Part shown: piece after piece, positions 1 through 64,000 of the stretch
Numbering within the stretch: position 1 is the stretch's first letter
How the letters are laid out: every line of letters begins with the position of its first letter
Source of the DNA: Alphaproteobacteria bacterium
GTDB taxonomy: Bacteria > Pseudomonadota > Alphaproteobacteria > RF32 > CAG-239
DNA: 64,000 bases
Assembly (NCBI GenBank): GCA_015062535.1
Contig: SUUK01000001.1
Coordinates: 399,055 to 463,054, forward strand
Direction of reading: 5' to 3'
The notes under the pieces: generated by a model
Told to the model about the DNA's origin: nothing
Database searches by the model: none
Seen by the model: only the letters and a program-made list of their open reading frames with translations
Made by a program: the position numbers and the translations under genes

Positions 1-452
1 TTTATTCACACGCAAAACATGGTAATTATGCAAAACATGCTAAAAAAGATTATAGTTCTTGGAAAGTAAATCTCGGCATGGATATTGCAAAATATACAAG
101 CGTAGAAGCATTCTTTCAACAATCCGGAGAACGTAAATCCCACGAAGAACCAAACCAAATAAAATCAGAATACTATGCTTGGGGTTTGGATTTATATGGT
201 AAAATGCCTATAATGTGCTCAGGTTTTAATTTACTAGGTTCTTTAGGTCTTGCTGACTATAACGTAAAATATAAATTTAAACCTCAAGGAAGCATAGACA
301 AACAACGCATGGGTTATCGTGCTGGTATCGGTTTCTCATACGACTTCACACACAATGTTTCAATGCGTGTAATGGGACGTTATGCTTATGTAGGTATGAA
401 AAGCCTAGACCATATCATGGAAATGACTGCAGGTTTAAGCTACGCCTTTTAA
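1..452 (+). CDS. Omp25/Omp31/Hbp-family outer-membrane beta-barrel protein, C-terminal portion (5' end lies upstream of window)
   Basis: The reading frame is open from base 3 with no stop before 452. The C-terminus ...TAGLSYAF ends in Phe, as in OMP barrels, and alternating aromatic/hydrophobic strands are present (GFSYDF, RVMGRYAYVG). Confidence 0.5.
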   Translation, partial: YSHAKHGNYAKHAKKDYSSWKVNLGMDIAKYTSVEAFFQQSGERKSHEEPNQIKSEYYAWGLDLYGKMPIMCSGFNLLGSLGLADYNVKYKFKPQGSIDKQRMGYRAGIGFSYDFTHNVSMRVMGRYAYVGMKSLDHIMEMTAGLSYAF

Positions 453-481
453 GCCTTTCAAATTCTATTTAAAAACAAAAA

Positions 482-512
482 CTTCAAGAGGAATCCTAAA
501 CCTCCTCTTGAA
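482..512. terminator. bidirectional rho-independent terminator hairpin
   Basis: CTTCAAGAGGA..TCCTCTTGAAG is an 11-bp perfect stem lying between convergent genes. Confidence 0.5.
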
Positions 513-531
513 GTTAAACTTAATAAAAATA

Positions 532-2502
532 TTATCTCTCTTTTATTCTCAATACCGAATTTATCACTGCATTTTTATTTTTATCATCAGTATTACACAA
601 ACTTCTAACCGCATCACGAGATGTCCGAATTGTGCTATCACCAATATCTTGAGCAAAATTAAATGGCTCATTAACAGCTTTAGCTAATAACTCATATGCA
701 TTATCACCAAATTTATCATACAGTGTATTAATTGTCCTTCCAACTTCCATTGCATTTTTAGCCCCATTAATTCGGTTCATCCCTTCAATAACCTTAAGCA
801 TACGCGCTTTTTCTTTAGCCTCATTTTGCATATCTTTCTTTAAGATTTCTCTATCTTTTTTTCCAATCAATACATCAGGCTTATCTCTATTCGTTGGTTT
901 TTCAATAACATCTGCCATCAAATTTAATATTTGTGCATTTTGAACAGGAGATACCCTTTTTTCCTTGCTCCATTCATGATATTGAGGAACACCTTTACTT
1001 ATATCATGAATTGGTTGATTATCATGCCCTCTAAGATTTTCACTATTTTCATTTCCCAACCAACTTTTTACAGCATCAACACAATCACTTCCAAATTCCA
1101 TACATTTCTTTCCTACTGCCAAAATAGGTGCTCCAATTCCAACCCCTAATACTTCCACAGGATAACGTAACCCATAAGGCATATTAGCAGCCTTATCATA
1201 ATCTAATTCATCACCCAAAAAGAAATTTCCATATTGTTTCACACCTCGTCCCCACATTCCCATATCTTCTAATTTTTGTTGAGCTTCTTGAGCTTTTTGA
1301 GGCAATTCTTTTAATGGCAATTCGTCATTAGGATTAAACGCCTTTCTTAAATTTATCTCACCCTCATATTTCAAATCATCTTCATTAAACTTTACTGTTC
1401 CTGTATAAATTTTATCAACTGCATCATTATATGCTTTGTCATCCCCTTCAGGTAGTTTTTCCCCTCGTTTTTCATAATCTTTTGCAATATTAGTAATAAC
1501 ATCTTCTATTACTTTTTTATCTTCTTGAGCTATATTATCAAGAGCTTCTTTATAATTTTCCTGTGTTGAATCATCAAGTTTTCCTTCTGTTAAATAATAA
1601 TATGCCGCCATATCCAAAATAAGTTTACCTTTCGTCGATTCACTTTCAGAAGAAACATAGTCTTTAGAGTTTATTCCAACTTTCGAATCTTTCATAACCA
1701 AAGCATGTTGCAATAGTTTTTGATATTGAAGCAAACTCATTTTCCCATCATATTCAGGGATTTCTAGAGCTTCTGCCCATTTTTCTCCTGATAAAATTTT
1801 AAGTTTACCCTGTTCTGGAACTTCCACATCTTTATCCATATATTTAGTAAAATCAATTCCACCAATATTATAAGCTATTTTTTTAGCTCTTTCATAATTT
1901 TCGTCATAAAACTCTGCATTTTTACCATCTTCTTCACCATAATATTTAGCATTTATAATATGATCATCTAGATAGAAATTAGATGCATACGTTTTCACCC
2001 ACATATCACGTGTTCCATTGACAATTAATGCCATTTCTTTATCAAAATCTTCTTTAGAATTACTAAATGGATTTATTTCCCCATTTTTAATAGCATCTAT
2101 ATAAAAATCAAAATTACTTTTATCTTCTTCAAAAACAGAAATATCTCCAGTTTTTAAATATTTATCTCTTAAATAAATTAATCCTGCCATATTTGCTGAT
2201 ATTTCATCATGCATACAAACTTTATAAGCCTGCTCCACAGACATTGCATATGCGTGTATACCTTGGTTTGCATTATCACGGTGTTTTTGTTCATGTATTA
2301 GAACAGCACCACTTCCACTCCATTTGTTAAAATCTTCATCATTTTCTAAATAATTAATAGTGATACTATTATTAGCAGGATTAAAATATCCACCAGTACC
2401 TGTGTTATTAGCCAATGTATCCACCTGAAAATCAACATTGCGCATTCTCTCTGTGGCTTCATCAAAATCTTTTTTCATACTTTTTTTCAAATCATCCCTC
2501 AT
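532..2502 (-). CDS. large acidic hypothetical protein with N-terminal HExxH zincin-like motif (possible secreted metalloprotease/effector)
   Basis: 656-aa ORF with HEQKH at residues 70-74 (nt 2281-2295) and a downstream Glu-rich segment. It has no TM segment or signal peptide and is lysine/glutamate-rich. Confidence 0.35.
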   Translation of the reverse strand: MRDDLKKSMKKDFDEATERMRNVDFQVDTLANNTGTGGYFNPANNSITINYLENDEDFNKWSGSGAVLIHEQKHRDNANQGIHAYAMSVEQAYKVCMHDEISANMAGLIYLRDKYLKTGDISVFEEDKSNFDFYIDAIKNGEINPFSNSKEDFDKEMALIVNGTRDMWVKTYASNFYLDDHIINAKYYGEEDGKNAEFYDENYERAKKIAYNIGGIDFTKYMDKDVEVPEQGKLKILSGEKWAEALEIPEYDGKMSLLQYQKLLQHALVMKDSKVGINSKDYVSSESESTKGKLILDMAAYYYLTEGKLDDSTQENYKEALDNIAQEDKKVIEDVITNIAKDYEKRGEKLPEGDDKAYNDAVDKIYTGTVKFNEDDLKYEGEINLRKAFNPNDELPLKELPQKAQEAQQKLEDMGMWGRGVKQYGNFFLGDELDYDKAANMPYGLRYPVEVLGVGIGAPILAVGKKCMEFGSDCVDAVKSWLGNENSENLRGHDNQPIHDISKGVPQYHEWSKEKRVSPVQNAQILNLMADVIEKPTNRDKPDVLIGKKDREILKKDMQNEAKEKARMLKVIEGMNRINGAKNAMEVGRTINTLYDKFGDNAYELLAKAVNEPFNFAQDIGDSTIRTSRDAVRSLCNTDDKNKNAVINSVLRIKER

Positions 2503-2648
2503 AATATCCCCCTAAAAAGCATACCACATACAAAAATTATACCATAACCCCTAAATATTGTCAATATTTTTACCCCCAACCACTACTTTTCCATTATTGC
2601 ACAAAAAAAGAGAGCACTAAGCCCTCTTTTAACAAACGCTATAAAAAC

Positions 2649-3506
2649 TTATGCAACCTTAAAGTTTGCCATAAGCATAGACAATACTTTATCAAGAGTT
2701 CCCTTTAGGTCTTTACGTTCAACAACAATATCAACCATACCATGCTCTTTCAAATATTCAGCAGTTTGGAAACCTTCTGGTAATTTTTCACGAATAGTTT
2801 GTTCAATAACACGTTTACCCGCAAAACCGATTAAAGAGCCACGTTCTGCAATATGAATATCACCAATCATTGCAAAAGAAGCAGAAACACCACCAGTTGT
2901 AGGGTCAGTAAATATAGAAATATAAGGAAGTCCCTTTTCTTTCAATCTATTAATAGCCGCAGTAGTTCTTGCCATCTGCATTAATGAGAGCATACCTTCT
3001 TGCATACGAGCACCACCAGATGCACTAGCAATAATAAGTGGGCAATTATGCTCATAAGCATATTCAGCCGCCGCAACAATTCCCTCACCAACAGCAGTTC
3101 CCATAGAACCTCCCATAAAAGAGAAATCCATAGCCACAACTACACTATCAATATCACTAACTTTACCCAATCCAACTTTAATAGCATCAAGTCCACCAGT
3201 TTTTTTACGATATACTTTAAGTCTATCAGTATAACGTTGAGTGTCCTTAAACTTCAATGGGTCTTCTTTAACCTGAGGTAAAACCATCTCAGAATAAATA
3301 CCATTATCAAAAAGTTGCTTCAAACGTTTATCAACATAGAGTCTCAAATGATGATTACATTTTGTACATACATACAAAGACTGCTTTAATTCCTTAGAAA
3401 AAAGCATTTGACCACATTCTGGGCATTTTACCCACAAATCATCTGCAATTTCCTTTGGAGTTGTCTTTTTAATCTTTGGTCGAACAATATCTGTCAGCCA
3501 ATTCAT
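2649..3506 (-). CDS. accD: acetyl-CoA carboxylase carboxyltransferase beta subunit
   Basis: N-terminal Zn-ribbon CPECGQ..CTKCNHH, the carboxyltransferase core GGSMG and length (285 aa) match AccD. Confidence 0.9.
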   Translation of the reverse strand: MNWLTDIVRPKIKKTTPKEIADDLWVKCPECGQMLFSKELKQSLYVCTKCNHHLRLYVDKRLKQLFDNGIYSEMVLPQVKEDPLKFKDTQRYTDRLKVYRKKTGGLDAIKVGLGKVSDIDSVVVAMDFSFMGGSMGTAVGEGIVAAAEYAYEHNCPLIIASASGGARMQEGMLSLMQMARTTAAINRLKEKGLPYISIFTDPTTGGVSASFAMIGDIHIAERGSLIGFAGKRVIEQTIREKLPEGFQTAEYLKEHGMVDIVVERKDLKGTLDKVLSMLMANFKVA

Positions 3507-3527
3507 TATATACCTCGCTTATTATTC

Positions 3528-3917
3528 TTATTCATCATTTAAGGGATGAGAAAACCATCCTTTAATTTTTTTATTTAAAGAAAAACCAGACCCACCCTTT
3601 TTTTCTACTTCTTCCTGAAGAGAATTAACTTGCTGATTTAGCTTATCATGTTCGTGGTTCAATTTTTCATGTTCTTTAGTTAGTTGTTTATTTTCTTTCT
3701 TTTGTCTGCGAATAGTTGCTCTAACTGGCGCATATTGAGACCATGCTACCAATCTACCACACAAATATCCCAAACCAAACAAAACAAAATAAACAATGCT
3801 AACAGCAATTTTCAAATCAGGAATAGGCCACAATGCAACTAATTCATTGTTTTGCACTAAAAACATAACAAATAATGTTAACAGCGGAAGTGAAATCAAA
3901 ACCTTTAAAAGCCACAT
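3528..3917 (-). CDS. LapA-family (DUF1049) inner-membrane protein
   Basis: Two N-terminal TM helices followed by a C-terminal coiled coil (KLNHEHDKLNQQVNSLQEEVEKK). It sits immediately downstream of ihfB, the usual position for this family. Confidence 0.45.
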   Translation of the reverse strand: MWLLKVLISLPLLTLFVMFLVQNNELVALWPIPDLKIAVSIVYFVLFGLGYLCGRLVAWSQYAPVRATIRRQKKENKQLTKEHEKLNHEHDKLNQQVNSLQEEVEKKGGSGFSLNKKIKGWFSHPLNDE

Positions 3918-3944
3918 ATCAGTCTCCTCTGATTAATTAAACCT

Positions 3945-4226
3945 CTAGTTTTCGTTCAATTTTTCATGCAATTCTTTACCAACTTTGAAATGCACAATAT
4001 TACGACTACCAATTTTAACTTTAGCGCCAGTTCTTGGATTTTGCGCAACTCTTGGTTCTCTTTTATGAATAGAGAAAACACCAAAACCTCTAAACTCAAC
4101 CCTATCACCTTTTGCCAAAGCTGCAGTTACATTTTGAAAAATGATATTAACAATTTTCTCAACTTCGCTAATCAAAAGATTAGGATTCTTCTTTGCTACA
4201 CTTTCAATTAATTCAGATCTAGTCAC
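3945..4226 (-). CDS. ihfB: integration host factor beta subunit; GTG start preferred over upstream ATG at 4283
   Basis: VTRSELIE..RGFGVFSIHKREPRVAQNPRTGAKV..VHFKVGKEL aligns with E. coli IhfB (MTKSELIE..RGFGSFSLH..PHFKPGKEL). GAGAGG lies 6 nt upstream of the GTG at 4224-4226. Confidence 0.85.
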   Translation of the reverse strand: MTRSELIESVAKKNPNLLISEVEKIVNIIFQNVTAALAKGDRVEFRGFGVFSIHKREPRVAQNPRTGAKVKIGSRNIVHFKVGKELHEKLNEN

Positions 4227-4311
4227 AATATACCTCTCATGAAAATATAAACTTATTAATCTCGAACTTGGTAGATAACACAAAATTTATAACTTAGCTA
4301 TAATTTTTTGC

Positions 4312-4968
4312 TTATTTTACACAAGCATCGGCATTTCTTATATACAATGGTTTCGGAAAATCAAGATTTTTTTCAAAATATTTTTTATATGTTGCCTCAA
4401 ACAAAGCCTTAGCATTAACTAGCTCAGATAATTCAACATACTTAATTTGAAGTCCCATAGATTGAGACAATAATCTTTCAACTCCATCACCAATAAAGCT
4501 AACTTGATGACCACTAAGCTTTTCCTTTATTTCCTCACGAGTTAAAGCCAAAGGCTTAGTAACCTTATTCATGTTCTCATCAAATAATTGAAAATAAAAG
4601 TCCTCTCGCTTAGTTTCAATAACCACTGCGTTATAAAAAGCCCTATTCTTTTCGTCTAGCATTCTAGCATAAACATCAAACATAGAAACACCAGTAACCA
4701 AAAGTTTATGACAAGAAAAAGCCAAAGCTTTTGCAAAAGAAACTCCAGCTCTAACCCCTGTAAAAGAACCTGGACCAACCGCAACGCCCAACAAATCAAC
4801 ATCTTCAAATAAGATTTTTTCATTATCAAGCACTTCTTTTAAGCCAACTGCTAATTCTTCAGCCTGTCCAAATTCCATAAATTTTTCAATTTTACAACGA
4901 CATTCCATATCTTTATAAAGAGCTAAAATAACTCCATTTGCCGTCGTATCAAAAACTAATGTGTACAT
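4312..4968 (-). CDS. tsaB: tRNA threonylcarbamoyladenosine biosynthesis protein TsaB (YeaZ)
   Basis: GPGSFTGVRAG motif, N-terminal FDTT and length (218 aa) match TsaB. Confidence 0.8.
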   Translation of the reverse strand: MYTLVFDTTANGVILALYKDMECRCKIEKFMEFGQAEELAVGLKEVLDNEKILFEDVDLLGVAVGPGSFTGVRAGVSFAKALAFSCHKLLVTGVSMFDVYARMLDEKNRAFYNAVVIETKREDFYFQLFDENMNKVTKPLALTREEIKEKLSGHQVSFIGDGVERLLSQSMGLQIKYVELSELVNAKALFEATYKKYFEKNLDFPKPLYIRNADACVK

Positions 4969-5086
4969 AACCTTGTTTACTCTTTCAAATTTTAGTTGCT
5001 AACCTCTATAAAATACCTTAAGTTAGTCTATATATTAAAATAAAAAAACAAACAACCCTTATTTTTACTTTTCTGAAAGAAAATCT

Positions 5087-6709
5087 ATGACTATAGAAAC
5101 AATAACAAAACTCTTATATATATGGCTTTCATTAAGCCTGTTATTCCCTGTTTTTGCCGTTATCATCACACTAAAAAACAAAAAATTAAAAAGAAACTTG
5201 CAAAAACAAGACATGGCTAACCGTTACTATGAAGAGATGTTATATGCTTCTCAAGATGGTTACTTAACCTATTCAAAATACAAAAATAAAACTTTTGAAT
5301 ATTGCTCAAGACGTCTTGCAACATTTCTTAACTTAAAAAAAGGTGAAGACAGCACCTCTCAAGAAGTTTTTTCTTTATTTTCAAACGAATACAAAGATAA
5401 ATTAACTTATCACTTTAACATACTAATCACTCGAGGTATCAGTTTTGAATTAATTGCTAAGACCAAAAATGATAAAACATTTAGTATTATAGGCGCTAGA
5501 ATAAACTCTTCCGATTCTGAAATAAATAGCAATTGCCTTTGGTTTAGAGATATCACTAACTACACCCAATACATTGATAAAATTAACAATGATTGCGCCA
5601 AATATACAGAACAAATCAAAAATTACCGTATCCTAATAGATAACCTACCAACCCCAATTTGGTTAAGAGATGAAAATCTAAATATAACGCTCCTTAACCG
5701 CCCATACCTAAAATTGTTAGGACTAAAAAATTTCCAAGAATTAACTCTAGAAAACAGTATTTTAAAAGATTTAGGCAACACCACAGACCTAAAAGAACTT
5801 GCTAAAACAGCCCAAATATCAAACACCATACAAAAAAAGCAAATCAACATCTTAAATTCCGGAGATCTTAGAAAATTTGAGATAACCGAAACTCCATATC
5901 ACGATTCTTCCTTAAAAACCACTCATATCGTTGGTTCACTCGTTGATATAACCAATTTTGATGATGCCAAAAGAAACTACCAAATGCACCTAGATTCTCA
6001 TTTAGAGATATTAAGTTCGCTAGATACAGCCTTTTGCATCATAAATCCTGAACATAAATTTATCTTTTCTAACTCCGCATTCTTAAATCTATGGAATTTA
6101 CCATCAAATTTCACAGATCAAGCCCCACATTACAACCTATTCTTAGATAAAATAAGAGAATTAAAAACTCTTCCCGAAGTTCCAGACTTTAAACTCTATA
6201 AAGAAGAAGAAAACAAAGCCTTTGATGATTTAAGAGAGCCTAAAGAAGACCTACTCTACATCCCAGATGGTAGAACATTTAAGCGCATTCGCGCCCCTCA
6301 CTCTGACGGAACATTAATTGCTTATGAAGATATAACTGATGACTTAGCAATAACACGTAGCCTCAATGATTTAACCAACGTACAACAAGGAATATTAAAC
6401 AATCTTCCCGATTCGGTTGTAATCTTCTCTCCAACCCTAAAATTAAAGACATATAACCATGCGTTTATAAACCTATTAAAAATTCAAAACAACGACTTAT
6501 CTGTTGATATGAACCTAAAAGATGTAATTGATTTGCACAAAAACATCTTACCAGAACTAGACGATTGGAAGTCATTCAAAGAAAATATGATAACTCATAT
6601 CACCTCAATGAATACTTTTAACTTAAAACTAAAAAACAAGAAGAACATCACGGTAACCCCAGCTGTTCTGCCAGACACATCATTAATGATAACCTACCAT
6701 AAGGAGTAA
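5087..6709 (+). CDS. membrane-anchored PAS-repeat sensor protein lacking a recognisable kinase domain
   Basis: An N-terminal TM segment is followed by several PAS-like repeats (LPTPIWLRDENLNITLLN; LDTAFCIINPEHKFIFSNSAFLNLW; LPDSVVIFSP). No H-box or HATPase motif is present. Confidence 0.4.
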   Translation: MTIETITKLLYIWLSLSLLFPVFAVIITLKNKKLKRNLQKQDMANRYYEEMLYASQDGYLTYSKYKNKTFEYCSRRLATFLNLKKGEDSTSQEVFSLFSNEYKDKLTYHFNILITRGISFELIAKTKNDKTFSIIGARINSSDSEINSNCLWFRDITNYTQYIDKINNDCAKYTEQIKNYRILIDNLPTPIWLRDENLNITLLNRPYLKLLGLKNFQELTLENSILKDLGNTTDLKELAKTAQISNTIQKKQINILNSGDLRKFEITETPYHDSSLKTTHIVGSLVDITNFDDAKRNYQMHLDSHLEILSSLDTAFCIINPEHKFIFSNSAFLNLWNLPSNFTDQAPHYNLFLDKIRELKTLPEVPDFKLYKEEENKAFDDLREPKEDLLYIPDGRTFKRIRAPHSDGTLIAYEDITDDLAITRSLNDLTNVQQGILNNLPDSVVIFSPTLKLKTYNHAFINLLKIQNNDLSVDMNLKDVIDLHKNILPELDDWKSFKENMITHITSMNTFNLKLKNKKNITVTPAVLPDTSLMITYHKE

Positions 6710-6710
6710 A

Positions 6711-7133
6711 ATGAAAGTCATCCAACATTTATCCCCCAAATGTTCCAAGACTATCCAAACTCTACAAAAAAATATCGAAAAAATATATAACTCAGAAACG
6801 CTCACCCTCTTAGATGAGCCTCAAAACACTTTAGAAGAAGAAAAAAACTCAACAAAAACTCTTCAAATCATCAAAGAACAGCAAGACCTAACCAAAATCA
6901 CCATCAAAGACAATGCCTCACTTATTGCCAAAAAGCTAGGCTTAAAAAACAATAAAACTGTTGATAGAAAAATCTTAAATACCGCCCTTTTGAACCTAAA
7001 GCAAATAAGGCGTCTCGCCATAAAAGAAAAAATCGAGCGCCCCCTAAAATTAAAAACCAAATTAACCGAAAAAGACCTAAAAAACTTAAAAACCCTAAAA
7101 AAAATCATAAAAAAACACACAAAACAATCTTAA
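6711..7133 (+). CDS. hypothetical lysine-rich low-complexity protein
   Basis: ORF directly follows the PAS protein; composition K/L/T-rich; could be remnant of degenerated gene. Confidence 0.2.
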   Translation: MKVIQHLSPKCSKTIQTLQKNIEKIYNSETLTLLDEPQNTLEEEKNSTKTLQIIKEQQDLTKITIKDNASLIAKKLGLKNNKTVDRKILNTALLNLKQIRRLAIKEKIERPLKLKTKLTEKDLKNLKTLKKIIKKHTKQS

Positions 7134-7239
7134 ATATTGTAATTACACAATATTTTCCTCCTTTATTATTGTTGACAGTAACAAAAAATCGTGCTATCCT
7201 AAACCTTGTGATTTATAATAATAAAGGTAGAGGACAATT

Positions 7240-7656
7240 ATGGAAAACCAATATTATGCAGTCGTTGAAAAACAAGACTTTTTTGAAATTATAGAAAATA
7301 AATTTGGGGAATTAGCTATTTTCATTGATGCACGAGAAGATACCCCGTCAACTCCAATCTTAGAATACAATGGTGATACAACAGCCGTACTTCATCGAGA
7401 TGAAAAAAGAATAATAAGACTAGAAGGTATAACCAAAGAAACAGGCTCTACTCTAGCAGAAGCAGAAGTTGTTTTATTTGTAGAAACCAACAAAGACACC
7501 GTTGTTAGAACTTATGCTGTTCCAGTACAAACAGTTGAAGTTATTTCATTTAAAGGCCGTCAAGTAAGAGCTGATGAATATGAACGCTACAAGAGCAAAC
7601 AAGAAATTATTGATGCATTTGGAGCTATAAACATTTGGAGCAATGGAGATAAATAA
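7240..7656 (+). CDS. hypothetical protein upstream of PTS EIIA/HPr pair
   Basis: 138-aa ORF in operon-like arrangement with EIIA-Man and HPr; no P-loop so not HprK. Confidence 0.35.
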   Translation: MENQYYAVVEKQDFFEIIENKFGELAIFIDAREDTPSTPILEYNGDTTAVLHRDEKRIIRLEGITKETGSTLAEAEVVLFVETNKDTVVRTYAVPVQTVEVISFKGRQVRADEYERYKSKQEIIDAFGAINIWSNGDK

Positions 7657-8055
7657 ATGATAGGTATAGTATTAGTAACTCATGGCAATCTAGCAGATGA
7701 ATTTTTATCAGCAATGCAACACGTTGTTGGCCATCAATCTCAAATAGCAACAGCATGCATTGGTCCAAATGACGATATGAATGAAAGAAGAGAAGATATT
7801 TTAGCCAAAGTAACCGAAGTAGATACAGGCGAAGGTGTAATTGTTTTAACAGATATGTTTGGAGGCACTCCTTCAAACCTAGCCATTTCAATCATGGATC
7901 AAAAAAATGTTGAAGTAATTGCCGGCATAAATTTACCAATGCTTGTAAAACTTGCAAATCTTCGTAAAGACATGAACTTAAAAGATGCAGTACATGGCGC
8001 TAAAGAAGCCGGTATCAAATACATCACTATTGCATCAGAACTATTAGGAAAATAA
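7657..8055 (+). CDS. PTS EIIA component, mannose/fructose family (regulatory EIIA-Man)
   Basis: MIGIVLVTHGNLA..SAM..VVG with the phosphorylatable His in the VTHG motif. It is 132 aa, the typical EIIA-Man size. Confidence 0.8.
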   Translation: MIGIVLVTHGNLADEFLSAMQHVVGHQSQIATACIGPNDDMNERREDILAKVTEVDTGEGVIVLTDMFGGTPSNLAISIMDQKNVEVIAGINLPMLVKLANLRKDMNLKDAVHGAKEAGIKYITIASELLGK

Positions 8056-8058
8056 AAT

Positions 8059-8337
8059 ATGACAGATGCAATAAAAACCGAACTAAAAATACAAAATCAA
8101 CGAGGCCTACATGCAAGAGCTGCCGCCAACTTTGTAAAAGCCCTAGATGGCTTAAATGCAGAAGTAGAGGTAGAGCGTTTAGGACAAACTGTTGATGGCT
8201 GTTCAATCATGGGATTAATGATGCTTGCTGCCTCAATCGGCACCACAATCACCGTAACCGCAAGAGGGACAGATGCTAAAAAGGCCATAGATAATTTAAC
8301 AACTCTTGTAAATAACAAGTTTGGAGAAGAACAATGA
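8059..8337 (+). CDS. ptsH: phosphocarrier protein HPr (NPr-like)
   Basis: QNQRGLHARAAANFV has the HPr active-site His15 context. Length is 92 aa. Confidence 0.85.
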   Translation: MTDAIKTELKIQNQRGLHARAAANFVKALDGLNAEVEVERLGQTVDGCSIMGLMMLAASIGTTITVTARGTDAKKAIDNLTTLVNNKFGEEQ

Positions 8338-9266
8338 GTAAAAGTCCTGCTCCTCGTAATAAAACCATATTTTTATCAGATGAGGAGATAGAACTCTACT
8401 CTAGCCGAGCTATTACACTCGATAAAAAAGCTAAAATCAGCGACATTTTAGATAAAACAATTTTCCAAGACACATTTGAAGCCCTCCCCAAACTCCCTGC
8501 AAACTTTGCAGATTTAGTAGTTGTAGACCCACCATATAATTTAACCAAAAAATTCGGAACCAAAGAATTTAAGTCAATGGACTGGAATGAATACAAAAAA
8601 TGGATGGACAAATGGCTAGCAGAAGTATTTATTTCATTAAAACCTAATGGTACATTATACATATGCTCAGATTGGAATACATCAATTGCTATCCCAGAGA
8701 TTGCTGGAAAATATTTCCTATTAAAAAATCGCATCACATGGGAACGAGAAAAAGGAAGAAGTGCCGGCAATAACTGGAAAAACTGCATAGAAGATGTATG
8801 GTTTTTCACCAAATCACCAGAATATACCTTCAACCTTGATGCCGTAAAATTAAAAAGACCAGTTTTAGCCCCATATAAAGATGAACAAGGTCAAGCCAAA
8901 GACTGGCAAGAAGACGAAGAAAATGATGGAAAAAAATATCGTCTAACCGCACCATCAAATTTGTGGACAGATATTTCAATTCCTTTCTGGTCAATGGCAG
9001 AAAACACCCCTCACCCAACACAAAAACCAGAAAAATTGATTGCAAAATTAATTTTAGCCTCAAGTAATGAGGGAGATGTTGTATTTGACCCATTTTTAGG
9101 TTCAGGAACAACCTCGGTTACAGCCAAAAAATTAGGAAGACACTTTGTCGGTATAGAGCGCGAAAAAGAATATGTTGCTATCACAGAAAAACGCTTAGAA
9201 ATGGCAGATGAAAACCCAACAATTCAAGGTTATGAAAACGGAGTATTCAAGCTTCGTCACGACTAA
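8334..9266 (+). CDS. beta-class N6-adenine (or N4-cytosine) DNA methyltransferase, CcrM/HinfI-like, no cognate endonuclease nearby
   Basis: The DPPYN motif (motif IV) is N-terminal and DPFLGSGTT (motif I) C-terminal, which is the beta-class order. At 310 aa it is shorter than canonical CcrM. Confidence 0.75.
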   Translation: MSKSPAPRNKTIFLSDEEIELYSSRAITLDKKAKISDILDKTIFQDTFEALPKLPANFADLVVVDPPYNLTKKFGTKEFKSMDWNEYKKWMDKWLAEVFISLKPNGTLYICSDWNTSIAIPEIAGKYFLLKNRITWEREKGRSAGNNWKNCIEDVWFFTKSPEYTFNLDAVKLKRPVLAPYKDEQGQAKDWQEDEENDGKKYRLTAPSNLWTDISIPFWSMAENTPHPTQKPEKLIAKLILASSNEGDVVFDPFLGSGTTSVTAKKLGRHFVGIEREKEYVAITEKRLEMADENPTIQGYENGVFKLRHD

Positions 9267-9283
9267 TCAATACTTATAACCAA

Positions 9284-9319
9284 TAAAAAAACCACCATTT
9301 CTGGTGGCTTTTATTTTTT
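9284..9319. terminator. rho-independent terminator
   Basis: AAAAAAACCACCATTTCTGGTGGCTTTTATTTTTT hairpin followed by a T-run after the methyltransferase gene. Confidence 0.55.
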
Positions 9320-9327
9320 GAGCAAAA

Positions 9328-9546
9328 TTATTCACTCATATATCCTTTTTTTTCTAAATCCTTATCGGTTTCAGCATGCATAAGAAGATAATAAACACCT
9401 AAGAACCCCATAACCACACCAAAGGTTATAGTTATCTTAAAAAATGTTTCACCCGAAACAAAATCTCCCCAAACATTAAAAATAACAAATAGACCATAAA
9501 GCCCACAAAGCATCAAAATACAGCTTTTAAATGTTCTAAGACTCAT
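9328..9546 (-). CDS. small membrane protein (2 TM)
   Basis: 72-aa hydrophobic ORF. Confidence 0.3.
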   Translation of the reverse strand: MSLRTFKSCILMLCGLYGLFVIFNVWGDFVSGETFFKITITFGVVMGFLGVYYLLMHAETDKDLEKKGYMSE

Positions 9547-9760
9547 GTTTATCCCTTTCTAAAATAAAAATAAAAGCTTCTCTAGAAAAAAGAAGAGCGG
9601 TACGACGATTTTCACGTTCAATTCCTTTAACACACCAACCTTCTTTAGCCTGTTCATTTAGCGCTCTTGTTAATTTAACAGGATTAACCTTTCCTCCATT
9701 AAAAAAAATAGAAGCAAACGCATTTTCTGCATACAAAAATACTTTATACTCTTTCATCAC
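9536..9760 (-). CDS. small hypothetical protein
   Basis: 74-aa ORF overlapping the downstream gene by 11 nt (translational coupling). Confidence 0.3.
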   Translation of the reverse strand: MMKEYKVFLYAENAFASIFFNGGKVNPVKLTRALNEQAKEGWCVKGIERENRRTALLFSREAFIFILERDKHES

Positions 9761-9852
9761 ATAGTCCTTTCAAAATATTAAGCACTAATAATTTATTCTA
9801 ATCACATTAAAAAAAGGTTAAAAAAAAACCACCCTCAAAGGGTGGTTTTAAT

Positions 9853-10245
9853 TCAAGAGTTACGATGCGGTCCATCAAAAACGATAACATCACCATATTT
9901 AACCGGAGGAAGCTTTGCTTCTTTCATGTGGAAATACCCCCAACACAAAAGCCCCAAAATAAGCAAACCGAATGTGCAACTAAAAGCGATAACCACCCTT
10001 ACATCAAGCATCTCACAAATAATAATAGAAGCCAAAAAAACTCCCATTGTTATAATAGATGTTGTAACCTTCTTGGTAAAAAAGTGCGCTCCATTCTTAT
10101 ATGCTGCAAGTGTTTCCTCGTCTTTGCAAAAAACGACATCTCCGTTAACAACATCAACAACCGGCAACCCATACTCAACATGGGATTTTTGGAATTCTCG
10201 TTCGAATTCTAAAATTTTTCTCTTTAATAACTCTTCATTTGTCAT
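9853..10245 (-). CDS. hypothetical membrane protein
   Basis: 130-aa ORF with C-terminal 2-3 TM helices. A terminator hairpin lies at 9812-9850. Confidence 0.35.
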   Translation of the reverse strand: MTNEELLKRKILEFEREFQKSHVEYGLPVVDVVNGDVVFCKDEETLAAYKNGAHFFTKKVTTSIITMGVFLASIIICEMLDVRVVIAFSCTFGLLILGLLCWGYFHMKEAKLPPVKYGDVIVFDGPHRNS

Positions 10246-10343
10246 AATACATATCTATTTTTTTGCATAATAATAAATTTTGAAAGCAAACTATAAAAAA
10301 ATTTATATAAAAAGTCAAGTTTTGTTTTGTCTCTCCTTCTCTA

Positions 10344-11006
10344 TTACACAGTTTCCTCTTTTTTATTTGCTATTTTTTTATACCAAAATAAAATCCCCAA
10401 AGAAATAACTGGAAATGCTAATGTAAATAAAATATATTTTGATATTAAAGCAAAATATATGAAACTAAATGCTATAATATTTATACGAAGAATATTGGGT
10501 TTTTTAGAAGTTTTAAATTTTATTACATTGTAAATAAGCACTATTGTGATTAATATCGAAACTAAAATCTTATTTTCGATAAAAAAACCAAATAATACAG
10601 GTTCAGGTTGTTCCGGCATAAAAGCACAAGTGCAAGTGCAATAATTGAATACAGTAACAAGGAACACACAGATAGGAATAATGATAATTGTATAGATATA
10701 CATTTTCAAGTTTATAATTTTTTGTTGGAATTTATTAGGTTCAGGAAGATTAGTTTTAAACTTTTTAAATATAGCTATAATTATCAAATGATATCGTTGA
10801 ATCTCATTGTATATAATATAAAAAGCTAAAAAAATGAATATTATATAAAAATACAAAGAACTATAACATTCATCAATAAACGTTAGGATAATAAAAAAAG
10901 GTATTATTAATGCAATAATTAGTCTATTTAATTTGTATTTGAAAAGTATTTGATTGTATTGATTTAAAGCATTATTTTCCTCAAACATCCTTTTTAATGA
11001 ATTCAT
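10344..11006 (-). CDS. hypothetical polytopic membrane protein, extremely AT-rich
   Basis: 220-aa ORF at roughly 22% GC with 5-6 TM helices and a Cys-rich CTCTCAFMPEQPEP loop. Confidence 0.35.
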   Translation of the reverse strand: MNSLKRMFEENNALNQYNQILFKYKLNRLIIALIIPFFIILTFIDECYSSLYFYIIFIFLAFYIIYNEIQRYHLIIIAIFKKFKTNLPEPNKFQQKIINLKMYIYTIIIIPICVFLVTVFNYCTCTCAFMPEQPEPVLFGFFIENKILVSILITIVLIYNVIKFKTSKKPNILRINIIAFSFIYFALISKYILFTLAFPVISLGILFWYKKIANKKEETV

Positions 11007-11138
11007 AATAATTCTCCTATTTAAAAAAGTACTATCACAAAATCATTTCAAATATATCATAAAAATGCTATAAAGTCAATAATTTCCCCATTTAAGAGTA
11101 TTTTAAAACGCTTATTTACCACTACAAAAAAAACACTA

Positions 11139-11165
11139 AAACCCTAGATTTCTCTAGGGTTTGAA
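11139..11165 (-). terminator. rho-independent terminator downstream of tRNA-Thr
   Basis: On the minus strand, AACCCTAGAGAAATCTAGGGTT hairpin followed by TTTAGTGTTTTTTTT. Confidence 0.55.
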
Positions 11166-11167
11166 GC

Positions 11168-11243
11168 TGGTGCCGATTGGGAGATTCGAACTCCCGACCT
11201 GCCCATTACGAATGGGATGCTCTACCAACTGAGCTAAATCGGC
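11168..11243 (-). tRNA. tRNA-Thr (anticodon CGU)
   Basis: Reverse complement folds as a cloverleaf: acceptor stem GCCGATT/AATCGGC, D-arm GCTC-AGTTGGTA-GAGC, anticodon loop TTCGTAA, T-arm GGGAG-TTCGAAT-CTCCC, encoded CCA. It is near-identical in architecture to E. coli thrW. Confidence 0.9.
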
Positions 11244-11344
11244 AATGCTAAGCTTTTTAGCAATTAACATCAAAATTTGCAAGACTTTTTTCTATATATC
11301 TAACGCATTTTTATCAAGATATTAGATAAAAATACTTTCATTAC

Positions 11345-11707
11345 TTACCTCTCCATGGCCCTTGTCAATTTATGCTTTACCATTTCGCTATAAAGTTCTC
11401 CACCTGTATGAAACTCTACATACAAACCAAGCACAAACATCCAAACAAAAAGAATAATACACATTGTCTCCAAACAACAAATCAGCGTTTCCCCGATATC
11501 AAGCTTACGAAGTTTTCTAGTATATTGTCTTCTAAAAATAAGCACATAAATACAAGAACCAATCGCCAAATTACGATAAGTTATCGGATTATAAAATATA
11601 CCATATGCCCCATGCAAACCTTCATATTGTATTGTAAAGATAGCTAAAACAACCCCAATCCACACCAAAGGATTTAATAATATTTTCTTAAAACTAAACT
11701 GATACAT
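11345..11707 (-). CDS. hypothetical membrane protein (3-4 TM)
   Basis: 120-aa hydrophobic ORF. Confidence 0.35.
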   Translation of the reverse strand: MYQFSFKKILLNPLVWIGVVLAIFTIQYEGLHGAYGIFYNPITYRNLAIGSCIYVLIFRRQYTRKLRKLDIGETLICCLETMCIILFVWMFVLGLYVEFHTGGELYSEMVKHKLTRAMER

Positions 11708-11817
11708 ATTACCTCATTTAATAAAATTTGACATCAGAATAACCGCCAAAAGTAAAAAAACACTTTACTTATCTCAAATTTACTCTAAAATAACCACAAA
11801 TTTTTTGGAGTAATAGA

Positions 11818-12261
11818 ATGTTTTTTCCAGATAAACAATTTATAGATAACCTATCAGAAGGTGAAAAATTTATTTTTTTAAAAGTAATTTGCGGACTTGT
11901 TGCTTGTGATAGACAAGTTACCAAAGAAGAGCTTTTCTACCTAAAAGAAATGGCATTAAAATATGATGTTGGAGCCGACACCCTTACAACAATGATAAAA
12001 TCTGCCAACAAAAAAACTCTTCTAATGCAAGCACGAATGATAGATGAGCGTCCCAAAGCCCTAATGCTTATAAAAGACTTATGTGTAGTTGCAAATAACG
12101 ATAAAGATCTAGAAGATAGCGAAATAGAGTATATTCTTGACATAGCAGAAGTAATGGGTATTGATCCATTAAGAGTAAAAGAAATCAATGAAGCAGTTAA
12201 TGAATACATAGAGCTATCTAAAAAAACATCTATATTACTAGAACAAGAACATTGGACTTAA
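11818..12261 (+). CDS. TerB-like / DjlA-N-terminal-like domain protein
   Basis: 147-aa ORF with a TerB-like pattern (LKVICGLVACDRQVTKEE..L..MA.). Assignment is tentative. Confidence 0.35.
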   Translation: MFFPDKQFIDNLSEGEKFIFLKVICGLVACDRQVTKEELFYLKEMALKYDVGADTLTTMIKSANKKTLLMQARMIDERPKALMLIKDLCVVANNDKDLEDSEIEYILDIAEVMGIDPLRVKEINEAVNEYIELSKKTSILLEQEHWT

Positions 12262-12279
12262 AGAGGTATAAAAACCAAA

Positions 12280-13008
12280 ATGGCAGAAAGAATTGCAAAA
12301 TATCTAGCAAGATGCGGTGTTGCATCAAGACGCAAAGCAGAAACACTTATCAAACAAGAACGCATCACTGTAAACGGCGAAACAATAACAACACCTGCAT
12401 TTTTAATAGAAGGTAATGAAACAATCTTATTTGATGGCGAAAAGATTAATAAAAAAGACAAAACCCGCCTATGGATTTATTATAAACCATGTGGCTTAGT
12501 TGTTTCACATAAAGATGAAAAACAACGAGATACAATCTTTGACCACCTCCCCCATGGTATGCCAAGGGTAATTAGTGTCGGAAGATTAGACTTAAATTCA
12601 GAAGGCTTATTACTACTTACAAACGACGGCGAACTTTCTCGCCAACTAGAACTCCCCGAAAATGGTTGGAGCAGACGCTATCGTGTAAAGGTACATGGTT
12701 TCTTAAATGAAAAGCGCCTAAAAGAGCTTGAAAAAGGTACAACAATTGATGGTATAACATATAGTCCATGCAAAATTACTATTGATTCTAAGCAAACCAC
12801 CAATGCTTGGTTAACTATCTCACTTAATGAAGGGAAAAACCGAGAAATCAGAAAGCTAATGGCTTCAATAGACCTAAATGTTGCAAGATTAATTAGAATA
12901 TCTTATGGACCATTCCAATTAGGAAACCTCAAAGAAGGTGAAACCAAAGAAATACCATCAAAAGTTCTAAAAGAGCAATTAGGAAAGAGCTTTACAATAT
13001 GCGAATAA
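12280..13008 (+). CDS. rRNA pseudouridine synthase, RsuA/RluB family (S4 domain + catalytic domain)
   Basis: N-terminal S4 domain (RIAKYLARCGVASRRKAETLI) followed by the catalytic motif GRLDLNSEGLLLLTNDG. Confidence 0.8.
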   Translation: MAERIAKYLARCGVASRRKAETLIKQERITVNGETITTPAFLIEGNETILFDGEKINKKDKTRLWIYYKPCGLVVSHKDEKQRDTIFDHLPHGMPRVISVGRLDLNSEGLLLLTNDGELSRQLELPENGWSRRYRVKVHGFLNEKRLKELEKGTTIDGITYSPCKITIDSKQTTNAWLTISLNEGKNREIRKLMASIDLNVARLIRISYGPFQLGNLKEGETKEIPSKVLKEQLGKSFTICE

Positions 13009-13532
13009 TTTCAGGAAATTTACGTGGAAAAAAGCTTTTCACTCCCAAAGATGCCAACGTTCGTCCAACAACAGACCGAACTCGTGAATCAATCTATAAT
13101 ATACTATATTCCAAACTAGATAAACCATTTCAAGAATACAGCATATTAGATATTTTTTCAGGAACTGGAGCCTTTGGTTTAGAAGCATTATCACGTGGTG
13201 CCAAAGATGCAACATTTGTTGATATAGACTTAAATTTAACAAAAAAAAATATTGACCTATGTGGCTTTAAAAATACCATGCTAATCAAAAGTGATGCAAG
13301 GTTTATCGGCAAAGCAAAACAAACTTATGATATCGTTTTTATGGATGCTCCCTATAATAAAGGACTAACCGAGCCAGTTTTAGACAATCTCTATAAAAAC
13401 AACTACTTAACCCCCAATACCATCATCATAGTAGAACTTGCTAAAAACGAAGACCTAAACCTAGATGATAGATTTAACATCATAGATACTAGAATTTATG
13501 GCGTATCCAAAGTAATTTTTCTAAACATCTAA
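12999..13532 (+). CDS. rsmD: 16S rRNA (guanine966-N2)-methyltransferase RsmD
   Basis: MRIISGNLRGKKL..TTDRTRESIYNIL..DIFSGTGAFGLEALSRGA..FMDAPYN. Confidence 0.8.
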   Translation: MRIISGNLRGKKLFTPKDANVRPTTDRTRESIYNILYSKLDKPFQEYSILDIFSGTGAFGLEALSRGAKDATFVDIDLNLTKKNIDLCGFKNTMLIKSDARFIGKAKQTYDIVFMDAPYNKGLTEPVLDNLYKNNYLTPNTIIIVELAKNEDLNLDDRFNIIDTRIYGVSKVIFLNI

Positions 13533-13560
13533 GCTAAACATTTATTTTATCCCTTAACAA

Positions 13561-13595
13561 AAAGGCGCTATCTAATAACAGCGCCTTTTTCATTT
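13561..13595. terminator. bidirectional terminator between rsmD and gyrA
   Basis: AAAGGCGCT..AGCGCCTTTTTCATTTT. Confidence 0.55.
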
Positions 13596-13619
13596 TAAAC
13601 AATAAGTTATTTCTACTTA

Positions 13620-16379
13620 TTACTCTTCTGCCTCAACTTCACCAAACTCAGAAACTGCATTTTCATCAATTTCCTCATCATCAGTGTCATCATCAGCATC
13701 AAGCCATGTAACAGAAACCACACTCTCACCTTCTGCTGTTCTAAATAGAATTACACCTTGTGTCTTACGACCAGCAATTCTAATATCTTCAACCGGCATA
13801 CGGATAAGCTTACCACCATCTGTCACCATCATAATTTGGCTATCATCTTTAATTGGGAATGAGCTTACAACTTCTTTGTTACGTTCACTCATTTCCATAT
13901 TAGCCACACCTTGTCCACCACGAGCAGTAATTCTGTATTCATAAGCAGAACTTCTCTTACCATAACCCGTAGATGTTACACTTAAGATAAACTCTTCGTT
14001 TTCTCTCATTTCCTTAAACAAGTCATAACTAATCTTTGGCTCTAAAGTATTAAAGATATTTTCTTCATTACTTGCTTCATATTCAGCTTTCTTCAAACTA
14101 GATGAAAGTCTTAAATATTCATCACGTTCATCTGTTGATGCCTTAACGTGTTTCAAGATAGACATAGAAATAACTTCATCACCCGGTGCAAGCTTAATAC
14201 CTCTAACACCTGAGCTATTACGTCCAACAAAGACTCTACAATCAGCCACCGCAAATCTATTACATTTACCGCCACGTGCAGCCAACATTACATCATCATT
14301 GTCATCACAAATAGCCACATTAACAAGCTTATCACCCTCGTCTAACTTCATTGCAATCTTACCATTAGATTGAACGTTTACAAAATCAAGAAGTGAGTTA
14401 CGACGGATGTTACCTTGTGCTGTTGCAAACATAACAGACATATCTTTGCACTCTTGCTCATTTTCTGGCAATTTCAAGATAGTTGTAATAGTTTCGCCTT
14501 CAGTCAAAGGCAATAAGTTCACAAATGGCTTACCTTTAGATGTTGGAGAACCAAGAGGAAGTTTATAAACCTTCATCTTATAAACAATACCCTTAGAAGA
14601 GAAGAACAATACAGGAGTATGAGTACTTGCCACAAATAAACGTGTAACAAAATCCTCTTCTTTAGTTGTCATACCAGATTTACCCTTACCGCCTCTCTTT
14701 TGAGCTTTATAAGCATTCAAAGGAACACGTTTAATATATCCAGCATCAGTAACGGTAACAACCATTTCTTCTCTTTGGATAAGAGATTCAATATCAGTAT
14801 CAACTTCAATATCTTCAATCTTAGTTCTTCTTGGGTTAGCATATTCAAGTTTAATAGCTTGGAATTCATCTTTCATAATACCGAGCAATTTCTCACGACT
14901 AGCTAAAATTGATAGATATTCTTTAATCTCTTCACCCAAAGCTCTCAATTCATCATGAATCTTATCACGTTCCAAACCTGTTAATCTATGTAATCTCAAA
15001 TCAAGAATAGCTTTAGCTTGAGCTTCACTTAATTTATAGATACCATTTTCGACATTTCTTCCAGGTTCTGCAATAAGTTCAACAAGCGCTGCCACATCAC
15101 CTGCTGGCCAATCTCTTGCCATCAAAGCATCTTTAGCAACAATTGGATTTTCAGCAGTTTTGATTAACTCAATAACAGGGTCAAGATTTTCAACTGCAAT
15201 TGCCAAACCAACCAATACATGCGCTCTATCACGAGCTTTATTGAGTTTATAAACAGTTCTACGACGAATTACTTCTTCTCTAAACTTAACAAATGCGCTA
15301 ATGATGTCTTTTAAGTTCATCATCATTGGGCGACCGTTGTTAATCGCAAGCATATTCATACCAAAGCTTGTTTGGAGTTGTGTATATTTATAGAGTTGGT
15401 TAAGAACCACATCAGCTTGAAATTCTTTCTTAACCTCAACCACAACTCTAACACCTTGACGGTCAGACTCATCACGAATATCAGAAATACCTTCAACTCT
15501 TTTTTCTTTAACAAGCTCTGCAATCTTTTGTACAAGCATAGCTTTATTAACTTGGTAAGGAATTTCATGAACAATAATCGCTTCTCTATCTTTTCTAATT
15601 TCTTCAATAGTGCATTTTGCTCTCATCATCACAGAACCACGACCGGTTAGATATGCATTTTTCGCACCACCATATCCCAAGATTAAACCACCTGTTGGGA
15701 AGTCTGGTCCAGGAACAATCTTAATTAAATCTTCAATAGAAATATCTGGATTATCAACATAAGCACGGCACGCATCTAGCACTTCACCTAAGTTATGAGG
15801 AGCAATGTTAGTTGCCATACCAACCGCAATACCATTAGTACCATTAACAAGCAAGTTTGGATATCTAGCAGGAAGCACTGTAGGCTCTTTTAGGCTCTCA
15901 TCATAGTTAGGCATAAAATCAACTGTGTCACACTCAATATCTTCAATAAGAGAGTGAGCAACTTTAGCAAGTCTTGCCTCAGTATAACGCATAGCAGCAG
16001 CTGAGTCACCATCCATAGAACCAAAGTTACCTTGACCATCAATAAGAGGCAATCTCATAGAGAAAGGTTGAGCCATACGAACCATTGCTTCATAAACAGA
16101 GCTATCACCATGAGGGTGATATTTACCCATAACCTCACCCACGATACGGGCAGATTTCTTAAATGGTTTATTAAAATCATATCCATTTTCATACGCAGCA
16201 TAAATAATACGACGATGCACTGGTTTCAAACCATCTCTAACATCAGGAAGTGCACGAGAAACAATCACACTCATTGCATAATCAAGATAAGAGCGTCTCA
16301 TTTCATCAACAATCATTGTGGGGGCAATATTTTCTTTTGTTAAATCAACCGCCACATTGCTTTCTAAATCTTCACTCAT
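13620..16379 (-). CDS. gyrA: DNA gyrase subunit A
   Basis: The 919-aa protein carries the [10 protein letters not shown] active-site Tyr region, C-terminal beta-pinwheel repeats and an acidic tail. Confidence 0.95.
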
Positions 16380-16587
16380 AAATTTTACCTCTAATTTAGT
16401 TAAAATCTCAAAAATTCATCTAAAATCATACAAAAATTCTAAAAAAACACAAAACCCATTTTAAACTTATCCCCATTAAAGCCGATTTTTTTCGTTTTGA
16501 GAGGGGTATAAATTTATTTCAAAGGGAGTGTCGAGATTTATTACTATCTATATTAACATTTTTTATAATATAAAATACACCTAAATC

Positions 16588-16627
16588 AAAAAAGCGCTTA
16601 ACATTTAATCAAGCGCTTTTTTTATTA
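16588..16627. terminator. rho-independent terminator hairpin
   Basis: AAAAAAGCGCTT..AAGCGCTTTTTTTATT. Confidence 0.5.
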
Positions 16628-16641
16628 ACCTTTTATAAAAA

Positions 16642-17592
16642 CTATCGACAAGCAACAGCTCTTTTAATTTTCATATCTTGAGGTACTTTCTTTGTTTTTT
16701 CTGCTTTTTTAGTTTTTTGAACTTTTTTAGAAACCTTAGTATATAAAGCTTTTAGCTCTAATGAAAACTTTTTCCAATCCGTATTTTCATCAAAACCTAG
16801 CGCATATACATCTCTTCCCTCTTTTTGGTAAGCCAAAGCAATTTTATCCCAATTTTCTACACCTTTCTTATTATATAAAATAATTTGCGGTATATCTGGA
16901 AAACAAGTAAGCATATACCAAGTATGAGTACCAGCAATACCAACAGCCATATCTACTTTATCATACAAATTCAAATATTGGTCATGATTAACACCTCTAA
17001 TACCAAAAACTTCCTCATGCTCAGTCTTACCAGGAACATACATTGAAAATTCTTTAGCAATATTTTCTACATGCTCTAAATCATTAACTTTATGAAAATG
17101 TTGACCTAAAATTACAAAAACATCATCTTCATACTTAAAAAATCCAAAAGCTTCCAATGGAACAGACTGCTGTTTAGCACTAACACCGCACAAACCATCA
17201 GAAAAAAGCTTTTGAGGAATAAGCATAACCCTAAAACCTTTGTCATCTATCCCCTCAAATTTTGGTAAATTCTTCCTTCTTTTAGGATTTAACTTATGTT
17301 TGGCAAAAGTCTTCCACATAGAACCGCTAATTTTTCTACTTAATATTTTTTTACGATAGCTAACCCCCTCTTTTAGAAGTTTTTTTGACTTATCCCATGA
17401 AGCCTTTTTCATTTCAGGAAAAAAAGGAGATAAACGATTATAAATATCTTCTGTTTCTTTCTCAAATTCTTCTTTGGTTGTTTTTTCGCTACAAGCAACT
17501 ACTTCTTTCATATTATAAGTTTTTGCAAACAAAAGCTCCATAAAACCATGTCCACCAGCAGAAGTTATAAGTGCAGTATGTTTTCTTCTCAT
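16642..17592 (-). CDS. hypothetical protein (possible glycosyltransferase-like; weak)
   Basis: 316-aa ORF, lysine-rich at the C-terminus, with a TSAGGHG motif near the N-terminus and no TM segment. Confidence 0.25.
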   Translation of the reverse strand: MRRKHTALITSAGGHGFMELLFAKTYNMKEVVACSEKTTKEEFEKETEDIYNRLSPFFPEMKKASWDKSKKLLKEGVSYRKKILSRKISGSMWKTFAKHKLNPKRRKNLPKFEGIDDKGFRVMLIPQKLFSDGLCGVSAKQQSVPLEAFGFFKYEDDVFVILGQHFHKVNDLEHVENIAKEFSMYVPGKTEHEEVFGIRGVNHDQYLNLYDKVDMAVGIAGTHTWYMLTCFPDIPQIILYNKKGVENWDKIALAYQKEGRDVYALGFDENTDWKKFSLELKALYTKVSKKVQKTKKAEKTKKVPQDMKIKRAVACR

Positions 17593-17779
17593 CTCTCCTC
17601 CTCATCTAGCTTAATTAAAGCCAGATTTTTATTTGCACATTTTCAGTATCTTACCACATTTTTACCCCTTGGTCAACACAAAAAGAGCCATATTTTGTCA
17701 AGAGTGTCTAAAAAAAAACAACAAACACAAAAAATTCCTTTAAAAACAGGGACTTCACAAATCAAATAAAATCAATTAA

Positions 17780-18271
17780 TTAATACATTAAACTAAAAAA
17801 GAGCTTTCCTATTGTTGTTAAAATTTTAGCCCCTTTACTTCTTTTATCTTCTCTAACATATCCTTCTTTTGCAAGTCTCCCTTCTTCAGTATAAAAACGC
17901 CAACCCCCTACTGGTTTACCTTCTTTATAATTACCTTCTTCTAACAAGTTTCCATTTTCATAATAAATTTTCCTTGGACCATCCAATTTTCCATCAACAT
18001 AATTTTCGTCAATCTTAAGATTACCATTTTCAAAATAAACTTTTGTGTTTCCATCTAGTTTTCCATCTTTAAAAGTTTGAACAACCCATAAATTTCCATT
18101 TAAATATTTGCTAAACCCTATCCCTGTATAAGGATTACGATATATATCTTCACAATAAAATCCCTTATTTTTATTGCAACGCAAATCATTCATATCAACA
18201 CCCCAAAACCGTGTTTGAGCCATCAAATTAAACGAAAACAAAACCATAAAACACAATATAACGTACTTCAT
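17780..18271 (-). CDS. secreted MORN-variant / YwqK-family repeat protein
   Basis: Signal peptide MKYVILCFMVLFSFNLMAQ followed by tandem ..G(K/N)LDG..Y(Y/F)ENGNL.. repeats. Confidence 0.55.
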   Translation of the reverse strand: MKYVILCFMVLFSFNLMAQTRFWGVDMNDLRCNKNKGFYCEDIYRNPYTGIGFSKYLNGNLWVVQTFKDGKLDGNTKVYFENGNLKIDENYVDGKLDGPRKIYYENGNLLEEGNYKEGKPVGGWRFYTEEGRLAKEGYVREDKRSKGAKILTTIGKLFFSLMY

Positions 18272-18362
18272 ATCCTCTCCCATAACCCTGAAATAAAATA
18301 CTTATATCCATGCATCATATCACAAAACAAACATAAATACAATAATTATTACCAGTAACTTT

Positions 18363-19787
18363 CTAATACCGTCTAAGATAAATAAAATCAGACACCATAT
18401 AATCACTTTCTAACAAAGACTTATCAATCTTTTGCAAAGTCTTACAATTACCTAAATCTTGCTCATTTTTTTCATTTAAACAACCGAGCATAACAGCATC
18501 TATATGAGCAATAATTTTCGGCTTCTTTTCTTTAATAATTTTATTTATATCTGGAAATTCATGCCTTTTAAACAATTTATAATCAAGCAAAGAAACACTC
18601 CAACCATACCAGTAATATCCTAAAGCATTTTTCCTAAGTCCACCAGTCCATATATCACCAGGAATAATCTCATCATTTTCATCACTAAGAGATAACTCGA
18701 CCTTAGTTAATCTCACAAACGAAGAAAGATGAACAGCATAATATGAATTAAACCAATACAAAAATCTCCCAATTCCAGCCATAATAAAAAAACTAAAGAT
18801 AATTATATCTTTTTTATCAAACAATCTTTTAGAAACATAAGCTATTAAAATTACCAAAAAAGGATACAAAGGTAAAAAATAATGAAAATATGGAGCATAC
18901 CATAAAACAATAGCAACCTGTGCCCAAAGCATTATAATTAACGCCCGACAATAGTAATTAGATGATTTTATAAAACAAACACAAATTAAACTAATTAATA
19001 CAGGAACAATAAATATCGTGCGCCTATAAAGTATTCCTGCAACCGTAAGCTTCAAATTTAACAACCAATTTAGTTCAAAATAATCTTTTAACGCCCCTTC
19101 AAAATACATATATCCAACATATGCTAAAATTCCGCATATTGGAACAACAAGCCACCCCAATTCTTTTTTTATATTTTTATTATCTCTTGGTAAAAATAAT
19201 ATTATTCCGCCCATTACAATAAGCGACATAACTATTTTTTGCATTGTCATAAAAGACAAGAAAAACAGAATATATGAAACAATCAATTTTCTAAAATCTG
19301 TCTTTTCAACATAACAAAAAAAGTAATATATCCCTGCAATAAAAAACAAAATTCCTAAATTATCTGGCCTAAATTCTTTTCCACCACTCCATACAGCCTC
19401 AAACAAAAAATATAACAAACCTCCAACGATTGCCTCTTTTTTATTTAACCCTGTAAATTTCCCCAATTTATAAATAAAATATAAAATACCAACGTTTATT
19501 ACCACGCCAAAACCGCGCAAAACATACCAAATTAAATGAGAATTTTTAAACCAAATCAAAAAAGGTGCAAACACATACCAAAGCAACGGATGATGATGTT
19601 GAAAAAAATCACGATAAGGCATATACCCATTATAAATCATATACGAAGAATATAAATGCTCTCTCTCATCAATATTAAGATGCCAACTAAAAGTATTATA
19701 TAAAAAAGCTAATACTTCAACAACCGCTAACATTATCAAAAAAAAGTCTGCATAAAAACTTTTATTTTTAATAAATTTAAACATCAA
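18363..19787 (-). CDS. polytopic membrane glycosyltransferase, GT-C fold (ArnT/PMT-like)
   Basis: 474 aa with at least 10 TM helices and a DEREH motif in the first extracytoplasmic loop. The protein is aromatic-rich. Confidence 0.4.
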   Translation of the reverse strand: MMFKFIKNKSFYADFFLIMLAVVEVLAFLYNTFSWHLNIDEREHLYSSYMIYNGYMPYRDFFQHHHPLLWYVFAPFLIWFKNSHLIWYVLRGFGVVINVGILYFIYKLGKFTGLNKKEAIVGGLLYFLFEAVWSGGKEFRPDNLGILFFIAGIYYFFCYVEKTDFRKLIVSYILFFLSFMTMQKIVMSLIVMGGIILFLPRDNKNIKKELGWLVVPICGILAYVGYMYFEGALKDYFELNWLLNLKLTVAGILYRRTIFIVPVLISLICVCFIKSSNYYCRALIIMLWAQVAIVLWYAPYFHYFLPLYPFLVILIAYVSKRLFDKKDIIIFSFFIMAGIGRFLYWFNSYYAVHLSSFVRLTKVELSLSDENDEIIPGDIWTGGLRKNALGYYWYGWSVSLLDYKLFKRHEFPDINKIIKEKKPKIIAHIDAVMLGCLNEKNEQDLGNCKTLQKIDKSLLESDYMVSDFIYLRRY

Positions 19788-19897
19788 TCACCTTTTCTTA
19801 ACTTTTATACCAAATTTATTATAATTAATCATTATGCTCTATCAAACTCAACTAAAACTCTAAAAATTTCCCCAACAATAACTCTTGCATCAACATT

Positions 19898-20599
19898 TTA
19901 TGGTATAAATCTTACGGTCTTATCTGATTTTTCATCAGATATTATTTCCATCTTGCCACCTCTAAAAACAACCGCCGCACAATCATCTATTGCCACCCCT
20001 CTAATATTCTTTTCTTTTAGCAATAAATTGATTTTTTCACGTTCTTTCTCATTAAGCCAATCATAATGAGGAACACCAAAATCCTTAACAAAACCAAGCC
20101 CTCTAACCAAAGCTAAATCATCAAGTTTTTCAATATCATCCATATTATCATACCAATCAAACCAACAAATTGCTCCAGCAGAAATCCCCGCCAAAACAAT
20201 CCCTTTTTCATATGCTTCAAATAAAATTTTATCAAGTTTTTGTTCTTTCCACACTTTAAGCATATGAGTAGTGTCCCCTCCTCCAACATAAATAATGTCA
20301 GAACAAAGCACTCTTTTTCTTATTTCTTCATAAGCCAATTGCTCTGTTTCGATACATAAAGCATCAACACTCAAACAACCTAGCCTTTCAACATACTGCT
20401 TATAAACAACTTTAGGATAATGAGGTCTATCATGTGTAGCTGTTCCAATAAATAAAACCTTAGGATGAGGTTTATTTGTAAGTCTTACCACCAAACTATC
20501 AATATGGGTTGTTTCAATGGGGGTTTGATACTCTGTCCCATCATCTAACTTGGCAATACGCCCCATTTCACCACCACCAATAGCTACAATTATTTTCAT
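19898..20599 (-). CDS. S51-family peptidase (dipeptidase E / cyanophycinase-like, class I glutamine amidotransferase-like fold)
   Basis: GGGDT and GISAGA (Ser nucleophile) motifs. Length is 233 aa. Confidence 0.7.
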   Translation of the reverse strand: MKIIVAIGGGEMGRIAKLDDGTEYQTPIETTHIDSLVVRLTNKPHPKVLFIGTATHDRPHYPKVVYKQYVERLGCLSVDALCIETEQLAYEEIRKRVLCSDIIYVGGGDTTHMLKVWKEQKLDKILFEAYEKGIVLAGISAGAICWFDWYDNMDDIEKLDDLALVRGLGFVKDFGVPHYDWLNEKEREKINLLLKEKNIRGVAIDDCAAVVFRGGKMEIISDEKSDKTVRFIP

Positions 20600-20639
20600 C
20601 TATCATCTCCATGAAATTTATCTAACATATATCACAAAA

Positions 20640-20668
20640 AAACTTAAGTATTTGTAAACAAAAAAACC
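20640..20668 (-). terminator. rho-independent terminator on minus strand
   Basis: On the minus strand, AAAACCGTCCGAGAGGGCGGTTTTTTGTTT. Confidence 0.45.
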
Positions 20669-21090
20669 GCCCTCTCGGACGGTTTTCTATATGGTCGAAA
20701 CTAGAGGATTGACTTCGTCGAAACTTAACGGTTGCTTCGCACCGGCATACTCCCGTCTGCCTACCGTTTGTTTTCAAACCACCTTTTTCGGAGCTTCAAA
20801 TCCCATCACTTCATGATAATAAAACAAAAAGCCCACCACAAGGGCAGGCTCTTTGTTTTATGGTCGAGGTTAGTAAGATAAAACCGAAAAAAATATACAC
20901 TTTTTCTTACTAACTTTCTGCATGAGTTTAATCTACTTCAGAATTTTGTAATTTGCAATACCTTTTTTTATTTTTTTGACTGATACCTTGGATTGTTCGT
21001 AACTATCTAAGTCTGATGAATGCCATTTTTTTGAATAAGTTTTTTTATTTATTTTCAATAAATTACAAAATAATCAAAAAATTTTTTATC

Positions 21091-21130
21091 TGTTTGGTAC
21101 TTTTTTGCCTCCTTGTGGATTTTTACCTTT
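21091..21130 (+). promoter_or_regulatory. conserved 38-nt phage promoter/operator motif, copy 1
   Basis: GTTTGGTACTTTTTTGCCTCCTTGTGGATTTTTACCT lies about 15 nt upstream of an RBS. A near-identical copy sits at 24097-24135. Confidence 0.4.
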
Positions 21131-21145
21131 CGAAAGGAGGTCAAA

Positions 21146-21310
21146 ATGACCCTAGCAGAAAATTTAGTAAAAACCATACTGCCGGAATTTTTAACATATT
21201 TAGATAAGTTAGAAAAAGGCGAAATAGTTGAGAAAGAACTGGATATAAATAAAAATCCAAGCATTCATAGCGATGTAAACAAATCGAAAGGAGTCGAAAA
21301 ATGCAGTTAG
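21146..21310 (+). CDS. small phage protein preceding DUF2924/serine recombinase (candidate regulator or directionality factor)
   Basis: RBS GGAGG lies 6 nt upstream of the ATG at 21146. The 54-aa ORF overlaps the next gene by 10 nt. Confidence 0.3.
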   Translation: MTLAENLVKTILPEFLTYLDKLEKGEIVEKELDINKNPSIHSDVNKSKGVEKCS

Positions 21311-21708
21311 CACTAGAAATCGCAAGATTAGAAACACTTCCGCTTACCGAATTACGTCGTTTATGGAAGCATTACTTTAAAACCGATTGTGAAATCCAAA
21401 AAAAGGATTATTACATTTCAAGAATTGCCTATCGAATGCAAGAACTGGAATTAGGCGGTTTGAAAGCATCAACTAAAAAGATGATTGCAGAAATTTGTGA
21501 GTCAACAAAAAAGCATAAATCACTACCGCCATATGGAACACGAATTGTTCGTGAATATAAAGGTGTTGAACACTCAGTCAAAATAGTTATGGGAGGCTTT
21601 GAATATAATGGAATGAAATATAAAAGCCTATCCAGTATCGCAAAATTGATAACCGGTAGCAAAATATCGGGAAACTACTTTTTTGGATTAGAACGATATA
21701 AGGAGTAA
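21301..21708 (+). CDS. DUF2924-family protein (commonly paired with large serine recombinases)
   Basis: C-terminal ..SLSSIAKLITGSKISGNYFFGL is characteristic of the family. The gene is coupled to the downstream recombinase (TAA-ATG at 21708-21711). Confidence 0.5.
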   Translation: MQLALEIARLETLPLTELRRLWKHYFKTDCEIQKKDYYISRIAYRMQELELGGLKASTKKMIAEICESTKKHKSLPPYGTRIVREYKGVEHSVKIVMGGFEYNGMKYKSLSSIAKLITGSKISGNYFFGLERYKE

Positions 21709-21710
21709 AC

Positions 21711-23411
21711 ATGGAACAGAAAATAATCAGATGTGCAGTATACACTCGTAAATCAACAGAAGAAGGGTTAGACAAGGAGTTTAACACTTTAGAAGCTCAA
21801 CGAGAGGCTGGTGAAAACTATATCAAGAGCCAAAAACAACAAGGTTGGGTCTTGCTTCCACAGCATTATGATGATGGTGGTTATAGCGGTGGCACATTAA
21901 AACGTCCTGCCCTTCAAAGACTATTGTCTGATGTGCAAAATGGTAATATTGATATGATTGTTGTTTATAAAATTGACCGCTTAACCCGTTCTTTGCTAGA
22001 CTTTTCACAACTGATTAAAACGCTTGATGCACATAATTGTTCTTTTGTTTCTGTTACACAAAATTTTAACACTTGCGATTCCATGGGTAAACTGACCTTG
22101 AACATTTTATTATCGTTTGCCCAATTTGAACGAGAAGTAAGTGCTGAACGTATCCGAGACAAAATTGCCGCCACCAAGAAAAAAGGTATGTGGACTGGTG
22201 GTAGCGTTCCCCTTGGCTATGATGTTAAAAATAAAAAATTAGTAGTTAATCAGGAAGAAGCAAAAATAGTTCGCTATCTATTTGAAGAATATTTACGTTG
22301 TCGGTCAGAAGTTCAAGTGAGCAGAAACGCCAACGAAATGGGCTATCACTCTAAAGCTCGTAAAGTTCGTAATAGTCAAGGAGAAGTTGCCTTGTCTTTT
22401 AACCATGCGATGATTAATAATTTACTCCGTAATCCTATTTATATTGGAAAGATACCTTACAAAACAGAATTGTTTGATGGACTACACAAAGCGATAATTC
22501 CTATGGATTTGTGGAATCAAGTACAAGAATTAAAAAGGCTTAACCGCCGAGAACGTTTTGCCCCCTCCCGTTCTGTTAAAAATTCATTATTAAAAGGCCT
22601 TGTAGAATGTGAATGTTGCGGCACAATGACACCTACCCGCTGCAAACGAAAAAACAAATATTACGAGTATTATACTTCATCAAAAGCTGTCAAAGAAGGT
22701 CATCATTTATGTAGAACAGGAAGTGTTCCAGCAGGTGAGTTAGATAGATTTGTTTTGGATAAAGTTAGAAATGCATTCAAATCTCCAGAAATTATTCAAG
22801 AATTAGTGCATCAAATTAAACCGTACAAACCTGAGTATGGCGTAAGAGAAGTTTTTGACATTGTGCAGTCGGTTGATAAAGTTTTTGAGCATTTTGAACC
22901 GGCAACATTACAGTCAATCATAAAACAACTTGTTGATAAAGTCATTATACACAAAGGCAAAGTTGTCATTCGATTTAACAGTTTTGGCGTATCGTTGCTT
23001 GATGATAATATTAAATTTCAAAATGAGTTTAATAAAAAAACACTAGAATTTACTTATAATGTTACGTTGGCTCGTAAAAGAGGTCGAGTAAAAATAGTCA
23101 ATCCTCTTCCGTCAGAAACACCTGAAAAAGACGAGATTTTAATAAATGCCGTATCCAAAGCCTTTAAATGGCAAGATTTGTTGGAAAGAACAAATTTAAC
23201 AATTGCAGAATTAGCCCGAAGAGAAAAAATTGACAGGACATATATGGGACGCATTTTAAAACTATGTTCTCTTGCTCCCGAAATTATTAATGCAATTATA
23301 GAGGGAAAACAACCACGATTGCTTAATTTACAAGTCTTTACCAGAAACCAAATCCCTCTTTTATGGAGTGAACAACTTAAAAAATATGGTTTTGTTTACG
23401 ATTCGCACTGA
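21711..23411 (+). CDS. large serine recombinase (phage integrase, resolvase/invertase N-terminal domain + recombinase domain + zinc ribbon)
   Basis: N-terminus VYTRKSTEEG..QREA has the catalytic Ser/Arg context. It is followed by a recombinase domain and Cys clusters (CECCG..C) over 566 aa. Confidence 0.9.
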   Translation: MEQKIIRCAVYTRKSTEEGLDKEFNTLEAQREAGENYIKSQKQQGWVLLPQHYDDGGYSGGTLKRPALQRLLSDVQNGNIDMIVVYKIDRLTRSLLDFSQLIKTLDAHNCSFVSVTQNFNTCDSMGKLTLNILLSFAQFEREVSAERIRDKIAATKKKGMWTGGSVPLGYDVKNKKLVVNQEEAKIVRYLFEEYLRCRSEVQVSRNANEMGYHSKARKVRNSQGEVALSFNHAMINNLLRNPIYIGKIPYKTELFDGLHKAIIPMDLWNQVQELKRLNRRERFAPSRSVKNSLLKGLVECECCGTMTPTRCKRKNKYYEYYTSSKAVKEGHHLCRTGSVPAGELDRFVLDKVRNAFKSPEIIQELVHQIKPYKPEYGVREVFDIVQSVDKVFEHFEPATLQSIIKQLVDKVIIHKGKVVIRFNSFGVSLLDDNIKFQNEFNKKTLEFTYNVTLARKRGRVKIVNPLPSETPEKDEILINAVSKAFKWQDLLERTNLTIAELARREKIDRTYMGRILKLCSLAPEIINAIIEGKQPRLLNLQVFTRNQIPLLWSEQLKKYGFVYDSH

Positions 23412-23423
23412 TTTTTTATAAAA

Positions 23424-23476
23424 TTGACATAACCGTATGTATTGGATTCCATACGGTTATATGCGTTTGACATAAC
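23424..23476. promoter_or_regulatory. operator-like inverted repeat flanked by direct TTGACATAAC repeats
   Basis: AACCGTATG-TATTGGATTC-CATACGGTT is a 9-bp perfect inverted repeat. TTGACATAAC occurs at 23424 and 23466. Confidence 0.4.
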
Positions 23477-23593
23477 ATATTATTTTTATTTAATTTTCCT
23501 ACGGAAAAAATTATTTAATCCTTTCGTTTATATAGCCGAAAGCATATCATTTTTTTGTAACTATCCCCCAAAATTTTTACGAAAGGATGATAT

Positions 23594-24094
23594 ATGCCGA
23601 AGCAAAACAGCGGTGGTCTTCCACCAAAAATTGAAATGTATATTCGTATTCATGTGGCGAGTTTATATAAAACAAATTTGTTTCAATACCAAGAGCGAGA
23701 CGACCTACTTCAGGAACTCGCTCTTTTTTATATTGAAAGGTTTTACAAAAAAGATGAAGACATACCAGATGAGCTACTTTTCATTGCCCTAAAACGAAAG
23801 GCACAGCAAATACTTCGCTCCCGACTACTTAGCATGAAGTCGGGAGTTTTTTTTAATGAGTCATTAAATCGTATGTCAGAGGAAAAAGGATTTGAACTTA
23901 CTTCGAAGTTTTGTTTAGAGGATTTAGAAAATGAAATAGATTTAAGATATTTATTAAAAATGCTCTCAGAAAAAGAACAGGAATTTATAAAACGACTATT
24001 TCAAGGAGAAAAATTAAATGATGTTTATCAATCACTTAAAATGTCAAAAGGAACACCAAAAAGGATTGCTGAGAAAATAAAGAAAAAAATTTGA
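23594..24094 (+). CDS. phage-encoded sigma-70-family (ECF-like) sigma factor
   Basis: 166 aa with a region-2-like segment (LLQELALFYIERFY) and a C-terminal region-4 HTH (LSEKEQEFIKRLFQGEKLNDVYQSL). Confidence 0.5.
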   Translation: MPKQNSGGLPPKIEMYIRIHVASLYKTNLFQYQERDDLLQELALFYIERFYKKDEDIPDELLFIALKRKAQQILRSRLLSMKSGVFFNESLNRMSEEKGFELTSKFCLEDLENEIDLRYLLKMLSEKEQEFIKRLFQGEKLNDVYQSLKMSKGTPKRIAEKIKKKI

Positions 24095-24096
24095 TA

Positions 24097-24135
24097 TCGT
24101 TTGGTACTTTTTCGACCTCTCGTGGATTTTTACCT
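24097..24135 (+). promoter_or_regulatory. conserved 38-nt phage promoter/operator motif, copy 2
   Basis: CGTTTGGTACTTTTTCGACCTCTCGTGGATTTTTACCT matches copy 1 at about 31 of 38 positions and lies upstream of the 24170 gene. Confidence 0.4.
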
Positions 24136-24169
24136 CATGTAGCAACCAAACATGAAAGGATAAAAAGCT

Positions 24170-24460
24170 ATGAGAAAATCGAAAAATACTGTTTATGAAA
24201 TGATTAAAACCATTCCAGTTGATAAGTTAATGGCCATGGATACCAACCAACTCATCTTTTGGGAGAATGAAGTACGTGATGAAATTGATGAGTTGAAGGA
24301 AATCGGCCGTCAAAAAACTCGTGCTTACCGCAGAGCCTTGCTTTCACTTAAATGGCTTCAAGGTATTCGTCGAATTAAAACAAGTGCTGAATTTAAGAAA
24401 ACAGGAAAGATGCCTCCTAAGACAGTTATCATGGTCGTAGATCTTTCAAAGGAGGACTAA
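24170..24460 (+). CDS. hypothetical phage early protein
   Basis: 96-aa ORF, basic. Confidence 0.3.
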   Translation: MRKSKNTVYEMIKTIPVDKLMAMDTNQLIFWENEVRDEIDELKEIGRQKTRAYRRALLSLKWLQGIRRIKTSAEFKKTGKMPPKTVIMVVDLSKED

Positions 24461-25138
24461 ATGGATAGAAAAACGTCATTCGTGTTTTATCCTGCGGAGT
24501 TCCTTGCTTCTGTGTATAATTTTACAAATTGTGAATGTGCGACATTAATTAAGGCTCTTTGTGAGTACGCTCTGTACGGAAAAATCACAAAAAATTTATC
24601 GGAAAAAGTTCAAGACCGTTTTAATTTTTTGCAAGCAGGCATTGATGAAAACAATCGCAAATATTTTGAAACCTGCGAAAAACGTAAGGCTGGCGGCTCT
24701 AAAGGTGGTCGTCCAAAACGAGAAAAAGAAAACCTTAAGGTTTCTGAACCACCACCAAATTCTGCCAACGAAAAACCTGATAAGGAGAAGGATAAGGATA
24801 AAGGAGATGAAGAGTCCGGATATGTTTTTATTAAAAATAATAAAAATAAAGGGGCTGAAAATGTGGATAAGTCAGGATATGTCGGTGCTCCGAGCGTTGA
24901 AGAAGTGGCTGAATACTGCAAACGAAGTGGATATACAATTGACCCTGTAGCCTTCGTTCGGTGGAACGAAGAACGTGGTTGGATGAACGGCAAGAAATAC
25001 ATTGCCGTTGACTGGCGTAAAGCCGTCCGGAAATGGTTTTGCAAGGAAAACGGTCTCGCTTACTCGGAAATGGAGACTATGACGGACATCTGTCATGATG
25101 TGCTTAGCAAAGTAAAGGTGGTGCCGGATGAAAGCTAA
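24461..25138 (+). CDS. hypothetical phage protein, possibly replication-associated (DUF1376-like N-terminus; tentative)
   Basis: N-terminal FVFYPAEFLASV...LIKALCEYALYG is followed by a basic GGSKGGRPKREKE linker and an acidic stretch. Confidence 0.3.
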   Translation: MDRKTSFVFYPAEFLASVYNFTNCECATLIKALCEYALYGKITKNLSEKVQDRFNFLQAGIDENNRKYFETCEKRKAGGSKGGRPKREKENLKVSEPPPNSANEKPDKEKDKDKGDEESGYVFIKNNKNKGAENVDKSGYVGAPSVEEVAEYCKRSGYTIDPVAFVRWNEERGWMNGKKYIAVDWRKAVRKWFCKENGLAYSEMETMTDICHDVLSKVKVVPDES

Positions 25139-25556
25139 AACCATCGCAGAAATCAAAGCAAACTTGGAAACAGCCGCCTATGTGGATCGGTTGTTGCCGC
25201 CTGTCCGTTCTCCCAAATATCGGTGTTTGATGCCCGAGATTATATACACGCCGCAAGAAATGGCCCTGATGGACCGCCGACCGGTTCGACCCCGTCCAAC
25301 TCAGGCACAGGTCAGTTTATGGGAGACTGTCACTTTAGAATGGATACCACTTCTAGAAATTGATGAACGCCGCCTTGTTTGGAAACGGGCTAACCGAATT
25401 CCTTGGAAAATTTTATGCCGAGAATTTGGCATTTGCAGAACAAGGTTAATGCTCAAGTATGATAAAGCCATTGTAAAGATTGAGTTTTACCTAAAAGGAA
25501 AGGAAAAATGCAGAGTGCAAAAAATGAGTGGACACTTTCAAAAGAAATCGCTATAA
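25128..25556 (+). CDS. hypothetical phage protein with HTH-like C-terminus
   Basis: 142-aa ORF containing RIPWKILCREFGICRTRLMLKY. Confidence 0.3.
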   Translation: MKAKTIAEIKANLETAAYVDRLLPPVRSPKYRCLMPEIIYTPQEMALMDRRPVRPRPTQAQVSLWETVTLEWIPLLEIDERRLVWKRANRIPWKILCREFGICRTRLMLKYDKAIVKIEFYLKGKEKCRVQKMSGHFQKKSL

Positions 25557-25673
25557 ATAAGGGTATAATCGGGATGGTTCTACGTAATCGTCCCGTTTAT
25601 ACATTTTTACATATAGCATCCGGCTCGGCAGTTCATCTGTCGGGCCTTTTTTTATAAGCAAAAAGGAGAAAAG

Positions 25674-26675
25674 ATGAAAAAAACAGCAGAGTTCGTTTCG
25701 CTCGGACATCCGGACAAAACGGCCGACTATATTTCCAGTTATATCCTTGACCGTATGATCGCCCAAGACCCGGACGTAAAATACGCCGTTGAGGTTATGG
25801 TCAAAGACAACACCGTCGTGTTAGGAGGCGAAATCAAAGGAAAAGTTGTCCTATCAGATGTCAAAGAGTTCGTTAAAAATGCCCTGAGAGATATCGGTTA
25901 TGATGAAAAATACGCCGAAGTTTGGGGCAAAAATGCCATAGATGTTCGTAAAATCGAAGTCATCAACCTCATCGGTCAGCAGTCAGCAGACATCAACCAA
26001 GGCGTAGTAGCCAATGGTTGGGGCGACCAAGGTGTATTTGTCGGTTACGCTTGTAAAGGTGAAGGCTTGATTAACCGAGAGCTTTATCTCGCTCGTACCC
26101 TTAACAATGCCCTTTATATTAAGGCTCGTCAAAGCAAAAACCTTGGAATTGACATTAAAACACAGATTACCTTAAACGACTACGGCCGAATTGAAACGGC
26201 TGTCGTTGCCATTCCGATGAAAGAACCGGAAGATTTAACAGATTTTATCATTGAAACACTCGGAGAAAAGCCCGACAACATCATTGTTAACGGCACCGGA
26301 AGTTTCAAATTGCATTCCTCCATCGCAGACTGCGGCATTACCGGTCGCAAATTGGCCTGCGATTTTTACTCTACTGCCTGTCCGATCGGTGGTGGCTCGC
26401 CTTGGACTAAAGACGGCAGCAAGGCAGATGTAACCCTGAACATCTATGCTCGCCGTTTAGCTCTTCGTTATTTGGAAGATAACGACGAATGCTTTGTCTA
26501 TCTCTCCTCCTGCATCGGTCGAGCCGAACTGCCCAGTGCAGTTGTTAAAACAATCAAGTCAGGTGTCGAGACAAATACCGCCATCTCGGTGGCCAAAACC
26601 CCAATTGAACTGGCCGAAGAATTGGATTTAACAAAGCCGGTTTTCGCCCGTTTATGTCGAAATGGTTTGATATAA
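25674..26675 (+). CDS. divergent, shortened S-adenosylmethionine synthetase (MetK-like) encoded by phage
   Basis: Aligns with bacterial MetK across its length. Matching segments include SLGHPDKTADYIS (GHPDK), SADINQGV, GWGDQGVFVGYA (GAGDQG), DIKTQIT, ADCGITGRKL and IGGGSPWTKDGSKADVT. The catalytic His, Asp and Lys residues are conserved. At 333 aa it has lost part of the C-terminal domain. Confidence 0.75.
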   Translation: MKKTAEFVSLGHPDKTADYISSYILDRMIAQDPDVKYAVEVMVKDNTVVLGGEIKGKVVLSDVKEFVKNALRDIGYDEKYAEVWGKNAIDVRKIEVINLIGQQSADINQGVVANGWGDQGVFVGYACKGEGLINRELYLARTLNNALYIKARQSKNLGIDIKTQITLNDYGRIETAVVAIPMKEPEDLTDFIIETLGEKPDNIIVNGTGSFKLHSSIADCGITGRKLACDFYSTACPIGGGSPWTKDGSKADVTLNIYARRLALRYLEDNDECFVYLSSCIGRAELPSAVVKTIKSGVETNTAISVAKTPIELAEELDLTKPVFARLCRNGLI

Positions 26676-26693
26676 TCCCCCGAATTTGCCGGA

Positions 26694-27074
26694 ACATATC
26701 ATACTAACGACATATAATCCCGACTTTTGGGCAGAATTGCCGGATAGTATCATACTATGCGAACATATAACATTGTATGTCGGTGTTGCCTCACATATAA
26801 GACATATATATGGGCTATTCTGACGGAATATCGCCCTATATTGCACATATATCGGACATATATTCGCATAGATTTGCATATATGTTCGCTATGATAAACC
26901 ATAGCCCGACGGTCCCGTCACAATAGGCATATAGTATCATACTATCAAGACGGTATCGAGGTTTTGAGCCGGATTTGACGGATAGTATCATACTATCAAC
27001 ATACTCTCTCGGGTTTTGGCCCGTTTGGGTGGTTAGTATCATACTAACGAGATACTATCTCGGACAGCCCTGAG
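26694..27074. repeat. array of 17-bp palindromes GATAGTATCATACTATC interleaved with ACATATAT repeats
   Basis: Full palindromes at 26743-26759, 26931-26946, 26991-27007 and 27042-27058; partial copies at 26694-26709 and 27061-27073. ACATATA(T/A) occurs four times between 26792 and 26890, enclosed by the GGGCTAT/ATAGCCC inverted repeat (26811/26901). Confidence 0.7.
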
Positions 27075-27260
27075 GCGCAACGGGTCCTTCCTGGCCTCTG
27101 TTCGTATGCGGGGACGCAAGCCGCCCGATTTTTCTAGCGAAACACCTTTTTCTTTACTGGTCGCCCATACTCGGAAACCCTTGTGTTTATTGGGGTTTGA
27201 GGGTGTCTTGTTTTTTCTGACTGGTCACTTGTAAATCTGGCTGGTCACTTTGCATTTTTT

Positions 27261-28529
27261 ATGGAGAATTACATGGAATTTAATGAAAAATATCCTACCG
27301 AAAAGCTCATCCCATATGCCCGAAACTCTCGGACACATAACGATGAACAAATCGCCCAAATTGTGGCAAGCATTAAGGAGTTCGGTTTCACGAACCCAAT
27401 CCTGATTGGAGATGATGATGTTATAATCGCCGGTCATGGTCGCCTTATGGCCGCACAACGTCTTGGCATGACAGAGGTTCCGGTCATCAGGTTGCCTCAC
27501 TTAACCGAAACACAACGCCGGGCCTTGGTCATTGCCGACAATAAGATTGCTCTGAATGCCGGATGGGATGAAGAGATGCTCCACCTTGAAATGGAAGAAC
27601 TCTCGGAATTGAACTTTGATTTGAACCTGCTTGGGTTTAACCCTGATGAGTTGAATGAAATCCAATTATTCGGTGAGGAAAAGTCGTCCGGTAACACAGA
27701 TGATGACGAAGTTCCGGAAGCACCTGAGGAAGCCATCACAAAACGTGGCGACATTTGGCAACTGGGCCGACACCGTCTGATTTGTGGCGATACCACCATG
27801 ATAGATGACGTTAAAAAGCTAATGCAGGACGAAGTCGCCGATATGATTTTCACAGACCCTCCATATAATGTGAACTATGGTTCCACCATGAAAGACAGCA
27901 TACGCTATCATGCCGGTTCACTCGGTGGCCGAAAGATTATGAACGATAACCTTGGCGAAGGTTTTGCTCAGTTCCTGACGGATAGCTTATCCAATATGAT
28001 GATGTATTGTAAAGGTGCGGCCTATGTATGCATGAGTTCATCTGAACTGCACACCCTTTATAACTCGTTCATCAATGCCGGTGGCAAATGGTCGACCTTC
28101 ATCATTTGGAAAAAGAACACCTTTACCCTTGGCCGAGCTGACTATCAGCGACAATATGAGCCTATTCTTTACGGTTGGAATGCCGAACAAAAACATCATT
28201 GGTGTGGTGACCGGGATCAGGCAGACGTTTGGGAATACAATAAACCGGTCAAAAACGACTTACACCCGACAATGAAGCCGGTTGAACTGGTGGAAAGAGC
28301 TATAAATAACAGCTCTAAAATCGGGAATATCGTTTTAGATGGTTTCGGAGGCTCCGGCTCGACGCTGATTGCGTGCGAAAAGACGGGTCGTTCTGCCCGA
28401 TTAATTGAGCTAGATCCGAAGTTTTGTGACGTCATCATCAGGCGTTGGGAGGAATATACCGGTAACAAAGCCCAACTTATTGAAAATAAAGCAGAAATAA
28501 TCGAAAATGATGCAGAATTAACTGGATAA
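27261..28529 (+). CDS. ParB-like nuclease domain fused to beta-class N6A/N4C DNA methyltransferase
   Basis: N-terminal ParB/Srx fold (GHGRLMAAQRLG) is followed by a methyltransferase with DPPYN (motif IV) preceding LDGFGGSGST (motif I). Length is 422 aa. Confidence 0.85.
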   Translation: MENYMEFNEKYPTEKLIPYARNSRTHNDEQIAQIVASIKEFGFTNPILIGDDDVIIAGHGRLMAAQRLGMTEVPVIRLPHLTETQRRALVIADNKIALNAGWDEEMLHLEMEELSELNFDLNLLGFNPDELNEIQLFGEEKSSGNTDDDEVPEAPEEAITKRGDIWQLGRHRLICGDTTMIDDVKKLMQDEVADMIFTDPPYNVNYGSTMKDSIRYHAGSLGGRKIMNDNLGEGFAQFLTDSLSNMMMYCKGAAYVCMSSSELHTLYNSFINAGGKWSTFIIWKKNTFTLGRADYQRQYEPILYGWNAEQKHHWCGDRDQADVWEYNKPVKNDLHPTMKPVELVERAINNSSKIGNIVLDGFGGSGSTLIACEKTGRSARLIELDPKFCDVIIRRWEEYTGNKAQLIENKAEIIENDAELTG

Positions 28530-28608
28530 ATTTCGAATAACAAGCAACAATGTAATTGTAAGGAAAGGCAGAGAAAGCCTTGAAAAACAAGAACAAAAGG
28601 AGCTTAAA
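28481..28608 (+). promoter_or_regulatory. conserved promoter-leader element, copy A (contains ATGCAGAATTAACTGGATA and a conserved RBS CAAAAGGAGC)
   Basis: About 80% identical over roughly 125 bp to 29231-29359. The core is shared with the inverted copy at 31107-31128. Confidence 0.5.
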
Positions 28609-28914
28609 ATGAAAACAGTTAAAACCTACTTAGTACGCAAACCGAGTGACTTAGAAGAAGTCATGGAGTTAACCAAAAGATACGGCAACGAAGCAACCGA
28701 AGTTAAGGTCGCCGAAACCATCCGCTTAGACGAAGAAGCTTATAAAGCGGTTTGTGAAAACCCGGTGGCCGATTACGGGTTTTTAACCGGCAAAGGCGGC
28801 TACGATGACGACGGGATGCGACAGGTCATCGCCTTAACCTGCAAGGGCCACAAAACGCTTTACGCCGATCCTTCAGGCTCAGATTACTGCCGTTACTTAG
28901 GGATTAAACAATAA
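28609..28914 (+). CDS. hypothetical small phage protein
   Basis: 101-aa ORF behind element copy A. Confidence 0.35.
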   Translation: MKTVKTYLVRKPSDLEEVMELTKRYGNEATEVKVAETIRLDEEAYKAVCENPVADYGFLTGKGGYDDDGMRQVIALTCKGHKTLYADPSGSDYCRYLGIKQ

Positions 28915-28924
28915 GGAGGTTACC

Positions 28925-29221
28925 ATGTTTTACAATAAAGAAAACTTAAACAACGCCTTTAAAGAGTTACGCAAACTGGGGTATTTTGCAAGACAGAACT
29001 TCAAATGCTGCCAAAGTTGTGCTTGGGCGGCCGTTCCAATGGATAAAGCCAAGGTGGTTTTTTACCACGCACAGGATAATGAGGATCTAATGAGATATGG
29101 CGAATGTTATTTAGCATGGACCGGTGACGTGGATGAAATCGCCGCAGTCCTTGAAAAACATGGAGTTTTGCTTAAAAAGCCCGAAAGTGAAGCCAGTCGT
29201 TTTGAAATTACGATAAAATGA
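28925..29221 (+). CDS. hypothetical small phage protein (Cys-containing: CCQSC)
   Basis: 98-aa ORF, RBS AAGGAGG 5 nt upstream. Confidence 0.35.
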   Translation: MFYNKENLNNAFKELRKLGYFARQNFKCCQSCAWAAVPMDKAKVVFYHAQDNEDLMRYGECYLAWTGDVDEIAAVLEKHGVLLKKPESEASRFEITIK

Positions 29222-29230
29222 TAAAAATTA

Positions 29231-29359
29231 TTGAAAAACAAGCACTTATTTGCAAAATAAATGCAGAATTAACTGGATATAATTCGAATTCCAAGCAATA
29301 CTGTAAGTGTAAGCAAAGGCAAGGATAGCCTAGCAAAACCTAACAAAAGGAGCATTAAA
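29231..29359 (+). promoter_or_regulatory. conserved promoter-leader element, copy B
   Basis: See copy A; the core motif is at 29261-29279. Confidence 0.5.
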
Positions 29360-29572
29360 ATGGCAAAAGAAAAAAAGAACATCTTACAGACCTTAATCGC
29401 CTATGAGCTACACCGAGGCGAAGTTGAGGAAGTCTTGATAAAATTCGGATGGGTTCGCAAAGATGCCTATTTTATGGAAAGCGAATTATACTGCTGGCTT
29501 GAAAGAGAGCCTTCAGACGAAGACATCAAAAAGGTTTTAACTGAAATCGGATACGACGTTAGTAAATTATAA
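29360..29572 (+). CDS. hypothetical small phage protein
   Basis: 70-aa ORF behind element copy B. Confidence 0.35.
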   Translation: MAKEKKNILQTLIAYELHRGEVEEVLIKFGWVRKDAYFMESELYCWLEREPSDEDIKKVLTEIGYDVSKL

Positions 29573-29582
29573 GGAGGCCACC

Positions 29583-30077
29583 ATGACAACATTACAAACA
29601 CAAAATAAAGAATGGGGATTTTGGGGAACAGCCTCAAACTACACCGGTAAAGACAACATGGCTGAGATTTGGGAAGCCGCCTTTAAGATTATCCAAGATA
29701 AAGCCGGATTTACACCTCAAGAGACCTTGGGCTTGATGGACAGCCGATGGGGTCGCCATACCGCAGACGAATTTGCCGAAGAAATCAGCTGTGATTTAGA
29801 AACATTTATCAAAGCCTTTAAGAGAAAAATGACGAAAGACCGCCTACATAGGGATTTCAATTACTATGTCGATGCGGATGCCTACAAACCTACCAAGGCC
29901 ACACGCAGGTATGAAAATTTCGCTAAGGACTTAGCCAAGTTAACAAAAACCTACGGTATCGTTATCAAGTCCATCGGTGGGGTTAGCCTTAGCTCACAAG
30001 AAGATTTGAAAAACTTCAAAGGATACACAACCGATTTAGAAAGTGGCGATTTAGAACCAGTTTGGAAGGAGAACTAA
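29583..30077 (+). CDS. hypothetical phage protein
   Basis: 164-aa ORF with RBS AAGGAGG. Confidence 0.35.
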   Translation: MTTLQTQNKEWGFWGTASNYTGKDNMAEIWEAAFKIIQDKAGFTPQETLGLMDSRWGRHTADEFAEEISCDLETFIKAFKRKMTKDRLHRDFNYYVDADAYKPTKATRRYENFAKDLAKLTKTYGIVIKSIGGVSLSSQEDLKNFKGYTTDLESGDLEPVWKEN

Positions 30078-30078
30078 G

Positions 30079-30453
30079 ATGAAAAAGAAAGCATTACCAG
30101 AACAGTATTTGGCAAAGATTAAAACCGCCGCACAACTTCTTGATAAAGAAAAAGCGTTTGTGGATACAGCGGTTTTCAAAATAAACGGAGATTACTACGG
30201 ATTTCAACCATTCGAGCAAAAATACAAAAAGAAATATACGGCAGTTGCTGAAGACAGGCTAGAAAAAATACGAGAAAGAATTATTGAATTTGAAGAGAAA
30301 CTAAAAGCAGACAACATCAATTTAATGGTCTGCTTTATTTCTATGGAAGAAGGCGGTGCTATCATTAATATCGGCCAAGAAGGTTTCAAAGAAAGAGAAC
30401 TTATTATGAAAGAACTTCAAGAACTGGAGAAGAAACATGCCCAAATATCCTGA
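30079..30453 (+). CDS. hypothetical phage protein (coiled-coil rich)
   Basis: 124-aa ORF coupled to the upstream gene. Confidence 0.35.
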   Translation: MKKKALPEQYLAKIKTAAQLLDKEKAFVDTAVFKINGDYYGFQPFEQKYKKKYTAVAEDRLEKIRERIIEFEEKLKADNINLMVCFISMEEGGAIINIGQEGFKERELIMKELQELEKKHAQIS

Positions 30454-30634
30454 TATTACAGTCGAGTTAATCGGTCAAAACGGAAACGCATTCAGCATCT
30501 TAGGAATTTGCCTGCGTGCTATGAGACAAGCCGGTTTATCTAAGGAAGAACGAGATAAGTTCTATGCTGAAGCGACTTCCGGGAATTATGACCACCTGCT
30601 GATGACCTGTATGGAATGGTTTGAAGTCGAATAA
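30437..30634 (+). CDS. hypothetical small phage protein
   Basis: 65-aa ORF overlapping the upstream gene by 17 nt. Confidence 0.35.
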   Translation: MPKYPDITVELIGQNGNAFSILGICLRAMRQAGLSKEERDKFYAEATSGNYDHLLMTCMEWFEVE

Positions 30635-30686
30635 GGCTTAAAAAAAAGAGAAAGAAAAAGTGCGGCAGTTAACCGCACCTTTTTTG

Positions 30687-31046
30687 TTACTGGATTGTTT
30701 CGGGAGTTTCATCAACCTCGGGTGCGACAGCAATCAGTCGGTATCTGCGAACCCCGTCTTTCTTTTCAGACGTAAGTGTGGCTCCGACTTGTTTACTTGC
30801 CAAGACTGACATGGCCCCTCGGACGGAGTTTTCTTTCCAACCGAGTTTATCTGCCAGTTCCTTAATGGAAACGCCTTCTTCCCTTGTCAGCATGACGGCC
30901 ATCATTGCCGTTTTGAATTGCTTGGAAGTGTTTTTAATGTCCGTATCCGGTGATGTTATCTCATTGAGCGTTTGGGTCAGTTTGTTGCCCAAGTCTTCAA
31001 GGGTTATAACATCGGCTGATTTGGTTTTGTTTTTTTGTGTTGTCAT
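30687..31046 (-). CDS. DUF3489-like winged-helix protein, antisense to phage late genes
   Basis: Start assigned to the second Met (MTTQKNKTK) at 31044-31046. It is preceded by an inverted copy of the conserved promoter-leader core at 31107-31128. The protein contains VSIKELADKLGWKENSVRGAMSVL. Confidence 0.4.
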   Translation of the reverse strand: MTTQKNKTKSADVITLEDLGNKLTQTLNEITSPDTDIKNTSKQFKTAMMAVMLTREEGVSIKELADKLGWKENSVRGAMSVLASKQVGATLTSEKKDGVRRYRLIAVAPEVDETPETIQ

Positions 31047-31142
31047 CTTATAAGTCCTTTCATTGATTAGGTTTAACACAACACAATGAATGCTTGGATT
31101 TACAATTATATCCAGTTAATTGTTGCATAAAAGGGAAAATAA

Positions 31143-31658
31143 ATGGGACAAAAGGTTTCACTTCGGGAATATGCCCGAATGCGTGGAGTTCGGCTTAATG
31201 CAGTTCAGACAGCCGTTAACTCCGGTCGCATACATAAAACGCCTGATGGGAAAATTGATGTGGAGGAAGCCAACAAGGAGTGGTTCATGAACACTGACCC
31301 GGCCAAAAGCAGAAAAGCTGATCCATTATTTGAAACATCTGACGGCGGTGGCATGCCCAAAAACGGGATGTCAAACTTTCAGCAGGCAAAAACGGCAGAC
31401 ATTTATTATCGGGCTATGCTTGCCAAGGCAAAGCTCAAAATGATTACAGGAGAAACAATTGACCGCAAAAAGGCAGGATTACACGCATTCAACCTAGGCA
31501 GATCATTAAGAGATTTGTTCGTTTCGTTTCCAACAAGGTACGGAGCTCTCATTGCGGCGGCATTGGAAACAGACGAACACAAAACGGTGGTGGTGTTAGA
31601 TGAATATATCCGAAAACTCTTATCAGAAAGCAAGGACGTTATCGACCGAGAACTTTGA
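31143..31658 (+). CDS. terminase small subunit
   Basis: N-terminal HTH VSLREYARMRGVRLNAVQTAVNSGRI is typical of small terminases. The gene sits immediately upstream of terL. Confidence 0.65.
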   Translation: MGQKVSLREYARMRGVRLNAVQTAVNSGRIHKTPDGKIDVEEANKEWFMNTDPAKSRKADPLFETSDGGGMPKNGMSNFQQAKTADIYYRAMLAKAKLKMITGETIDRKKAGLHAFNLGRSLRDLFVSFPTRYGALIAAALETDEHKTVVVLDEYIRKLLSESKDVIDREL

Positions 31659-33543
31659 TGCGGCAGATTATATTGAAGGCGAGTTTTTTCGTGGTGTTGA
31701 ACCGGATTCATATATGTCGGTCTCAGACTGGGCCGATGAATATCGAGTCCTGTCCAGTAAATCGGCATCCGAACCCGGACGTTGGCGAACATCAAGAACG
31801 CCTTATTTAAGAGAGATTATGGACTGTTTATCGCCCAAGAGCCCAATACAGAAAGTTGTCTTTATGAAAGGAGCCCAAATCGGTGGAACTGAATGTGGCA
31901 ACAACTGGATCGGATATATCATGCACAAGGCTCCAGGTCCGATAATGGCGGTGTCGCCGACTGTGGAAATGGCCAAGCGTAACTCTCGTCAACGTATTGA
32001 CCCGTTGATCGAGGACTGTCCGGCGTTAAAAAATCTGGTCAGTTCGCCTCGCTCTCGGGATAAAGGTAACACAATGCTGTCAAAAGACTTTCAAGGCGGC
32101 GTACTTGTGATGACCGGTGCAAACTCTGCTGTTGGACTTCGTTCCATGCCGGCTCGATACCTGTTTATGGACGAAGTGGACGGTTACCCTCAGGACATTG
32201 ACGGCGAAGGTGACCCAATTCTTTTGGCCGAGCGAAGAACCGCAACCTTTAACAAACGCAAAAAGATATTCTTGGTGTCAACTCCGACTATCAAGGGCTT
32301 ATCAAATATCGAGCGTGAGTTTGAAACATCAGATAAACGATACTATGTCGTGCCTTGCCCTTACTGTGGCGGATTTCAAAAGTTGGAATGGTCACAGATA
32401 CGAGCTGAAGGCGATAATGTTTATTATGAGTGCGAACATTGTAATAAACTCATCGGCGAGCATTATAAAACGCAGATGCTGGCGAATGGACATTGGCAAC
32501 CGACATCAAAAAGTGACGGCATAACGGCCGGATACCATTTGTCCTCGCTTTACTCTCCAGTCGGGTGGCTATCTTGGAAAGAATGCGTTGATATTTATGA
32601 AAAGACCAAGAAGAACCCGAGTTTGATACAAGGCTTCCAAAATACCATCTTGGGTGAAACGTTTGAACAAGAAAGCGATGCACCTGAATGGCAACGGCTT
32701 TATGAAACCAGAGAAACCTACCCAATCGGGACAGTTCCTAATGGCGGCTTATTCCTTACAGCCGGTGTGGATATTCAAAAAGACCGTATCGAATGCGAGG
32801 TTGTGGCCTGGGGACGACAAAAGCAAAGTTGGTCGGTGGAATATTTTGTTCTTGACGGCGATACGGCAAAACCTGACGTATGGCGACAATTACAAAATGT
32901 GCTTCATAAGGACTACCCACATGAAAGCGGTATCACAATGCCCATTCGGGTAATGTGTGTTGACTCCGGTTACGCAACCCAAGACGTTTATAACTTCGTC
33001 AAAAACTTTAACCAAGCCGTTTGGGGTGGCTCTGGTGCAAGAGCCAGTCAGCCTCATACCGTTGTGGCCATTAAAGGTCAAAGCCGAGACACCGCAATGC
33101 TCTTGTCAACCTCTAAAGCTGACACGAAAAAGAAAGGCCTGAAGGTTTGGAACGTATCGGGTCCGGTTGTTAAGACCGAACTTTACCGGTGGTTGAAGAT
33201 GGAACGCATTGGCGAAAATGCAACAGATTTCGGACGATGCCATTTTCCTCAATACTCGGAGGAATACTTCAAACAGCTGACCGCTGAACGACAAGTCGTG
33301 AAAATTAGCAACGGCTACCCGAAACCAGTATGGGAAAAAGACCCGGCAAGACGAAACGAAGCCTTGGACTGCCGAGTTTATGCTCGTGCCGGAGCTGCGA
33401 TTTATGGCCTAGATCGATTAAGTGAAAAGGCATGGCAAGAGTTAGAAGCCGTTATTCCGGCCCAAAGCTCGGCTGTTCCGGTTCAAAAGAAAAAACGATT
33501 TATTCAAATGCAACCAACAAAGGTGGATAATCCATGGTTATAG
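31600..33543 (+). CDS. terminase large subunit, lambda gpA family
   Basis: Begins MNISENS (lambda A begins MNISNSQ). The 647-aa protein has an ATPase Walker region (FMKGAQIGGTE) and Zn-finger cysteines CPYCGG..CEHC. Confidence 0.9.
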   Translation: MNISENSYQKARTLSTENFDAADYIEGEFFRGVEPDSYMSVSDWADEYRVLSSKSASEPGRWRTSRTPYLREIMDCLSPKSPIQKVVFMKGAQIGGTECGNNWIGYIMHKAPGPIMAVSPTVEMAKRNSRQRIDPLIEDCPALKNLVSSPRSRDKGNTMLSKDFQGGVLVMTGANSAVGLRSMPARYLFMDEVDGYPQDIDGEGDPILLAERRTATFNKRKKIFLVSTPTIKGLSNIEREFETSDKRYYVVPCPYCGGFQKLEWSQIRAEGDNVYYECEHCNKLIGEHYKTQMLANGHWQPTSKSDGITAGYHLSSLYSPVGWLSWKECVDIYEKTKKNPSLIQGFQNTILGETFEQESDAPEWQRLYETRETYPIGTVPNGGLFLTAGVDIQKDRIECEVVAWGRQKQSWSVEYFVLDGDTAKPDVWRQLQNVLHKDYPHESGITMPIRVMCVDSGYATQDVYNFVKNFNQAVWGGSGARASQPHTVVAIKGQSRDTAMLLSTSKADTKKKGLKVWNVSGPVVKTELYRWLKMERIGENATDFGRCHFPQYSEEYFKQLTAERQVVKISNGYPKPVWEKDPARRNEALDCRVYARAGAAIYGLDRLSEKAWQELEAVIPAQSSAVPVQKKKRFIQMQPTKVDNPWL

Positions 33544-33773
33544 ATAAAGAAACACTTAAAATACGATTGGCCGAAGCTGAAGAAGCCTACCATAAACTGC
33601 TCATCGGAGCCAAGGAAGTTTCGGTTAATGTCGGCAATTTCGGTTCGGTAACTTATAACCAAACCTCCCGAGCGGCTTTGGAAAGTTATATCTCAAGCCT
33701 AAAATCACAAATTGCGGCAGCCGAAGGTAAAACAACATCTTCTCGCAGACGAATGATAAAGGTGGTATTTTAG
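33534..33773 (+). CDS. head-tail joining protein, gpW-like
   Basis: 79 aa, overlaps the terL stop, and lies between A and B as in lambda. Confidence 0.55.
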   Translation: MVIDKETLKIRLAEAEEAYHKLLIGAKEVSVNVGNFGSVTYNQTSRAALESYISSLKSQIAAAEGKTTSSRRRMIKVVF

Positions 33774-33837
33774 GCATTATTTTCCTGAATATCATCAATT
33801 TAGCAATAGCTTATTTTGATGAGATTCAAGGAATTTT

Positions 33838-33948
33838 ATGCAGATAATATTGAATATATTAACAAGAAAAATTTTGAAGAAAATCGGCAAAATAAGCATT
33901 GTCTACGATGTTGCAAAAAATATTCCTGATGTCGTTGTTTGTTTTTAA
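33838..33948 (+). CDS. AT-rich mini-ORF (36 aa, hydrophobic/basic peptide) in W-B intergenic cargo slot
   Basis: MQIILNILTRKILKKIGKISIVYDVAKNIPDVVVCF. About 27% GC against about 48% for the flanking genes. Confidence 0.2.
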   Translation: MQIILNILTRKILKKIGKISIVYDVAKNIPDVVVCF

Positions 33949-34038
33949 TGATTAATCAAATCATTTACAATCAAACGCCTAATCAAAAACATTTTTTGCT
34001 AACACCAAATTTGATTATATTTAGGAGAATAATGCCTC

Positions 34039-35508
34039 ATGACAGACACATCACATAAATCAGCCTCGCACTCTTTACGAGAGATTGCTTCATGGCTCCC
34101 CGGACGTGGGTCGGCGGATAGCGACTTACTTCCGGAATTAAATACAATTGTTGCCCGTTCAAGGGATTTGGCTCGTAACCATGGTGTGGCTTCGGGTGCC
34201 ATGCAAACCTTATCCGATAACATTGTCGGTACAGGGTTTCGCCTGTCGGTTAAGCCGGATTATAAAGCATTAGGCAAAACCAAAGAATGGGAAGAAGAAT
34301 GGCAAGTAAAGGTGGAAGGTCTTTGGCGATCGTGGGCAGAAACATTTAACTGCGATGCCGCCAAGAAGTTAAACTTTCATGGCCTAACGACACAAGTTTT
34401 CAAGTCCTGCCTTATCAATGGCGAGGCTTTAGCTTTGCCGTTATGGTTGAAAGACAGACCTTTTTCAACAGCCATCCAGTTGGTAGAACCTGACAGATTA
34501 TCAAACCCCAACAATGTCAGCGATACCAAAACACTCCGAGGTGGTATTGAAATTGATAAGTATGGAGCACCCATAGCCTATCACATTCAAAAAGACCATC
34601 CGGGCGATTATTGGACAGGAATTGCGTCTTGGGAGTGTATTTCGGCTTTTACTCCTTTTGGCCGAAGACGAGTTCTACACGTTCACGATATCAGCCGAAT
34701 TGGGCAAAATCGTGGAAAGCCTGTCCTAAGTGCCATTATGCCGATGTTCAAAATGCTCGATCATTATGAGCGGTCAGAACTGCAGGCCGCCATTGTGAAT
34801 GCAATGATTGCCGCATTTATTGAAACGCCGATGGATAATGAAGGCTTAAACGAACTGTTCGGTGGTTCAAGCGATGAATACTTGAATGCCAAAAAGGACT
34901 GGCAGGTCAAGTTAGAGGGTGGCTCGATTATTCCGATATTCCCCGGAGATAAGGTCGCCCCATTTACCCCGTCTCGCCCGAACTCGGCATATGGTGCTTT
35001 CGTTGAAAACTTGCTCCGACACATCGGAACCGGATTAAACATTCCGTACGAGTTGCTGTTAAAAGACTTCTCAAAGACAAATTACTCGTCCGCCCGTTCT
35101 GCCTTGTTAGAAGCTTGGCGATATTTCAACGGTCGCCGTCAATGGCTGTCCGATTACTGGGCAACACCGGTTTATGAACTATGGCTAGAAGAAGCCGTTA
35201 ATAAAGGACTGGTTGATGCTCCAGACTTTTATGAAAAACGATACGCATACACAAGATGTAAGTGGATCGGTCCTGGTCGTGGCTGGGTTGATCCGGTTAA
35301 GGAAGCCCAAGCCTGCCAAATCCGAATGGAGATAGGACTTTCAACCTTAGAGGCTGAATGTGCCGGTCAAGGCTTAGACTGGGAAGAAGTTTTAGAACAA
35401 AGAGCAAGAGAAAAAGCCAAACTTGCCGAATTAGGTTTAACATTAGGAGAAAACCATGAAAGGAACATAGAACAGGATGAAGAAAAAGAGGTATCGGGGA
35501 ATATATGA
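34039..35508 (+). CDS. portal protein, lambda gpB family
   Basis: 489 aa located after W, of lambda portal size and composition. Confidence 0.8.
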   Translation: MTDTSHKSASHSLREIASWLPGRGSADSDLLPELNTIVARSRDLARNHGVASGAMQTLSDNIVGTGFRLSVKPDYKALGKTKEWEEEWQVKVEGLWRSWAETFNCDAAKKLNFHGLTTQVFKSCLINGEALALPLWLKDRPFSTAIQLVEPDRLSNPNNVSDTKTLRGGIEIDKYGAPIAYHIQKDHPGDYWTGIASWECISAFTPFGRRRVLHVHDISRIGQNRGKPVLSAIMPMFKMLDHYERSELQAAIVNAMIAAFIETPMDNEGLNELFGGSSDEYLNAKKDWQVKLEGGSIIPIFPGDKVAPFTPSRPNSAYGAFVENLLRHIGTGLNIPYELLLKDFSKTNYSSARSALLEAWRYFNGRRQWLSDYWATPVYELWLEEAVNKGLVDAPDFYEKRYAYTRCKWIGPGRGWVDPVKEAQACQIRMEIGLSTLEAECAGQGLDWEEVLEQRAREKAKLAELGLTLGENHERNIEQDEEKEVSGNI

Positions 35509-35513
35509 TAATT

Positions 35514-36671
35514 CTATAAAGGTTCAACATCCGAAGATAATAGGTCTGTATATTTTTGATAAGTATATATTTGTCCCCATTTTTTTTCGGAATTATTTAC
35601 CAAAATCCCTAAGTCAATTAAATGATTTAAGGATTTTATGACGGTTGGTTTTGTACTTCCTATCATATTGATAATTTCAGAAACGGTAAGCATAGGTTTC
35701 TTTTGAAATGCTGAAAACACTTTCAAAGCAGATTCTGATGCTCGACCGAGAGTTTTTATCTGCTCAACATCTGCTGAAAAGATATTTTGAATATTTATAA
35801 GTGTTTTTTTAGCATCATTTGCCGTTTCAATAACACCTTCTAAAAAGAATTTAATCCAATTTTCCCAGTCTCCATCTTTACGAACACCATTGAGAGCATC
35901 ATAATACAGGGTTCTATTCTTTTTGAAGAATAAACTCAGGTATAAGAAAGGAGAATCCAGCACACCTTTTACACATAAGAAAAATGTAATTAAAAGACGA
36001 CCAAGTCTTCCATTTCCATCAAGAAATGGGTGAATTGTTTCGAACTGTACATGGATAAGAGCAGCTTTGATTAAATTTGGAATATTATCTTCATCATTCA
36101 TAAAAATTTCCAAATCTCCTAAAACAGACATGAGTTTTTCAGGAGGAACAGGCACAAATCGAGCATTACCAGGTCGTGTTCCACCAATCCAATTTTGGGA
36201 TGAACGAAATTCTCCAGGAAGTTTTGTTTTTCCCCTAGAGTTAGTAAGAAGTATTTTATGAATTTCACGAATAAGACGTAACGACAACGGAAATCCTTCT
36301 TTGATGCGTTGCAACCCATGATTTAATGCTGCCACATATGAAGATACTTCTGATGCATCTGCAACAGGAACACCTTGTGTTTGTTCTGATTCATATCTTA
36401 AAAGATCATCCAACGTTGATTGTGTCCCCTCAATTTGTGATGATAATACAGCTTCCTTACGGACATACATATAATTCAGAACAGAAGGATCTATTGTTGC
36501 TTCAACAACACCGTTAAGTTCTCCGATGGATTGATTAGCTTTTTCTAATAAAACAGATACCTCTGATAAATCAATATCAGGTTTTGGTGGTAATGGATTA
36601 GGAATAAAGGCTTGATATGTTTCAGATGTTACTGAGCATTTCACTAAAGTTCCTTGAATATCACGTTTCAT
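35514..36671 (-). CDS. Fic-family protein (class II, N-terminal inhibitory helix), cargo gene
   Basis: Canonical FIC motif HPFLDGNGRLGRLL, inhibitory motif SSQIEGT ([ST]xxxE[GN]) N-terminal, and a C-terminal winged-helix region. It is on the opposite strand between portal and prohead protease and has lower GC. Confidence 0.9.
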   Translation of the reverse strand: MKRDIQGTLVKCSVTSETYQAFIPNPLPPKPDIDLSEVSVLLEKANQSIGELNGVVEATIDPSVLNYMYVRKEAVLSSQIEGTQSTLDDLLRYESEQTQGVPVADASEVSSYVAALNHGLQRIKEGFPLSLRLIREIHKILLTNSRGKTKLPGEFRSSQNWIGGTRPGNARFVPVPPEKLMSVLGDLEIFMNDEDNIPNLIKAALIHVQFETIHPFLDGNGRLGRLLITFFLCVKGVLDSPFLYLSLFFKKNRTLYYDALNGVRKDGDWENWIKFFLEGVIETANDAKKTLINIQNIFSADVEQIKTLGRASESALKVFSAFQKKPMLTVSEIINMIGSTKPTVIKSLNHLIDLGILVNNSEKKWGQIYTYQKYTDLLSSDVEPL

Positions 36672-36810
36672 GGTATCTCCTTTGTTTTATTATAAGAGTA
36701 TTATAACCGAATAACCTTTACAAGTCAATATAAAAAGTAAAGGTTATCAATTTATCCTTTACTTTCTCAAAAAGAAAGTAAAGGTTTTTATTTAAATGAA
36801 AGGAAAAACC

Positions 36811-37923
36811 ATGAAACTATTAAACAAGACCGTTTGGGCAATAACGCCCGAGATGTTGCAGACGATGATGACGATAGCGAGGCAGAACAACAAAAGCCCT
36901 GAAGCAGTCGCCAGTCAATTAGGTAAAGAGATGAAAAACACAAACGCCGTTTCAGTAAGAGACGGCGTTGCTGTTATCAGGGTAACCGGCCCGTTGTTCA
37001 GGTATGCAAATCTGTTCACTCGCATTTGTGGAGCGACCTCTTATGAACTGTTTGCTCAGGATTTTAACAAAGCCCTTAAAGACCCAAGCGTTCAAGCCAT
37101 CTTGCTTGATGTTGACAGTCCGGGTGGCGAAGTTAACGGCTGTTCCGAAGTTGCTGATATGATTTATAAGGCTCGTGGTACAAAGCCGATTATCGCTTAT
37201 GCATCCGGTTACTGTTGCTCGGGTGCTTACTGGATCGCCTCAGCCTGTGACAAGATTTATGCAACCGATACAGCTGTCATCGGTTCAATTGGTGTCGTTT
37301 CCATTTTTGAAAAGGATGATGAAAACAAAACCATAGAGATTGTTTCATCGCAAAGTCCGAACAAACGCCCAAATGTGGAAACCGAGGAAGGTAAAGCCAA
37401 AATTCAAGAGCACGTTGATGCGTTGGCTGATGTTTTTATCAATAAAGTTGCACTTAACAGGGATATCTCCCCGAAGGAAGTTATTGAAAACTTCGGTGGT
37501 GGAGATGTGTTTGTTGGGCAAAAAGCCGTCAGTATCGGTCTGGCGGACGGCTTGTCCTCATTCGAGGAATTGGTGTCAGACCTTAACCTTATGGAGAAAT
37601 CATTCATGAATGAACAAAAACCCACCTTTTCGGCCGAGGATATTAAGATGGCCGAGCGTGAACGCATGAGCCAAGTGTTCGCTTCCGACCTTGCAAAAGG
37701 TAAAGAAGAAACTGCTCAGATGTTGCTCGCAAAAACAGATATGTCAGCTTCTGACATCTTGGCTGTTTTAGGAACTATTCCGACAGCCCAAAAATCAACT
37801 GACTTTGAAAAAGCCATGGCAAGCGTGCCAAATCCGAACATTTCGCCTTCTGTTGAAGAACAGGAAGAAACACCGGATATGGTTGCCGCTCGTATTGCAT
37901 CATATACAATGGAGGTCAAATAA
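36811..37923 (+). CDS. prohead protease / scaffold, S49 (SppA/ClpP-like) family, gpC-like
   Basis: ..VDSPGGEVNG.. with the Ser nucleophile context GYCCSGAYWIASAC. RBS GAAAGGA lies before the ATG at 36811. Confidence 0.8.
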   Translation: MKLLNKTVWAITPEMLQTMMTIARQNNKSPEAVASQLGKEMKNTNAVSVRDGVAVIRVTGPLFRYANLFTRICGATSYELFAQDFNKALKDPSVQAILLDVDSPGGEVNGCSEVADMIYKARGTKPIIAYASGYCCSGAYWIASACDKIYATDTAVIGSIGVVSIFEKDDENKTIEIVSSQSPNKRPNVETEEGKAKIQEHVDALADVFINKVALNRDISPKEVIENFGGGDVFVGQKAVSIGLADGLSSFEELVSDLNLMEKSFMNEQKPTFSAEDIKMAERERMSQVFASDLAKGKEETAQMLLAKTDMSASDILAVLGTIPTAQKSTDFEKAMASVPNPNISPSVEEQEETPDMVAARIASYTMEVK

Positions 37924-38261
37924 TGACAGTACAAGGATTTAAGGATTTAGGAACTTCAACGGTCGATAACTTACTCGCCGGTGAGTTTCCAAGAGTTGGC
38001 ATTTTAGCCACAATCACAGGTGGTTCCTATGAAAAAGGAACAGTATTGAGCAAGTCAGATGGTAAATACACTATCTGTTCAACTGAGCCCGAGGCTATTT
38101 TAGCCGAAACGGTTGATGCTTCAGCCGAAGATAAACAAGCCGTTATCTATTTAACCGGCGAATTTAACTTGTCGGCGTTGAAAGCTTCTGTTGATGTGGC
38201 AACTCTAACAGACAAACTCAGAAATAAAAGCATTTTTGTAAAATCAAACCAAGGAGCATAG
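37923..38261 (+). CDS. head decoration protein, gpD-like
   Basis: 112 aa located between protease and major capsid. Confidence 0.5.
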   Translation: MTVQGFKDLGTSTVDNLLAGEFPRVGILATITGGSYEKGTVLSKSDGKYTICSTEPEAILAETVDASAEDKQAVIYLTGEFNLSALKASVDVATLTDKLRNKSIFVKSNQGA

Positions 38262-38264
38262 ACC

Positions 38265-39293
38265 ATGGATATTTTTTCTACTCATGTCTTATCGAAGGTC
38301 GTTGAAAACTTACCAACCCCTTCATCTTTCTTATTGGATACATTCTTCCCGAATGTCCAAACCTCAGAAAAAGAGGAAATCTACTTTGATGTGACGGACA
38401 GTAAACCACGCATCACTCCTTTCGTCTCCCCCTTACTTCCTGGTAAAGTGGTCGATAATAAAGGTTACACAACCAAATCTTTCAAGCCGGCCTATGTCAA
38501 AGACAAACGCCGTTTTGATGCGAACATTCCGTTCAAGCGTGTTGCCGGAGAAATCATCGGTGGCAATTTATCAAACGCTCAACGTTATGAACGAGCACTA
38601 GCCACAACTTTACAGGACCAGTTGGAAAACCTAACACGTCGTGAGGAAGTCATGGCCGCTGAAATCTTAAGAACAGGACAAACAATTGTTTCGGGCGATG
38701 GTTATCCGTCCACGACAGTTTCATTTGGGCGTGATGCCAGTTTGACTAAGGCCTTGGTTGGTTCCAACACATGGGCCACATCTGGTGTTAAACCGCTTGA
38801 TAACCTTGAGGACTGGGCATCTGAAATTCAAAACAAGGCCGGTGTGGTTGCAAAAACAGTGGTTATGGATCCTGATGCTTGGAAAATCTTCCGTTCAAAT
38901 TCAACGGTTGAAAAGTATTTGGATTACCGCAGAGGCACCAACAACACCTTAAATGCTGACCCGATTACTCGTGGTAAAGACAGCAAGGCTCGTTATGTTG
39001 GTACTATCGGTGACTTTGATATCTATGTTTATAACGACAGCTATATCAATGATGCCGGACAAACCACAAACTTATTGCCGTCAAAAACTGTCATCCTCGG
39101 TTCTCGTGATGGTTTAGACGGAACACGTTGCTATGGTGCAATCCACGACGAAAAAGCAAACTGGACGGCTACTCGTTACTTTACCAAGTCCTGGCTGGAA
39201 GAAGATCCTTCCGTTCGTTGGTTGTTGTTACAGTCTGCTCCGCTTGTCGTACCATATCGTCCGAATGCGGTATTGTGTGCAACCATTGGCTAG
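38265..39293 (+). CDS. major capsid protein, lambda gpE family
   Basis: 342 aa at the gpE position, of gpE size. Confidence 0.75.
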   Translation: MDIFSTHVLSKVVENLPTPSSFLLDTFFPNVQTSEKEEIYFDVTDSKPRITPFVSPLLPGKVVDNKGYTTKSFKPAYVKDKRRFDANIPFKRVAGEIIGGNLSNAQRYERALATTLQDQLENLTRREEVMAAEILRTGQTIVSGDGYPSTTVSFGRDASLTKALVGSNTWATSGVKPLDNLEDWASEIQNKAGVVAKTVVMDPDAWKIFRSNSTVEKYLDYRRGTNNTLNADPITRGKDSKARYVGTIGDFDIYVYNDSYINDAGQTTNLLPSKTVILGSRDGLDGTRCYGAIHDEKANWTATRYFTKSWLEEDPSVRWLLLQSAPLVVPYRPNAVLCATIG

Positions 39294-39302
39294 GAGGTTT
39301 TC

Positions 39303-39581
39303 ATGGCAGTAAAAGTCAAGGCGTTAATTACGCTTGTGGTTGGAAAAGCTCAGGAGTTCGCTCCTGGGCAAGAGTGTGAAGTTTCTGATGAGGAAGCAAA
39401 ACGTTTGATATCTTTAGGGTTTGCCGAAAGAGTTAAAAAGGCTCCGGCAACACAAAATCCGCCACAAAAACCTCAAGTAAAACCTGAAGAAAAGCAAGGA
39501 GCAAACAATGACAATAAACCCGATGATAGCAAAAGCGGTGGACAGTCTGTTCCTGAGACTGGGGCAACCGGCGGAGTATAA
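39303..39581 (+). CDS. hypothetical head-module protein (FI-position)
   Basis: 92 aa with a Pro/Lys-rich C-terminus. Confidence 0.3.
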   Translation: MAVKVKALITLVVGKAQEFAPGQECEVSDEEAKRLISLGFAERVKKAPATQNPPQKPQVKPEEKQGANNDNKPDDSKSGGQSVPETGATGGV

Positions 39582-39807
39582 CGGTAGGACCGTTCCGATC
39601 TTAGTCTTTGCACCTGATGAAATGGGAGAAGTTGGTTTTGCGAATACCATTTCTCCCACAACTTTAATCAGAGTAAGGGTTTCTGATGCACCTGATTTGG
39701 CCGTTGGCGACACATTTGAATGTGGCGGTGCGACATATCGTGTTATGTCAGATCCAAGACGAGAACAACACCGACTTGTGTGGCGTGCGGAGGTATCATG
39801 CGACTAA
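39523..39807 (+). CDS. head-tail joining / head completion protein (FII-position)
   Basis: ..VGDTFECGGATYRVMSDP.. motif. Start assumed at MIAKAV. Confidence 0.4.
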   Translation: MIAKAVDSLFLRLGQPAEYNGRTVPILVFAPDEMGEVGFANTISPTTLIRVRVSDAPDLAVGDTFECGGATYRVMSDPRREQHRLVWRAEVSCD

Positions 39808-40373
39808 AAGCGGCACTTGAAGGGAACTTGGAAGAATATATGGAAGAACACTATCGGTCGGGAGCTGAAGCTGTCACAAACGGTATCAGGCAAGCGACCG
39901 ATGGGCTAAAAACCACGATGAGAAATCAAATAAAAGCCGCAGGTTTGGGTAATCGGTTGGCTAATACTTGGCGTGGTGATACGTATCCTAAATCTAAAAA
40001 GAGTATCTCTGCCGCAGGTGTCGTTTATACCAAAGCACCTAAAATTATGGAAGGCTTTGAATTTGCAAGTGTCATTCGCTCGCCCAATGGCTTTTGGCTT
40101 GCCGTCCCAACAACGGCAATTAAAAAAAGAGCCTACGGAAAACGGATGACACCGGCACTTTATGAAAGGTCTAAAGGTGTCCGACTTCGGTTCGTTTATC
40201 GTTCACGAGGTGCTTCGTTCTTGGTTCATGAACAACGGAAAAAGACGATCATCACCTTTATTCTTGTCCCTCAGGTCAAGATGCCCAAAATCATCAACTT
40301 TGAAACAGAAAGCAAAAAGTGGCAGGAAAAAGTCCCGTCACTCATCGTTCAGAATTGGAGTGAAGATGACTAA
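39798..40373 (+). CDS. tail completion protein, gpZ-like
   Basis: ATG at 39798 overlaps the upstream stop (ATGCGACTAA). 191 aa matches lambda Z (192 aa) in size and position. Confidence 0.4.
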   Translation: MRLKAALEGNLEEYMEEHYRSGAEAVTNGIRQATDGLKTTMRNQIKAAGLGNRLANTWRGDTYPKSKKSISAAGVVYTKAPKIMEGFEFASVIRSPNGFWLAVPTTAIKKRAYGKRMTPALYERSKGVRLRFVYRSRGASFLVHEQRKKTIITFILVPQVKMPKIINFETESKKWQEKVPSLIVQNWSEDD

Positions 40374-40791
40374 ACGAGAAATGATACTAAATGCCTTATT
40401 TGCAAGGCTTAAAACACTAGATGTTGTGGTTAAAAGGAACGAAATTGCTCCTCAAAAAATACCAGCATCAGGGCTTGTGATTATGCGAGACGGCAAACAA
40501 GGTGTTCCGGAAATACTTCTGTCTCCACCGATTTGCCTATTTAATCATGAGGCCGAAGTCGAGGTCATTGTCCAAGCGGTTAAATCCGAAGACAGAGATA
40601 AACTCTTGGATGAACTACTCGAAAAAATTGGTGAGTTGCTCTCATCAGATGTAAACCTGACCGGTTTGACGGACTTTATTTATCCCAAACCGCCCGAAAT
40701 TATTGAGGAGTATATAGAAGGTGCTCCGTTAATTAAGGCGGCTGTTATCCCAGTGGTTTTACAGTATTCAACAACAAACGCATTAAAATGA
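40366..40791 (+). CDS. tail terminator protein, gpU-like
   Basis: 141 aa, start overlaps the upstream stop (GATGACTAA). Confidence 0.4.
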   Translation: MTKREMILNALFARLKTLDVVVKRNEIAPQKIPASGLVIMRDGKQGVPEILLSPPICLFNHEAEVEVIVQAVKSEDRDKLLDELLEKIGELLSSDVNLTGLTDFIYPKPPEIIEEYIEGAPLIKAAVIPVVLQYSTTNALK

Positions 40792-40916
40792 AACTGAACG
40801 AGGTAATTGCTTATTGACGAACGTTGTTAGTGAGGAAATTAGCAATACCGGTTCAATTACGTGGATTTTTATAAAAATTTAAAATCAAACTCTATGAAAA
40901 CGAAAGGAAATCAAAG

Positions 40917-41858
40917 ATGGCTAGAGCTTATGGCTGGAATGCCAAATTATTAATTGCTGAAGAAAGTACCTACGGCACACTTTCGGACGGTAAATACACG
41001 CAAGTGCCGTTTGCATCAAGCACCATAGATAGTGAGCAAGGTTTGATTTCATCTAACGTGTTGGGATTGGGTCGAGACCCGACAACACCTTTTCAAGATG
41101 TCATCAACGTTGGTGGCGAACTGGCGGTACCGGTGGATTTAAGAAACATCGGTATTTGGCTCAAGGCTATCTTTGGGACACCAACAACAGCCGAAGATGG
41201 TAGTGCTTTTACGCATACATTTGAAAGTGGCAAGGTTTCTCTGCCCAGTTATACGTTAGAAGTTGGCTTACCCGAAGTACCGGAGTTTATTCGTTTCTTG
41301 GGTGTCAAGGCTGACAGCATCGCCTTTAACTTCGCCCGATCCGGTGAAGCCCAAGTAACGGTGTCCTTATTGGCCCAAGGTGAAACAGCCTCAAACACAA
41401 CTATTGCGGTAAGTCCCGATGTGCTTTCTTACACCCGTTTTTCTCAATTCCAAGGCTTCATCAAGTCTGAAGGTAAAGCATTGGCCAATATTACATCGGC
41501 AAGCGTTACTTACTCAAATAACCTTGAAAAGATTGAAACAATCCGAAATGACGGAAAAGTAGAAGCCATTGACTTGGGCGTTGCTTCTTTGTCCGGTTCG
41601 ATTTCGGTCAGGTATGGTAACAATGCCTTAATGGATAAGGCTCGTGCCGGTACTCCGGTTGATTTAGAACTCGGCTATCAAATTTCAGACACTCAAAAAC
41701 TGGTCATAACCTGTCATGAGGTCTATCTGCCCAAACCAAAACGCTCGGTGAATGGTCCGGGTGGTGTTGAGTGTTCCTATGACTTCCAAGGAGCCAAGGA
41801 ACCGACACTTGGCAAAATGATTACTGTTTCACTCGTTAATGATGTGGAGGCTTACTGA
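40917..41858 (+). CDS. major tail (tube) protein, gpV-like
   Basis: 313 aa in the position preceding the G/GT chaperones. Confidence 0.6.
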   Translation: MARAYGWNAKLLIAEESTYGTLSDGKYTQVPFASSTIDSEQGLISSNVLGLGRDPTTPFQDVINVGGELAVPVDLRNIGIWLKAIFGTPTTAEDGSAFTHTFESGKVSLPSYTLEVGLPEVPEFIRFLGVKADSIAFNFARSGEAQVTVSLLAQGETASNTTIAVSPDVLSYTRFSQFQGFIKSEGKALANITSASVTYSNNLEKIETIRNDGKVEAIDLGVASLSGSISVRYGNNALMDKARAGTPVDLELGYQISDTQKLVITCHEVYLPKPKRSVNGPGGVECSYDFQGAKEPTLGKMITVSLVNDVEAY

Positions 41859-42391
41859 TGTTAAAACTTAAAATTCAAAAAGAACCTTACTGGCTAGAGC
41901 TTGGATCCGGTGTAAAGGTTAAAGTAAAACCTTGCACTTCGGCTGTATTTTATGAAGCAAAAGCTTTTATGAATAACCGAGTGGCAGAAACAGCGAAACT
42001 TTACAAAAGCAATAAAGAAAACGGCATCAACGATCCGTCAATTCCCAATTTGGAAGATGTTTCAAAACGTGAAGCCTTTGCCGATCAGAACTTAATTCTC
42101 GGTTTAGCATTGGCCGGCATCATAGAATGGGACGGTGTTTTGGAAGCAGAAAGTGATGAAAAAGCACCGCTTACACCTGAAAAAATTGAAGAGTTATTTT
42201 CAAACTTTTGGGTGGTGGCAGAAAACTTCCGTCAACAATACTGTGGCATTCAGGAGATTTTAGAGGCCGAAAAAAACGCCTTTACGTCCGCTCAAAATGG
42301 CACTTCGGAGACGGACGAACCTACTGCCAAGGATGTGGCGAAAAAACAAACTGCCCAATCCACAAGTGCCGATACATCGAAACAAGCTTAA
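41858..42391 (+). CDS. tail assembly chaperone gpG-like
   Basis: 177 aa, acidic, immediately upstream of the tape measure. Confidence 0.6.
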   Translation: MLKLKIQKEPYWLELGSGVKVKVKPCTSAVFYEAKAFMNNRVAETAKLYKSNKENGINDPSIPNLEDVSKREAFADQNLILGLALAGIIEWDGVLEAESDEKAPLTPEKIEELFSNFWVVAENFRQQYCGIQEILEAEKNAFTSAQNGTSETDEPTAKDVAKKQTAQSTSADTSKQA

Positions 42392-42582
42392 AAACAGTGG
42401 AAGGTTATCAGGCTTGGGAGGTTTTGCTTAAACTTTCTGAGCCTGACTTGAAAACGGCTTTTGAAATTGCTCAAAACCTTGGATTTGACATGGCAATAAT
42501 GACAGAACTCTTACCCACAGCCATACATGGCATGAAAGAAGGAATACATGGGAGCAGCAAAGAAACTATCCATCAGACTTGA
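41858..42582 (+). CDS. tail assembly chaperone G-T fusion made by programmed -1 frameshift (putative)
   Basis: A -1 frame ORF (42208..42582) overlaps the 3' end of G. The A-rich run GCGAAAAAACAAA at 42338-42350 in the overlap is the candidate slippery site. Confidence 0.4.
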
Positions 42583-45166
42583 GGCAGTTGGCGGTGATAA
42601 AGTCCGTCAGGAGTTTAAGTCCATTGGGACGGACGGCACAAAGGCTTTTCGTCAGATTACGAACGTCATTACACCGGCCAATGACAACCTGAAAGTCATA
42701 AATGAAACGGCCAAAACCTTTAATGGCGTACTAAAACAAGCGGCAGGTCTTGCCGGAGCCTACCTCGGTTTACGTGGTTTAACCTCAACATTTAAGTCAA
42801 TTGTCGGAGTTAATGCCGAATTTGAAAGATTATCAGGTTCATTAAAAACTGTGACCGGTTCGGCAAAAGCGGCAAAGGAAGCATTTTCTTTAATTGAAGA
42901 CTTTGCCACATCAACCCCGTATCAACTTGATGAAATCGTTGATAGCTTTATCCGATTAAAGGCGATGGGCTTGGAACCCTCAATGGAAGCCTTAACCTCT
43001 TATGGTAATACGGCATCAGCCTTTGGTAAGAACATCTTGGAGTTTGTTTCTGCCGTAACTTCTGCAACCGTTGGCGAATTTGAAAGACTGAAAACCTTTG
43101 GTATCAAAGCCAAAGTTGAAGGTGAATCAGTTAAGTTCATCTTCCAAGGCGTTACAACAGAAGTGGCTAAAAATGCAACCGAAATCGAACGATATTTGCG
43201 ATCTATCGGAAACATTAACTTCGGTGGAGCTATGGCTGAACAGATGAACACCATGGGCGGAACGATGTCAAACATTGAAGATGCCATGGCAAAAGTTGCC
43301 CGAACCATTGGTGAAAGCGGACTAAATGATGCCATTAAAGGTGTGTTGGAACAATTTAACACGCTTGTATCCGGTTCAAACAGTACCGCAAAATCTATCG
43401 GTGGTGCTTTGGCAACGGCTGTAAATGTAGCAGGCAAAGCCTTTTTTGCTTTGGCCAATAATATCGAACCGATTATCACACTTTTGACCGTTCGGTTGGG
43501 TGCAGCTGCTATCGTCAAAACTTGGACACTTCTTAAAGGTTCAGTTTTAGCTCTGAATGCCGCTCTTCTTGGAACCGGGACAGCTGGAGCTACAGCAACG
43601 CTCGGTCTTCGTATGATGTGGCAGGTTTCAAAACTGGCCGCCGTTCAGATGTATGCAACAACTGTTGCTGCCAATGTTTTGAAAGGTGCATTGGCTCTTC
43701 TTGGTGGTCCTGCCGGCCTTGTTTTAGCACTGGCTTATGGTCTTTATAAGCTCGTGGATAGTCACGATGTGGCAAAGCGTGCCGCCAATGATCATGCCGA
43801 CACATTGCAAAAACTCAAAGATCAAATGGCAGAAACCGTCAAGGAAACTTCGACTTATATGAATACTCTGTCGAAGAACCAAGCCATTGCCGAATGGTCG
43901 CACAAGCTAAAAATCGCAGAAAAGAACGTCAAAGACCTTGAAAAAGAGCTAAAAAACACCGGCGGTATCTCATTTTTCAAACGTCATGCTCCGAACTTTA
44001 TGCTTGATGAATACGAGATTTTTGCAAACGATTTGGCTGAAATCCTCTCTGAATCAAAGTATAACCTTGATGAGTATGAGAAAAAGGTTTGGGAACTGGC
44101 AGCGGAATATCCTGATTTCAAACCACAAGCTGATGCCATTCAAGAAAAGTTGTTGCTCTTAAAGGCGGCTCGACAAGATGCTTGGGATGCCCGAAAGGAA
44201 CTGGAATACATCAACAACCCGGAGCTTCGACCTAAAAAAGAACTGGAACAACAGACCGAGCAACTGCCGACCGTTGACACTTCGGCTTATGAGAAAAACA
44301 TAGAGGACATAAAAAAGAAAGTCTTTGAACTTCAGGAGCCATATGATCAGGCTATGCAAAAAGCGGCCGAATGGCGTGATAATGCTTTGGCGAACCTTGA
44401 CAGCACTAAGGCCGGGTATGAAGATTTCAAGGCTGATGTTAATCGTGTTTATGATGATATGGTCAAAAAAGCAAGTGATGCCGCTTTGAAAAGCTCAACC
44501 AATTGGAAAGACGGTCTCACTCGCAGTTTGCAAAGTTCATATGCAGATGTGACCGATATGGCAAAGGCAACTGAGAACATTGTAAAAAACTCTTTTACCG
44601 CCATGGAGGACACTCTGACCGAGTTCGTCATGACAGGCAAAGCCAGTTTTTCGGATTTTGTTAATTCTATTGTTGAAGGTATGGTCCGGATGGCCATTCA
44701 ATATGCCGTTATCAAACCCATCATGAGTGGGATAATGGGATACTTTGGCGTGCCTATGGCCCATACGGGAGGTGTAATTGGTACGGATACTTTATCTTCT
44801 CGGCAGATTAGTCCTGATGTTTTTGAAGGTGCTCCTCGCTATCATACCGGCGGTTTGGTCGGAGACGAAATCCCGATCATCGCAAAACGTGGAGAAACCG
44901 TCTTCACAAAAGGACAAATGGACGCACTTGGGACCGAGTTAAACTCAAAAAATCCCGTCAATGTCAATGTTAATGTTCACAATAACGCATCAGGCACAAA
45001 GGCTTCAGCATCTGCAAATAAAGATGCTCAAGGCAACGTGTCTATTGATGTGATTGTTGAGCAAATAGAAAGCACAATTGGTAAAAACATATCTAAAGGC
45101 GAAGGTTTATCGCCGATTTTAGAACAACGTTATGCCCTTAATCCGGCATTTGGGAGTTATCGATGA
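42548..45166 (+). CDS. tail tape measure protein
   Basis: 872 aa, Ala/Gly-rich and helical, with a central hydrophobic segment. Confidence 0.85.
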   Translation: MGAAKKLSIRLEAVGGDKVRQEFKSIGTDGTKAFRQITNVITPANDNLKVINETAKTFNGVLKQAAGLAGAYLGLRGLTSTFKSIVGVNAEFERLSGSLKTVTGSAKAAKEAFSLIEDFATSTPYQLDEIVDSFIRLKAMGLEPSMEALTSYGNTASAFGKNILEFVSAVTSATVGEFERLKTFGIKAKVEGESVKFIFQGVTTEVAKNATEIERYLRSIGNINFGGAMAEQMNTMGGTMSNIEDAMAKVARTIGESGLNDAIKGVLEQFNTLVSGSNSTAKSIGGALATAVNVAGKAFFALANNIEPIITLLTVRLGAAAIVKTWTLLKGSVLALNAALLGTGTAGATATLGLRMMWQVSKLAAVQMYATTVAANVLKGALALLGGPAGLVLALAYGLYKLVDSHDVAKRAANDHADTLQKLKDQMAETVKETSTYMNTLSKNQAIAEWSHKLKIAEKNVKDLEKELKNTGGISFFKRHAPNFMLDEYEIFANDLAEILSESKYNLDEYEKKVWELAAEYPDFKPQADAIQEKLLLLKAARQDAWDARKELEYINNPELRPKKELEQQTEQLPTVDTSAYEKNIEDIKKKVFELQEPYDQAMQKAAEWRDNALANLDSTKAGYEDFKADVNRVYDDMVKKASDAALKSSTNWKDGLTRSLQSSYADVTDMAKATENIVKNSFTAMEDTLTEFVMTGKASFSDFVNSIVEGMVRMAIQYAVIKPIMSGIMGYFGVPMAHTGGVIGTDTLSSRQISPDVFEGAPRYHTGGLVGDEIPIIAKRGETVFTKGQMDALGTELNSKNPVNVNVNVHNNASGTKASASANKDAQGNVSIDVIVEQIESTIGKNISKGEGLSPILEQRYALNPAFGSYR

Positions 45167-45645
45167 CAGTATATTTTCCACAACATCTGCCTTACCCGAC
45201 AACGGAAGGATATGCAATTAAACCCGGAGAAGCCATTGTGCGAACCGACATGGAATCAGGTCCAGCAAGACAAAGGCGGCGTTATACTCAAACGCCGTCT
45301 AAAATTTCGGTGCGGTGGGTGATGAACCGAGAGCAATTTTCTCTTTTCGAGGCTTGGTATAAATACCATGCAAAGGAAGGAGCCGAATGGTTTTACATCA
45401 CATTGCTTGGTGGTTTGGGCTTATTGGAGCAAGAAGCTCGCTTTACCCAACAGTTCGAGGCAAAACTCCTAAACGGCTATTTGTGGGAAATAACCTCTGA
45501 ACTTGAAATCCGAGATCGTCCGACCTTATCCGAGGGTGCATTAAACATTCTATTAGACTGCGATTACGATAAATTGGTCTTGGCCGTCAATCGCTTACAC
45601 GAATATGTCCATGTGACCTGTCCAAAACAAATAGAGGATTTATAA
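45163..45645 (+). CDS. minor tail protein, gpM-like
   Basis: 160 aa coupled to the tape-measure gene. Confidence 0.45.
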   Translation: MTVYFPQHLPYPTTEGYAIKPGEAIVRTDMESGPARQRRRYTQTPSKISVRWVMNREQFSLFEAWYKYHAKEGAEWFYITLLGGLGLLEQEARFTQQFEAKLLNGYLWEITSELEIRDRPTLSEGALNILLDCDYDKLVLAVNRLHEYVHVTCPKQIEDL

Positions 45646-45646
45646 C

Positions 45647-46483
45647 ATGAATATGGAAGAACGATTACAAGCCGTTGTGTCTCAGGCCGAGACTGACGGC
45701 TCCCTTTGGCATACGATAATTCATGGAAACAATGCCACATCTGTATCTACAGAAAACGGAAAAGTTCCATCTGTTGCTAAACAACTAAAAGATGTAAGAG
45801 ATGAATTAATAAATGGAGCGGCTGATTATTTGGGTTCATGTTTGCAAGCTAAAACAGAAACGACAGCTGTTCGGGACAATGCACTTGTGATAAAATCTCA
45901 AATAGAAGAGTTAAAAGCCGACACCCAAGAGTTTAGAAATACGGCAGAGAGCTATAAAAATATGGCTCAAACGACATTCAATTCGGTGTCATCCGCTGTA
46001 TCTCAAGGAATTGCTGATATCCAAACAGAAGGATCCACACAAATTTCACAGGTAAAACAGGCCGCCGCCGAACAAGTGGCAGAAGCAACAGCACAAGCAG
46101 ACAGAGCAGAAAATGCCGTCGACAGTAAATTAAATATTGATTGTTCAAATATAAATTTGAATAGCTTACTAAAAACCTGCAAATTTACATCTAATGATAA
46201 TGGAACAGTTATTAAATTTCCAACTATTTTAGCAGATAACACAGTAAGAATAATTATCGTTCAATTTGGAAAAATTGTTGTTAATGGCGATAGTCAAGCT
46301 AGTTTTACGTTCCCCGAAGCTTTTCCAACGGCAGTAATATCAACTCAAGCAACTTTCTATTATGGTTTTAATAATGGAAGCGATGCAGGATGTGGAGTTC
46401 ATTCGGTAACTTTAACTGGTGGAATTGCTCAAAATGGTTGCAATTGGCAACTTGGAATTGGGTGGATGGCAATAGGTTATTAA
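45647..46483 (+). CDS. tail fibre protein, paralogue 1
   Basis: N-terminus MNMEERLQAVVSQAETDGSLWHTIIHGNN is shared with three downstream paralogues. The C-terminus is unique. Confidence 0.6.
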   Translation: MNMEERLQAVVSQAETDGSLWHTIIHGNNATSVSTENGKVPSVAKQLKDVRDELINGAADYLGSCLQAKTETTAVRDNALVIKSQIEELKADTQEFRNTAESYKNMAQTTFNSVSSAVSQGIADIQTEGSTQISQVKQAAAEQVAEATAQADRAENAVDSKLNIDCSNINLNSLLKTCKFTSNDNGTVIKFPTILADNTVRIIIVQFGKIVVNGDSQASFTFPEAFPTAVISTQATFYYGFNNGSDAGCGVHSVTLTGGIAQNGCNWQLGIGWMAIGY

Positions 46484-46494
46484 GGATTTATAAG

Positions 46495-47301
46495 ATGAAT
46501 ATGGAAGAAAGACTTCAAGCCGTTGTGTTTCAGGCTGAAACAGACGGTTCGCTTTGGCATACGATAATTCATGGAAACAATGCCACATCTGTATCTACAG
46601 AAAACGGAAAAGTCCCGTCTGTTGCCAAACAACTAAAAGATGTAAGAGATGAATTGATAAACGGAGCTGCTGACTATTTAGGATCATGTTTACAGGCAAA
46701 GACTGAAACGACTGCTGTTCGGGACAATGCTCTTGTTATTAAATCTCAAATCGAAGAGCTCAAAACCGACACTCAAGAGTTTAGAGATACGGCCGAAAGC
46801 TATAAAAATATGGCTCAGACGACCTTTAATTCGGTGTCTTCTGCCGTTTCAAAGGGAATTTCTGATATTCAAGCCGAAGGTACAGCTCAAGTTTCTAACG
46901 TAAAAACAGCGGTGGCAGAACAAGTGGCTGAAGCAACTGCTCAGGCTGATAGAGCCGAAAATGCTGTTGACAGTAAGGTTGAAACCGACTTGTCAAATAT
47001 AACAAAAACTACTTTGTTTTCAAAAATGTTTACAACATACATCAATGGCACAACATGGTATCGGGTTTGGCCGGATGGATGGATAGAACAAGGTGGTGTT
47101 GCGGCAAAAGGCGGAAGTGTCAGCATTACATTCCCCAAAGCATTCAAAAATACAAGTTATACAGCTATCGCAACATCCATGGGAACAAACGGTGAAATTT
47201 ACGCTCAATGTATAAATAAAGTTTCTGCAACACAGATGAACATACATAATAGTGGCGGAAGTTCAAATTTACAAAAATCATGGTATGCATGTGGCTTCTA
47301 A
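46495..47301 (+). CDS. tail fibre protein, paralogue 2
   Basis: The first 160 aa or so are about 95% identical to paralogue 1. The C-terminus carries the WYRVWPDGWIEQGG motif. Confidence 0.6.
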   Translation: MNMEERLQAVVFQAETDGSLWHTIIHGNNATSVSTENGKVPSVAKQLKDVRDELINGAADYLGSCLQAKTETTAVRDNALVIKSQIEELKTDTQEFRDTAESYKNMAQTTFNSVSSAVSKGISDIQAEGTAQVSNVKTAVAEQVAEATAQADRAENAVDSKVETDLSNITKTTLFSKMFTTYINGTTWYRVWPDGWIEQGGVAAKGGSVSITFPKAFKNTSYTAIATSMGTNGEIYAQCINKVSATQMNIHNSGGSSNLQKSWYACGF

Positions 47302-47313
47302 AGAGGATTAATC

Positions 47314-48837
47314 ATGGCAAATATGGAAGAAAAACTTCAAGCCGTTGTCTCGCAGGCAGAGATAGATGGTTCAAAATGGCATTCAATTGTTCATGGCGAT
47401 GAAAATACGACAATTCAAACAGAAAATGGAAATGTTCCTACAGTAGCCAAGCAATTAAAAGATATTCGTGATGCGATAACCGGCGGTGTTTCTGATGTTG
47501 TAGCTGAGGCAGAAGCGGCTCGTGATGAAGCCATTGCTGCAAAAAATGCAACAAATCAGTTAAAGTCGCAGACAAATACGATTAAAACAGAAACAGCACA
47601 ATTAAAAGCGGATACTTTGGCCATCAAAAATCAGGCTATTGAAGTGTTTAATAACATATCAACAGCAACTGATACGTCTATTCTAAATATCCAAACAGAA
47701 GGAAATACCCAAATATCAAGTATCAAAAACACAGGAACAACACAGATCAGTACCATAAATTCTACTGCGACAACACAAATAAGTTCTATTAATTCAACAG
47801 GAACAACACAAGTAAACAGAGTTAAAACGGAAGCAAATAATCAAATTGCGTTGGCAACTGAACAGGCAAATCTTTCTAAATATTATGCCGAAGCCTGTGC
47901 TCCAACACCTCTTGGCTCTAAGTTAACGGTTCCTGGAAACTCAAAAGTTCCGGACGGATATGAGCCTGTTTGGTATAAAAATACAATTACCAGAGCAAGG
48001 TATCCGGACTTTTTTGAGCAATTAGTCGATACAAATTCTCTGGTATTGGTCACTGAGGACACATACGACAGTCAGGTTTCAACCTTTGGAATGTGTGCCA
48101 GTTATGTAAAGATTGATACAAATACCCTTATTTTACCACTATTAGTGAATTTTGGGCGTGGCGGTAATTTGGATCAGTTAGGTGGTGTTCAAAATGACCA
48201 ATTTCAAGGTCACTATCACATATCACAGGCTCGTCAGGATACATATGGTTCAGGAGATGGTGCTGGTCTTTATCCTACGAGTGGCTCAGACGAAGGCTTA
48301 AGACAAGATGGTCCCGACTTGAAAATCTTAAATCCTAAAACTGGTGCTCATGGAACTGCTCGATTTGGTGATGAAACTCGGCCAAAGGCTTACTATGAGC
48401 TAACTTATATCAAATGTGCGGACATTAGTCGACCTTTAAACTCGGAGGAAACTTCAGAAATACGAACACAATTTGCAAGAATTGAGACTCTTTTAGCAAG
48501 TATTCCTTATATTGTGGCAGAGCAAAAAGGACTAAACTGGTATATAAAATGGTCTAATGGGGTTTTAGAACAAGGTGGAATATATGGAAGTAGCTCTTCT
48601 TACGTAAAGGCTGATAGTTCAATCACACTAACTTTTAATAGTAGTTTTATTAATACCAATTACATATTTGTAAACACAGTAACTGGTAACTCCACTGCTG
48701 ATAGTGGTTGGTGTAGCGGTGCTTTTTTTGAAATCGAAGGAAAAAGAACAGCATCAAATATTATATTAAATACAGATGGTATTGCCTCAAATAGGGTTTA
48801 CCGAATGAATTGGTATGCACGAGGCTATTGGAAATAA
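47314..48837 (+). CDS. tail fibre protein, paralogue 3
   Basis: N-terminus MANMEEKLQAVVSQAE. It shares a roughly 250-aa N-terminal region with paralogue 4 and has a C-terminal NWYIKWSNGVLEQGG motif. Confidence 0.6.
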   Translation: MANMEEKLQAVVSQAEIDGSKWHSIVHGDENTTIQTENGNVPTVAKQLKDIRDAITGGVSDVVAEAEAARDEAIAAKNATNQLKSQTNTIKTETAQLKADTLAIKNQAIEVFNNISTATDTSILNIQTEGNTQISSIKNTGTTQISTINSTATTQISSINSTGTTQVNRVKTEANNQIALATEQANLSKYYAEACAPTPLGSKLTVPGNSKVPDGYEPVWYKNTITRARYPDFFEQLVDTNSLVLVTEDTYDSQVSTFGMCASYVKIDTNTLILPLLVNFGRGGNLDQLGGVQNDQFQGHYHISQARQDTYGSGDGAGLYPTSGSDEGLRQDGPDLKILNPKTGAHGTARFGDETRPKAYYELTYIKCADISRPLNSEETSEIRTQFARIETLLASIPYIVAEQKGLNWYIKWSNGVLEQGGIYGSSSSYVKADSSITLTFNSSFINTNYIFVNTVTGNSTADSGWCSGAFFEIEGKRTASNIILNTDGIASNRVYRMNWYARGYWK

Positions 48838-48848
48838 GGAATACTATA

Positions 48849-50348
48849 ATGGCAAATATGGAAGAAAGACTTCAAAGTGTTGTCTCTCAAGCTGAGAGCG
48901 ATGGTTCAAAATGGCATACAATTGTTCATGGTGATGAAGATACAACGGTCCCGACAGATCAAGGAAATGTTCCCACTGTTGCCAAGCAATTAAAAGATAT
49001 TCGTGAAGCGATTACCGGTGGTGTATCTGATGTTGTGGCTGAGGCAGAAGCAGCTCGTGATGAGGCTGTTGCTTCAAAAAATGCAACAAATCAGTTAAAG
49101 TCGCAGACAAATACGATTAAAACAGAAACCGCACAGTTAAAAGCGGATACTTTGGGTATCAAAAATCAAGCTGTTGAAGTCTTTAATAACATATCAACAG
49201 CAACTGATACATCTATTCAAAATATCCAAACAGAGGGCAACTCCCAAATATCAAGTATCAAAAACACAGGAACAACGCAGATCAGTACCATAAATTCGAC
49301 TGCGACATCACAAATAAGTTCTATTAATTCAACCGGAACAACACAAGTAAACAGAGTTAAAACGGAAGCAAATAATCAAATTGCGTTGGCAACTGAACAG
49401 GCAAATCTTTCTAAATATTATGCGGAAAGCTGTGCACCAGCTCCACTGGGGTCAAAACTAAGTGTACCTGCAAACACGAAAGTTCCTGATGGATATGAGC
49501 CCGTATGGTATAAAAATACGATTACAAGAGCAAGATATCCGGACTTTTTTGAACAGCTCGTGGATACGAATTACTTGGTTTTCACTGATGAAACAACATA
49601 TGACAGCCAAGTTTCAAGCTATGGTATGTGTGCCTCATATGTTAAAGTTGACGATGATACAGTTATTCTACCACTTTTGATAAACTATGCTCGAGGTGGT
49701 ACAACAGATAATTTAGGAACGGTTTTGAACGATCAATTCCAAGGACATGGACACCATGCTTATATTGAATGTGACCAATCTGGAGGTTCGGGATATCCAA
49801 AACCTTTGCCTGGAGCTTCTCGATCCATACAAAACACAGATAAATGGGTAACATATCCGATAGCGTATGGAAACAATGGTGCTCCAAGATATGGCGATGA
49901 AACCCGTCCTAAATCATATTATGAATTGGTTTACATTAAATGTGCTGATATTTCTCGCCAATTGACGAGTGAAGAAACCTCTGAAATCAGGACAACGCTT
50001 AGCCAAAAAGTAAATACAAATCTATCAAATTTCCCTTCTAACATAGATTATTGCATTGAAAACTATGTTGCCAGTAATGGAAATTGGTATCGGATTTACA
50101 AGTCAGGCCGCCTAGAACAAGGCGGTTTTTTTGGCGGTGGAACGAGTGCTTGGGCAAGTGTTGCAATTACATATTTAAAACCATTTAAGGATAACACTTA
50201 TCAATTATTTTGTTTAGGAAACTGGAGTGATGCAGGAAGTTCGTCTTGTAAGGTTACCGCAAAATCAACAACCGGAGCAACAATTACATATGCGAACAAT
50301 CTCTCATCAGTTCAATTATCAACTTGGCTTGCCACAGGCAGAAAATAA
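48849..50348 (+). CDS. tail fibre protein, paralogue 4
   Basis: N-terminus MANMEERLQSVVSQAE with a C-terminal NWYRIYKSGRLEQGG motif. Confidence 0.6.
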   Translation: MANMEERLQSVVSQAESDGSKWHTIVHGDEDTTVPTDQGNVPTVAKQLKDIREAITGGVSDVVAEAEAARDEAVASKNATNQLKSQTNTIKTETAQLKADTLGIKNQAVEVFNNISTATDTSIQNIQTEGNSQISSIKNTGTTQISTINSTATSQISSINSTGTTQVNRVKTEANNQIALATEQANLSKYYAESCAPAPLGSKLSVPANTKVPDGYEPVWYKNTITRARYPDFFEQLVDTNYLVFTDETTYDSQVSSYGMCASYVKVDDDTVILPLLINYARGGTTDNLGTVLNDQFQGHGHHAYIECDQSGGSGYPKPLPGASRSIQNTDKWVTYPIAYGNNGAPRYGDETRPKSYYELVYIKCADISRQLTSEETSEIRTTLSQKVNTNLSNFPSNIDYCIENYVASNGNWYRIYKSGRLEQGGFFGGGTSAWASVAITYLKPFKDNTYQLFCLGNWSDAGSSSCKVTAKSTTGATITYANNLSSVQLSTWLATGRK

Positions 50349-50359
50349 CTGGAGGAAAT

Positions 50360-50686
50360 ATGTTAGGTCAAAAATTAACAGAAGAAACTTATACAGAGGG
50401 AGCTATTTGGTGTAACGAAAACAATGCCCGTATTAACCCTGAAACATGGATTATTGAAAAAATCCCTGAGCCAACCCCCGAAGAATTAAAAGAAATTAAT
50501 AGAGAACTTCGAAATCAACTCTTAAGAAGTTCTGATGAATGGGGTGTTGCCGACAGACCGCAAACAGACATTGTAAAATTACATTTGGAATGGCGAGAGT
50601 ATTTAAGAAATTATACAAATACTGATAACTGGTGGGAAAATCCCCCATTAACTTATAACGAATGGGAACAAGAAAATGACAGATAA
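50360..50686 (+). CDS. tail fibre assembly chaperone (Tfa-like)
   Basis: RBS GGAGG, 108 aa. C-terminal ..LHLEWREYLRNYTNTDNWWENPP resembles the Tfa pattern ..W..YR..L.R.D....WP..P. Confidence 0.45.
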   Translation: MLGQKLTEETYTEGAIWCNENNARINPETWIIEKIPEPTPEELKEINRELRNQLLRSSDEWGVADRPQTDIVKLHLEWREYLRNYTNTDNWWENPPLTYNEWEQENDR

Positions 50687-51218
50687 CACGCTCTCTGAAG
50701 CATTAAAAGAGGCCTATGCATCGGCTCCAAGTGAAGTTATTTTATTGCACACCTTGGAGTTAAGGCATCCGGCTTTCATTGACGATAACGGAAATCAGAC
50801 TGCCATTCGTATTGTCAGGGATAATAAGAACTATACCTGCAGACTTGAAGATACGGCTCCGCTTAATCCGGGAGAGGAAGTTGAGTTTCAGGCGTTGGCA
50901 TTTGATTTGGAATTGCCGCCAGTTGAGGCTATACCAGTACCGGAGATTACTTTGTCCATCGATAACGTTTCAACAGAAATCATCAAATACTTGGACAGAG
51001 CCGTAGAAACACAGGATATGATCGAAATGACATATCGGCCATACCTAACCAATGATTTAAGCACGCCACAAATGGATCCGCCGATTACTTTGGTTATTAC
51101 TGAAGTTACAGCGGATATTTCCAAAATATCGGCCACAGCTCGCATGATGGACATCGGCAACAAGTCTTTTCCTGCTGAAAACTATACCGTTAAAAAATAT
51201 CCGGGATTATCAAGATGA
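50676..51218 (+). CDS. minor tail protein, gpL-like
   Basis: 180 aa preceding the NlpC/P60 (gpK-like) gene. Confidence 0.4.
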   Translation: MTDNTLSEALKEAYASAPSEVILLHTLELRHPAFIDDNGNQTAIRIVRDNKNYTCRLEDTAPLNPGEEVEFQALAFDLELPPVEAIPVPEITLSIDNVSTEIIKYLDRAVETQDMIEMTYRPYLTNDLSTPQMDPPITLVITEVTADISKISATARMMDIGNKSFPAENYTVKKYPGLSR

Positions 51219-51619
51219 CGCATTTTGCATTAAAATATATCGGGCGACCATGGATCGCCGGATCACAAGGCCCTGACAGTTTTGATTGTTGGGGATTTGT
51301 TCGTTATGTGCTGTTGCACGAATTTGGCCATGATGTTCCACCGGTCAACATTAATCCGAATAATTTAAGAGATGTCCTGCACGCCTTTAAGGTGGACTTG
51401 GCATTTCAAGCCTTTATTGAAGTACCGACACCTCAAAACGGAGATGTTGTTTTAATGAGGCAATCAAAAAATCCCGTTCATGCCGGGTTATGGTTAGACA
51501 TAGACGGTGGTGGTGTTTTGCACTGTGTTCGGGATAGCGGCGTTGTATTCCAAAATGTCCGATCATTAAACACTTGCGGTTGGTACCTTGATAGTTATTA
51601 TCGAGTGAAAGAAAGTTAA
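51215..51619 (+). CDS. NlpC/P60 (C40) cell-wall peptidase-domain tail protein, gpK-like
   Basis: Catalytic Cys in FDCWGFVRYV with downstream His residues. Length is 134 aa. Confidence 0.7.
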   Translation: MTHFALKYIGRPWIAGSQGPDSFDCWGFVRYVLLHEFGHDVPPVNINPNNLRDVLHAFKVDLAFQAFIEVPTPQNGDVVLMRQSKNPVHAGLWLDIDGGGVLHCVRDSGVVFQNVRSLNTCGWYLDSYYRVKES

Positions 51620-51623
51620 AACA

Positions 51624-53846
51624 ATGGTTTATTTTAATTATCTAACAAATCCGTTTAATCCAAACAAGGGACGGATAAGCAAAGCCTTGCCCGGAAAACA
51701 AACCGTTTTGCAAATTGTTAAAGAGCAAAAAATAGATTTAACCCGACCAACTGTCTGTTTGGTTGATGGTGTGGCAAAACTCAGAAAAGACTGGAACATA
51801 ACCCTACATCAAAAAGCTGTGGTTAGTTTTGTCGCTCTGCCGCTGGGTGGCGGTGGTAAAAGCTCAAACCCATTACAGGTTGTCCTGACGGTGGCTTTGA
51901 TTGTGGCAACTGTTTATACTGGTGGTGCGGTGGGAGCCGCTTATGGTGCCGTTTGGGGCGGTGTTGCTGCGGCGGCCGTTTCGGTCGGAGGTGGTATTTT
52001 GATTAATACCTTTGTGCCTACACCAAAAGCATCGCTTAATGGAATGACAACCTCAAGCCTAACCCAAAGCCCAACCTATTCTTTACAGGCTCAAGGTAAT
52101 CAGGCACGTCTTGGTAATCCCATTCCGGTTATTTATGGTCGGCACCTGATTTATCCGGATTTTGCCAGTCAGCCATATTATAAATACATTGATAACGAGC
52201 AATTTGTGTATCAACTCCATTGTTTGGGTCAAGGTGAATACAATGTCGAACAGATTCGTATTGAGGACACGCCGATTAGCTCATTCGAAGAAATAACCTA
52301 TCAAATCATTCCACCCGGAGGTAAAAACACGCTTTTTGAAGAAGATGTAGTGACTTCCAACGAAGTGGCCGGTCAGGAACTGTTAAAGGATACCATTTGT
52401 GGTCCGTTTGTGTTAAACCCGACCGAAAGTGTTATCAATAAAATTGAAATTGATGTAGCTTTTCAACGGGGTTGTTATTACGCAAACGACAATGGCACCA
52501 TGGCCAATAAAACCATTCAGTGGCGTATTGATGCCAGACGGATTGATGATGAAGATAAAGCGCTGGGTGATTGGGTTACTCTTGGAACGGAAAGTATTAC
52601 AAGCAATAACCACAATGCAATGTATAAAACCTATACTTATTCGGTTACAACCGGCAGATATGAGGTCAGAGCTACTCGGTTAGATGCCAAAGACACATCT
52701 TCACGTGCCGGTCATGAAATCCGGTGGGGTTCGGCCAAGGGCTATATCGTGTCAGATAAAGACTATGGAAACGTGACATTGCTTGCCATTACGATGCGAG
52801 CCACCGATAACTTGTCACAGCGTTCATCCCGTATGGTGAACTGCATTGTTACGAGGAAACTTCCGACATGGTCACCAAGTGGAGGATGGACGGCTCCGGT
52901 TGCAACCCGTTCGGTGGCTTGGGTATTAGCTGATATATTAAGAGCATCATACGGTGCCGGACTTGCCGATAAATCAATAGATCTGCAGGCTCTTTATAAC
53001 TTGGATCAGACGTGGAACAGCCGAGGCGATACCTTTAACGGCGTGTTTGATAGCAAACTGACGGTTTATGAAGCCTTATCCCGAACAGCCCGAGTTGGGC
53101 GAGCTATTCCTTTTATTCAAGGTGGTATCGTTCGTTTCGTCCGGGACGAGCCGAAAAACATACCGGTGGCACTCTTTGGACCACGAAATATTGTAAAAAA
53201 CAGCCTATCTATACAATATGTGATGCCTTCCGAGGATACCGCCGACAGCGTTTGCGTTCAGTATTTTTCGGAAAAGACTTGGAAAACGTCAGAAATAGTC
53301 GGTTCGTTTGACGGCTCAACATCCGATAAAACAGCCACCGTAGAATTGTTCGGCTGTACAAACAAAGACCAAGCTTTAAGAGAAGCAACTTATATGGCGT
53401 TGGCCAACCGATACCGAAGACGTATTGTTAATTTTACAACGGAACTGGAAGGACTGGTTCCGAGTTATGGGGATTTAATCGCCATTACTCATGATATGGC
53501 CAAATGGGGTCAAGGCGGTGAAGTGACAGAGCAAAACGGATTAACTCTAAGCCTGTCCGAACCGGTCAAGTTTGAAGAAGGTCAAACACATTATTTGGCA
53601 TTACGAAAGAAAAACGGGTCTTTATCCGGTCCGTATGTTGTGACTGCCGGTTCACTTCCGACAGAGGTTATCTTATCGGAAGAACCGGACATTGAGATCT
53701 TAACAGGCACAGATGCAGAACGAACGCATTTTGCCTTTGGAACCGCCGATAAATGGAGTGTACTTGCACGTGTAACGGGCATACATCCACGCTCCACCAA
53801 GGTAGAAATAACAGCGGTTATTGAAGATAGCCGAGTACATCAATAG
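51624..53846 (+). CDS. tail tip / host-specificity protein, fused gpI-like N-terminus + gpJ-like central fibre
   Basis: N-terminal region carries a Gly-rich hydrophobic segment (PLGGGGKSSNPL..GGAVGAAYGAVWGGVAAAAV) like lambda I. The rest is J-like. At 740 aa it is much shorter than lambda J. Confidence 0.55.
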   Translation: MVYFNYLTNPFNPNKGRISKALPGKQTVLQIVKEQKIDLTRPTVCLVDGVAKLRKDWNITLHQKAVVSFVALPLGGGGKSSNPLQVVLTVALIVATVYTGGAVGAAYGAVWGGVAAAAVSVGGGILINTFVPTPKASLNGMTTSSLTQSPTYSLQAQGNQARLGNPIPVIYGRHLIYPDFASQPYYKYIDNEQFVYQLHCLGQGEYNVEQIRIEDTPISSFEEITYQIIPPGGKNTLFEEDVVTSNEVAGQELLKDTICGPFVLNPTESVINKIEIDVAFQRGCYYANDNGTMANKTIQWRIDARRIDDEDKALGDWVTLGTESITSNNHNAMYKTYTYSVTTGRYEVRATRLDAKDTSSRAGHEIRWGSAKGYIVSDKDYGNVTLLAITMRATDNLSQRSSRMVNCIVTRKLPTWSPSGGWTAPVATRSVAWVLADILRASYGAGLADKSIDLQALYNLDQTWNSRGDTFNGVFDSKLTVYEALSRTARVGRAIPFIQGGIVRFVRDEPKNIPVALFGPRNIVKNSLSIQYVMPSEDTADSVCVQYFSEKTWKTSEIVGSFDGSTSDKTATVELFGCTNKDQALREATYMALANRYRRRIVNFTTELEGLVPSYGDLIAITHDMAKWGQGGEVTEQNGLTLSLSEPVKFEEGQTHYLALRKKNGSLSGPYVVTAGSLPTEVILSEEPDIEILTGTDAERTHFAFGTADKWSVLARVTGIHPRSTKVEITAVIEDSRVHQ

Positions 53847-53855
53847 GAGAAAGAC

Positions 53856-54110
53856 ATGGATTGGATACAATTCCTACAAATCATTTGTGTGCCAGCCTTT
53901 GGTTGGTTTTTTTATAAACTGGGAGAACAACGGAGGGAAATCAAAAGTGTTGAAAGAGATTTAAACGAATTCAAAGTAGCGGTGGCAAAAGAGTACGCAA
54001 CTCAAACGCACATTGCCCGATTAGAAACAAAAATTGATGACTTAAGAGAAATGATATGGAGTTTACATCATGAACCAAACACGACAGCCAAGAGGCATTC
54101 GAAACAATAA
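53856..54110 (+). CDS. small membrane-anchored protein (holin/antiholin candidate)
   Basis: 84 aa with an N-terminal TM helix followed by a coiled coil. Confidence 0.3.
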   Translation: MDWIQFLQIICVPAFGWFFYKLGEQRREIKSVERDLNEFKVAVAKEYATQTHIARLETKIDDLREMIWSLHHEPNTTAKRHSKQ

Positions 54111-54486
54111 CCCTGGAAACATCAGATGGGGAGAAAATTGGCTAGGATTAAAACAGGACGGGAAAGAACAAGATCCGTCCTTTTGTGTATTTATATCGGC
54201 CGTTTATGGCATCCGAGCGTTGGCAAGACTGTTGCAAAACTATCAAAGGATCCATGGTTTAGATACGCCAAGAAAGATAATCAGCCGATACGCTCCGCCG
54301 AGTGAAAACCAAACACAAGCCTACATCCAAAGTGTGGCCGCTCAGCTTGGTATTACACCAGACGGTAAAGTTGATTTGACCGAAATCGGCACTTTGACTG
54401 TGTTTATCAAGGCAATCATTCGCCATGAAAACGGAATACAACCTTATTCAAACGAAACCATTCAGAAAGGAATTGCACTTCTATGA
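54070..54486 (+). CDS. putative endolysin (lysozyme-like; family not resolved)
   Basis: 138 aa with GIRNNNPGNIRWGENW at the N-terminus. It lies between membrane proteins of the lysis cassette. Confidence 0.4.
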   Translation: MNQTRQPRGIRNNNPGNIRWGENWLGLKQDGKEQDPSFCVFISAVYGIRALARLLQNYQRIHGLDTPRKIISRYAPPSENQTQAYIQSVAAQLGITPDGKVDLTEIGTLTVFIKAIIRHENGIQPYSNETIQKGIALL

Positions 54487-54695
54487 AACGGAAATGGATA
54501 CCAACGATTGGTTGGATTTTATGCTACGGGATATTCCATAATTGTGTGGTTGTCCCGTTTTTTAGTGTCCCAAACGTGGATTGGGAATATCTGCTGATGG
54601 GACTAGGTATTGTGCTTGGCGTAAGCGGAGTACGAGATATTGGGTTGAAGAAAGGAAAAAACAATGTGGACACTCATAACAACGGCTTGGAATAA
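54483..54695 (+). CDS. holin (class II-like, 2 TM)
   Basis: 70 aa with two TM helices and a charged C-terminus. Confidence 0.45.
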   Translation: MKRKWIPTIGWILCYGIFHNCVVVPFFSVPNVDWEYLLMGLGIVLGVSGVRDIGLKKGKNNVDTHNNGLE

Positions 54696-54885
54696 AGCTA
54701 AATATTGGATTATCGGCGGTGGTTTGGCAATGTTATATCTGCTCGGCTACCAAAAAGGAAAACATAAAGAACAAGTCAAAACAATGAAAGGAACCTTGGA
54801 AAATGTTCAAAAAGCTAAAACGATACGGGATAATGTTATTGATATTGACCGCATCCGCCGGTTGCACGACAAATATAAACGGTGA
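54664..54885 (+). CDS. i-spanin (Rz-like)
   Basis: N-terminal TM YWIIGGGLAMLYLLGY followed by a coiled coil. Confidence 0.5.
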   Translation: MWTLITTAWNKAKYWIIGGGLAMLYLLGYQKGKHKEQVKTMKGTLENVQKAKTIRDNVIDIDRIRRLHDKYKR

Positions 54886-55000
54886 TTTTTGCCTGATTTA
54901 CGAGCCGATTTATGCGGATTATGAGCATGACACCCCCGAAACGATCCGTCAAATAGACCGAAATAACCTTGTTTATGATGAAATTTGTATAAAAACGTAG
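54803..55000 (+). CDS. o-spanin lipoprotein (Rz1-like), embedded/overlapping Rz in +1 frame
   Basis: Signal peptide with lipobox-like ILTASAGC. The ORF begins inside the Rz gene in another frame. Confidence 0.45.
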   Translation: MFKKLKRYGIMLLILTASAGCTTNINGDFCLIYEPIYADYEHDTPETIRQIDRNNLVYDEICIKT

Positions 55001-55090
55001 CAAAAAGTCGCTTTTTGTTTGACTTTTCTATTAAAAATCGCAAGAATCTTAACGAGGTTTAATAGTTCAACATCAAAAAAGGAGTCAAAC

Positions 55091-55363
55091 ATGAACAAAA
55101 CTGAATACGTTGCTGCTGTTGCTGAAGCTGCAGGAATGACAAAAGCTCAAGCTGCTATTGCAGTTGATGCATCAATTGCCGTAATCACAAAAGCCTTGAA
55201 AAAAGGTGAACCTGTTCAAATCACTGGTTTTGGTACATTTGAAGTAGCAAAACGTGCTGCTCGTACAGGTCGCAACCCTGCAACAGGTAAAGAAATCAAA
55301 ATCAAAGCTTCAAAAGCACCTAAATTCAAAGCAGGTGCTGTTTTGAAGAAAGCCGTAAACTAA
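55091..55363 (+). CDS. hupB: HU-family DNA-binding protein (host)
   Basis: MNKTEYVAAVAE..GFGTFEVAKRAARTGRNPATGKEIKI is HU-like. The gene has its own TTGACT promoter and RBS AAAGGAG. The ORF-track start at 55019 is rejected. Confidence 0.85.
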   Translation: MNKTEYVAAVAEAAGMTKAQAAIAVDASIAVITKALKKGEPVQITGFGTFEVAKRAARTGRNPATGKEIKIKASKAPKFKAGAVLKKAVN

Positions 55364-55390
55364 TTATAAGTTTATAGTTTTCACTGTCTC

Positions 55391-55428
55391 AGAGCCCCAT
55401 TGGAGAAATCCTTTGGGGCCCTTTTTTT
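55391..55428 (+). terminator. rho-independent terminator after hupB
   Basis: GCCCCA..TGGGGC hairpin followed by CCTTTTTTTATTT. Confidence 0.6.
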
Positions 55429-55430
55429 AT

Positions 55431-56384
55431 TTACAACAGGTCATTTAATAAATTCATACATTTAATTTTTTGTTGCATATTGGCTCGGCCATATACATTT
55501 AATGTGAAAGATACATTTTTATGACCCAAAATTTCGGATAGAGATTTAACATCAAACTCCGGGATTTCTATGGCTCGAACTGCGAAAGTATGCCGAATTT
55601 CATGAAACTTAACACTACGCAGTTTGTTTTTTTTGAGGAAACGAGCAAAAAACTGTCTGTATGTTCTTGGCTCTGTTGGTTTGGTTTTCCCTGTTAAAAA
55701 ATATTGATTAGGGTTATCAGAATAATATTTCTTTATTATATTTATCAAAAGCGATGGAAGAGGAATAGTTCGGCACGAACTTGCTGTTTTAGGTGCTCCA
55801 ATGTAAACATAAGAAGTTCCTTTTACTTTATCATAAATTCGCTGAACAGTTCTTTGAATTGTTATGGTCTTATCAATAATAGAGATGTCTCGCATTTGTA
55901 AACCACACAGCTCACCAATCCGAACGCCAGTAAATAACGCAACTAAAATACCTGCAGTACGGCGGTTCATTTTCATGTAGATGGACTGTATAAGAGCCAA
56001 TTCTTCATCTTTTGATAAAGAAATCACTTTTTTTATTCCCAAATCTTTAGGGTATTCAATTAGGTCCCAATTTAGCATAGGAATAACTTGTTCTTTATAT
56101 GCAAAAATAAGGCATAAGCGTAAGACAAGTATAATATCTCGAATTGTTTTTACTGTTAAGCCTCCTTTTTTATCAAGCCTACCTTCATTATAAAGCGTAT
56201 TGATATAACATTGTATATCAGCTTCGGTGATGCTTAATATTTTCTTTTTACCCATTGATGGAATCAAATGGTTTTCAGAAATTAAAACAAAGTTAGCATA
56301 AGTCGATGGTGTAATCATCGGTTGCTTTTGTGTTAACCATGTTTTTACTAAAGTTTTAAATTGGGTATTTTGAGTTATTTTCAT
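55431..56384 (-). CDS. tyrosine site-specific recombinase (candidate hsdS invertase)
   Basis: 317 aa with the HEIRHTFAVRAIE (HxxR) box and a C-terminal catalytic Tyr (NVYGRA). It is adjacent to the inverted hsdS cassettes and is AT-rich like the host. Confidence 0.85.
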   Translation of the reverse strand: MKITQNTQFKTLVKTWLTQKQPMITPSTYANFVLISENHLIPSMGKKKILSITEADIQCYINTLYNEGRLDKKGGLTVKTIRDIILVLRLCLIFAYKEQVIPMLNWDLIEYPKDLGIKKVISLSKDEELALIQSIYMKMNRRTAGILVALFTGVRIGELCGLQMRDISIIDKTITIQRTVQRIYDKVKGTSYVYIGAPKTASSCRTIPLPSLLINIIKKYYSDNPNQYFLTGKTKPTEPRTYRQFFARFLKKNKLRSVKFHEIRHTFAVRAIEIPEFDVKSLSEILGHKNVSFTLNVYGRANMQQKIKCMNLLNDLL

Positions 56385-56489
56385 TTTATTTATCTCCTTT
56401 GAAAAATGTTAATACCGGAGATTATTTTGCACGAAATAGCCGAAAATTAGGATTTTGGGAGCAAAAATATTAACCGCAACAGCCATGAA

Positions 56490-57700
56490 AGAGGGAAAAA
56501 TGCTCCTCCTTTAATGGTCTTGAGCCGTCTCTTCGTTTTAGAAATTTTGTAGATGATTGGGAAGAGAGTAAACTTTCATCTTTCTTTAAAAAATGCTTGG
56601 AAAAAAATAAAAATGGTCTCGTTGATAATGTTATTTGCAATTCTGCAAAAAATGGATTAATGCCTCAGCGAGATTTCTTTGACAAAGATATTGCCAACAC
56701 AGAAAATACAAACGGCTATTATATTATCCAAGAAAATGATTTTGTATATAATCCTCGTAAATCCAACGAAGCACCATATGGACCAATAAGCATATATAAA
56801 TACAAAGAAAAAGGAATTGTTTCACCTCTTTATCTTTGTTTTAGAGCCACAACAGAAATTCACCCTAGATATTTTGAAATGTATTTTAAATCTTCTGTTT
56901 GGCATAATTACATTTACTTTGCAGGAGACAGCGGTGCTCGTCATGACAGGGTAAGCATTAAAGATGATGTTTTTTTTGAAATGCCAATAAACATCCCATC
57001 TCTTCCTGAGCAACAAAAAATAGCCAACTTTCTCTCACTCGTTGACCAACGTATCGAAAAACAGCGACAACTGGTCGAAGCCCTAAAGAAGTATAAAAGA
57101 GGGTTGTTTTTGAAGCTTTATAATGAAGCTGATAAAAACATAATATTGTTTAAAAATATCTATGATATTGCATCTGAAGGTGGCACTCCTTCAACATTAG
57201 ATCCTGAGAATTACGAGAATGGAAAACTTCCATTTATTAAAATAGATGACCTAAATCAGCATTATTTAACTGCCGCAAAATATTTTATTACTGAAAAGGG
57301 ATTAAAAAAATCTAGTGCATGGATTGTTCCTGAAAATAGTATCATTTATTCAAATGGGGCAACTATTGGAGCTTGTTCTATTAATAAAATGCCTGTAACC
57401 ACAAAACAAGGAATTTTAGGTATTGTACCAAAGAGTAATTTTTCTGTGGAATTTCTTTACTTCTATTTTACATCAAGCCTTTTTAAGGAAAAAATAAGAG
57501 CAATCACAACTAAAGGAACCATGGATTGTGCTTATTTAAAAGATATAAATAACATAAAAATAAATATTCCCAATTTCATAATTCAACAAAAAATAGCAAA
57601 AGTTATGGTGAATTTTGAAAATTTAATAGAACGAACCGAGTTCGCACTTATATCCTTACAAAATATTAAAAAAGCACTTTTACAGAAAATGTTTATATAA
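56490..57700 (+). CDS. silent hsdS cassette A' (two TRDs; no ATG start, frame opens at 56490)
   Basis: HsdS-like with an N-terminal NGLEPSLRF motif, central EQQKIANFLSLVDQRIEKQRQLVEALKKYKRGL and C-terminal LLQKMFI. The first in-frame start is a TTG at 56597. Confidence 0.75.
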
Positions 57701-58805
57701 ACATTTGTTGCAAGAAGGCATTTTTCATATCAAGCAAAGATTCCTCCATAATTTGTTCATTTTTTATTTTTTGTTCAATACTATCTAAGAAAAATGAAAG
57801 TTTTTCTTGGAATTCAATAGATGGAACTGGAATGGAATGACGTGCAACATCACTTCTTATTATTTGGGGCTGAGCAGAACCTGAGACAAGATATTTCAAG
57901 TTTTGATTAGATAAACAGTGATATAAATAACGTTTATTTATTTTATTTTGTTCATCGATATTTACAACCATAGAGTTTCCTGTAATCCACGTGTAAGCAT
58001 CTACAAAGTTTACTGTTCCACATTTTTCCCCTCGGCAACTAATTGTTACTTGAGGTGTTTCATGATTGTATTGATCATAATTACCAATATATCCATTTGC
58101 TCCAAAAACCTTATATTCCCCATCGTTAAATTGAGATTGTGATATTGTAGATGGTTGGTAAATTTTTGCAAATTCGCCGAGACGAACTATTTTATAGCTT
58201 TCATTTTTTTGAAAATAATAAGAAAACAAACCTCTTTTATACTTCTTTAAGCTCTCGACCAGTTGTCGCTGTTTTTCGATACGTTGGTCAACGAGTGAGA
58301 GGAAGTTGGCTATTTTTTGTTGCTCGGGAAGAGATGGATAACCAACCTTGTAGTCCATAATAAAATTTTTATCTCCTCTGGGCATCTTACATCCCTTAGC
58401 CGCACCCATTACATAGTCAATAAATTTGTCATTGGCTATTATATACTTCAAGAATAACGAATTTTGTTTATTGGTATGTATGACAAGTACGTCTGTGCTT
58501 GCGGCTCCATCGAAAGTTGCATACCAAACTTTGCGTAGATACGGGCGAATATTAGCAAGAAGTATATCATTTTTTTCAAATTTTACCCCAGAAACTACTG
58601 TTTCATCGACGTATTGTTCTATTCCTTGGAAATTTTGTAGCATATTTTCAGTACTAATAAAATGCCTCTTATTAACGGATGTACGCTTATTACCATATGA
58701 AGCCAAGTCTTTTAATGGCGAAATATTCCATGCATTTAAATACGCCTTAAATCTTAGTCGTGGATAAGCTTCAAGACCATTAAAAGAGGAGAAAATAATC
58801 CCCAA
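57693..58805 (-). CDS. silent hsdS cassette B' (two TRDs)
   Basis: HsdS-like. Its 3' end overlaps cassette A' through the palindrome ATGTTTATATAAACAT. It has no ATG and sits head-to-head with C'. Confidence 0.75.
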   Translation of the reverse strand: MGIIFSSFNGLEAYPRLRFKAYLNAWNISPLKDLASYGNKRTSVNKRHFISTENMLQNFQGIEQYVDETVVSGVKFEKNDILLANIRPYLRKVWYATFDGAASTDVLVIHTNKQNSLFLKYIIANDKFIDYVMGAAKGCKMPRGDKNFIMDYKVGYPSLPEQQKIANFLSLVDQRIEKQRQLVESLKKYKRGLFSYYFQKNESYKIVRLGEFAKIYQPSTISQSQFNDGEYKVFGANGYIGNYDQYNHETPQVTISCRGEKCGTVNFVDAYTWITGNSMVVNIDEQNKINKRYLYHCLSNQNLKYLVSGSAQPQIIRSDVARHSIPVPSIEFQEKLSFFLDSIEQKIKNEQIMEESLLDMKNAFLQQMFI

Positions 58806-59968
58806 TTAATGGTCTTGAGCCGAAACTAAGATTCCCTAATTTTATAGAAAAATGGACACGATTTGAAGCTGAGAATATATTTAAAAATATTACAGACAAA
58901 AATCATCCCACAGATACAGTTCTTACCATTCAACAAGGAAGAGGAACTCTACCAAGAGATTTATCAGGTCGAAATATTTTATATGATAACACAAATACTA
59001 AAAATTATAAAAGAGTTCAATTTGGAGATTTTATTATTCATTTACGTTCTTTTGAAGGCGGATTGGAAATGGCTAATGAACAAGGTATTGTTAGCCCAGC
59101 ATACACTATTTTAAGATACATCAAGCCCATTGCATTTGGTTTTTATAAAGCTTATTTTAGGACAAATGAATTTATAAATCATATATTAAGTAAGTCTGTT
59201 GAAGGAATTAGGGATGGCAAACAAATCAGCTATGATGCGTTTAAATGGTTAGCTATTCCATATTGTCAATTAGAAGAACAACAAAAGATTGCTGATTTCC
59301 TTTCGCTCGTTGATCAACGCATCGAAAAACAGCGGCAGTTGGTCGAGAGCTTAAAGAAGTATAAAAGAGGGTTGTTTTTGAAGCTTTATGGTAGTTTTGA
59401 AAAAAAAAGCTACAAAATAAGCGAGTTAGGAAAATATTGTGCCACAGGTACATTATCAAAAGACGATATTGATGTTTCTGGAGTGTATCAATGCATTTTA
59501 TATGGGGAACTTTTCACAAAATATGGAGAAACAATCCGTCAGGTTATCAGTCGGACTAATGTCACTCCAACTTACTTAAGTAGCACTAACGAAATTTTAT
59601 TTCCATCTTCAACCACAGCCGATGCCTTGTCACTAATATTTCCATCATCGTTAAAAATAGAAAATATATTCCTCGGAGGGGATTTATTTACAATTAAACT
59701 TAAAAATGAATTTGACAGCGATTTTATAAGTTATTTAATAAATTTTGTGTATAAAAATACTTTTGCCCGTTATGCCCAAGGAATTACAATTATTCATTTA
59801 CACTACACGGATATCAAAGAACAAATAATCGATATACCGGATATAGTTGTTCAGCTTAAGATATCGGATATAATGAAAAAAATTGAAGCCATAATTGAAA
59901 ATAATGACAATGAATTAAACTCACTATTACTTATGAAAAAAAGTTTTTTGCAACAAATGTTTATATAA
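58799..59968 (+). CDS. silent hsdS cassette C' (two TRDs; no start codon for the first 88 codons)
   Basis: The frame opens with NGLEPKLRFPNF. The central repeat is at 59273-59390 and the C-terminal FLQQMFI palindrome is shared with the expressed hsdS. Confidence 0.75.
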   Translation, partial: SPINGLEPKLRFPNFIEKWTRFEAENIFKNITDKNHPTDTVLTIQQGRGTLPRDLSGRNILYDNTNTKNYKRVQFGDFIIHLRSFEGGLEMANEQGIVSPAYTILRYIKPIAFGFYKAYFRTNEFINHILSKSVEGIRDGKQISYDAFKWLAIPYCQLEEQQKIADFLSLVDQRIEKQRQLVESLKKYKRGLFLKLYGSFEKKSYKISELGKYCATGTLSKDDIDVSGVYQCILYGELFTKYGETIRQVISRTNVTPTYLSSTNEILFPSSTTADALSLIFPSSLKIENIFLGGDLFTIKLKNEFDSDFISYLINFVYKNTFARYAQGITIIHLHYTDIKEQIIDIPDIVVQLKISDIMKKIEAIIENNDNELNSLLLMKKSFLQQMFI

Positions 59969-61217
59969 ACATCTGCTGCAATAATCCTTTTTTACATTTT
60001 TCTAGTGTGTCCAAATATTTATTATGTTGGTCAACATAACTATCAACTTTTCTTAATACTTTTGATATTATTAATTGTTCATCATAACAAGGTACAAAAA
60101 TTTTTGTAGGCTCTAGAATTGAAATATAAGAACGTTGGTGACTTTGCGGCATAAGGTTGAGTGAAAGAAGTAAATTGTACATAAAATATAAATCATTAAA
60201 ATTTTTGCACGTTAACATTTTTATAGTAGATGACTTAACCTTAAAACTAAAATCAACAAATTTAAAATCCATCGTAAAATCATCATATATTATAGTTTCA
60301 CCTTTAGAGTACACTCCTGTCTCCTCATTTGTGTACCCTAGTATAAATGCTTTATTTGCAGTTAGTACTGGTGTTTTATATTCATCATTGTAATTTTCGG
60401 AAAAAACAATATATTTCTGTGGTTGTTCATAATTAAGAACATCCGCCACAGTTTTTAATTCCCAATCGGGAAAATTATTTCCATTATCATCTTTAAATCT
60501 GATTTTTCTATCAAAAATAGCGGATAACAACCCTCTTTTATACTTCTTTAGGGCTTCGACCAGTTGTCGCTGTTTTTCGATACATTGGTCAACGAGCGAA
60601 AGGAAATCAGCAATCTTTTGTTGTTCATTTATATCTGAACTTAAAAAATGTGTGGTAGCAAAAAAATCATCTGTTGGAACATTAAGGAGACCATGGTTTC
60701 TTGCTCCTTCTGCCGAAATAACATAGATTTGACGATACCATTTTAATGAATCAAAATAGTGCTTAATATAATCAGAACAATGTTTTTTCAGAGAAAAACA
60801 AATATAGAGAGTGGATAATGCCCCCATTTCGTATCGTTCTAATCTTTTTATTGATCCAAAATCATAACCATTAGAATAACTTTTATTATATGCAAATTCT
60901 CCATTTTTTAGAAGGTAATAACCGGACATATCTTTGCTTGATACTTTTTTATTAAAGAATGTAACTTGATCAACTAAACCATCTTTGGAAGATATTGTTA
61001 AAGGCAATTCTGTTTCATTGTTGCTATTTTTTCGCATAATTCTTGAAGTGAAGTCTGATAGTTTTTCCTGCATCCAAGGATGAGTGAACTTTCGAAATCT
61101 TAATAAAGGAAACTTCGGTTCAAGACCATTACTTGAGGATACATTTTCGGAAAAAAAAGAAGAATTTTGCGTATCTTGATTTTCGCCATTTGGCACTTTA
61201 TTTTCGATATTTTCCAT
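59961..61217 (-). CDS. hsdS: Type I restriction-modification specificity subunit (expressed copy)
   Basis: ATG with GAGGAG RBS lies 3 nt after the hsdM stop. It has two TRDs flanking the conserved central repeat. Confidence 0.85.
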   Translation of the reverse strand: MENIENKVPNGENQDTQNSSFFSENVSSSNGLEPKFPLLRFRKFTHPWMQEKLSDFTSRIMRKNSNNETELPLTISSKDGLVDQVTFFNKKVSSKDMSGYYLLKNGEFAYNKSYSNGYDFGSIKRLERYEMGALSTLYICFSLKKHCSDYIKHYFDSLKWYRQIYVISAEGARNHGLLNVPTDDFFATTHFLSSDINEQQKIADFLSLVDQCIEKQRQLVEALKKYKRGLLSAIFDRKIRFKDDNGNNFPDWELKTVADVLNYEQPQKYIVFSENYNDEYKTPVLTANKAFILGYTNEETGVYSKGETIIYDDFTMDFKFVDFSFKVKSSTIKMLTCKNFNDLYFMYNLLLSLNLMPQSHQRSYISILEPTKIFVPCYDEQLIISKVLRKVDSYVDQHNKYLDTLEKCKKGLLQQMFI

Positions 61218-61220
61218 GGC

Positions 61221-62795
61221 TTAATTCTCCTCAGCGAATGGGAAATCCAAACCCAATTCATCAAAGTATGGTTTTAATTGTGCATTGATATCTTTTATTT
61301 CTGCTTGAAGGTTTTTGATTTCTCCAAAAACAGCATTTAAGTCAATTTCTTCTTCTTTTTCAAATGTATCAACATATCTTGGAATGTTTAAATTGAAGCC
61401 ATTTTCTGCGATTTCTTCCATTGTTGCAACGTGGGCATACTTTTCAACATCTTCACGTTTTACGTAGGTTTCCACAATTTTATCGATATCGCATTCTCTT
61501 AAAATGTTTTGATTTTTACCGGATTCATACTCTTTAGATGCATCAATAAATAAAATATTATTTGCGTTAGCATTGCGGTTTTTCTTTAATACGAGCACGC
61601 ATACAGGGATACCTGTTCCAAAGAACAAGTTAGCAGGCAAACCGATAACAGCATCCAAAATGTTCAATTTTTCAATTAAATATTTGCGAATTGTTTCTTC
61701 AGATGAGCCACGGAAAAGAACACCATGAGGAAGAAGAACAGCAATACGACCATCTTCGTCCATGTGATGAACCATGTGTTGCACAAATGCAAAGTCAGCC
61801 TTACTCTTTGGAGCAAGTTTGCCATATTCGTTAAAACGTTCATCTTCCATAAACTTCTCATCAGCTGACCAGTTTGCGGAATATGGAGGATTAGCAACCT
61901 GAACACGATATTTTCTATCTTTGGCTTTTTCTTCAAAATAGTCATGTTCTAAAGTGTCACCATTATAAATTTCAAAGTTGCTGTAGGGGATACCACGCAA
62001 AATCATGTTCATTCTTGCGAGGTTGTATGTTGTAGAGGTTAACTCTTGGCCGTAGTAATTACGGACATTAACATATTTTTTCAAACGCAATAACAGAGAA
62101 CCGGAACCACACGTTGGGTCTGCAGCAGCTTTTACATCTGTCAAACCATGACATGATAAACGGCAAAGCAATTCTGCCGGTGCTGCCGGCGTATAGAATT
62201 CACCAGCTTTTTTACCTGCAGTTGCAGCAAATTGACCAATTAAGTATTCATAAGCATTACCTAAAACGTCAATACGAGTATCTTCAAAGCTGAACTCAAT
62301 TTCATCTAAAGAGGAAATAATTTTTGCCATAACCGTAGAACGGTCTTTTACAGTATGTCCCAGTTTAGTTGAATCTAATTGCATATCAGAGAATAAACCT
62401 TCAAAATGCTCTTGGGAGGCATTGCCGATTGTAGATTCCATTAAAGAGTTGATAGCTTTTTGAAGAAATTCAATATCGAAAGAACGGTTTTCAACCATTT
62501 CCACCATTTTACGGAACAAATACTGTGGTTCGATAACAAAGCCCAAATCACGCAGAGATTCTTCAATAACGGCTTCTTTATATTCCGGATCATTCCAAGC
62601 GTTTTCATAAGAAATGCCATCATCTTTCAAGATTTTGTTCATATACTTTTCTGTGCGGTCAGAAAGGTAATAATAGAATATCATACCCAAAATGTAGTTT
62701 TTAAACTCATAGGCTTCCATGTTTCCACGCAATGCGTTGGCCATAGACCACAACTTATTACATAATTCTTTTTGATGGGCTTGAATATTATCCAT
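61221..62795 (-). CDS. hsdM: Type I restriction-modification methyltransferase subunit
   Basis: Contains the NPPY motif (VANPPYSANW), an AdoMet-binding region, and the HsdM N-terminal domain. Length is 524 aa. Confidence 0.9.
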   Translation of the reverse strand: MDNIQAHQKELCNKLWSMANALRGNMEAYEFKNYILGMIFYYYLSDRTEKYMNKILKDDGISYENAWNDPEYKEAVIEESLRDLGFVIEPQYLFRKMVEMVENRSFDIEFLQKAINSLMESTIGNASQEHFEGLFSDMQLDSTKLGHTVKDRSTVMAKIISSLDEIEFSFEDTRIDVLGNAYEYLIGQFAATAGKKAGEFYTPAAPAELLCRLSCHGLTDVKAAADPTCGSGSLLLRLKKYVNVRNYYGQELTSTTYNLARMNMILRGIPYSNFEIYNGDTLEHDYFEEKAKDRKYRVQVANPPYSANWSADEKFMEDERFNEYGKLAPKSKADFAFVQHMVHHMDEDGRIAVLLPHGVLFRGSSEETIRKYLIEKLNILDAVIGLPANLFFGTGIPVCVLVLKKNRNANANNILFIDASKEYESGKNQNILRECDIDKIVETYVKREDVEKYAHVATMEEIAENGFNLNIPRYVDTFEKEEEIDLNAVFGEIKNLQAEIKDINAQLKPYFDELGLDFPFAEEN

Positions 62796-62810
62796 AATTT
62801 AAATCCTTTC

Positions 62811-64000
62811 TTATTGAAATTTCTCTGCTAAGTTTTTAATGAAATCAACGATGCGTGCAACTAACGACTTTTTCTTTAATAAAGACATCGGTGCCTTAAT
62901 TTTATCACGAATATCGCCGGCGTTGATTACTCCGGAGAACTCATATTCTGAGATTACGTCGCTCAACATTTTGGCATCAACATCCTCTTTTTGAGCGAAC
63001 TCTTGAATTTCTCTGTTTTTCTCGGCATTTTCAAAGTCATTGTAAGCGGCATCAATTTCATCAGCATTATTTAAGCCTCTGACCACTTTGTCCAAGAATG
63101 CTTGTAACAATTCAACTTTACGCATGAGTAATGGATTATCTGCACGAGCCAATTCTTCTTCAATGTGCTTGATATCGTAGTCTTTTTGCTCAGGATCATC
63201 AAAGTGAATGTTTTTAATAAGGTTCATAATATAGGCGACATTAATACGGTTGCTTTCCATTAATTCAATACAGAAATCAACATCATTCAGTACGGAAACA
63301 ACTTCTCTTTGTTTCATGTGTCTATGATAGAGCATCAAATATTTGCTTTTATAATCCTGATACTCTTGGTCGCCCATTTCTAAATCTTCGTTGTCGAAGC
63401 TAAACTCAATAAATGTTCGTAATGAGTTGAGGTATTTGGTCAACTCTCTAAATAAAAGAACGAATTTTAACTGGTCATCTTCACTTTGTAGCGTATCAAT
63501 AGATGATGGCTCCAAAGCGATTTCTCTTATTTTTCGGACAATTTCGTTATATTTTTCTTCAAAATATTTGTATCCAGGGGTTAAAACACCATCGCTTTGA
63601 CCTTGTGAGAATAACGCTATTGCATCGTCTGTCCGTTTTTTTAGGTTGCGGTAACAGATAATAATACCGAATGGCTTTGTTTCTTTTTCAACTCGGTTTG
63701 TACGTGAATATGCCTGTAATAAATCATGGTATCTTAGGTCTTTATCAACATATAATACCGATAGAGGTTTACTGTCAAAGCCGGTTAGGAACATATTTAC
63801 GACAAGCAAAATATCCAACGATTTTGTTTTCTTTCCTTTTACCCGATCGGAAATATCCTTGTGATATGCGTGGAAGGTGTCGGTTGAAAAATTTGTGGAA
63901 TAAATGTCATTATAATCCTTGATAATATTTTCTAAGGCATCTCGGCTGTGTTGGTCGGTTCCTTCGGCATCTTCATTTTGGCCGAAAGAAAAAATACCAC
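62811..64000 (-). CDS. hsdR: Type I restriction endonuclease subunit, C-terminal part (gene continues beyond window end)
   Basis: C-terminal helicase-2/DUF3387-like region of HsdR. The reading frame stays open to position 64000. Confidence 0.8.
   Translation of the reverse strand, partial: GIFSFGQNEDAEGTDQHSRDALENIIKDYNDIYSTNFSTDTFHAYHKDISDRVKGKKTKSLDILLVVNMFLTGFDSKPLSVLYVDKDLRYHDLLQAYSRTNRVEKETKPFGIIICYRNLKKRTDDAIALFSQGQSDGVLTPGYKYFEEKYNEIVRKIREIALEPSSIDTLQSEDDQLKFVLLFRELTKYLNSLRTFIEFSFDNEDLEMGDQEYQDYKSKYLMLYHRHMKQREVVSVLNDVDFCIELMESNRINVAYIMNLIKNIHFDDPEQKDYDIKHIEEELARADNPLLMRKVELLQAFLDKVVRGLNNADEIDAAYNDFENAEKNREIQEFAQKEDVDAKMLSDVISEYEFSGVINAGDIRDKIKAPMSLLKKKSLVARIVDFIKNLAEKFQ

Follow-up and report, generated by a model that had tools for sequence, protein, structure and literature searches.

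We propose that a 166-aa ORF encoded by a ~34-kb siphovirus-type prophage of an uncultured gut alphaproteobacterium is a minimal two-domain sigma factor, and that the two copies of a motif flanking its gene and the adjacent recombinase operon are its cognate bipartite promoters, a reading to which we give a probability of roughly 0.7. Phage sigma factors are known, mostly from virulent phages, where they switch on late genes, or from PBSX. Here, a minimal sigma factor encoded beside the integrase gene of a temperate phage appears to govern the recombinase and early operons jointly. The core of this idea, a phage sigma factor lying between two promoters of its own, had been put forward in a preliminary description of the window (the whole 64-kb stretch of DNA analysed), and it is now strongly supported by the covariation of promoter boxes and protein domains among related prophages.

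The genes follow one another in the order previously described, all on the plus strand. The first motif copy, site A, lies within ~230 nt of the left end of the prophage (near 20865) and is followed by a small ORF (21146-21310; 54 aa, 59 aa in relatives), a DUF2924 protein gene (21301-21708; PF11149, E=2.7e-37), a gene for a large serine recombinase (integrase) with an extra ParB-HTH-like domain at its C-terminus (21711-23411), and the gene for the divergent ECF-like sigma factor (23594-24094), which is thus placed between the two motif copies. The small ORF shows a coding-type substitution pattern in its N-terminal half, while its 3' half overlaps a further motif (motif 2, discussed below); speculatively, it is a candidate recombination directionality factor. 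Downstream of the second copy, site B, the early operon (24170-26675) encodes a 96-aa protein, DUF6291 and DUF6362 proteins, a 49-aa ORF and a SAM-synthetase-like protein, after which iterons at 26680-27060 mark a probable origin of replication.

Searching both strands of the 64 kb with up to 3 mismatches gives exactly two occurrences of the motif, 21092-21128 (copy A, GTTTGGTACTTTTTTGCCTCCTTGTGGATTTTTACCT) and 24099-24135 (copy B, GTTTGGTACTTTTTCGACCTCTCGTGGATTTTTACCT), against a chance expectation of 0.00 from 100 shuffles. Both copies are therefore real, but they span 37 nt rather than the 38 nt reported earlier, and their start coordinates had been off by one (a C occupies 24098); the repeat continues weakly upstream, giving 77% identity over 62 nt. 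A looser scan of the window for box 1 and box 2 separated by 17-21 nt returned the same two convincing sites only, and neither the strict nor the looser scan found the motif upstream of the late genes. Site A (P_A, plus strand), a putative sigma-dependent promoter, comprises box 1 (GTTTGGTAC, 21092-21100) followed by a T-run, a pyrimidine-rich spacer, box 2 (TGTGGA, 21114-21119) and an invariant TTTTTAC (21120-21126), with transcription likely starting at or just after 21125-21127. Site B (P_B, plus strand), a putative promoter of the same kind, begins 5 nt past the sigma stop codon and carries box 1 GTTTGGTAC at 24099-24107, box 2 as CGTGGA at 24121-24126 and TTTTTAC at 24127-24133.

The coordinates agree with the earlier statement that the first copy precedes the operon of the small ORF, DUF2924 and serine recombinase and the second the early operon, each 15-35 nt before an RBS and ATG: copy A ends 17 nt short of the ATG at 21146, the RBS GGAGG lying in the gap, and copy B ends 34 nt short of the ATG at 24170. 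Each copy sits just 5' of the RBS and first gene of a co-directional gene string, and in relatives both copies are always found at a fixed short distance 5' of an RBS, in the direction of transcription. Box 2 bears no resemblance to a sigma-70 -10 element, and a scan for sigma-70-type promoters and terminators did no better than on shuffled sequence and placed none at site A or B. The distance from GGTAC to CGT is only 13 nt, shorter than is usual for ECF promoters unless the -35 contact is further upstream. Rfam contains no family matching the motif, only two sub-threshold chance matches, and scanning IMG/VR for its exact pattern gave no matches. We also considered CGTGGATTTTTAT at 40859-40871, 5' of the tail-tube gene, as a third promoter but do not regard it as established: it is a partial box 2 without box 1, ACGTGG alone is kept in three contigs that encode a tail-tube protein of 89% identity, and the spacer is absent in a fourth.

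We next describe the protein itself, which we interpret as a divergent ECF-like sigma factor whose sigma-2 and sigma-4 domains are connected through a disordered linker. That an ECF-like sigma gene lies between the motif copies, as first suggested, is supported by several comparisons. PHROG 1740, annotated 'RNA polymerase sigma factor', matches the protein with E=8e-9. Of the six family members scanned, five have TIGR02937 (sigma70-ECF) as their best NCBIfam match, covering the full length, with E-values of 2e-7 to 1e-5 for three relatives and 0.019 for the window protein (14.6 bits against a cutoff of 42.9 bits), all below the curated cutoff. Among relatives detected by profile, Sigma70_r2 is matched in 15/45 and Sigma70_ECF in 17/45. 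In the AlphaFold2 model, a three-helix N-domain is followed by a disordered linker and a four-helix C-domain, and the best Foldseek matches in the PDB are almost all full-length ECF sigma factors, with weak E-values; they are led by 9m7y_F, the ECF sigma factor chain in the gp79-dependent RNAP promoter open complex of phage phiEco32. Additionally, an extended profile searched against PDB sequences reached the solved ECF sigma factors SigH and SigE across both domains (E=1e-11 to 1e-10), a result for which the family-only profile was insufficient. In this alignment the region-2 signature ERDDLLQELALFY stands opposite DAEDLTQETFIRVF, and the DxEDLxQE core-binding signature is aligned. The protein has two helical domains only, without region 1.1 or region 3: a conserved sigma-2-like N-domain (residues 1-115), whose end includes the disordered linker (residues about 84-114), and a hypervariable sigma-4-like HTH C-domain (residues 116-166). 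The model, together with the covariation of box 1 described below, identifies the C-terminal HTH as a sigma-4, -35-reading domain. An adjacent cognate anti-sigma factor is common for group 4 sigma factors, though not universal; none is evident near the sigma gene in Pfam, PHROGs or NCBIfam, and the downstream 96-aa protein has no match in these three collections.

Some of the same searches are compatible with an ordinary LuxR/GerE-type activator or repressor, whose HTH would bind box 1 while a host sigma factor used box 2 and TTTTTAC. The family-only profile gave solely weak LuxR/FixJ/NarL-type HTH matches to the C-domain among PDB sequences (E about 0.2), and the C-domain of relatives matches GerE, in several cases, as well as Sigma70_r4_2 and Sigma70_r4. 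The window protein passes no curated sigma model, neither TIGR02937 nor any in Pfam, where it has no match even at E<=5, and such a regulator would account for the covariation of box 1 with the C-domain too. Nevertheless, we consider it unlikely, as the GerE-like matches are weak and confined to residues 112-165, the full-length fold matches are ECF sigma factors, and the N-domain aligns to sigma region 2 with DxEDLxQE, not to a receiver or ligand-binding domain. The lack of resemblance of box 2 to a sigma-70 -10 element and the absence of sigma-70-type promoter calls at sites A and B point the same way. Moreover, box 2 tracks the N-domain and not the C-domain, which an HTH-only activator would not predict.

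This last point emerged from a search for the motif across related prophages, a check that the preliminary description had suggested, in which the motif halves could be matched to the protein domains in nine related prophage lineages from gut Alphaproteobacteria. Across the family the N-domain is conserved and the C-domain hypervariable, and in several phage pairs identity falls sharply at the linker. Six C-domain (sigma-4) types correspond one to one to six box 1 variants (GTTTGGTAC, TGAGTAAGA, ATGGTGAGA, TGGGGAGA, TGGGACGAAAAAT and TCAAGACGAAAAAT), and the variant is identical at sites A and B of each phage wherever both are available. The N-domain (sigma-2) subtype agrees with box 2 in 9/9 lineages: subtype alpha (KRKAQQILRSRL) goes with CGTGGA before TTTTTAC, and subtype beta (RRQANHLIRSRL) with CCGGGC before TTTTTAC. 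The six sigma-4 and two sigma-2 domain kinds occur in eight combinations, each with matched promoters; all four of IV/alpha, IV/beta, V/alpha and V/beta (sigma-4 type/sigma-2 subtype) exist, and the IV/beta promoter of lineage L022 was predicted ahead of look-up and then confirmed. Mantel tests over the nine lineages gave r=0.73 (p=0.0004) for C-domain distance against box 1 and r=0.84 (p=0.007) for N-domain distance against box 2, while the crossed comparisons gave r=-0.18 and r=-0.05, a double dissociation. Since box 2 has just two states, the N-domain association rests on few independent events, and it could instead reflect host lineage. The comparison shows the motif to be a cis element, one half of which is matched to each of the protein's two domains, and given this covariation it is best read as a bipartite promoter of the sigma factor.

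A near-isogenic pair, L016 and L001, is particularly informative. The two are 99-100% identical over a stretch that begins 5' of the small ORF and takes in the recombinase and the sigma N-domain. Their only differences are a ~30-nt patch at site A, covering box 1 and the spacer, and the sigma C-domain together with the box 1 of site B. With identity elsewhere, the change of box 1 at site A cannot be explained by the recombinase, DUF2924, the small ORF or simple linkage. This bears on whether the direct repeats could be recombination or mobility sites, targets of the serine recombinase or DUF2924 around a 3-kb recombinase-sigma cassette, as might be suggested by their flanking the recombinase gene and by the closeness of site A to the left end of the prophage. 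We find that scarcely credible: in this pair box 1 differs at both sites despite near-identical recombinase, DUF2924 and small ORF, the variation follows the sigma domains, and in every relative both copies are placed like promoters, at a short fixed distance from the RBS. It is also very improbable that the motif acts as RNA, in a shared 5' leader controlling translation or stability. Copy A does contain CCUCCUU, which pairs with the Shine-Dalgarno AAGGAGG (dG -16.7 kcal/mol, z=-2.4), and copy B folds better than shuffled sequence (z=-2.7). Yet other types lack the anti-SD pairing at their site A, where L001, for instance, has TTTTGGTTTTCGGGC, and the copy A hairpin was rejected on that account; furthermore, the variable part tracks a DNA-binding HTH domain and not a pairing partner, and no Rfam family is present.

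As a promoter pair, the two copies suggest the following scheme. The protein would bind host core RNA polymerase as a sigma factor, its sigma-4 HTH reading the upstream box (GTTTGGTAC here) at about -33 to -25 and its sigma-2 N-domain the downstream box (C/T)GTGGA at about -11 to -6, and transcription would begin in or just after the invariant TTTTTAC. The sigma gene would first be expressed from its own promoter in the 183-bp upstream region; the holoenzyme would then fire P_A, for the small ORF, DUF2924 and the serine recombinase, and P_B, for the early and replication genes. Transcripts from P_A that extend beyond a hairpin at 23429-23460 may also give positive feedback on the sigma gene. 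With P_A driving the recombinase operon, recombination would be coupled to the switch. With two targets only and none before the late genes, the sigma factor cannot drive the lytic programme by itself.

Upstream of the sigma gene, a 9-bp perfect inverted repeat had been noted as part of the regulatory circuit. The repeat is present, but its perfect arms are 11 bp long, ATAACCGTATG-N10-CATACGGTTAT, at 23429-23460 (strand not assigned). Arms of at least 11 bp are expected 0.4 times per 64 kb, while 9-bp arms are common by chance (about 10). It starts 18 nt past the recombinase stop codon, folds as a hairpin, and in several relatives has a T-rich tail after the hairpin; of its 7 distinct versions, 4 are perfect and 2 degenerate, and the L001 type has a different, larger dyad. 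Given this position, the hairpin, the T-rich tails and the incomplete conservation, it could equally well be an operator or a terminator of the recombinase operon, so that the earlier account of it is unsupported as written. The duplicated TTGACATAAC boxes (23424-23433 and 23467-23476, plus strand, the sole occurrences) do exist, and the first overlaps the inverted repeat, but they are not conserved in relatives, which carry an extended -10-like TGGTATATT where the second box lies. The region 23424-23476 is presumably that of the sigma gene's own, host-sigma-dependent promoter. The leader that follows (23505-23593, plus strand; about 85 nt) is near-invariant across all sigma types. A conserved TTTTTAC at 23574-23580, immediately 5' of the sigma RBS, was considered as an autoregulatory copy and rejected because it lies 7 nt too close to a TTTGTAAC-like sequence and the region is constant across sigma types. 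GTTC-N7-GTTC is the alphaproteobacterial LexA motif and TTAA-N7-TTAA the CtrA motif; neither was seen by eye in the sigma upstream region.

The circuit had also been called self-contained, with no CI-like repressor visible anywhere in the prophage. Indeed, no XRE/CI-type (HTH_3) protein is found among the ORFs scanned, but two minus-strand winged-helix genes are, and these are the only HTH candidates: one encodes a DUF3489 protein (30687-31046), a candidate prophage regulator or repressor preceded by motif 2 at 31091-31121, and the other a Fic protein with a C-terminal wHTH (35514-36671). Motif 2 (AACTGGATATAAAT-N-ATCCAAGCA; copy 1 at 21237-21276, plus strand, about 40 nt before the DUF2924 start) has four conserved copies, 5' of DUF2924, of two middle operons and of the DUF3489 gene, and is constant across sigma types, which suggests a second regulatory element independent of sigma type and further regulators. 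With these genes and motif 2, the circuit is probably neither self-contained nor repressor-free, and that description holds only in part. The module might alternatively be an immediate-early, autoregulated one for establishment after infection, with repression by DUF3489 or Fic-wHTH acting through motif 2. This is a possible reading, though one we think somewhat doubtful. It is favoured by the sigma-independent copies of motif 2, four in number, of which one precedes the minus-strand DUF3489 gene and another the DUF2924-recombinase genes, and by the fact that integration needs the recombinase too; it differs from the scheme above in firing time alone, and the sequence does not separate the two timings.

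Among known systems, Xpf, the positive control factor of the defective prophage PBSX, drives the late (structural, lysis) operon under the Xre repressor. Like Xpf, the protein described here would be a sigma factor that a prophage encodes and that consists of sigma-2 and sigma-4 alone. In contrast, its targets are the recombinase and early operons, with no motif before the packaging, structural or lysis operon; no adjacent Xre/CI-type repressor was found among the scanned ORFs; and its host belongs to the Alphaproteobacteria, that of Xpf to the Firmicutes. Xpf of Bacillus subtilis is a group IV sigma factor of ~20 kDa that turns on phage operons upon induction (PMC10141391). The phiEco32 gp36 and Salmonella phage 7-11 gp47 proteins are likewise phage-encoded, highly divergent ECF-like sigma factors with phage-specific promoters, bipartite for gp47 (GTAAtg-N16-aCTA) and a single element without a -35 for gp36 (PMC8948821); structure 9m7y is from the work on the phiEco32 gp79-dependent open complex (PMC12276001). 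Unlike those virulent phages, in which 6-8 promoters serve middle or late genes, the phage here is temperate and has only two putative promoters, which flank the sigma gene beside the integrase. Features in common with bacterial ECF (group 4) sigma factors are two domains, a region 2 signature as aligned by the extended profile, a -10-like box that contains CGT (alpha subtype), a -35-like box that contains GG, and possible autoregulation, here through P_A read-through; unlike them generally, the protein lacks an adjacent anti-sigma, falls below curated family thresholds and is phage-borne.

Domain-modular recognition has been established experimentally by Rhodius et al. 2013, whose engineered ECF chimeras, with sigma-2 and sigma-4 swapped at the flexible linker, recognise the matching -10/-35 halves and are orthogonal to their parents (PMC3817407). 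The same combinatorics appears in this phage family in nature, with breakpoints at the linker; unlike the laboratory constructs, the chimeras here arose via phage recombination, and a second promoter 3 kb away was re-matched too. The family is thus a natural experiment on sigma modularity, in which eight sigma-4/sigma-2 combinations with matched promoters make promoter specificity readable from sequence alone. More tentatively, and with the odds leaning against us, we suggest that a positive factor, and not a repressor, gives the developmental switch its specificity: recombination at the linker would shuffle sigma-2 and sigma-4, both promoters would be re-matched, and at least 8 mutually orthogonal 'activation types' would form a positive-control counterpart of heteroimmunity groups. 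If true, these types would keep a relative, whether co-resident or superinfecting, from activating excision and early genes in trans, and would constitute a natural library of orthogonal minimal sigma/promoter pairs. Confirmation would provide small orthogonal pairs from an unexplored source, a model for how regulatory specificity diversifies by domain shuffling with compensatory changes in cis elements, and an entry point to lysogeny control in abundant, uncultured gut Alphaproteobacteria.

A search of the literature found no description of this sigma family or of the DUF2924/serine-recombinase/sigma module, and a protein-pattern scan of IMG/VR returned no relatives. From the phage GenBank collection came just two contigs, both faecal and unannotated, at 66-71% identity.

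The left end of the prophage begins with a small ORF (21146-21310), a DUF2924 gene (21301-21708) and a large serine recombinase gene (21711-23411), followed after a 183-bp gap by a 166-aa ORF (23594-24094) and then by a co-directional string of early genes from 24170. The two-copy motif that the preliminary description had reported here is indeed present, at 21092-21128 (site A) and 24099-24135 (site B), and each copy lies directly upstream of an RBS and start codon, the ATG being 17 nt away at site A and 34 nt away at site B. With up to three mismatches allowed, these were the only two matches on both strands of the window, versus 0.00 expected.

We then characterized the protein encoded between the two sites. 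A Pfam search of the 166-aa ORF gave no match; the ORF matches PHROG 1740, 'RNA polymerase sigma factor', with E=8e-9. TIGR02937 (sigma70-ECF) was the top full-length NCBIfam match in five of the six family members scanned, with E=0.019 for the window protein and 2e-7 to 1e-5 for three close relatives, all under the curated cutoff, for which reason we name the protein ECF-like. Across 45 aligned family members and profile-detected relatives, Sigma70_r2 was matched in 15/45, and Sigma70_ECF and Sigma70_r4_2 in 17/45 each. An extended profile aligned to the solved SigH and SigE ECF sigmas over both domains (E=1e-11 to 1e-10), with the window's ERDDLLQELALFY opposite the region 2 signature DAEDLTQETFIRVF. 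The AlphaFold2 model, of moderate confidence (pLDDT 65), has three helices in the N-domain and four in the C-domain, with a disordered linker (residues 84-114) between them. We conclude that the 166-aa protein is a divergent two-domain member of the sigma-70 family, of ECF type. Its family is small, comprising 27 clusters at 90% identity, each at least 57% identical to the query, and 73 representatives in a 50%-identity library; the sources are gut metagenomes and Alphaproteobacteria-labelled MAGs, from samples that include roe deer and sheep colon.

Related prophages were obtained by exact-protein look-ups and one genome scan, and the gene order is kept across all of them. In the alignment of the sigma proteins, the N-domain is near-invariant and the C-domain hypervariable, and nucleotide identity between phages falls sharply at the linker. 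Every relative has a motif common to site A, upstream of the small ORF, and site B, downstream of the sigma gene. The upstream half of this motif, box 1, varies among phages and tracks the type of the C-domain: it reads GTTTGGTAC with type I (this window), TGAGTAAGA with type II (locus L001), ATGGTGAGA with type III (L010), TGGGGAGA with type IV (L012), TGGGACGAAAAAT with type V (L016 and L017) and TCAAGACGAAAAAT with type VI (L014), and similar recognition helices (II/III/IV; V/VI) pair with similar boxes. The downstream half, box 2, takes the forms CGTGGA-TTTTTAC and CCGGGC-TTTTTAC, which match the N-domain subtypes alpha and beta, respectively, in 9/9 lineages; residues 66-80 mark the subtype (KRKAQQILRSRL in alpha, RRQANHLIRSRL in beta). 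Types IV and V were each found with alpha and with beta, which makes all four combinations. For the IV/beta phage (P0026, locus L022), the promoter was predicted before the sequence was fetched, and the look-up returned TGGGGAGA...CCGGGCTTTTTAC, as predicted. Mantel tests over the nine lineages yielded r=0.73 (p=0.0004) for C-domain against box 1 distance and r=0.84 (p=0.007) for N-domain against box 2 distance, while the crossed comparisons yielded r=-0.18 (N-domain against box 1) and r=-0.05 (C-domain against box 2). These results give a double dissociation of the domain/box pairs.

The clearest case is that of the loci L016 and L001. Starting about 360 nt ahead of the small ORF, their 99-100% identity extends across the recombinase, the region upstream of the sigma gene and the sigma N-domain. 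The only differences are a patch of about 30 nt at site A, covering box 1 and the spacer, and the sigma C-domain together with box 1 of site B. The change at site B is explicable by linkage, since it adjoins the swapped coding segment. The change at site A must be a matched one, because it lies 3 kb off within otherwise identical DNA, and it thus rules out the recombinase, the DUF2924 protein and the small ORF as readers of box 1. That box 1 differs at site A in such surroundings also led us to dismiss the motif repeats as recombination sites. The sigma factor with two cognate promoters put forward in the preliminary description is well supported by the comparative evidence, and we give this reading, drawn from sequence, a probability of about 0.7.

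In the mechanism we propose, the motif would be a bipartite promoter, with box 1 read by the sigma-4 domain and box 2 by the sigma-2 domain. With a start at the A or C of TTTTTAC, CGTGGA would fall at about -11 to -6 and GTTTGGTAC at about -33 to -25. A CGT is typical of many ECF -10 elements. The sigma factor would be expressed from its own promoter within the 183-bp gap, and its holoenzyme would transcribe the small ORF, which could, speculatively, encode the recombination directionality factor, and the DUF2924 and recombinase genes from the promoter at site A (P_A). From that at site B (P_B), it would transcribe the genes of a 96-aa protein, DUF6291, DUF6362 and a SAM-synthetase-like protein, and then the iteron region and the ParB-methyltransferase gene. 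Given the position of the sigma gene downstream of P_A, transcripts running from P_A past the hairpin would constitute positive feedback; with no third motif copy, the late genes would be reached via read-through or another regulator. The non-coding gap between the SAM-synthetase-like and ParB-methyltransferase genes (26680-27060), about 590 to 850 nt among relatives, contains five or more copies of TAGTATCATACTA(A/T)C and a CATATA/ACATATA repeat run, and these iterons are probably the phage replication origin.

The hairpin in question corresponds to an inverted repeat at 23429-23460, with perfect arms of 11 bp, starting 18 nt past the recombinase stop codon. The dyad upstream of the sigma gene occurs in three versions, AACCGTATG, AAGCGTATG and the L001-type TATACCAG...CTGGTATA. 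The window, L010, L012 and L014 have it in perfect form, with a single compensatory change from C:G to G:C, and in L017 and L022 it is degenerate. As RNA, it reaches -13 kcal/mol in the window, and the L012 version reaches -14 kcal/mol (z=-4.5). L001-type phages carry a larger dyad instead (-21 kcal/mol, z=-5.9), whose right arm overlies TGGTATATT, and in several relatives a T-rich tail follows the dyad. Such a pattern would fit a terminator and an operator alike, so the operator originally read into this repeat is not supported as stated. Two TTGACATAAC boxes lie at 23424 and 23467, a duplication specific to the window's phage type; the window's gap has TTGACA boxes where the relatives have the extended -10-like TGGTATATT in the same position. 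Directly ahead of the sigma RBS, about 85 nt of leader (23505-23593) contain a T-run, CCCCCAAAATTTTTAC and a short hairpin (CTTTCG...CGAAAG); this leader is near-invariant across all the phage types, in contrast to the variable sequence that precedes it.

The circuit had further been described as self-contained and repressor-free, a reading that is not supported as stated, given candidate regulators on the minus strand and a second conserved motif. The candidates are a winged-helix DUF3489 protein (30687-31046) and a Fic protein whose C-terminus carries a wHTH (35514-36671), both encoded on the minus strand. As possible repressors acting at the dyad upstream of the sigma gene, the ParB-HTH domain at the C-terminus of the recombinase and the 96-aa protein are further candidates. 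The second motif, AACTGGATATAA(T/A)-N8-10-(T)CCAAGCA, has four copies in the prophage: at 21237-21276 (+) within the small ORF and upstream of DUF2924, at 28516-28546 (+) upstream of gene 28609, at 29267-29297 (+) upstream of gene 29360, and at 31091-31121 (-) upstream of the DUF3489 gene. It includes an imperfect dyad and a hexamer resembling TATAAT, precedes its genes by about 40-60 nt, and is conserved in relatives whatever their sigma type. This independence implies that another factor acts on the DUF2924-recombinase genes, the two middle operons and DUF3489; the motif might serve as promoter, as operator or in both roles, possibly with the DUF3489 protein as its reader. A direct duplication of 151 nt at 73% identity (28474-28624 and 29225-29375) spans the upstream regions of two consecutive small operons, including the second motif and the leaders.

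By analogy, the window system appears to function in the manner of ECF-type sigma factors of phages. Its nearest paradigms are the prophage-encoded sigma-2/sigma-4 'positive control factor' PBSX Xpf (PMC10141391) and the sigmas of two virulent phages, phiEco32, with single-element promoters, and 7-11, with bipartite ones (PMC8948821; PMC12276001). Unlike these, the window sigma would target the recombinase and early operons rather than late genes, would have just two promoters, on either side of its own gene, and lacks an Xre-type partner. The shuffling of domains and promoters in this phage family parallels the chimeric ECF sigmas that Rhodius et al. engineered (PMC3817407), and a limited literature search turned up no account of such matched shuffling in natural phages. 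The interest lies chiefly in natural orthogonal sigma/promoter sets and in a sigma factor atop a temperate phage's programme.

The prophage spans about 34 kb, with a GC content of 0.39-0.46 versus 0.28-0.36 for the host DNA on either side. Alignments to relatives and CGAGGTT repeats common to both ends (20865-20871 and 55053-55059) place its probable ends near 20865 (20861-20875) and near 55055 (55050-55060), and a host terminator hairpin (20819-20861) directly precedes the left junction. L001-type relatives are integrated beside the 3' end of a tRNA gene (GGTTCGAGTCC...CCA; about 3125-3170 in L001) and the window prophage elsewhere; integration sites therefore vary within the family. Just beyond the right end (55019-56384), a tyrosine integrase gene (55431-56384, minus strand) and an HU-family DNA-binding gene may represent the border of another mobile element or a host Xer-like gene. 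The siphovirus modules are complete (terS, terL, portal, protease, decoration protein, major capsid, tail terminator, tail tube, chaperone and tape measure), and the lysis genes comprise an endolysin with spanin-like genes.

In the intergenic region ahead of the tail-tube gene (40917-41858), CGTGGATTTTTAT at 40859-40871 agrees with box 2 at 12 of 13 positions; it is unlikely to be a third promoter, as it lacks box 1, ACGTGG alone is kept in the related loci L024-L026, and L027 lacks the spacer. Homologues of the tail-tube protein number more than 1,150 at E<=1e-30, versus the tiny sigma family, so the structural module is common to many phages, which presumably use another regulatory module. 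The Fic/DOC gene sits between the portal and protease genes, and L024 has a ParE/ParD toxin-antitoxin pair instead (3584-4080, minus strand) between gpW and portal, which suggests that the head module contains a hot spot for cargo ('moron') genes. The relatives carry differing inserts between their tail chaperone and tape-measure genes, a position at which the window has none: an ORF without a Pfam match in L024 (11744-13090), an SLFN_AlbA_2 + HATPase_c_4 protein in L025 (4579-5883) and L026 (3864-5186), and an AAA_14/DUF4143 protein in L027 (7194-8393). Some of these look like defence-type cargo.

Follow-up and report, generated by a model that had tools for sequence, protein, structure and literature searches.

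A prophage metK of the host lineage's short type beside a ParB-domain DNA methyltransferase gene in an uncultured gut alphaproteobacterium

The prophage and its surroundings

The window, a stretch of 64,000 nucleotides from the genome of an uncultured gut alphaproteobacterium, contains a prophage of ~34 kb that carries both a metK gene and a gene encoding a ParB-methyltransferase. The original prediction, made from the sequence letters, took this region for phage DNA, and this was borne out by a shift in GC content (0.417 in the prophage region versus 0.33 in the flanks), a serine recombinase, a gpA-type terminase, and a lambda-type portal gene. The GC step at ~21.7 kb coincides with the large serine recombinase gene (21711..23411, + strand; Pfam Resolvase, Recombinase and Zn_ribbon_recom) that forms the left end of the prophage, and the gene for the terminase large subunit (31600..33543, + strand; GpA_ATPase 5.1e-97, GpA_nuclease 6.9e-85) marks where the head module begins, 3' of the metK/methyltransferase block. 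The metK gene is placed between these two genes, in lytic orientation and grouped with early and DNA-metabolism genes, which is not a typical moron position. Two upstream neighbours are kept in relatives: a gene for a DUF6291 protein (24461..25138, + strand; Pfam 2.2e-14), found in the same synteny, and a gene for a DUF6362 protein (25128..25556, + strand; Pfam 7.3e-18), found upstream in 11/11 closely related viral loci and also in viral loci L004-L010 and L018-L026. The metK/methyltransferase block itself recurs in IMG/VR contigs.

Outside the prophage, at 55431..63818, Pfam matches and inverted repeats mark a host Type I restriction-modification locus. It comprises hsdM, hsdR, a tyrosine recombinase, and four hsdS ORFs that alternate in orientation; those oriented oppositely share inverted repeats of 100-115 nt with 86-94% complementarity and are predicted to be invertible. 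Judged by its gene layout (hsdS orientations, inverted repeats, recombinase, and hsdM/hsdR), the locus is a putative phase-variable Type I system of the kind that had been proposed to lie ~27 kb from the phage genes; the CcrM-like host methyltransferase proposed alongside it also has a counterpart, a beta-class N6_N4 methyltransferase encoded at 8334-9266.

Directly 5' of the metK ribosome-binding site is a terminator-like GC-rich hairpin followed by a T-run (25622..25653, + strand; a 10-pair stem with 7 GC pairs, then TTTTTTT), for which no family match was found in Rfam. No SAM riboswitch or other known RNA was detected at gathering thresholds upstream of metK or in the non-coding spacer between metK and the methyltransferase gene (26676..27260), and the matches below threshold, to Spot 42 and His-leader only, were at chance level (E 0.11-0.76). 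The spacer measures 585 bp, close to the ~600 bp first estimated, and is rich in repeats: the palindrome TAGTATCATACTA is present five times (four exact) with 51-bp phasing on either side of an ACATATA-rich stretch, and CTGGTCAC direct repeats lie immediately 5' of the methyltransferase start. The palindrome produced 9 matches versus 1.44 expected, and 9 was reached in 0/100 shuffles. It is confined to the window and 98%-identical relatives; at 70-80% identity the spacers are down to 52-200 bp or occupied by cargo genes, and across the relatives spacer length varies from 52 to 2713 bp, with cargo genes possible there. A role of the palindromes as parS-like sites at which the ParB domain loads was considered but rejected as a general feature because they are limited to near-identical relatives, the spacer is variable, and Pfam finds no ParB HTH domain in the methyltransferase protein.

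A short MetK and its chromosomal relatives

The metK gene (25674..26675, + strand) begins with ATG and encodes a short MetK-type methionine adenosyltransferase (MAT) of 333 aa, an assignment drawn from Pfam, PHROG, PDB, AF2, residue, and dN/dS analyses. The ORF matches MetK along its length as originally predicted, and all three domains of the MAT fold (S-AdoMet_synt N, M and C) were found, with the N (2.6e-23, 82.9 bits) and C (1.4e-12, 48.2 bits) domains above their cut-offs and the M domain (2e-06, 28.3 bits) slightly under the 29-bit cut-off. The match to TIGR01034 metK (2.2e-49, 168.4 bits) did not reach the equivalog cut-off of 309.4 bits, the NCBI name for relatives is only 'methionine adenosyltransferase domain-containing protein', and the PHROG match (1.3e-69) is to phrog_1569, a family of unknown function. 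By sequence, the protein matched the solved structures of Campylobacter jejuni MetK (4le5; 4.5e-40) and E. coli MetK (1.8e-33). The single-chain AF2 model (pLDDT 94.7, pTM 0.93) superposed in Foldseek on 4le5, 7loo, and 2p02 at TM 0.85-0.88, with 4le5 ranked first. All Pfam, PDB, and best-scoring NCBIfam matches are to MAT, and the protein is not a SAM lyase by any of them. The original prediction had raised the possibility that the C-terminus forming the dimer interface is missing; the absent ~25 C-terminal residues do not, however, form the catalytic dimer interface, and the MAT fold is complete in the model.

Each motif quoted in the original prediction is present in its place: GHPDK at residue 11, ADINQGV at 105, GWGDQG at 115, DIKTQIT at 160, DCGITGRK at 219, and GGGSPWTKDGSKAD at 239. 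The window MetK belongs to a distinct short clade whose signature is GWGDQG, CDFY, IGGGSPWTKD, KAD[VL]T, and the absence of the GHFGR tail. The catalytic His, Asp, and Lys residues were retained as claimed, and all 23 examined active-site positions of E. coli MetK are kept in the window protein (H14, D16, K17, E42, E55, Q98, D118, D163, K165, T227, F230 (F/Y), D238, R244, K245, D249, G258-260, K265, D266, K269, D271, and I302, in E. coli numbering). Among these, His14, Asp16, Lys165, Asp238, Arg244, Lys245, Lys265, Lys269, Asp271, the GGG loop, and the gating-loop residue Gln98 are catalytic or ligand-binding elements of E. coli MetK. The same positions are near-universally kept in 69 relatives (29 prophage and 40 chromosomal copies) and are invariant or almost so in an alignment of 45 diverse family members. 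Departures from canonical MetK occur at normally invariant positions that adjoin the active site: A116W, GAFSG to GSPWT, and R272 to V/L. It is possible, though distinctly unlikely, that these confer unusual regulation, for example by abolishing product inhibition or by making the enzyme resistant to inhibitors that bind MetK.

Between prophage metK copies, dN/dS is 0.02-0.06. Because the active-site residues are kept, the structural model is confident, and dN/dS is this low, the window MetK is likely an active enzyme; a reading as a pseudogene or passenger was ruled out by dN/dS and residue conservation. Inteins in relatives are inserted precisely at GWGDQG|C and IGGG|C...N|SPWTKD, which are the two most conserved catalytic motifs. 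These inteins also account for the surplus length of long family members, which had been considered as MetK-methyltransferase fusions and were rejected as such. Several distant homologues are located on contigs too short to inform.

The short GWGDQG/GGGSPWTKD type of MetK is also encoded among housekeeping genes in 40 gut and rumen Alphaproteobacteria genomes, with 65-74% identity to the window MetK. Phage markers are lacking at 40/64 informative genome loci, and the 79 flanking proteins scanned at these marker-free loci are overwhelmingly cellular, including enolase, AlaRS, MutY, HflX, glycogen phosphorylase, and RmlD. In a neighbour-joining tree the chromosomal and prophage copies interleave, and both kinds are present within single MAGs. 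These sequence comparisons identify the prophage metK as a copy of the host lineage's own short MetK type, and on the same grounds its short length and divergence are inherited from the chromosomal MetK of that lineage and are no phage adaptation. The chromosomal proteins (e.g., those of Ca. Enterousia and 'Azospirillum sp. 51_20' MAGs) are like the window MetK in length (332-336 aa) and clade signature, and their catalytic residues are all identical to it; they differ in setting, with the window copy in a prophage between the DUF6362 and ParB-methyltransferase genes and the chromosomal copies amid housekeeping genes. The description of the protein as strongly diverged is apt in relation to E. 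coli MetK (~30% identity) but not in relation to the MetKs encoded on host-lineage chromosomes, with which identity reaches 73.6%.

The presence of host and phage copies in lysogens is compatible with a role for the phage protein as a regulator or poison subunit that forms heterodimers with host MetK and changes host MAT activity or feedback control. Such heterodimers are possible because MAT active sites span the dimer interface and identity between the host and phage proteins is 65-74%; in addition, the MAT homodimer is the obligatory catalytic unit (PMC9202080), and the binding of MetK by T3 SAM lyase (PDB 8bb1) demonstrates that phages do target MetK. An inhibitor, however, would not require strong purifying selection on all catalytic residues, and at the checked sites no phage-specific substitutions divide prophage from chromosomal copies, making this role extremely unlikely.

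A distinctly unlikely reading is that the short MAT is the sole housekeeping SAM synthetase of the gut alphaproteobacterial lineage and has been captured repeatedly by prophages as a weapon in a contest over SAM. If this were true, MetK might fuel a promiscuous, SAM-hungry ParB-methyltransferase that covers phage DNA with methylation against many restriction specificities, or it might maintain SAM against rival SAM lyases or host depletion.

C. jejuni MetK, described as an 'unusual' SAM synthetase (4LE5), is the best solved match by both sequence and structure and shares DIKTQ, HSS, TGRKL, and PIGGG features with the window MetK; however, identity is only ~31%, and this dimeric MAT (PMC9202080) has a longer C-terminus and retains GAGDQG and KVDRS.

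The ParB-methyltransferase and its association with MetK

Downstream of metK, at 27261..28529 (+ strand), lies a gene encoding a 422-aa fusion of a ParB_N domain (PF02195, 1.2e-07) with a beta-class N6_N4 DNA methyltransferase (PF01555, 2e-25) that also matches phrog_498 (1.4e-164). GHGR at residue 58 forms the GxxR box, and DPPY (residue 199) precedes FGGSGST (residue 362), which is the beta-class motif order; domains and motif order thus agree with the fusion that had been predicted downstream of metK. The DPPY motif suggests N6-adenine methylation, and a close solved or characterised homologue was sought for target prediction but none was found. The protein is ~50% identical to the methylase of Wolbachia phage WO and 64% identical to that of Acidithiobacillus phage AcaML1. 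Fusions of ParB_N with N6_N4 methyltransferases are described as enriched in phages and prophages (PMC12704722), and they are also described in Wolbachia prophages (PMC3089641). The window protein shares the two-domain architecture and beta-class order of these phrog_498 fusions, including the phage WO methylase, but most of these relatives have no MetK partner, whereas the window fusion has one.

Among 57 viral MetK loci of the short clade, a methyltransferase is present within 8 kb in 33 and within 2 kb in 27, and ParB-methyltransferase fusions are present in 20. Loci of this clade without a methyltransferase match carry further N6_N4 methyltransferase, radical-SAM, Mom, and amino-acid:DNA-transferase genes, and MetK also adjoins modification genes in Streptococcus Javan prophages and in phages with unrelated backbones. 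As a yardstick, the share of gut phages whose genome encodes a methyltransferase at any position is 34% (PMC10477858). Only 1/23 phage MetK loci of the canonical type have a nearby methyltransferase. These locus counts are phylogenetically non-independent, and co-occurrence was read in windows of 7-8 kb. The original prediction was right that a phage-encoded MetK adjoins the ParB-methyltransferase, and members of the same clade are often adjacent to DNA-modification genes in viral contigs.

The converse association was not observed. All 40 of the related phages whose ParB-methyltransferase is 62-69% identical, 39 of them sharing the terminase type, lack a MetK within 7 kb, and MetK and methyltransferase are found together only in the closest lineage (11/11). 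The link is one-way, with MetK often near modification genes and the methyltransferase found without MetK. The ParB-methyltransferase therefore needs no phage MAT, and the dedicated two-gene module that had been proposed fails as an obligate pairing, MetK being beside 0/40 of the related methyltransferases.

This asymmetry bears on the possibility that the prophage gene is a general metabolic booster or lysogenic-conversion gene, an active MAT feeding the whole cell (polyamines, methylation of RNA and protein, radical-SAM enzymes), whether in a lysogen or in the course of infection, and not specially linked to the methyltransferase. Related ParB-methyltransferases manage without MetK in all 40 phages, ~40% of the short-clade viral loci have no methyltransferase within 8 kb, the phage enzyme is of the chromosomal type with repeated host-phage exchange, and the hairpin and separate ribosome-binding site suggest that metK could be a separately regulated unit; virome papers class metK among generic auxiliary metabolic genes (PMC12180181, PMC13644194). 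However, adjacency to modification genes far exceeds random placement (27/57 within 2 kb) and extends to unrelated backbones, and the gene lies in an early/DNA-metabolism block in lytic orientation rather than at a moron-like site. We regard the booster role as possible but rather unlikely.

Possible roles of a prophage MAT

The explanation that we favour, with moderate confidence in the account taken as a whole, is that a host-derived auxiliary MAT boosts SAM for phage DNA methylation and thereby allows escape from restriction. The 333-aa protein would make SAM out of ATP and methionine, and its gene, located in the early region upstream of and co-oriented with that of the ParB-N6A methyltransferase, may be expressed early. 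The extra MAT most likely lifts the capacity for SAM synthesis during phage replication, such that SAM-dependent reactions would not be limited by the host SAM pool. The main SAM sink would be the ParB-methyltransferase acting on many new phage genomes, and the methylated progeny DNA would better escape restriction in the next host. The fold, catalytic residues, purifying selection, host-lineage origin, and genomic association on which this account builds are established by the analyses above. Counting against it, lysogens already encode an enzyme of this type on the chromosome; the TIGR01034 score is sub-equivalog, the active-site neighbours are altered, and the GHFGR tail is absent; a terminator-like hairpin is located directly upstream of metK; the methyltransferase occurs without a nearby MetK in 40/40 relatives; and just 1/23 canonical-type phage metK loci have a methyltransferase nearby.

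A different use of extra MAT activity would be to counter SAM depletion, sustaining SAM when it is destroyed or sequestered, for example by SAM lyases of superinfecting phages that disable host Type I restriction or by a SAM-lowering host response. It is established that phages counter Type I restriction-modification and BREX with SAM lyases and by inhibiting MetK (bioRxiv 10.1101/2023.02.27.530186; PDB 8bb1), and the prophage adjoins a SAM-dependent Type I system; however, that adjacency is, as far as can be told, an accident of the integration site, and no riboswitch or other SAM-sensing element was found in the locus. This use is very unlikely. The T3-type SAM lyase and the prophage MAT are both phage enzymes that act on the SAM pool and so affect SAM-dependent restriction (bioRxiv 10.1101/2023.02.27.530186), but the lyase catalyses the opposite reaction, has an unrelated fold, and binds MetK (PDB 8bb1) rather than resembling a MAT. 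Defence against switching Type I specificities, as originally envisaged, is speculation drawn only from the integration of the prophage beside the hsdS locus, and it cannot be assumed that a single methyltransferase covers several hsdS alleles.

The original prediction had also set a phage SAM synthetase apart from most known phage SAM enzymes, but such a gene is not unusual in the literature or in deposited records. metK (K00789) is reported to be among the commonest auxiliary genes of gut phages, often together with DNA methyltransferases and dcm (PMC12180181, PMC11283538, PMC13644194), and 132 deposited phage records carry MetK homologues, mostly annotated as SAM synthetase. The prophage gene, a MetK homologue inside a prophage with a PHROG_1569 match, is such a phage auxiliary metK: a widespread, already annotated gene that constitutes no new anti-restriction system and reveals no new mechanism. 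It resembles the metK genes of Faecalibacterium phage FP_Brigit and the Streptococcus Javan prophages in its place in the early/DNA-metabolism region of a temperate phage, where DNA methyltransferase genes and, further on, terminase often come after metK. The Javan and FP_Brigit proteins retain canonical motifs, however, and the window MetK shares only 33-36% identity with them. Helicobacter phage records, the top tblastn matches, were rejected as examples of phage metK, because the neighbours of MetK there are ndk, plsX, and fabH, which places the gene in adjoining host DNA.

The literature searched yielded no biochemical evidence on a phage MetK and no functional test of virome metK, although the gene is very frequently reported from gut, rumen, and digester. 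The locus offers a clean and compact case, with a 333-aa enzyme beside one methyltransferase, and adds evidence that its phage copy derives from the unusual MetK type of the host lineage. The asymmetry, in which MetK tends toward modification genes and the methyltransferase is independent of MetK, narrows the hypotheses, and a demonstration that MetK increases the methylation of phage DNA or its escape from restriction would lend functional meaning to an annotation that is very common in viromes.

A candidate methionine adenosyltransferase in the prophage

A prophage of ~34 kb, which includes a gpA terminase and a lambda-type portal, extends from a large serine recombinase gene (21711-23411) to about 55.4 kb, and its GC content is 0.417 compared to 0.33 in the flanks. 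Within this prophage, the MetK-like ORF (25674-26675, + strand) encodes a protein of 333 aa and begins with an ATG behind a good ribosome-binding site (AAAGGAGAAAAG-ATG). A strong terminator-like hairpin, with a 10-pair stem at 25622-25646 followed by T7 (to 25653), lies between the DUF6362 gene and this ribosome-binding site; no Rfam match was found for the hairpin (25622-25653). The MetK motifs quoted in the original prediction were all found in the protein, and the MetK-like ORF, the ParB-methyltransferase and the prophage/host setting were likewise confirmed by domain, motif, GC and locus evidence. The protein matched the Pfam SAM-synthetase domains (N, 2.6e-23; C, 1.4e-12; M, 2e-06) and 45 solved MetK sequences, of which C. 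jejuni 4le5 was the best (4.5e-40) and E. coli MetK the next (1.8e-33). The match to TIGR01034 metK (2.2e-49) reached only 168 bits against an equivalog cut-off of 309 bits, and the matching phage family, PHROG_1569 (1.3e-69), is labelled "unknown function".

An AlphaFold2 model of the single chain, built from an alignment of 45 sequences, was of high confidence along the whole protein (mean pLDDT 94.7, pTM 0.93). When the model was compared to solved MetKs with Foldseek, query-normalised TM scores were 0.85-0.88, with the "unusual" C. jejuni enzyme as the top match, followed by those of E. coli and N. gonorrhoeae and human MAT2A. In the alignment, the protein is 50 residues shorter than E. 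coli MetK, and the gaps are scattered: a loop of 5 residues following the gating loop, ~25 residues in central-domain loops, and the last ~25 residues past the GHFGR motif position are absent. The three methionine adenosyltransferase (MAT) domains are complete despite the shorter length. MATs are constrained at the large dimer interface, which builds both active sites, and vary in evolution at the second interface, through which tetramers form; the C. jejuni MAT is a dimer (PMC9202080). Thus, the concern that a dimer-interface C-terminus is missing was not borne out by the single-chain structure prediction.

Twenty-three active-site or ligand-binding positions of the E. coli enzyme (H14, D16, K17, E42, E55, Q98, D118, D163, K165, T227, F230, D238, R244, K245, D249, G258-260, K265, D266, K269, D271 and I302) were mapped on the alignment, and all 23 are retained in the prophage protein. 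Among relatives, 29 in a prophage context and 40 in a chromosomal one, there are almost no exceptions at these positions, and the positions are invariant or nearly so across the 45-member alignment, in which identity falls to about 30%. Furthermore, dN/dS among prophage metK copies was 0.02-0.06. Residue conservation and the model together suggest that the protein is likely an active MAT. A decayed passenger gene was excluded by active-site residue conservation and dN/dS.

The short MetK clade and its chromosomal relatives

The prophage protein belongs to a short clade of MetKs with the signature GWGDQG (A116W, E. coli numbering), CDFY(S/G), IGGGSPWTKD, KAD[VL]T (R272 to V/L) and a ...LCxNGLI tail, whereas canonical MetKs, including those of Streptococcus Javan prophages and Faecalibacterium phage FP_Brigit, carry GAGDQG, VDTYGG, HGGGAFSGKD, KVDRS and ...YGHFGR.... 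A scan of one genome per species returned at least 557 relatives, the best 80 of which share 65-99% identity and come nearly all from gut or rumen "Alphaproteobacteria bacterium" MAGs (e.g., Ca. Enterousia, Azospirillum sp. 51_20). Among these 80, 64 loci were informative, each extending 3.5 kb or more downstream. The same prophage type (DUF6291 and DUF6362 upstream, ParB-methyltransferase downstream, gpA terminase) was present in 24 of the 64, and none of these markers was found in the other 40. The 79 flanking proteins scanned in the marker-free loci were overwhelmingly products of ordinary cellular genes, although a phage baseplate gene near one metK (locus L125) means that this class is not perfectly clean. 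Neighbours included enolase and alanyl-tRNA synthetase (L172), MutY and MscS (L135), acyl-ACP thioesterase and glycogen phosphorylase (L157), RmlD and a glycosyltransferase (L117), as well as HflX, transporters and oxidoreductases.

Some MAGs hold both kinds of metK, such as JAZQUH01 (prophage locus L100, chromosomal locus L157) and CASEYR01 (L102 and L117). That the prophage product modifies host MetK through heterodimers is highly improbable. In a neighbour-joining tree, prophage and chromosomal copies are interleaved, and the nearest chromosomal copy is 73.6% identical to the prophage protein. These comparisons, together with the cellular neighbourhoods, indicate that the short MetK is the host lineage's own chromosomal type and that its prophages took up copies of it, probably on more than one occasion. 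The description of the protein as short and strongly diverged therefore holds against canonical MetKs, whose signature it lacks, but not against the chromosomal copies of its host lineage.

Inteins split several family members at two sites, directly after GWGDQG and inside IGGG|...|SPWTKD, which are the two most conserved catalytic motifs. Highly conserved catalytic motifs are typical intein insertion sites. Among these short-clade members, P0139 and P0157 carry the intein after GWGDQG, with LAGLIDADG and Hint domains, and P0143, P0151 and P0159 carry it inside IGGG/SPWTKD; in all five, the intein junctions show the canonical residues, Cys at the start and Asn|Ser at the end. A separate relative (L009 1-12800; GCA_024181985.1, BRDB01000134.1) contains a head-to-head pair of related prophages; in each, the gene order is DUF2924, serine recombinase, DUF6291, DUF6362, MetK, and the MetKs are 348 and 333 aa.

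Association of metK with DNA modification genes

The ParB-methyltransferase (27261-28529, + strand; 422 aa, ParB_N and N6_N4_Mtase domains, phrog_498 at 1.4e-164) has its motifs in beta-class order, with GHGR at residue 58, DPPY at 199 and FGGSGST at 362. Modification genes were counted with seed proteins over about 8 kb around 57 IMG/VR viral loci with short-clade MetK (39-80% identity). A DNA methyltransferase was detected in 33/57 loci, within 2 kb in 27/57, and 20/57 carried ParB-methyltransferase fusions. A Pfam scan of neighbours in loci without a seed match added four N6_N4 methyltransferases, two radical-SAM proteins, one Mom and one amino-acid:DNA transferase. For background, a methyltransferase occurs anywhere in the genome in 34% of high-quality gut phage genomes (PMC10477858). 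The adjacency recurs on unrelated phage backbones: on one with a Mu-like portal and Terminase_3 the order is ParB, ParB, C5-methyltransferase, ParB-methyltransferase, MetK, terminase, and Streptococcus Javan prophages have MetK, adenine methyltransferase, C5 methyltransferase, terminase. In a Mu-like phage with short-clade MetK, genes for Amidoligase_2 and GGACT/AIG2 proteins follow the head genes (L011 14965-16373).

The reverse search with the ParB-methyltransferase retrieved 80 viral loci. DUF6362 and MetK were upstream in 11/11 of the closest loci (at least 81% identity and enough upstream sequence), whereas at 62-69% identity MetK was within 7 kb in 0/40, and the same gpA terminase was downstream in 39/40. 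The association is thus real but one-sided, with counts drawn from loci that are not phylogenetically independent: MetK tends to travel with modification genes, whereas the methyltransferase family manages without MetK. Because of this asymmetry, an accessory "supply" gene fits better than an obligate two-part module. The interpretation in the original prediction, a self-supplied methylation module, was partly right: MetK is associated with modification genes, but it is not an obligate partner of this methyltransferase (0/40).

Among canonical-type phage MetK loci, a methyltransferase was nearby in only 1/23. A role as a general SAM booster, or in lysogenic conversion, without a particular link to the methyltransferase is a less likely reading of the prophage gene, and a counter to SAM depletion, by SAM lyases of rival phages or by the host, is improbable. 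The supply reading is favoured with moderate confidence: a host-derived, active MAT would be expressed together with the early genes and raise SAM synthesis while the phage replicates, SAM supply would no longer limit the ParB-N6A methyltransferase or other SAM-dependent steps, and methylation of progeny DNA would thereby be improved.

Annotations of metK in phages are already widespread: MetK homologues occur in 132 deposited phage records, of which 90 are Streptococcus prophages, and most are named "S-adenosylmethionine synthetase". In virome studies, K00789 is among the most abundant auxiliary genes, commonly with DNA cytosine methyltransferase (PMC11283538, PMC12180181, PMC13644194); its frequency is 58.9% among Ca. 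Heliusvirales genomes (PMC11283538), it accounts for 8.6% of gut-phage AMGs (PMC12180181), and in some digesters it ranks first among AMGs (PMC13644194). The last study states that the role of SAM synthetase in phages "remains to be determined". ParB-N6_N4 methyltransferase fusions are described as enriched in phages and prophages (PMC12704722). No experimental study of a phage MAT was found in the literature searched. The present analysis makes a modest addition: it defines the short clade, places its chromosomal home in gut Alphaproteobacteria, and describes repeated host-prophage exchange, the intein insertions and the asymmetric methyltransferase association.

The intergenic slot and the surrounding loci

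The 585-bp spacer between metK and the methyltransferase gene contained no convincing ORF. At 26692-27046, a 13-bp palindrome, TAGTATCATACTA, is present in four exact copies and one imperfect copy with 51-bp phasing; two copies lie on one side of an ACATATA-rich stretch and three on the other. Nine matches were observed versus 1.44 expected (0/100 shuffles reached nine), with none elsewhere in the window, and among the relatives compared the palindrome was present only in those 98% identical to the window. These palindromes could be an operator array or origin-like sites. Directly before the methyltransferase start, CTGGTCAC is directly repeated in two to three copies (27158-27250), with counterparts in relatives L020 (TGGTCACC, 6145-6179) and L006 (TGGTTGTC, 7283-7418) and repeats of the same kind upstream of the ParB-methyltransferase start in L009 (11409-11490). 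The operon downstream may use these repeats as a conserved promoter or activator site.

In other relatives this slot is 52-2713 bp and can hold cargo (L021 5380-6222; L007 5849-6826; L006 5836-7214; L019 6783-8161; L026 7050-8491), including a SocA/Panacea antitoxin-like gene with a membrane protein, a RhuM-Fic gene, and 310-320-aa proteins without a known family with 139-170-aa membrane partners. Its contents suggest a hotspot for toxin-antitoxin or defence morons, and the spacer is read as a variable cargo and regulatory slot, not as part of the MetK-methyltransferase mechanism.

The host encodes a beta-class methyltransferase (8334-9266) and a Type I locus (55431-63818), where a tyrosine recombinase accompanies four alternately oriented hsdS ORFs; these ORFs share 100-115-nt inverted repeats of 86-94% complementarity. 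Protection against switching Type I specificities, as originally proposed, finds no support beyond the prophage integration site. It would be unsafe to assume that a single methyltransferase specificity covers several hsdS alleles. The layout at 55431-61217, with the recombinase beside the four alternating hsdS ORFs, resembles a textbook hsdS shufflon. Inside the prophage head module, a Fic/DOC-family gene (Fic_N, Fic and HTH; 35514-36671, - strand) is inserted between portal and protease and is probably a moron. A small protein encoded just after the serine recombinase (23594-24094, + strand) shows a weak match (phrog_1740, 8.3e-09) to phage RNA-polymerase sigma factors; the operons downstream may be under its control.

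Follow-up and report, generated by a model that had tools for sequence, protein, structure and literature searches.

A constrained array of phased palindromes at the early/late boundary of an alphaproteobacterial prophage: a putative accessory origin or maintenance locus

Results

A gene-free repeat block in an integrated prophage

The window, by which we mean the whole 64-kb stretch of DNA that was analyzed, contains a prophage of about 34 kb (roughly 21.3 to 54.5 kb) with a GC content of 43%, compared with 32% for the host DNA. Copies nearly identical to the region are present both in metagenome assemblies from gut and rumen and in metagenome-assembled genomes (MAGs) labeled Alphaproteobacteria. 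The early side of the prophage encodes, in this order, a DUF2924 protein, a large serine recombinase, a sigma-like protein, a 96-aa protein, DUF6291, DUF6362, and a SAM-synthetase-like protein. The late side begins with a ParB_N domain fused to a DNA methyltransferase (ParB-MT), followed by small genes, a DUF3489 gene, TerS, a GpA-type TerL, a lambda-type portal, and head and tail genes. Of these genes, DUF3489 lies on the − strand and all others on the + strand. The gap between the SAM-synthetase-like gene and the ParB-MT gene measures 585 bp, and the repeat block within it follows the last gene of the early operon, at the boundary between early and late genes. PDB sequence searches with DUF6291, the sigma-like protein, and DUF3489 matched nothing, and we found no relevant literature on DUF6291, on ParB-MT together with a SAM synthetase, or on the core sequence described below. 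The main features of the locus are as follows.

21301-23411, + strand: DUF2924 and large serine recombinase genes, at the left end of the prophage, early side
24461-25556, + strand: DUF6291 and DUF6362 gene pair (DUF6291, 24461-25138), candidate replication organizer and partner
25674-26675, + strand: SAM-synthetase-like gene, last gene of the early operon and upstream flank of the block
26676-27075: whole repeat block (400 bp), from the SAM-synthetase-like stop codon to the cos-like element, with no coding ORF
27261-28529, + strand: ParB-MT gene (ParB_N fused to an N6/N4 DNA methyltransferase), downstream flank

Palindromic sites and the 51-bp units that contain them

The block contains four exact copies of a 13-bp core, TAGTATCATACTA, which start at 26745, 26932, 26983, and 27034. 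Four exact copies were reached in none of 100 shuffles. With up to two mismatches allowed on both strands, we counted nine matches against 1.4 expected, a number that again none of 100 shuffles attained. The structure is unique in the window, as had been noted initially: the exact core occurs nowhere else in the 64 kb, and the block is the sole repeat-dense noncoding region of the 34-kb prophage. The sites, units, and motifs of the block are the following.

26692-26708 (core 26694): site 0, GAACATATCATACTAAC, half-degenerate, with a diverged left half and an intact right half
26743-26759: site 1, GATAGTATCATACTATG, symmetric at 16 of 17 positions, 13-bp core exact
26930-26946: site 2, TATAGTATCATACTATC, symmetric at 16 of 17 positions, core exact
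26981-26997: site 3, GATAGTATCATACTATC, perfect odd-centered palindrome of 17 bp
27032-27048: site 4, GTTAGTATCATACTAAC, perfect 17-bp palindrome of variant sequence
27050-27062: short palindrome of 13 bp, GAGATACTATCTC, which has the ATACTATC half-site in common with the array
26680-26782, + strand: units U0 and U1, left pair of 51-bp direct-repeat units, from the repeat-family comparison
26918-27070, + strand: units U2 to U4, right trio of 51-bp direct-repeat units
26708-26889: seven clustered ACATATA motifs together with three GCGAACATAT-type motifs, mostly between sites 1 and 2

The four full copies of a 17-bp palindrome reported in the initial annotation are thus borne out by their exact cores, although two of them, placed at 26991 and 27042, start about 10 bp lower, at 26981 and 27032; the other two start at 26743 and 26930. 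The palindrome that it quoted as perfect is that of site 3. Site 4 is a variant, and in sites 1 and 2 the symmetry is broken at one outer base each. Of the two partial copies proposed, the one at 26694 is the half-degenerate site 0, and the one at 27061 belongs to the separate short palindrome. With site 0 included, the sites are spaced by 51, 187, 51, and 51 bp, rather than by 51 to 60 bp throughout.

Each palindrome forms the core of a 51-bp direct-repeat unit. There are five such units, a left pair and a right trio, and the segment of about 170 bp that separates the two groups is dense in ACATATA and GCGAACATAT repeats. The units are mutually only 64 to 73% alike, whereas their cores are identical at 13 of 13 positions.

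The ACATATA motifs start at 26710, 26763, 26793, 26802, 26845, and 26856 on the + strand and at 26879 on the − strand, so that 7 of the 17 occurrences in the 64-kb window fall within 180 bp (26710 to 26885). Only four such motifs, of the form ACATATA(T/A), had been counted before, and they had been assigned to the interval between the second and third copies; there are seven, and the interval is that between sites 1 and 2. The core stretch of this cluster (26785 to 26903) is the best-conserved part of the block. Helical phasing was weak and unconvincing for either motif. Contrary to the earlier description of an AT-rich block, the central segment has an AT content of 60.5% compared with 58% for the prophage (rank 879 of 3305 windows), a level so near that of the prophage that we recognize no unwinding element in it. 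The least stable 100-bp window of the block ranks 375th of 6620. The inverted repeat said to close the segment is present, with GGGCTAT at 26811 and ATAGCCC at 26901, but in 400 bp an inverted pair of 7 bp is no more than chance would give.

In architecture, the block offers a cluster of repeated sites of the kind sought in iteron origins (five phased palindromes and seven ACATATA motifs) as well as palindromes close to the 16 bp of parS sites (two perfect and two near-perfect 17-bp palindromes).

A conserved, putatively cos-like element adjoins the block

The remainder of the gap is occupied by a second, distinct element.

27082-27139, + strand: conserved core, GGGTCCTTCC-N12-GTATGCGGGG..GCCGC..TCTAGCG, beginning 7 bp downstream of the block
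27157, 27221, and 27241 (27157-27248), + strand: three direct CTGGTCRC repeats, the phage-specific part of the cos-like element

The two CTGGTCAC direct repeats that had been noted at 27221 and 27241 are present and have a third copy, CTGGTCGC, at 27157; by sequence comparison, they are part of the putative cos-like element and separate from the palindrome array. The last 190 bp or so of the gap (27080 to 27260) is conserved in phages whose ParB-MT is 80 to 83% identical to that of the window, and the 400-bp palindrome part is missing there. Across phages, a core of the form GGGTCCTTCC-N8-14-GTATGCGGGG..TCTAGCG is invariant and is followed by short direct repeats that are specific to the phage: CTGGTCRC in the group of the window, GGTTGTCA in L002 and L003, and GGTTCGCA, GGTTTGCA, GGTTGCCA, or GGTTACCA in others. 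The core is found in L001 to L015, L060, and L072, and its pattern occurs in more than 120 IMG/VR contigs among the matches listed. In the Rhodobacter phage RcKai it lies about 135 bp before the end of the record, upstream of the ParB-like gene 1, in a record that is arbitrarily linearized. A conserved RNA structure was rejected: RNAalifold of 40 diverse copies of the core yielded three pairs and no covariation, and the element is therefore best regarded as a DNA site.

The direct repeats vary independently of ParB-MT, since L003 has different repeats at 82.5% ParB-MT identity. They change together with TerS at similar TerL, both between the window and L002 (TerL 77%, TerS 45%) and between L508 and L412 (TerL 82%, TerS 37%). 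Identical repeat motifs also accompany TerS proteins that are 30 to 35% identical, and we take the covariation of TerS with the repeats as suggestive only. When contig ends were examined, only two or three contigs were found to have an end at the core, L002 and L069 beginning there. We read the element at 27082 to 27260 as a probable packaging site of the cos-like kind, or alternatively as a regulatory site for late functions.

The block evolves more slowly than flanking synonymous sites

Between the window and five relatives (L247, L235, L202, L255, and L375), the block has diverged by 0.018 to 0.052. In the same five relatives, dS is 0.08 to 0.16 for the SAM-synthetase-like gene and 0.13 to 0.20 for the ParB-MT gene. 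This comparison indicates that the block is under purifying selection over its whole length, changing 3 to 8 times more slowly than flanking synonymous sites, and because of this difference we regard it as functional DNA. Within the block, close relatives provide too few substitutions to distinguish the conservation of cores from that of spacers (Fisher p = 0.5).

The symmetry of each site passes through its center, which the loop of an RNA hairpin would not need. Because of this center-spanning symmetry, and because the cores are identical amid units that have drifted apart, we infer that the block is a putative double-stranded DNA target for a symmetric protein dimer, bound at several phased sites. 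The constraint on the block supports the general idea of a functional protein-binding array, which had been predicted from the sequence.

The block is confined to one lineage and sits in a variable slot

The block is limited to one narrow lineage of gut alphaproteobacterial prophages, comprising the window, its identical copies L201, L203, and L204, and the loci L202, L235, L247, L255, L258, L288, and L375. In L258, a deletion that runs from site 1 to site 2 has removed most of the ACATATA cluster; in L375, the right trio is short by one 51-bp unit. Directly upstream of the block, L255 and L375 have a further cassette of 260 bp, an unrelated tandem palindrome with 44-bp units and 14-bp arms. 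The block is absent from L003 to L015, L533, and L536. Relatives have in the corresponding slot, which extends from the SAM-synthetase-like gene to the conserved core, either nothing or accessory genes, among them RhuM/Fic, a SocA-Panacea pair, uncharacterized two-gene cassettes, and a radical-SAM/NUDIX cluster. In the wider phage group, we found no comparable repeat cluster upstream of the conserved core in about 95 members. Judged by this distribution, the block is a lineage-specific optional extra in a variable cargo slot.

The block thus lies where related phages keep accessory or defense-type genes, beside the probable packaging site.

Searches of IMG/VR with a single palindrome (15-mer) gave only one-copy chance matches, searches with paired palindromes gave none, and a BLAST search of phage and plasmid records with the region also returned no match. 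Paired 11-mers matched, in genomes and metagenomes, mostly Tn7-like ends, Bacteroidales arrays of 22 bp upstream of HU-HIG genes, and tandem repeats; these families were rejected as homologues because their spacing, termini, and neighboring genes differ. The gammaproteobacterial matches have a Tn7-like layout, with a TGT terminus, three or four sites at 20-bp or 55/66-bp spacing, and tns genes. A Tn7-like end with TnsB sites was likewise rejected for the array of the window: its sites are 51 bp apart, and it has neither a TGT terminus nor a transposase in its vicinity.

One further array resembles that of the window. In L292, from a Pseudomonadota MAG (JAZKGZ010000016), six (T)AGTATCATRCTATG-N4-CTCTAA sites are spaced by 172, 52, 51, 51, and 51 bp, directly downstream of a gene for a small serine resolvase and in an element that carries a P4-type integrase. 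This element has no proteins in common with the prophage except for the generic resolvase fold. The two arrays agree in core, in period, and in a layout of one distant copy plus a tandem run. They differ in that the L292 sites are asymmetric, are followed by a conserved CTCTAA, and lie in a different host element. The points of agreement suggest a portable array, whose candidate recognizer may be encoded by the host or be a protein not yet seen.

DUF6291 variants and iterons within their genes

The initial annotation had placed a putative replication protein upstream of the block. DUF6291 is a plausible candidate for such a role: its AlphaFold model consists of two helical domains joined by a disordered linker, and one homologue is fused to a DnaD-type domain (PF07261), which together make it a plausible replication organizer. 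The model gave no significant fold match in the PDB.

In the sister phages L005 to L015 and in L258, DUF6291 is about 53 to 56% identical to that of the window (40% in L015). The part of the gene that encodes the linker region in these phages contains four to six AAGCAA hexamers at exact spacings of 11, 22, or 33 bp, in all three reading frames. A phased AAGCAA signal of this kind was found nowhere else in 80 loci of 2.6 to 4 kb and in none of 80 shuffles. The chain resembles, by analogy, the internal origin within lambda gene O. DUF6291 genes of the window type are entirely free of AAGCAA hexamers, and no phased hexamer chain was found anywhere in the prophage.

Seven loci with the window type of DUF6291 have the block and lack the internal AAGCAA chain, and the reverse, a chain but no block, is seen in nine loci with the other type. 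This complementary distribution seemed strong at first sight but was broken by L533 and L536, where DUF6291 is 77 to 79% identical to that of the window, with near-identical N-domains, and where we found no block, no internal iterons, and no other repeat cluster in 8 to 10 kb. L258, for its part, combines a truncated array with the other type of DUF6291 and its internal AAGCAA repeats. Given the absence of the block from L533 and L536 and its partial state in L258, it is therefore optional even for the window type of putative initiator.

Discussion

A possible accessory origin or maintenance locus

We tentatively favor the reading that the block is an accessory replication origin or a maintenance locus, and we put its probability at roughly 0.35; architecture and position speak for it, and distribution among relatives does not. 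Several protein dimers bound to the palindromes would form a higher-order complex, which the flanking arrays of units would recruit or organize, and the central repeat segment would be the place where replication proteins act. The candidates for these proteins are the DUF6291/DUF6362 pair, encoded 1 to 2 kb upstream. The proposal of phage-origin iterons in the initial annotation therefore stands as the best architectural fit, but the unwinding element that accompanied it is not to be seen in a central segment that is neither AT-rich nor unusually unstable, and two relatives in which the N-domain of DUF6291 is nearly identical do without the block. The position in a slot for accessory cargo, and the lack of anything comparable among the roughly 95 members of the wider group, also weigh against an origin.

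Alternative readings of the array

Alternatively, the block could be an operator or silencer, at which a dimeric repressor, encoded by the phage or by the host, coats the phased palindromes and thereby forms a roadblock, or a loop, that separates the early operon from the late genes. Such an arrangement would block read-through in the lysogen or time the expression of the late region, with its cos-like element, ParB-MT, and terminase. Perfect palindromes are typical sites of dimeric helix-turn-helix (HTH) repressors, the position of the block coincides exactly with the early/late boundary among genes on one strand, no + strand terminator is predicted between the SAM-synthetase-like gene and ParB-MT, and the block is selected. 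We nevertheless consider this reading unlikely. Promoter-like matches between 25400 and 27500 number 4 against 4.1 expected by chance, and the two within the block agree at 9 of 12 positions; no HTH gene flanks the block that could encode an adjoining repressor; and the gene order is the same in relatives that lack the block. For an operator, five sites spaced 51 bp apart together with a second motif family would be unusual, and the spacers and central segment are constrained as well.

Given the neighboring gene, the array had been proposed as a parS site for ParB-MT, and we reject this proposal. The presence of a ParB N-terminal domain in the downstream gene was confirmed by Pfam, which finds ParB_N (residues 24 to 76) and N6_N4_Mtase as its only domains. 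Matches of the protein to ParB, Noc, and Spo0J chains in the PDB start at about residue 10 and end at residues 95 to 117, and the TIGR00180 profile is covered only at positions 21 to 97 of 186; no HTH_ParB domain was detected by Pfam, against these PDB chains, or with TIGR00180. A search for the palindrome near ParB-MT genes of related phages, which had been suggested as a check, returned no copy: the best 80 ParB-MT loci in IMG/VR, 15 of them at 80 to 83% identity, contain no core within two mismatches, and none of the 13 closest loci checked has a comparable palindrome array upstream of the gene. The initial annotation had itself named such an absence of comparable repeats from related ParB-MT phages as part of what would count against it. 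The rejection rests on two main facts, namely that phages with an 80 to 83% identical ParB-MT lack the block and that the protein has the ParB N-terminal domain only. The failure to find a ParA, the integrated state of the element beside a large serine recombinase gene, and the assignment of the CTGGTCAC repeats to a different element also speak against parS.

A broader version, in which the block is a centromere-like array in the manner of F sopC, bound by ParB-MT or another putative partition or tethering protein and stabilizing an episome, is improbable. The 51-bp units with one palindrome each do recall sopC, a ParB_N-domain gene adjoins the block, and the very similar array of L292 adjoins a small serine resolvase, a typical neighbor in plasmid maintenance. 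The same facts that exclude parS for ParB-MT also bear against this version. In addition, no member of the ParA family was found among the 38 ORFs of the window that were scanned, the replicon is a chromosomally integrated prophage with DUF2924 and large serine recombinase genes at its left end, and we take the sequence of the palindrome to be unrelated to canonical parS.

Still less probable, in our view, is that the block is decoy cargo, its arrays mimicking the sites of a DNA-binding protein of a competing phage, a plasmid, or a host defense system and titrating that protein. On this reading, the block and the second cassette of L255 and L375 would both be decoy arrays that soak up an initiator, a repressor, or a defense sensor. 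The slot elsewhere holds RhuM/Fic, SocA-type, and other accessory genes; a cognate protein is not evident within the phage; a second, unrelated tandem-palindrome cassette of 260 bp is stacked beside the block in two relatives; the number of units varies; the block is under selection; and a near-identical array occurs in the unrelated element L292. Against it stands the constraint on the whole block, which is not confined to the sites. Cloned phage origins underlie the engineered lactococcal phage-encoded resistance known as Per. If the decoy reading were true, the block would be a natural counterpart of such engineered resistance, and the accessory slot, the missing cognate protein, the selection, and the L292 array would all be accounted for.

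A structured noncoding RNA or a small peptide is very unlikely. The block folds better than shuffled sequences, constraint extends along its full length, and three short ORFs are open in all relatives. However, the excess in folding is symmetric (z-scores: + strand, −4.2; − strand, −4.4), and the symmetry of the sites crosses the would-be hairpin loops. A search of 26676 to 27260 with the Rfam 15 covariance models found no match at an E value of ≤1. In the open frames every substitution is nonsynonymous, the remaining frames gain stops in relatives, and the block is partly deleted in L258 and L375. Finally, a neutral minisatellite or mobile-element relic homogenized by unequal crossing-over is hardly credible: the gain and loss of units (L258 and L375), patches of substitutions between units that resemble gene conversion, and the identical 11-mer in unrelated repeat families would suit it, but orthologous divergence is 3 to 8 times below the synonymous rate, and the flanks of the units have come to differ by about 30% around cores that are identical. 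A small part of the probability is reserved for explanations other than those discussed here.

Significance

Phage annotation ignores noncoding DNA. Here, a gene-free stretch of 400 bp evolves several times more slowly than silent sites and therefore does something. Should it prove to be a decoy, a maintenance site, or an optional origin, the block would show that phage “cargo” may consist of nothing but cis-acting DNA. Our analysis separates three elements, namely the palindrome array, the widely conserved cos-like element, and the frame-independent AAGCAA iterons in DUF6291 genes. The iterons and their companion elements offer a handle on replication and packaging in an uncharacterized group of alphaproteobacterial phages.

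Comparison with known systems

The sopC locus of the F plasmid consists of 43-bp units, each with a palindrome. Like sopC and other ParB-parS systems, the block has tandem units of about 40 to 50 bp with one palindromic site each and adjoins a gene with a ParB domain. In contrast, there is no ParA here, a ParB HTH is not detectable in the adjacent protein, the gene occurs in relatives without the sites, the replicon is integrated, and the units, only five in number, fall into two groups.

The downstream element recalls lambda cos, with its cosN and cosB parts, in that an invariant core is followed by phage-specific repeats upstream of a late operon that contains the terminase. The GpA-type TerL, the lambda-type portal, and the exchange of repeats with TerS at similar TerL add to the likeness. 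Here, however, the first downstream gene is ParB-MT and not TerS, and the cos-like status is predicted from sequence.

The putative origin function, for its part, invites comparison with lambda ori, inside gene O, and the SaPI ori, downstream of rep, where two sets of dyad-symmetric sites surround a repeat-rich center. The block differs from these origins in several ways: it has no distinct AT-rich unwinding segment, its sites are spaced at 51 bp and not at about 20 bp, two genes (DUF6362 and SAM-synthetase-like) lie between it and the DUF6291 gene, and relatives whose putative initiator is nearly identical lack it. It shares with them repeated or dyad sites on both sides of a repeat-rich center, in noncoding and constrained DNA near candidate replication genes, and on this likeness its origin role is predicted.

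A variable cargo slot and a conserved element precede the ParB-methyltransferase gene

We compared the window with loci from IMG/VR, genome and metagenome scans (L-numbers), and two features were delimited:

Equivalent of window 26676-27080, in L003-L015 and L533: variable cargo slot that separates the SAM-synthetase-like gene from the conserved core
Window 27082-27260, also L001-L015, L060, L072, L411-L530 and Rhodobacter phage RcKai (OP009272, 41456-41511): conserved phage element

The cargo of this slot varies and in these relatives is RhuM/Fic, a SocA-Panacea pair, one of several two-gene cassettes of unknown kind, or a cluster of methyltransferase, radical-SAM and NUDIX genes. The element that follows is widespread among phages and consists of an invariant core, GGGTCCTTCC-N8-14-GTATGCGGGG, and subsequent 7-8 bp direct repeats that are phage specific. 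It is positioned upstream of a ParB-like/terminase operon, and no RNA structure was found across copies of its core. We regard the element as a candidate cos or packaging site.

At 25674-28529, the phage encodes a SAM-synthetase-like enzyme of its own beside a DNA methyltransferase that depends on SAM. The two genes are likewise paired in L003 and L005-L015, loci whose sequence includes the upstream gene, and this conserved pairing suggests a methylation module that supplies itself.

Other features of the prophage and its edge

Four further features were recorded along the prophage and just beyond it:

23411-23478: 29-nt inverted repeat (TTGACATAAC twice) between the integrase and sigma-like genes
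33772-34037: 30-nt inverted repeat with 87% complementarity in the TerL-portal intergenic region
35514-36671, minus strand, opposite to its neighbors: Fic_N/Fic gene inserted between portal and head protease
55431-57700, just beyond the prophage: tyrosine recombinase adjoining a type I restriction specificity (HsdS) gene

The 29-nt repeat may act as an early promoter or operator. The arms of the 30-nt repeat enclose an AT-rich spacer of 206 bp, and this structure could represent either a regulatory hairpin or the insertion of a small element. C-terminal HTH matches of the Fic_N/Fic product were weak and below threshold, and the gene is bordered by the prophage's least stable DNA.

Repeat arrays at other loci

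Repeat arrays were also found at the following loci:

L255, about 2824-3085, and L375, 2501-2774, both minus strand of the locus: second non-coding cassette, 260 bp
L292, 7300-7720, element in a Pseudomonadota MAG: six AGTATCATRCTATG-N4-CTCTAA sites with a 51-bp period
L221, 3731-3775, and L270, 5710-5798, also L229, L289 and L302, Bacteroides and Prevotella: tandem runs of three to six 22-bp repeats that include AGTATCATACT

The 260-bp cassette adjoins the palindrome block immediately upstream. Its 44-bp units are arranged in tandem, and each consists of a 35-bp palindrome (TCTGAGTATCTGAA-N7-TTCAGATGCTCAGA); the two copies of the cassette are 98.7% identical. The L292 array shares both core and period with the window array. 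A small serine resolvase gene borders it on one side and, on the other, an ORF without annotation that reaches past the end of the locus; on visual inspection this ORF is possibly Bro-N-like, and it gave no Pfam match. The AGTATCATACT-bearing repeats precede HU-HIG (HU-like) genes by 7-100 bp and occur in several copies per genome. In gammaproteobacterial loci (among L205-L324), AATAAAGTATCATACT sites follow a TGT terminus, either three times at 20-bp spacing or at 55/66-bp spacing (for example, L211, L212 and L222 against L209, L217 and L244), as in the right- and left-end layouts of Tn7-like transposons.

Sister phages carry a repeat series inside their DUF6291 genes

L258, 2768-2850 (minus strand); L015, 1218-1256; L007, 1080-1159; also L005, L006 and L008-L014: AAGCAA hexamer series in DUF6291 genes

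These genes, whose window counterpart (24461-25138) is a candidate replication organizer, contain four to six internal AAGCAA hexamers spaced by exactly 11, 22 or 33 bp and found in all three reading frames. No such series was found in the DUF6291 gene of the window itself. In the sister phages, the series is a signal at the DNA level, and its location within a gene resembles the arrangement in lambda, whose origin is inside gene O.
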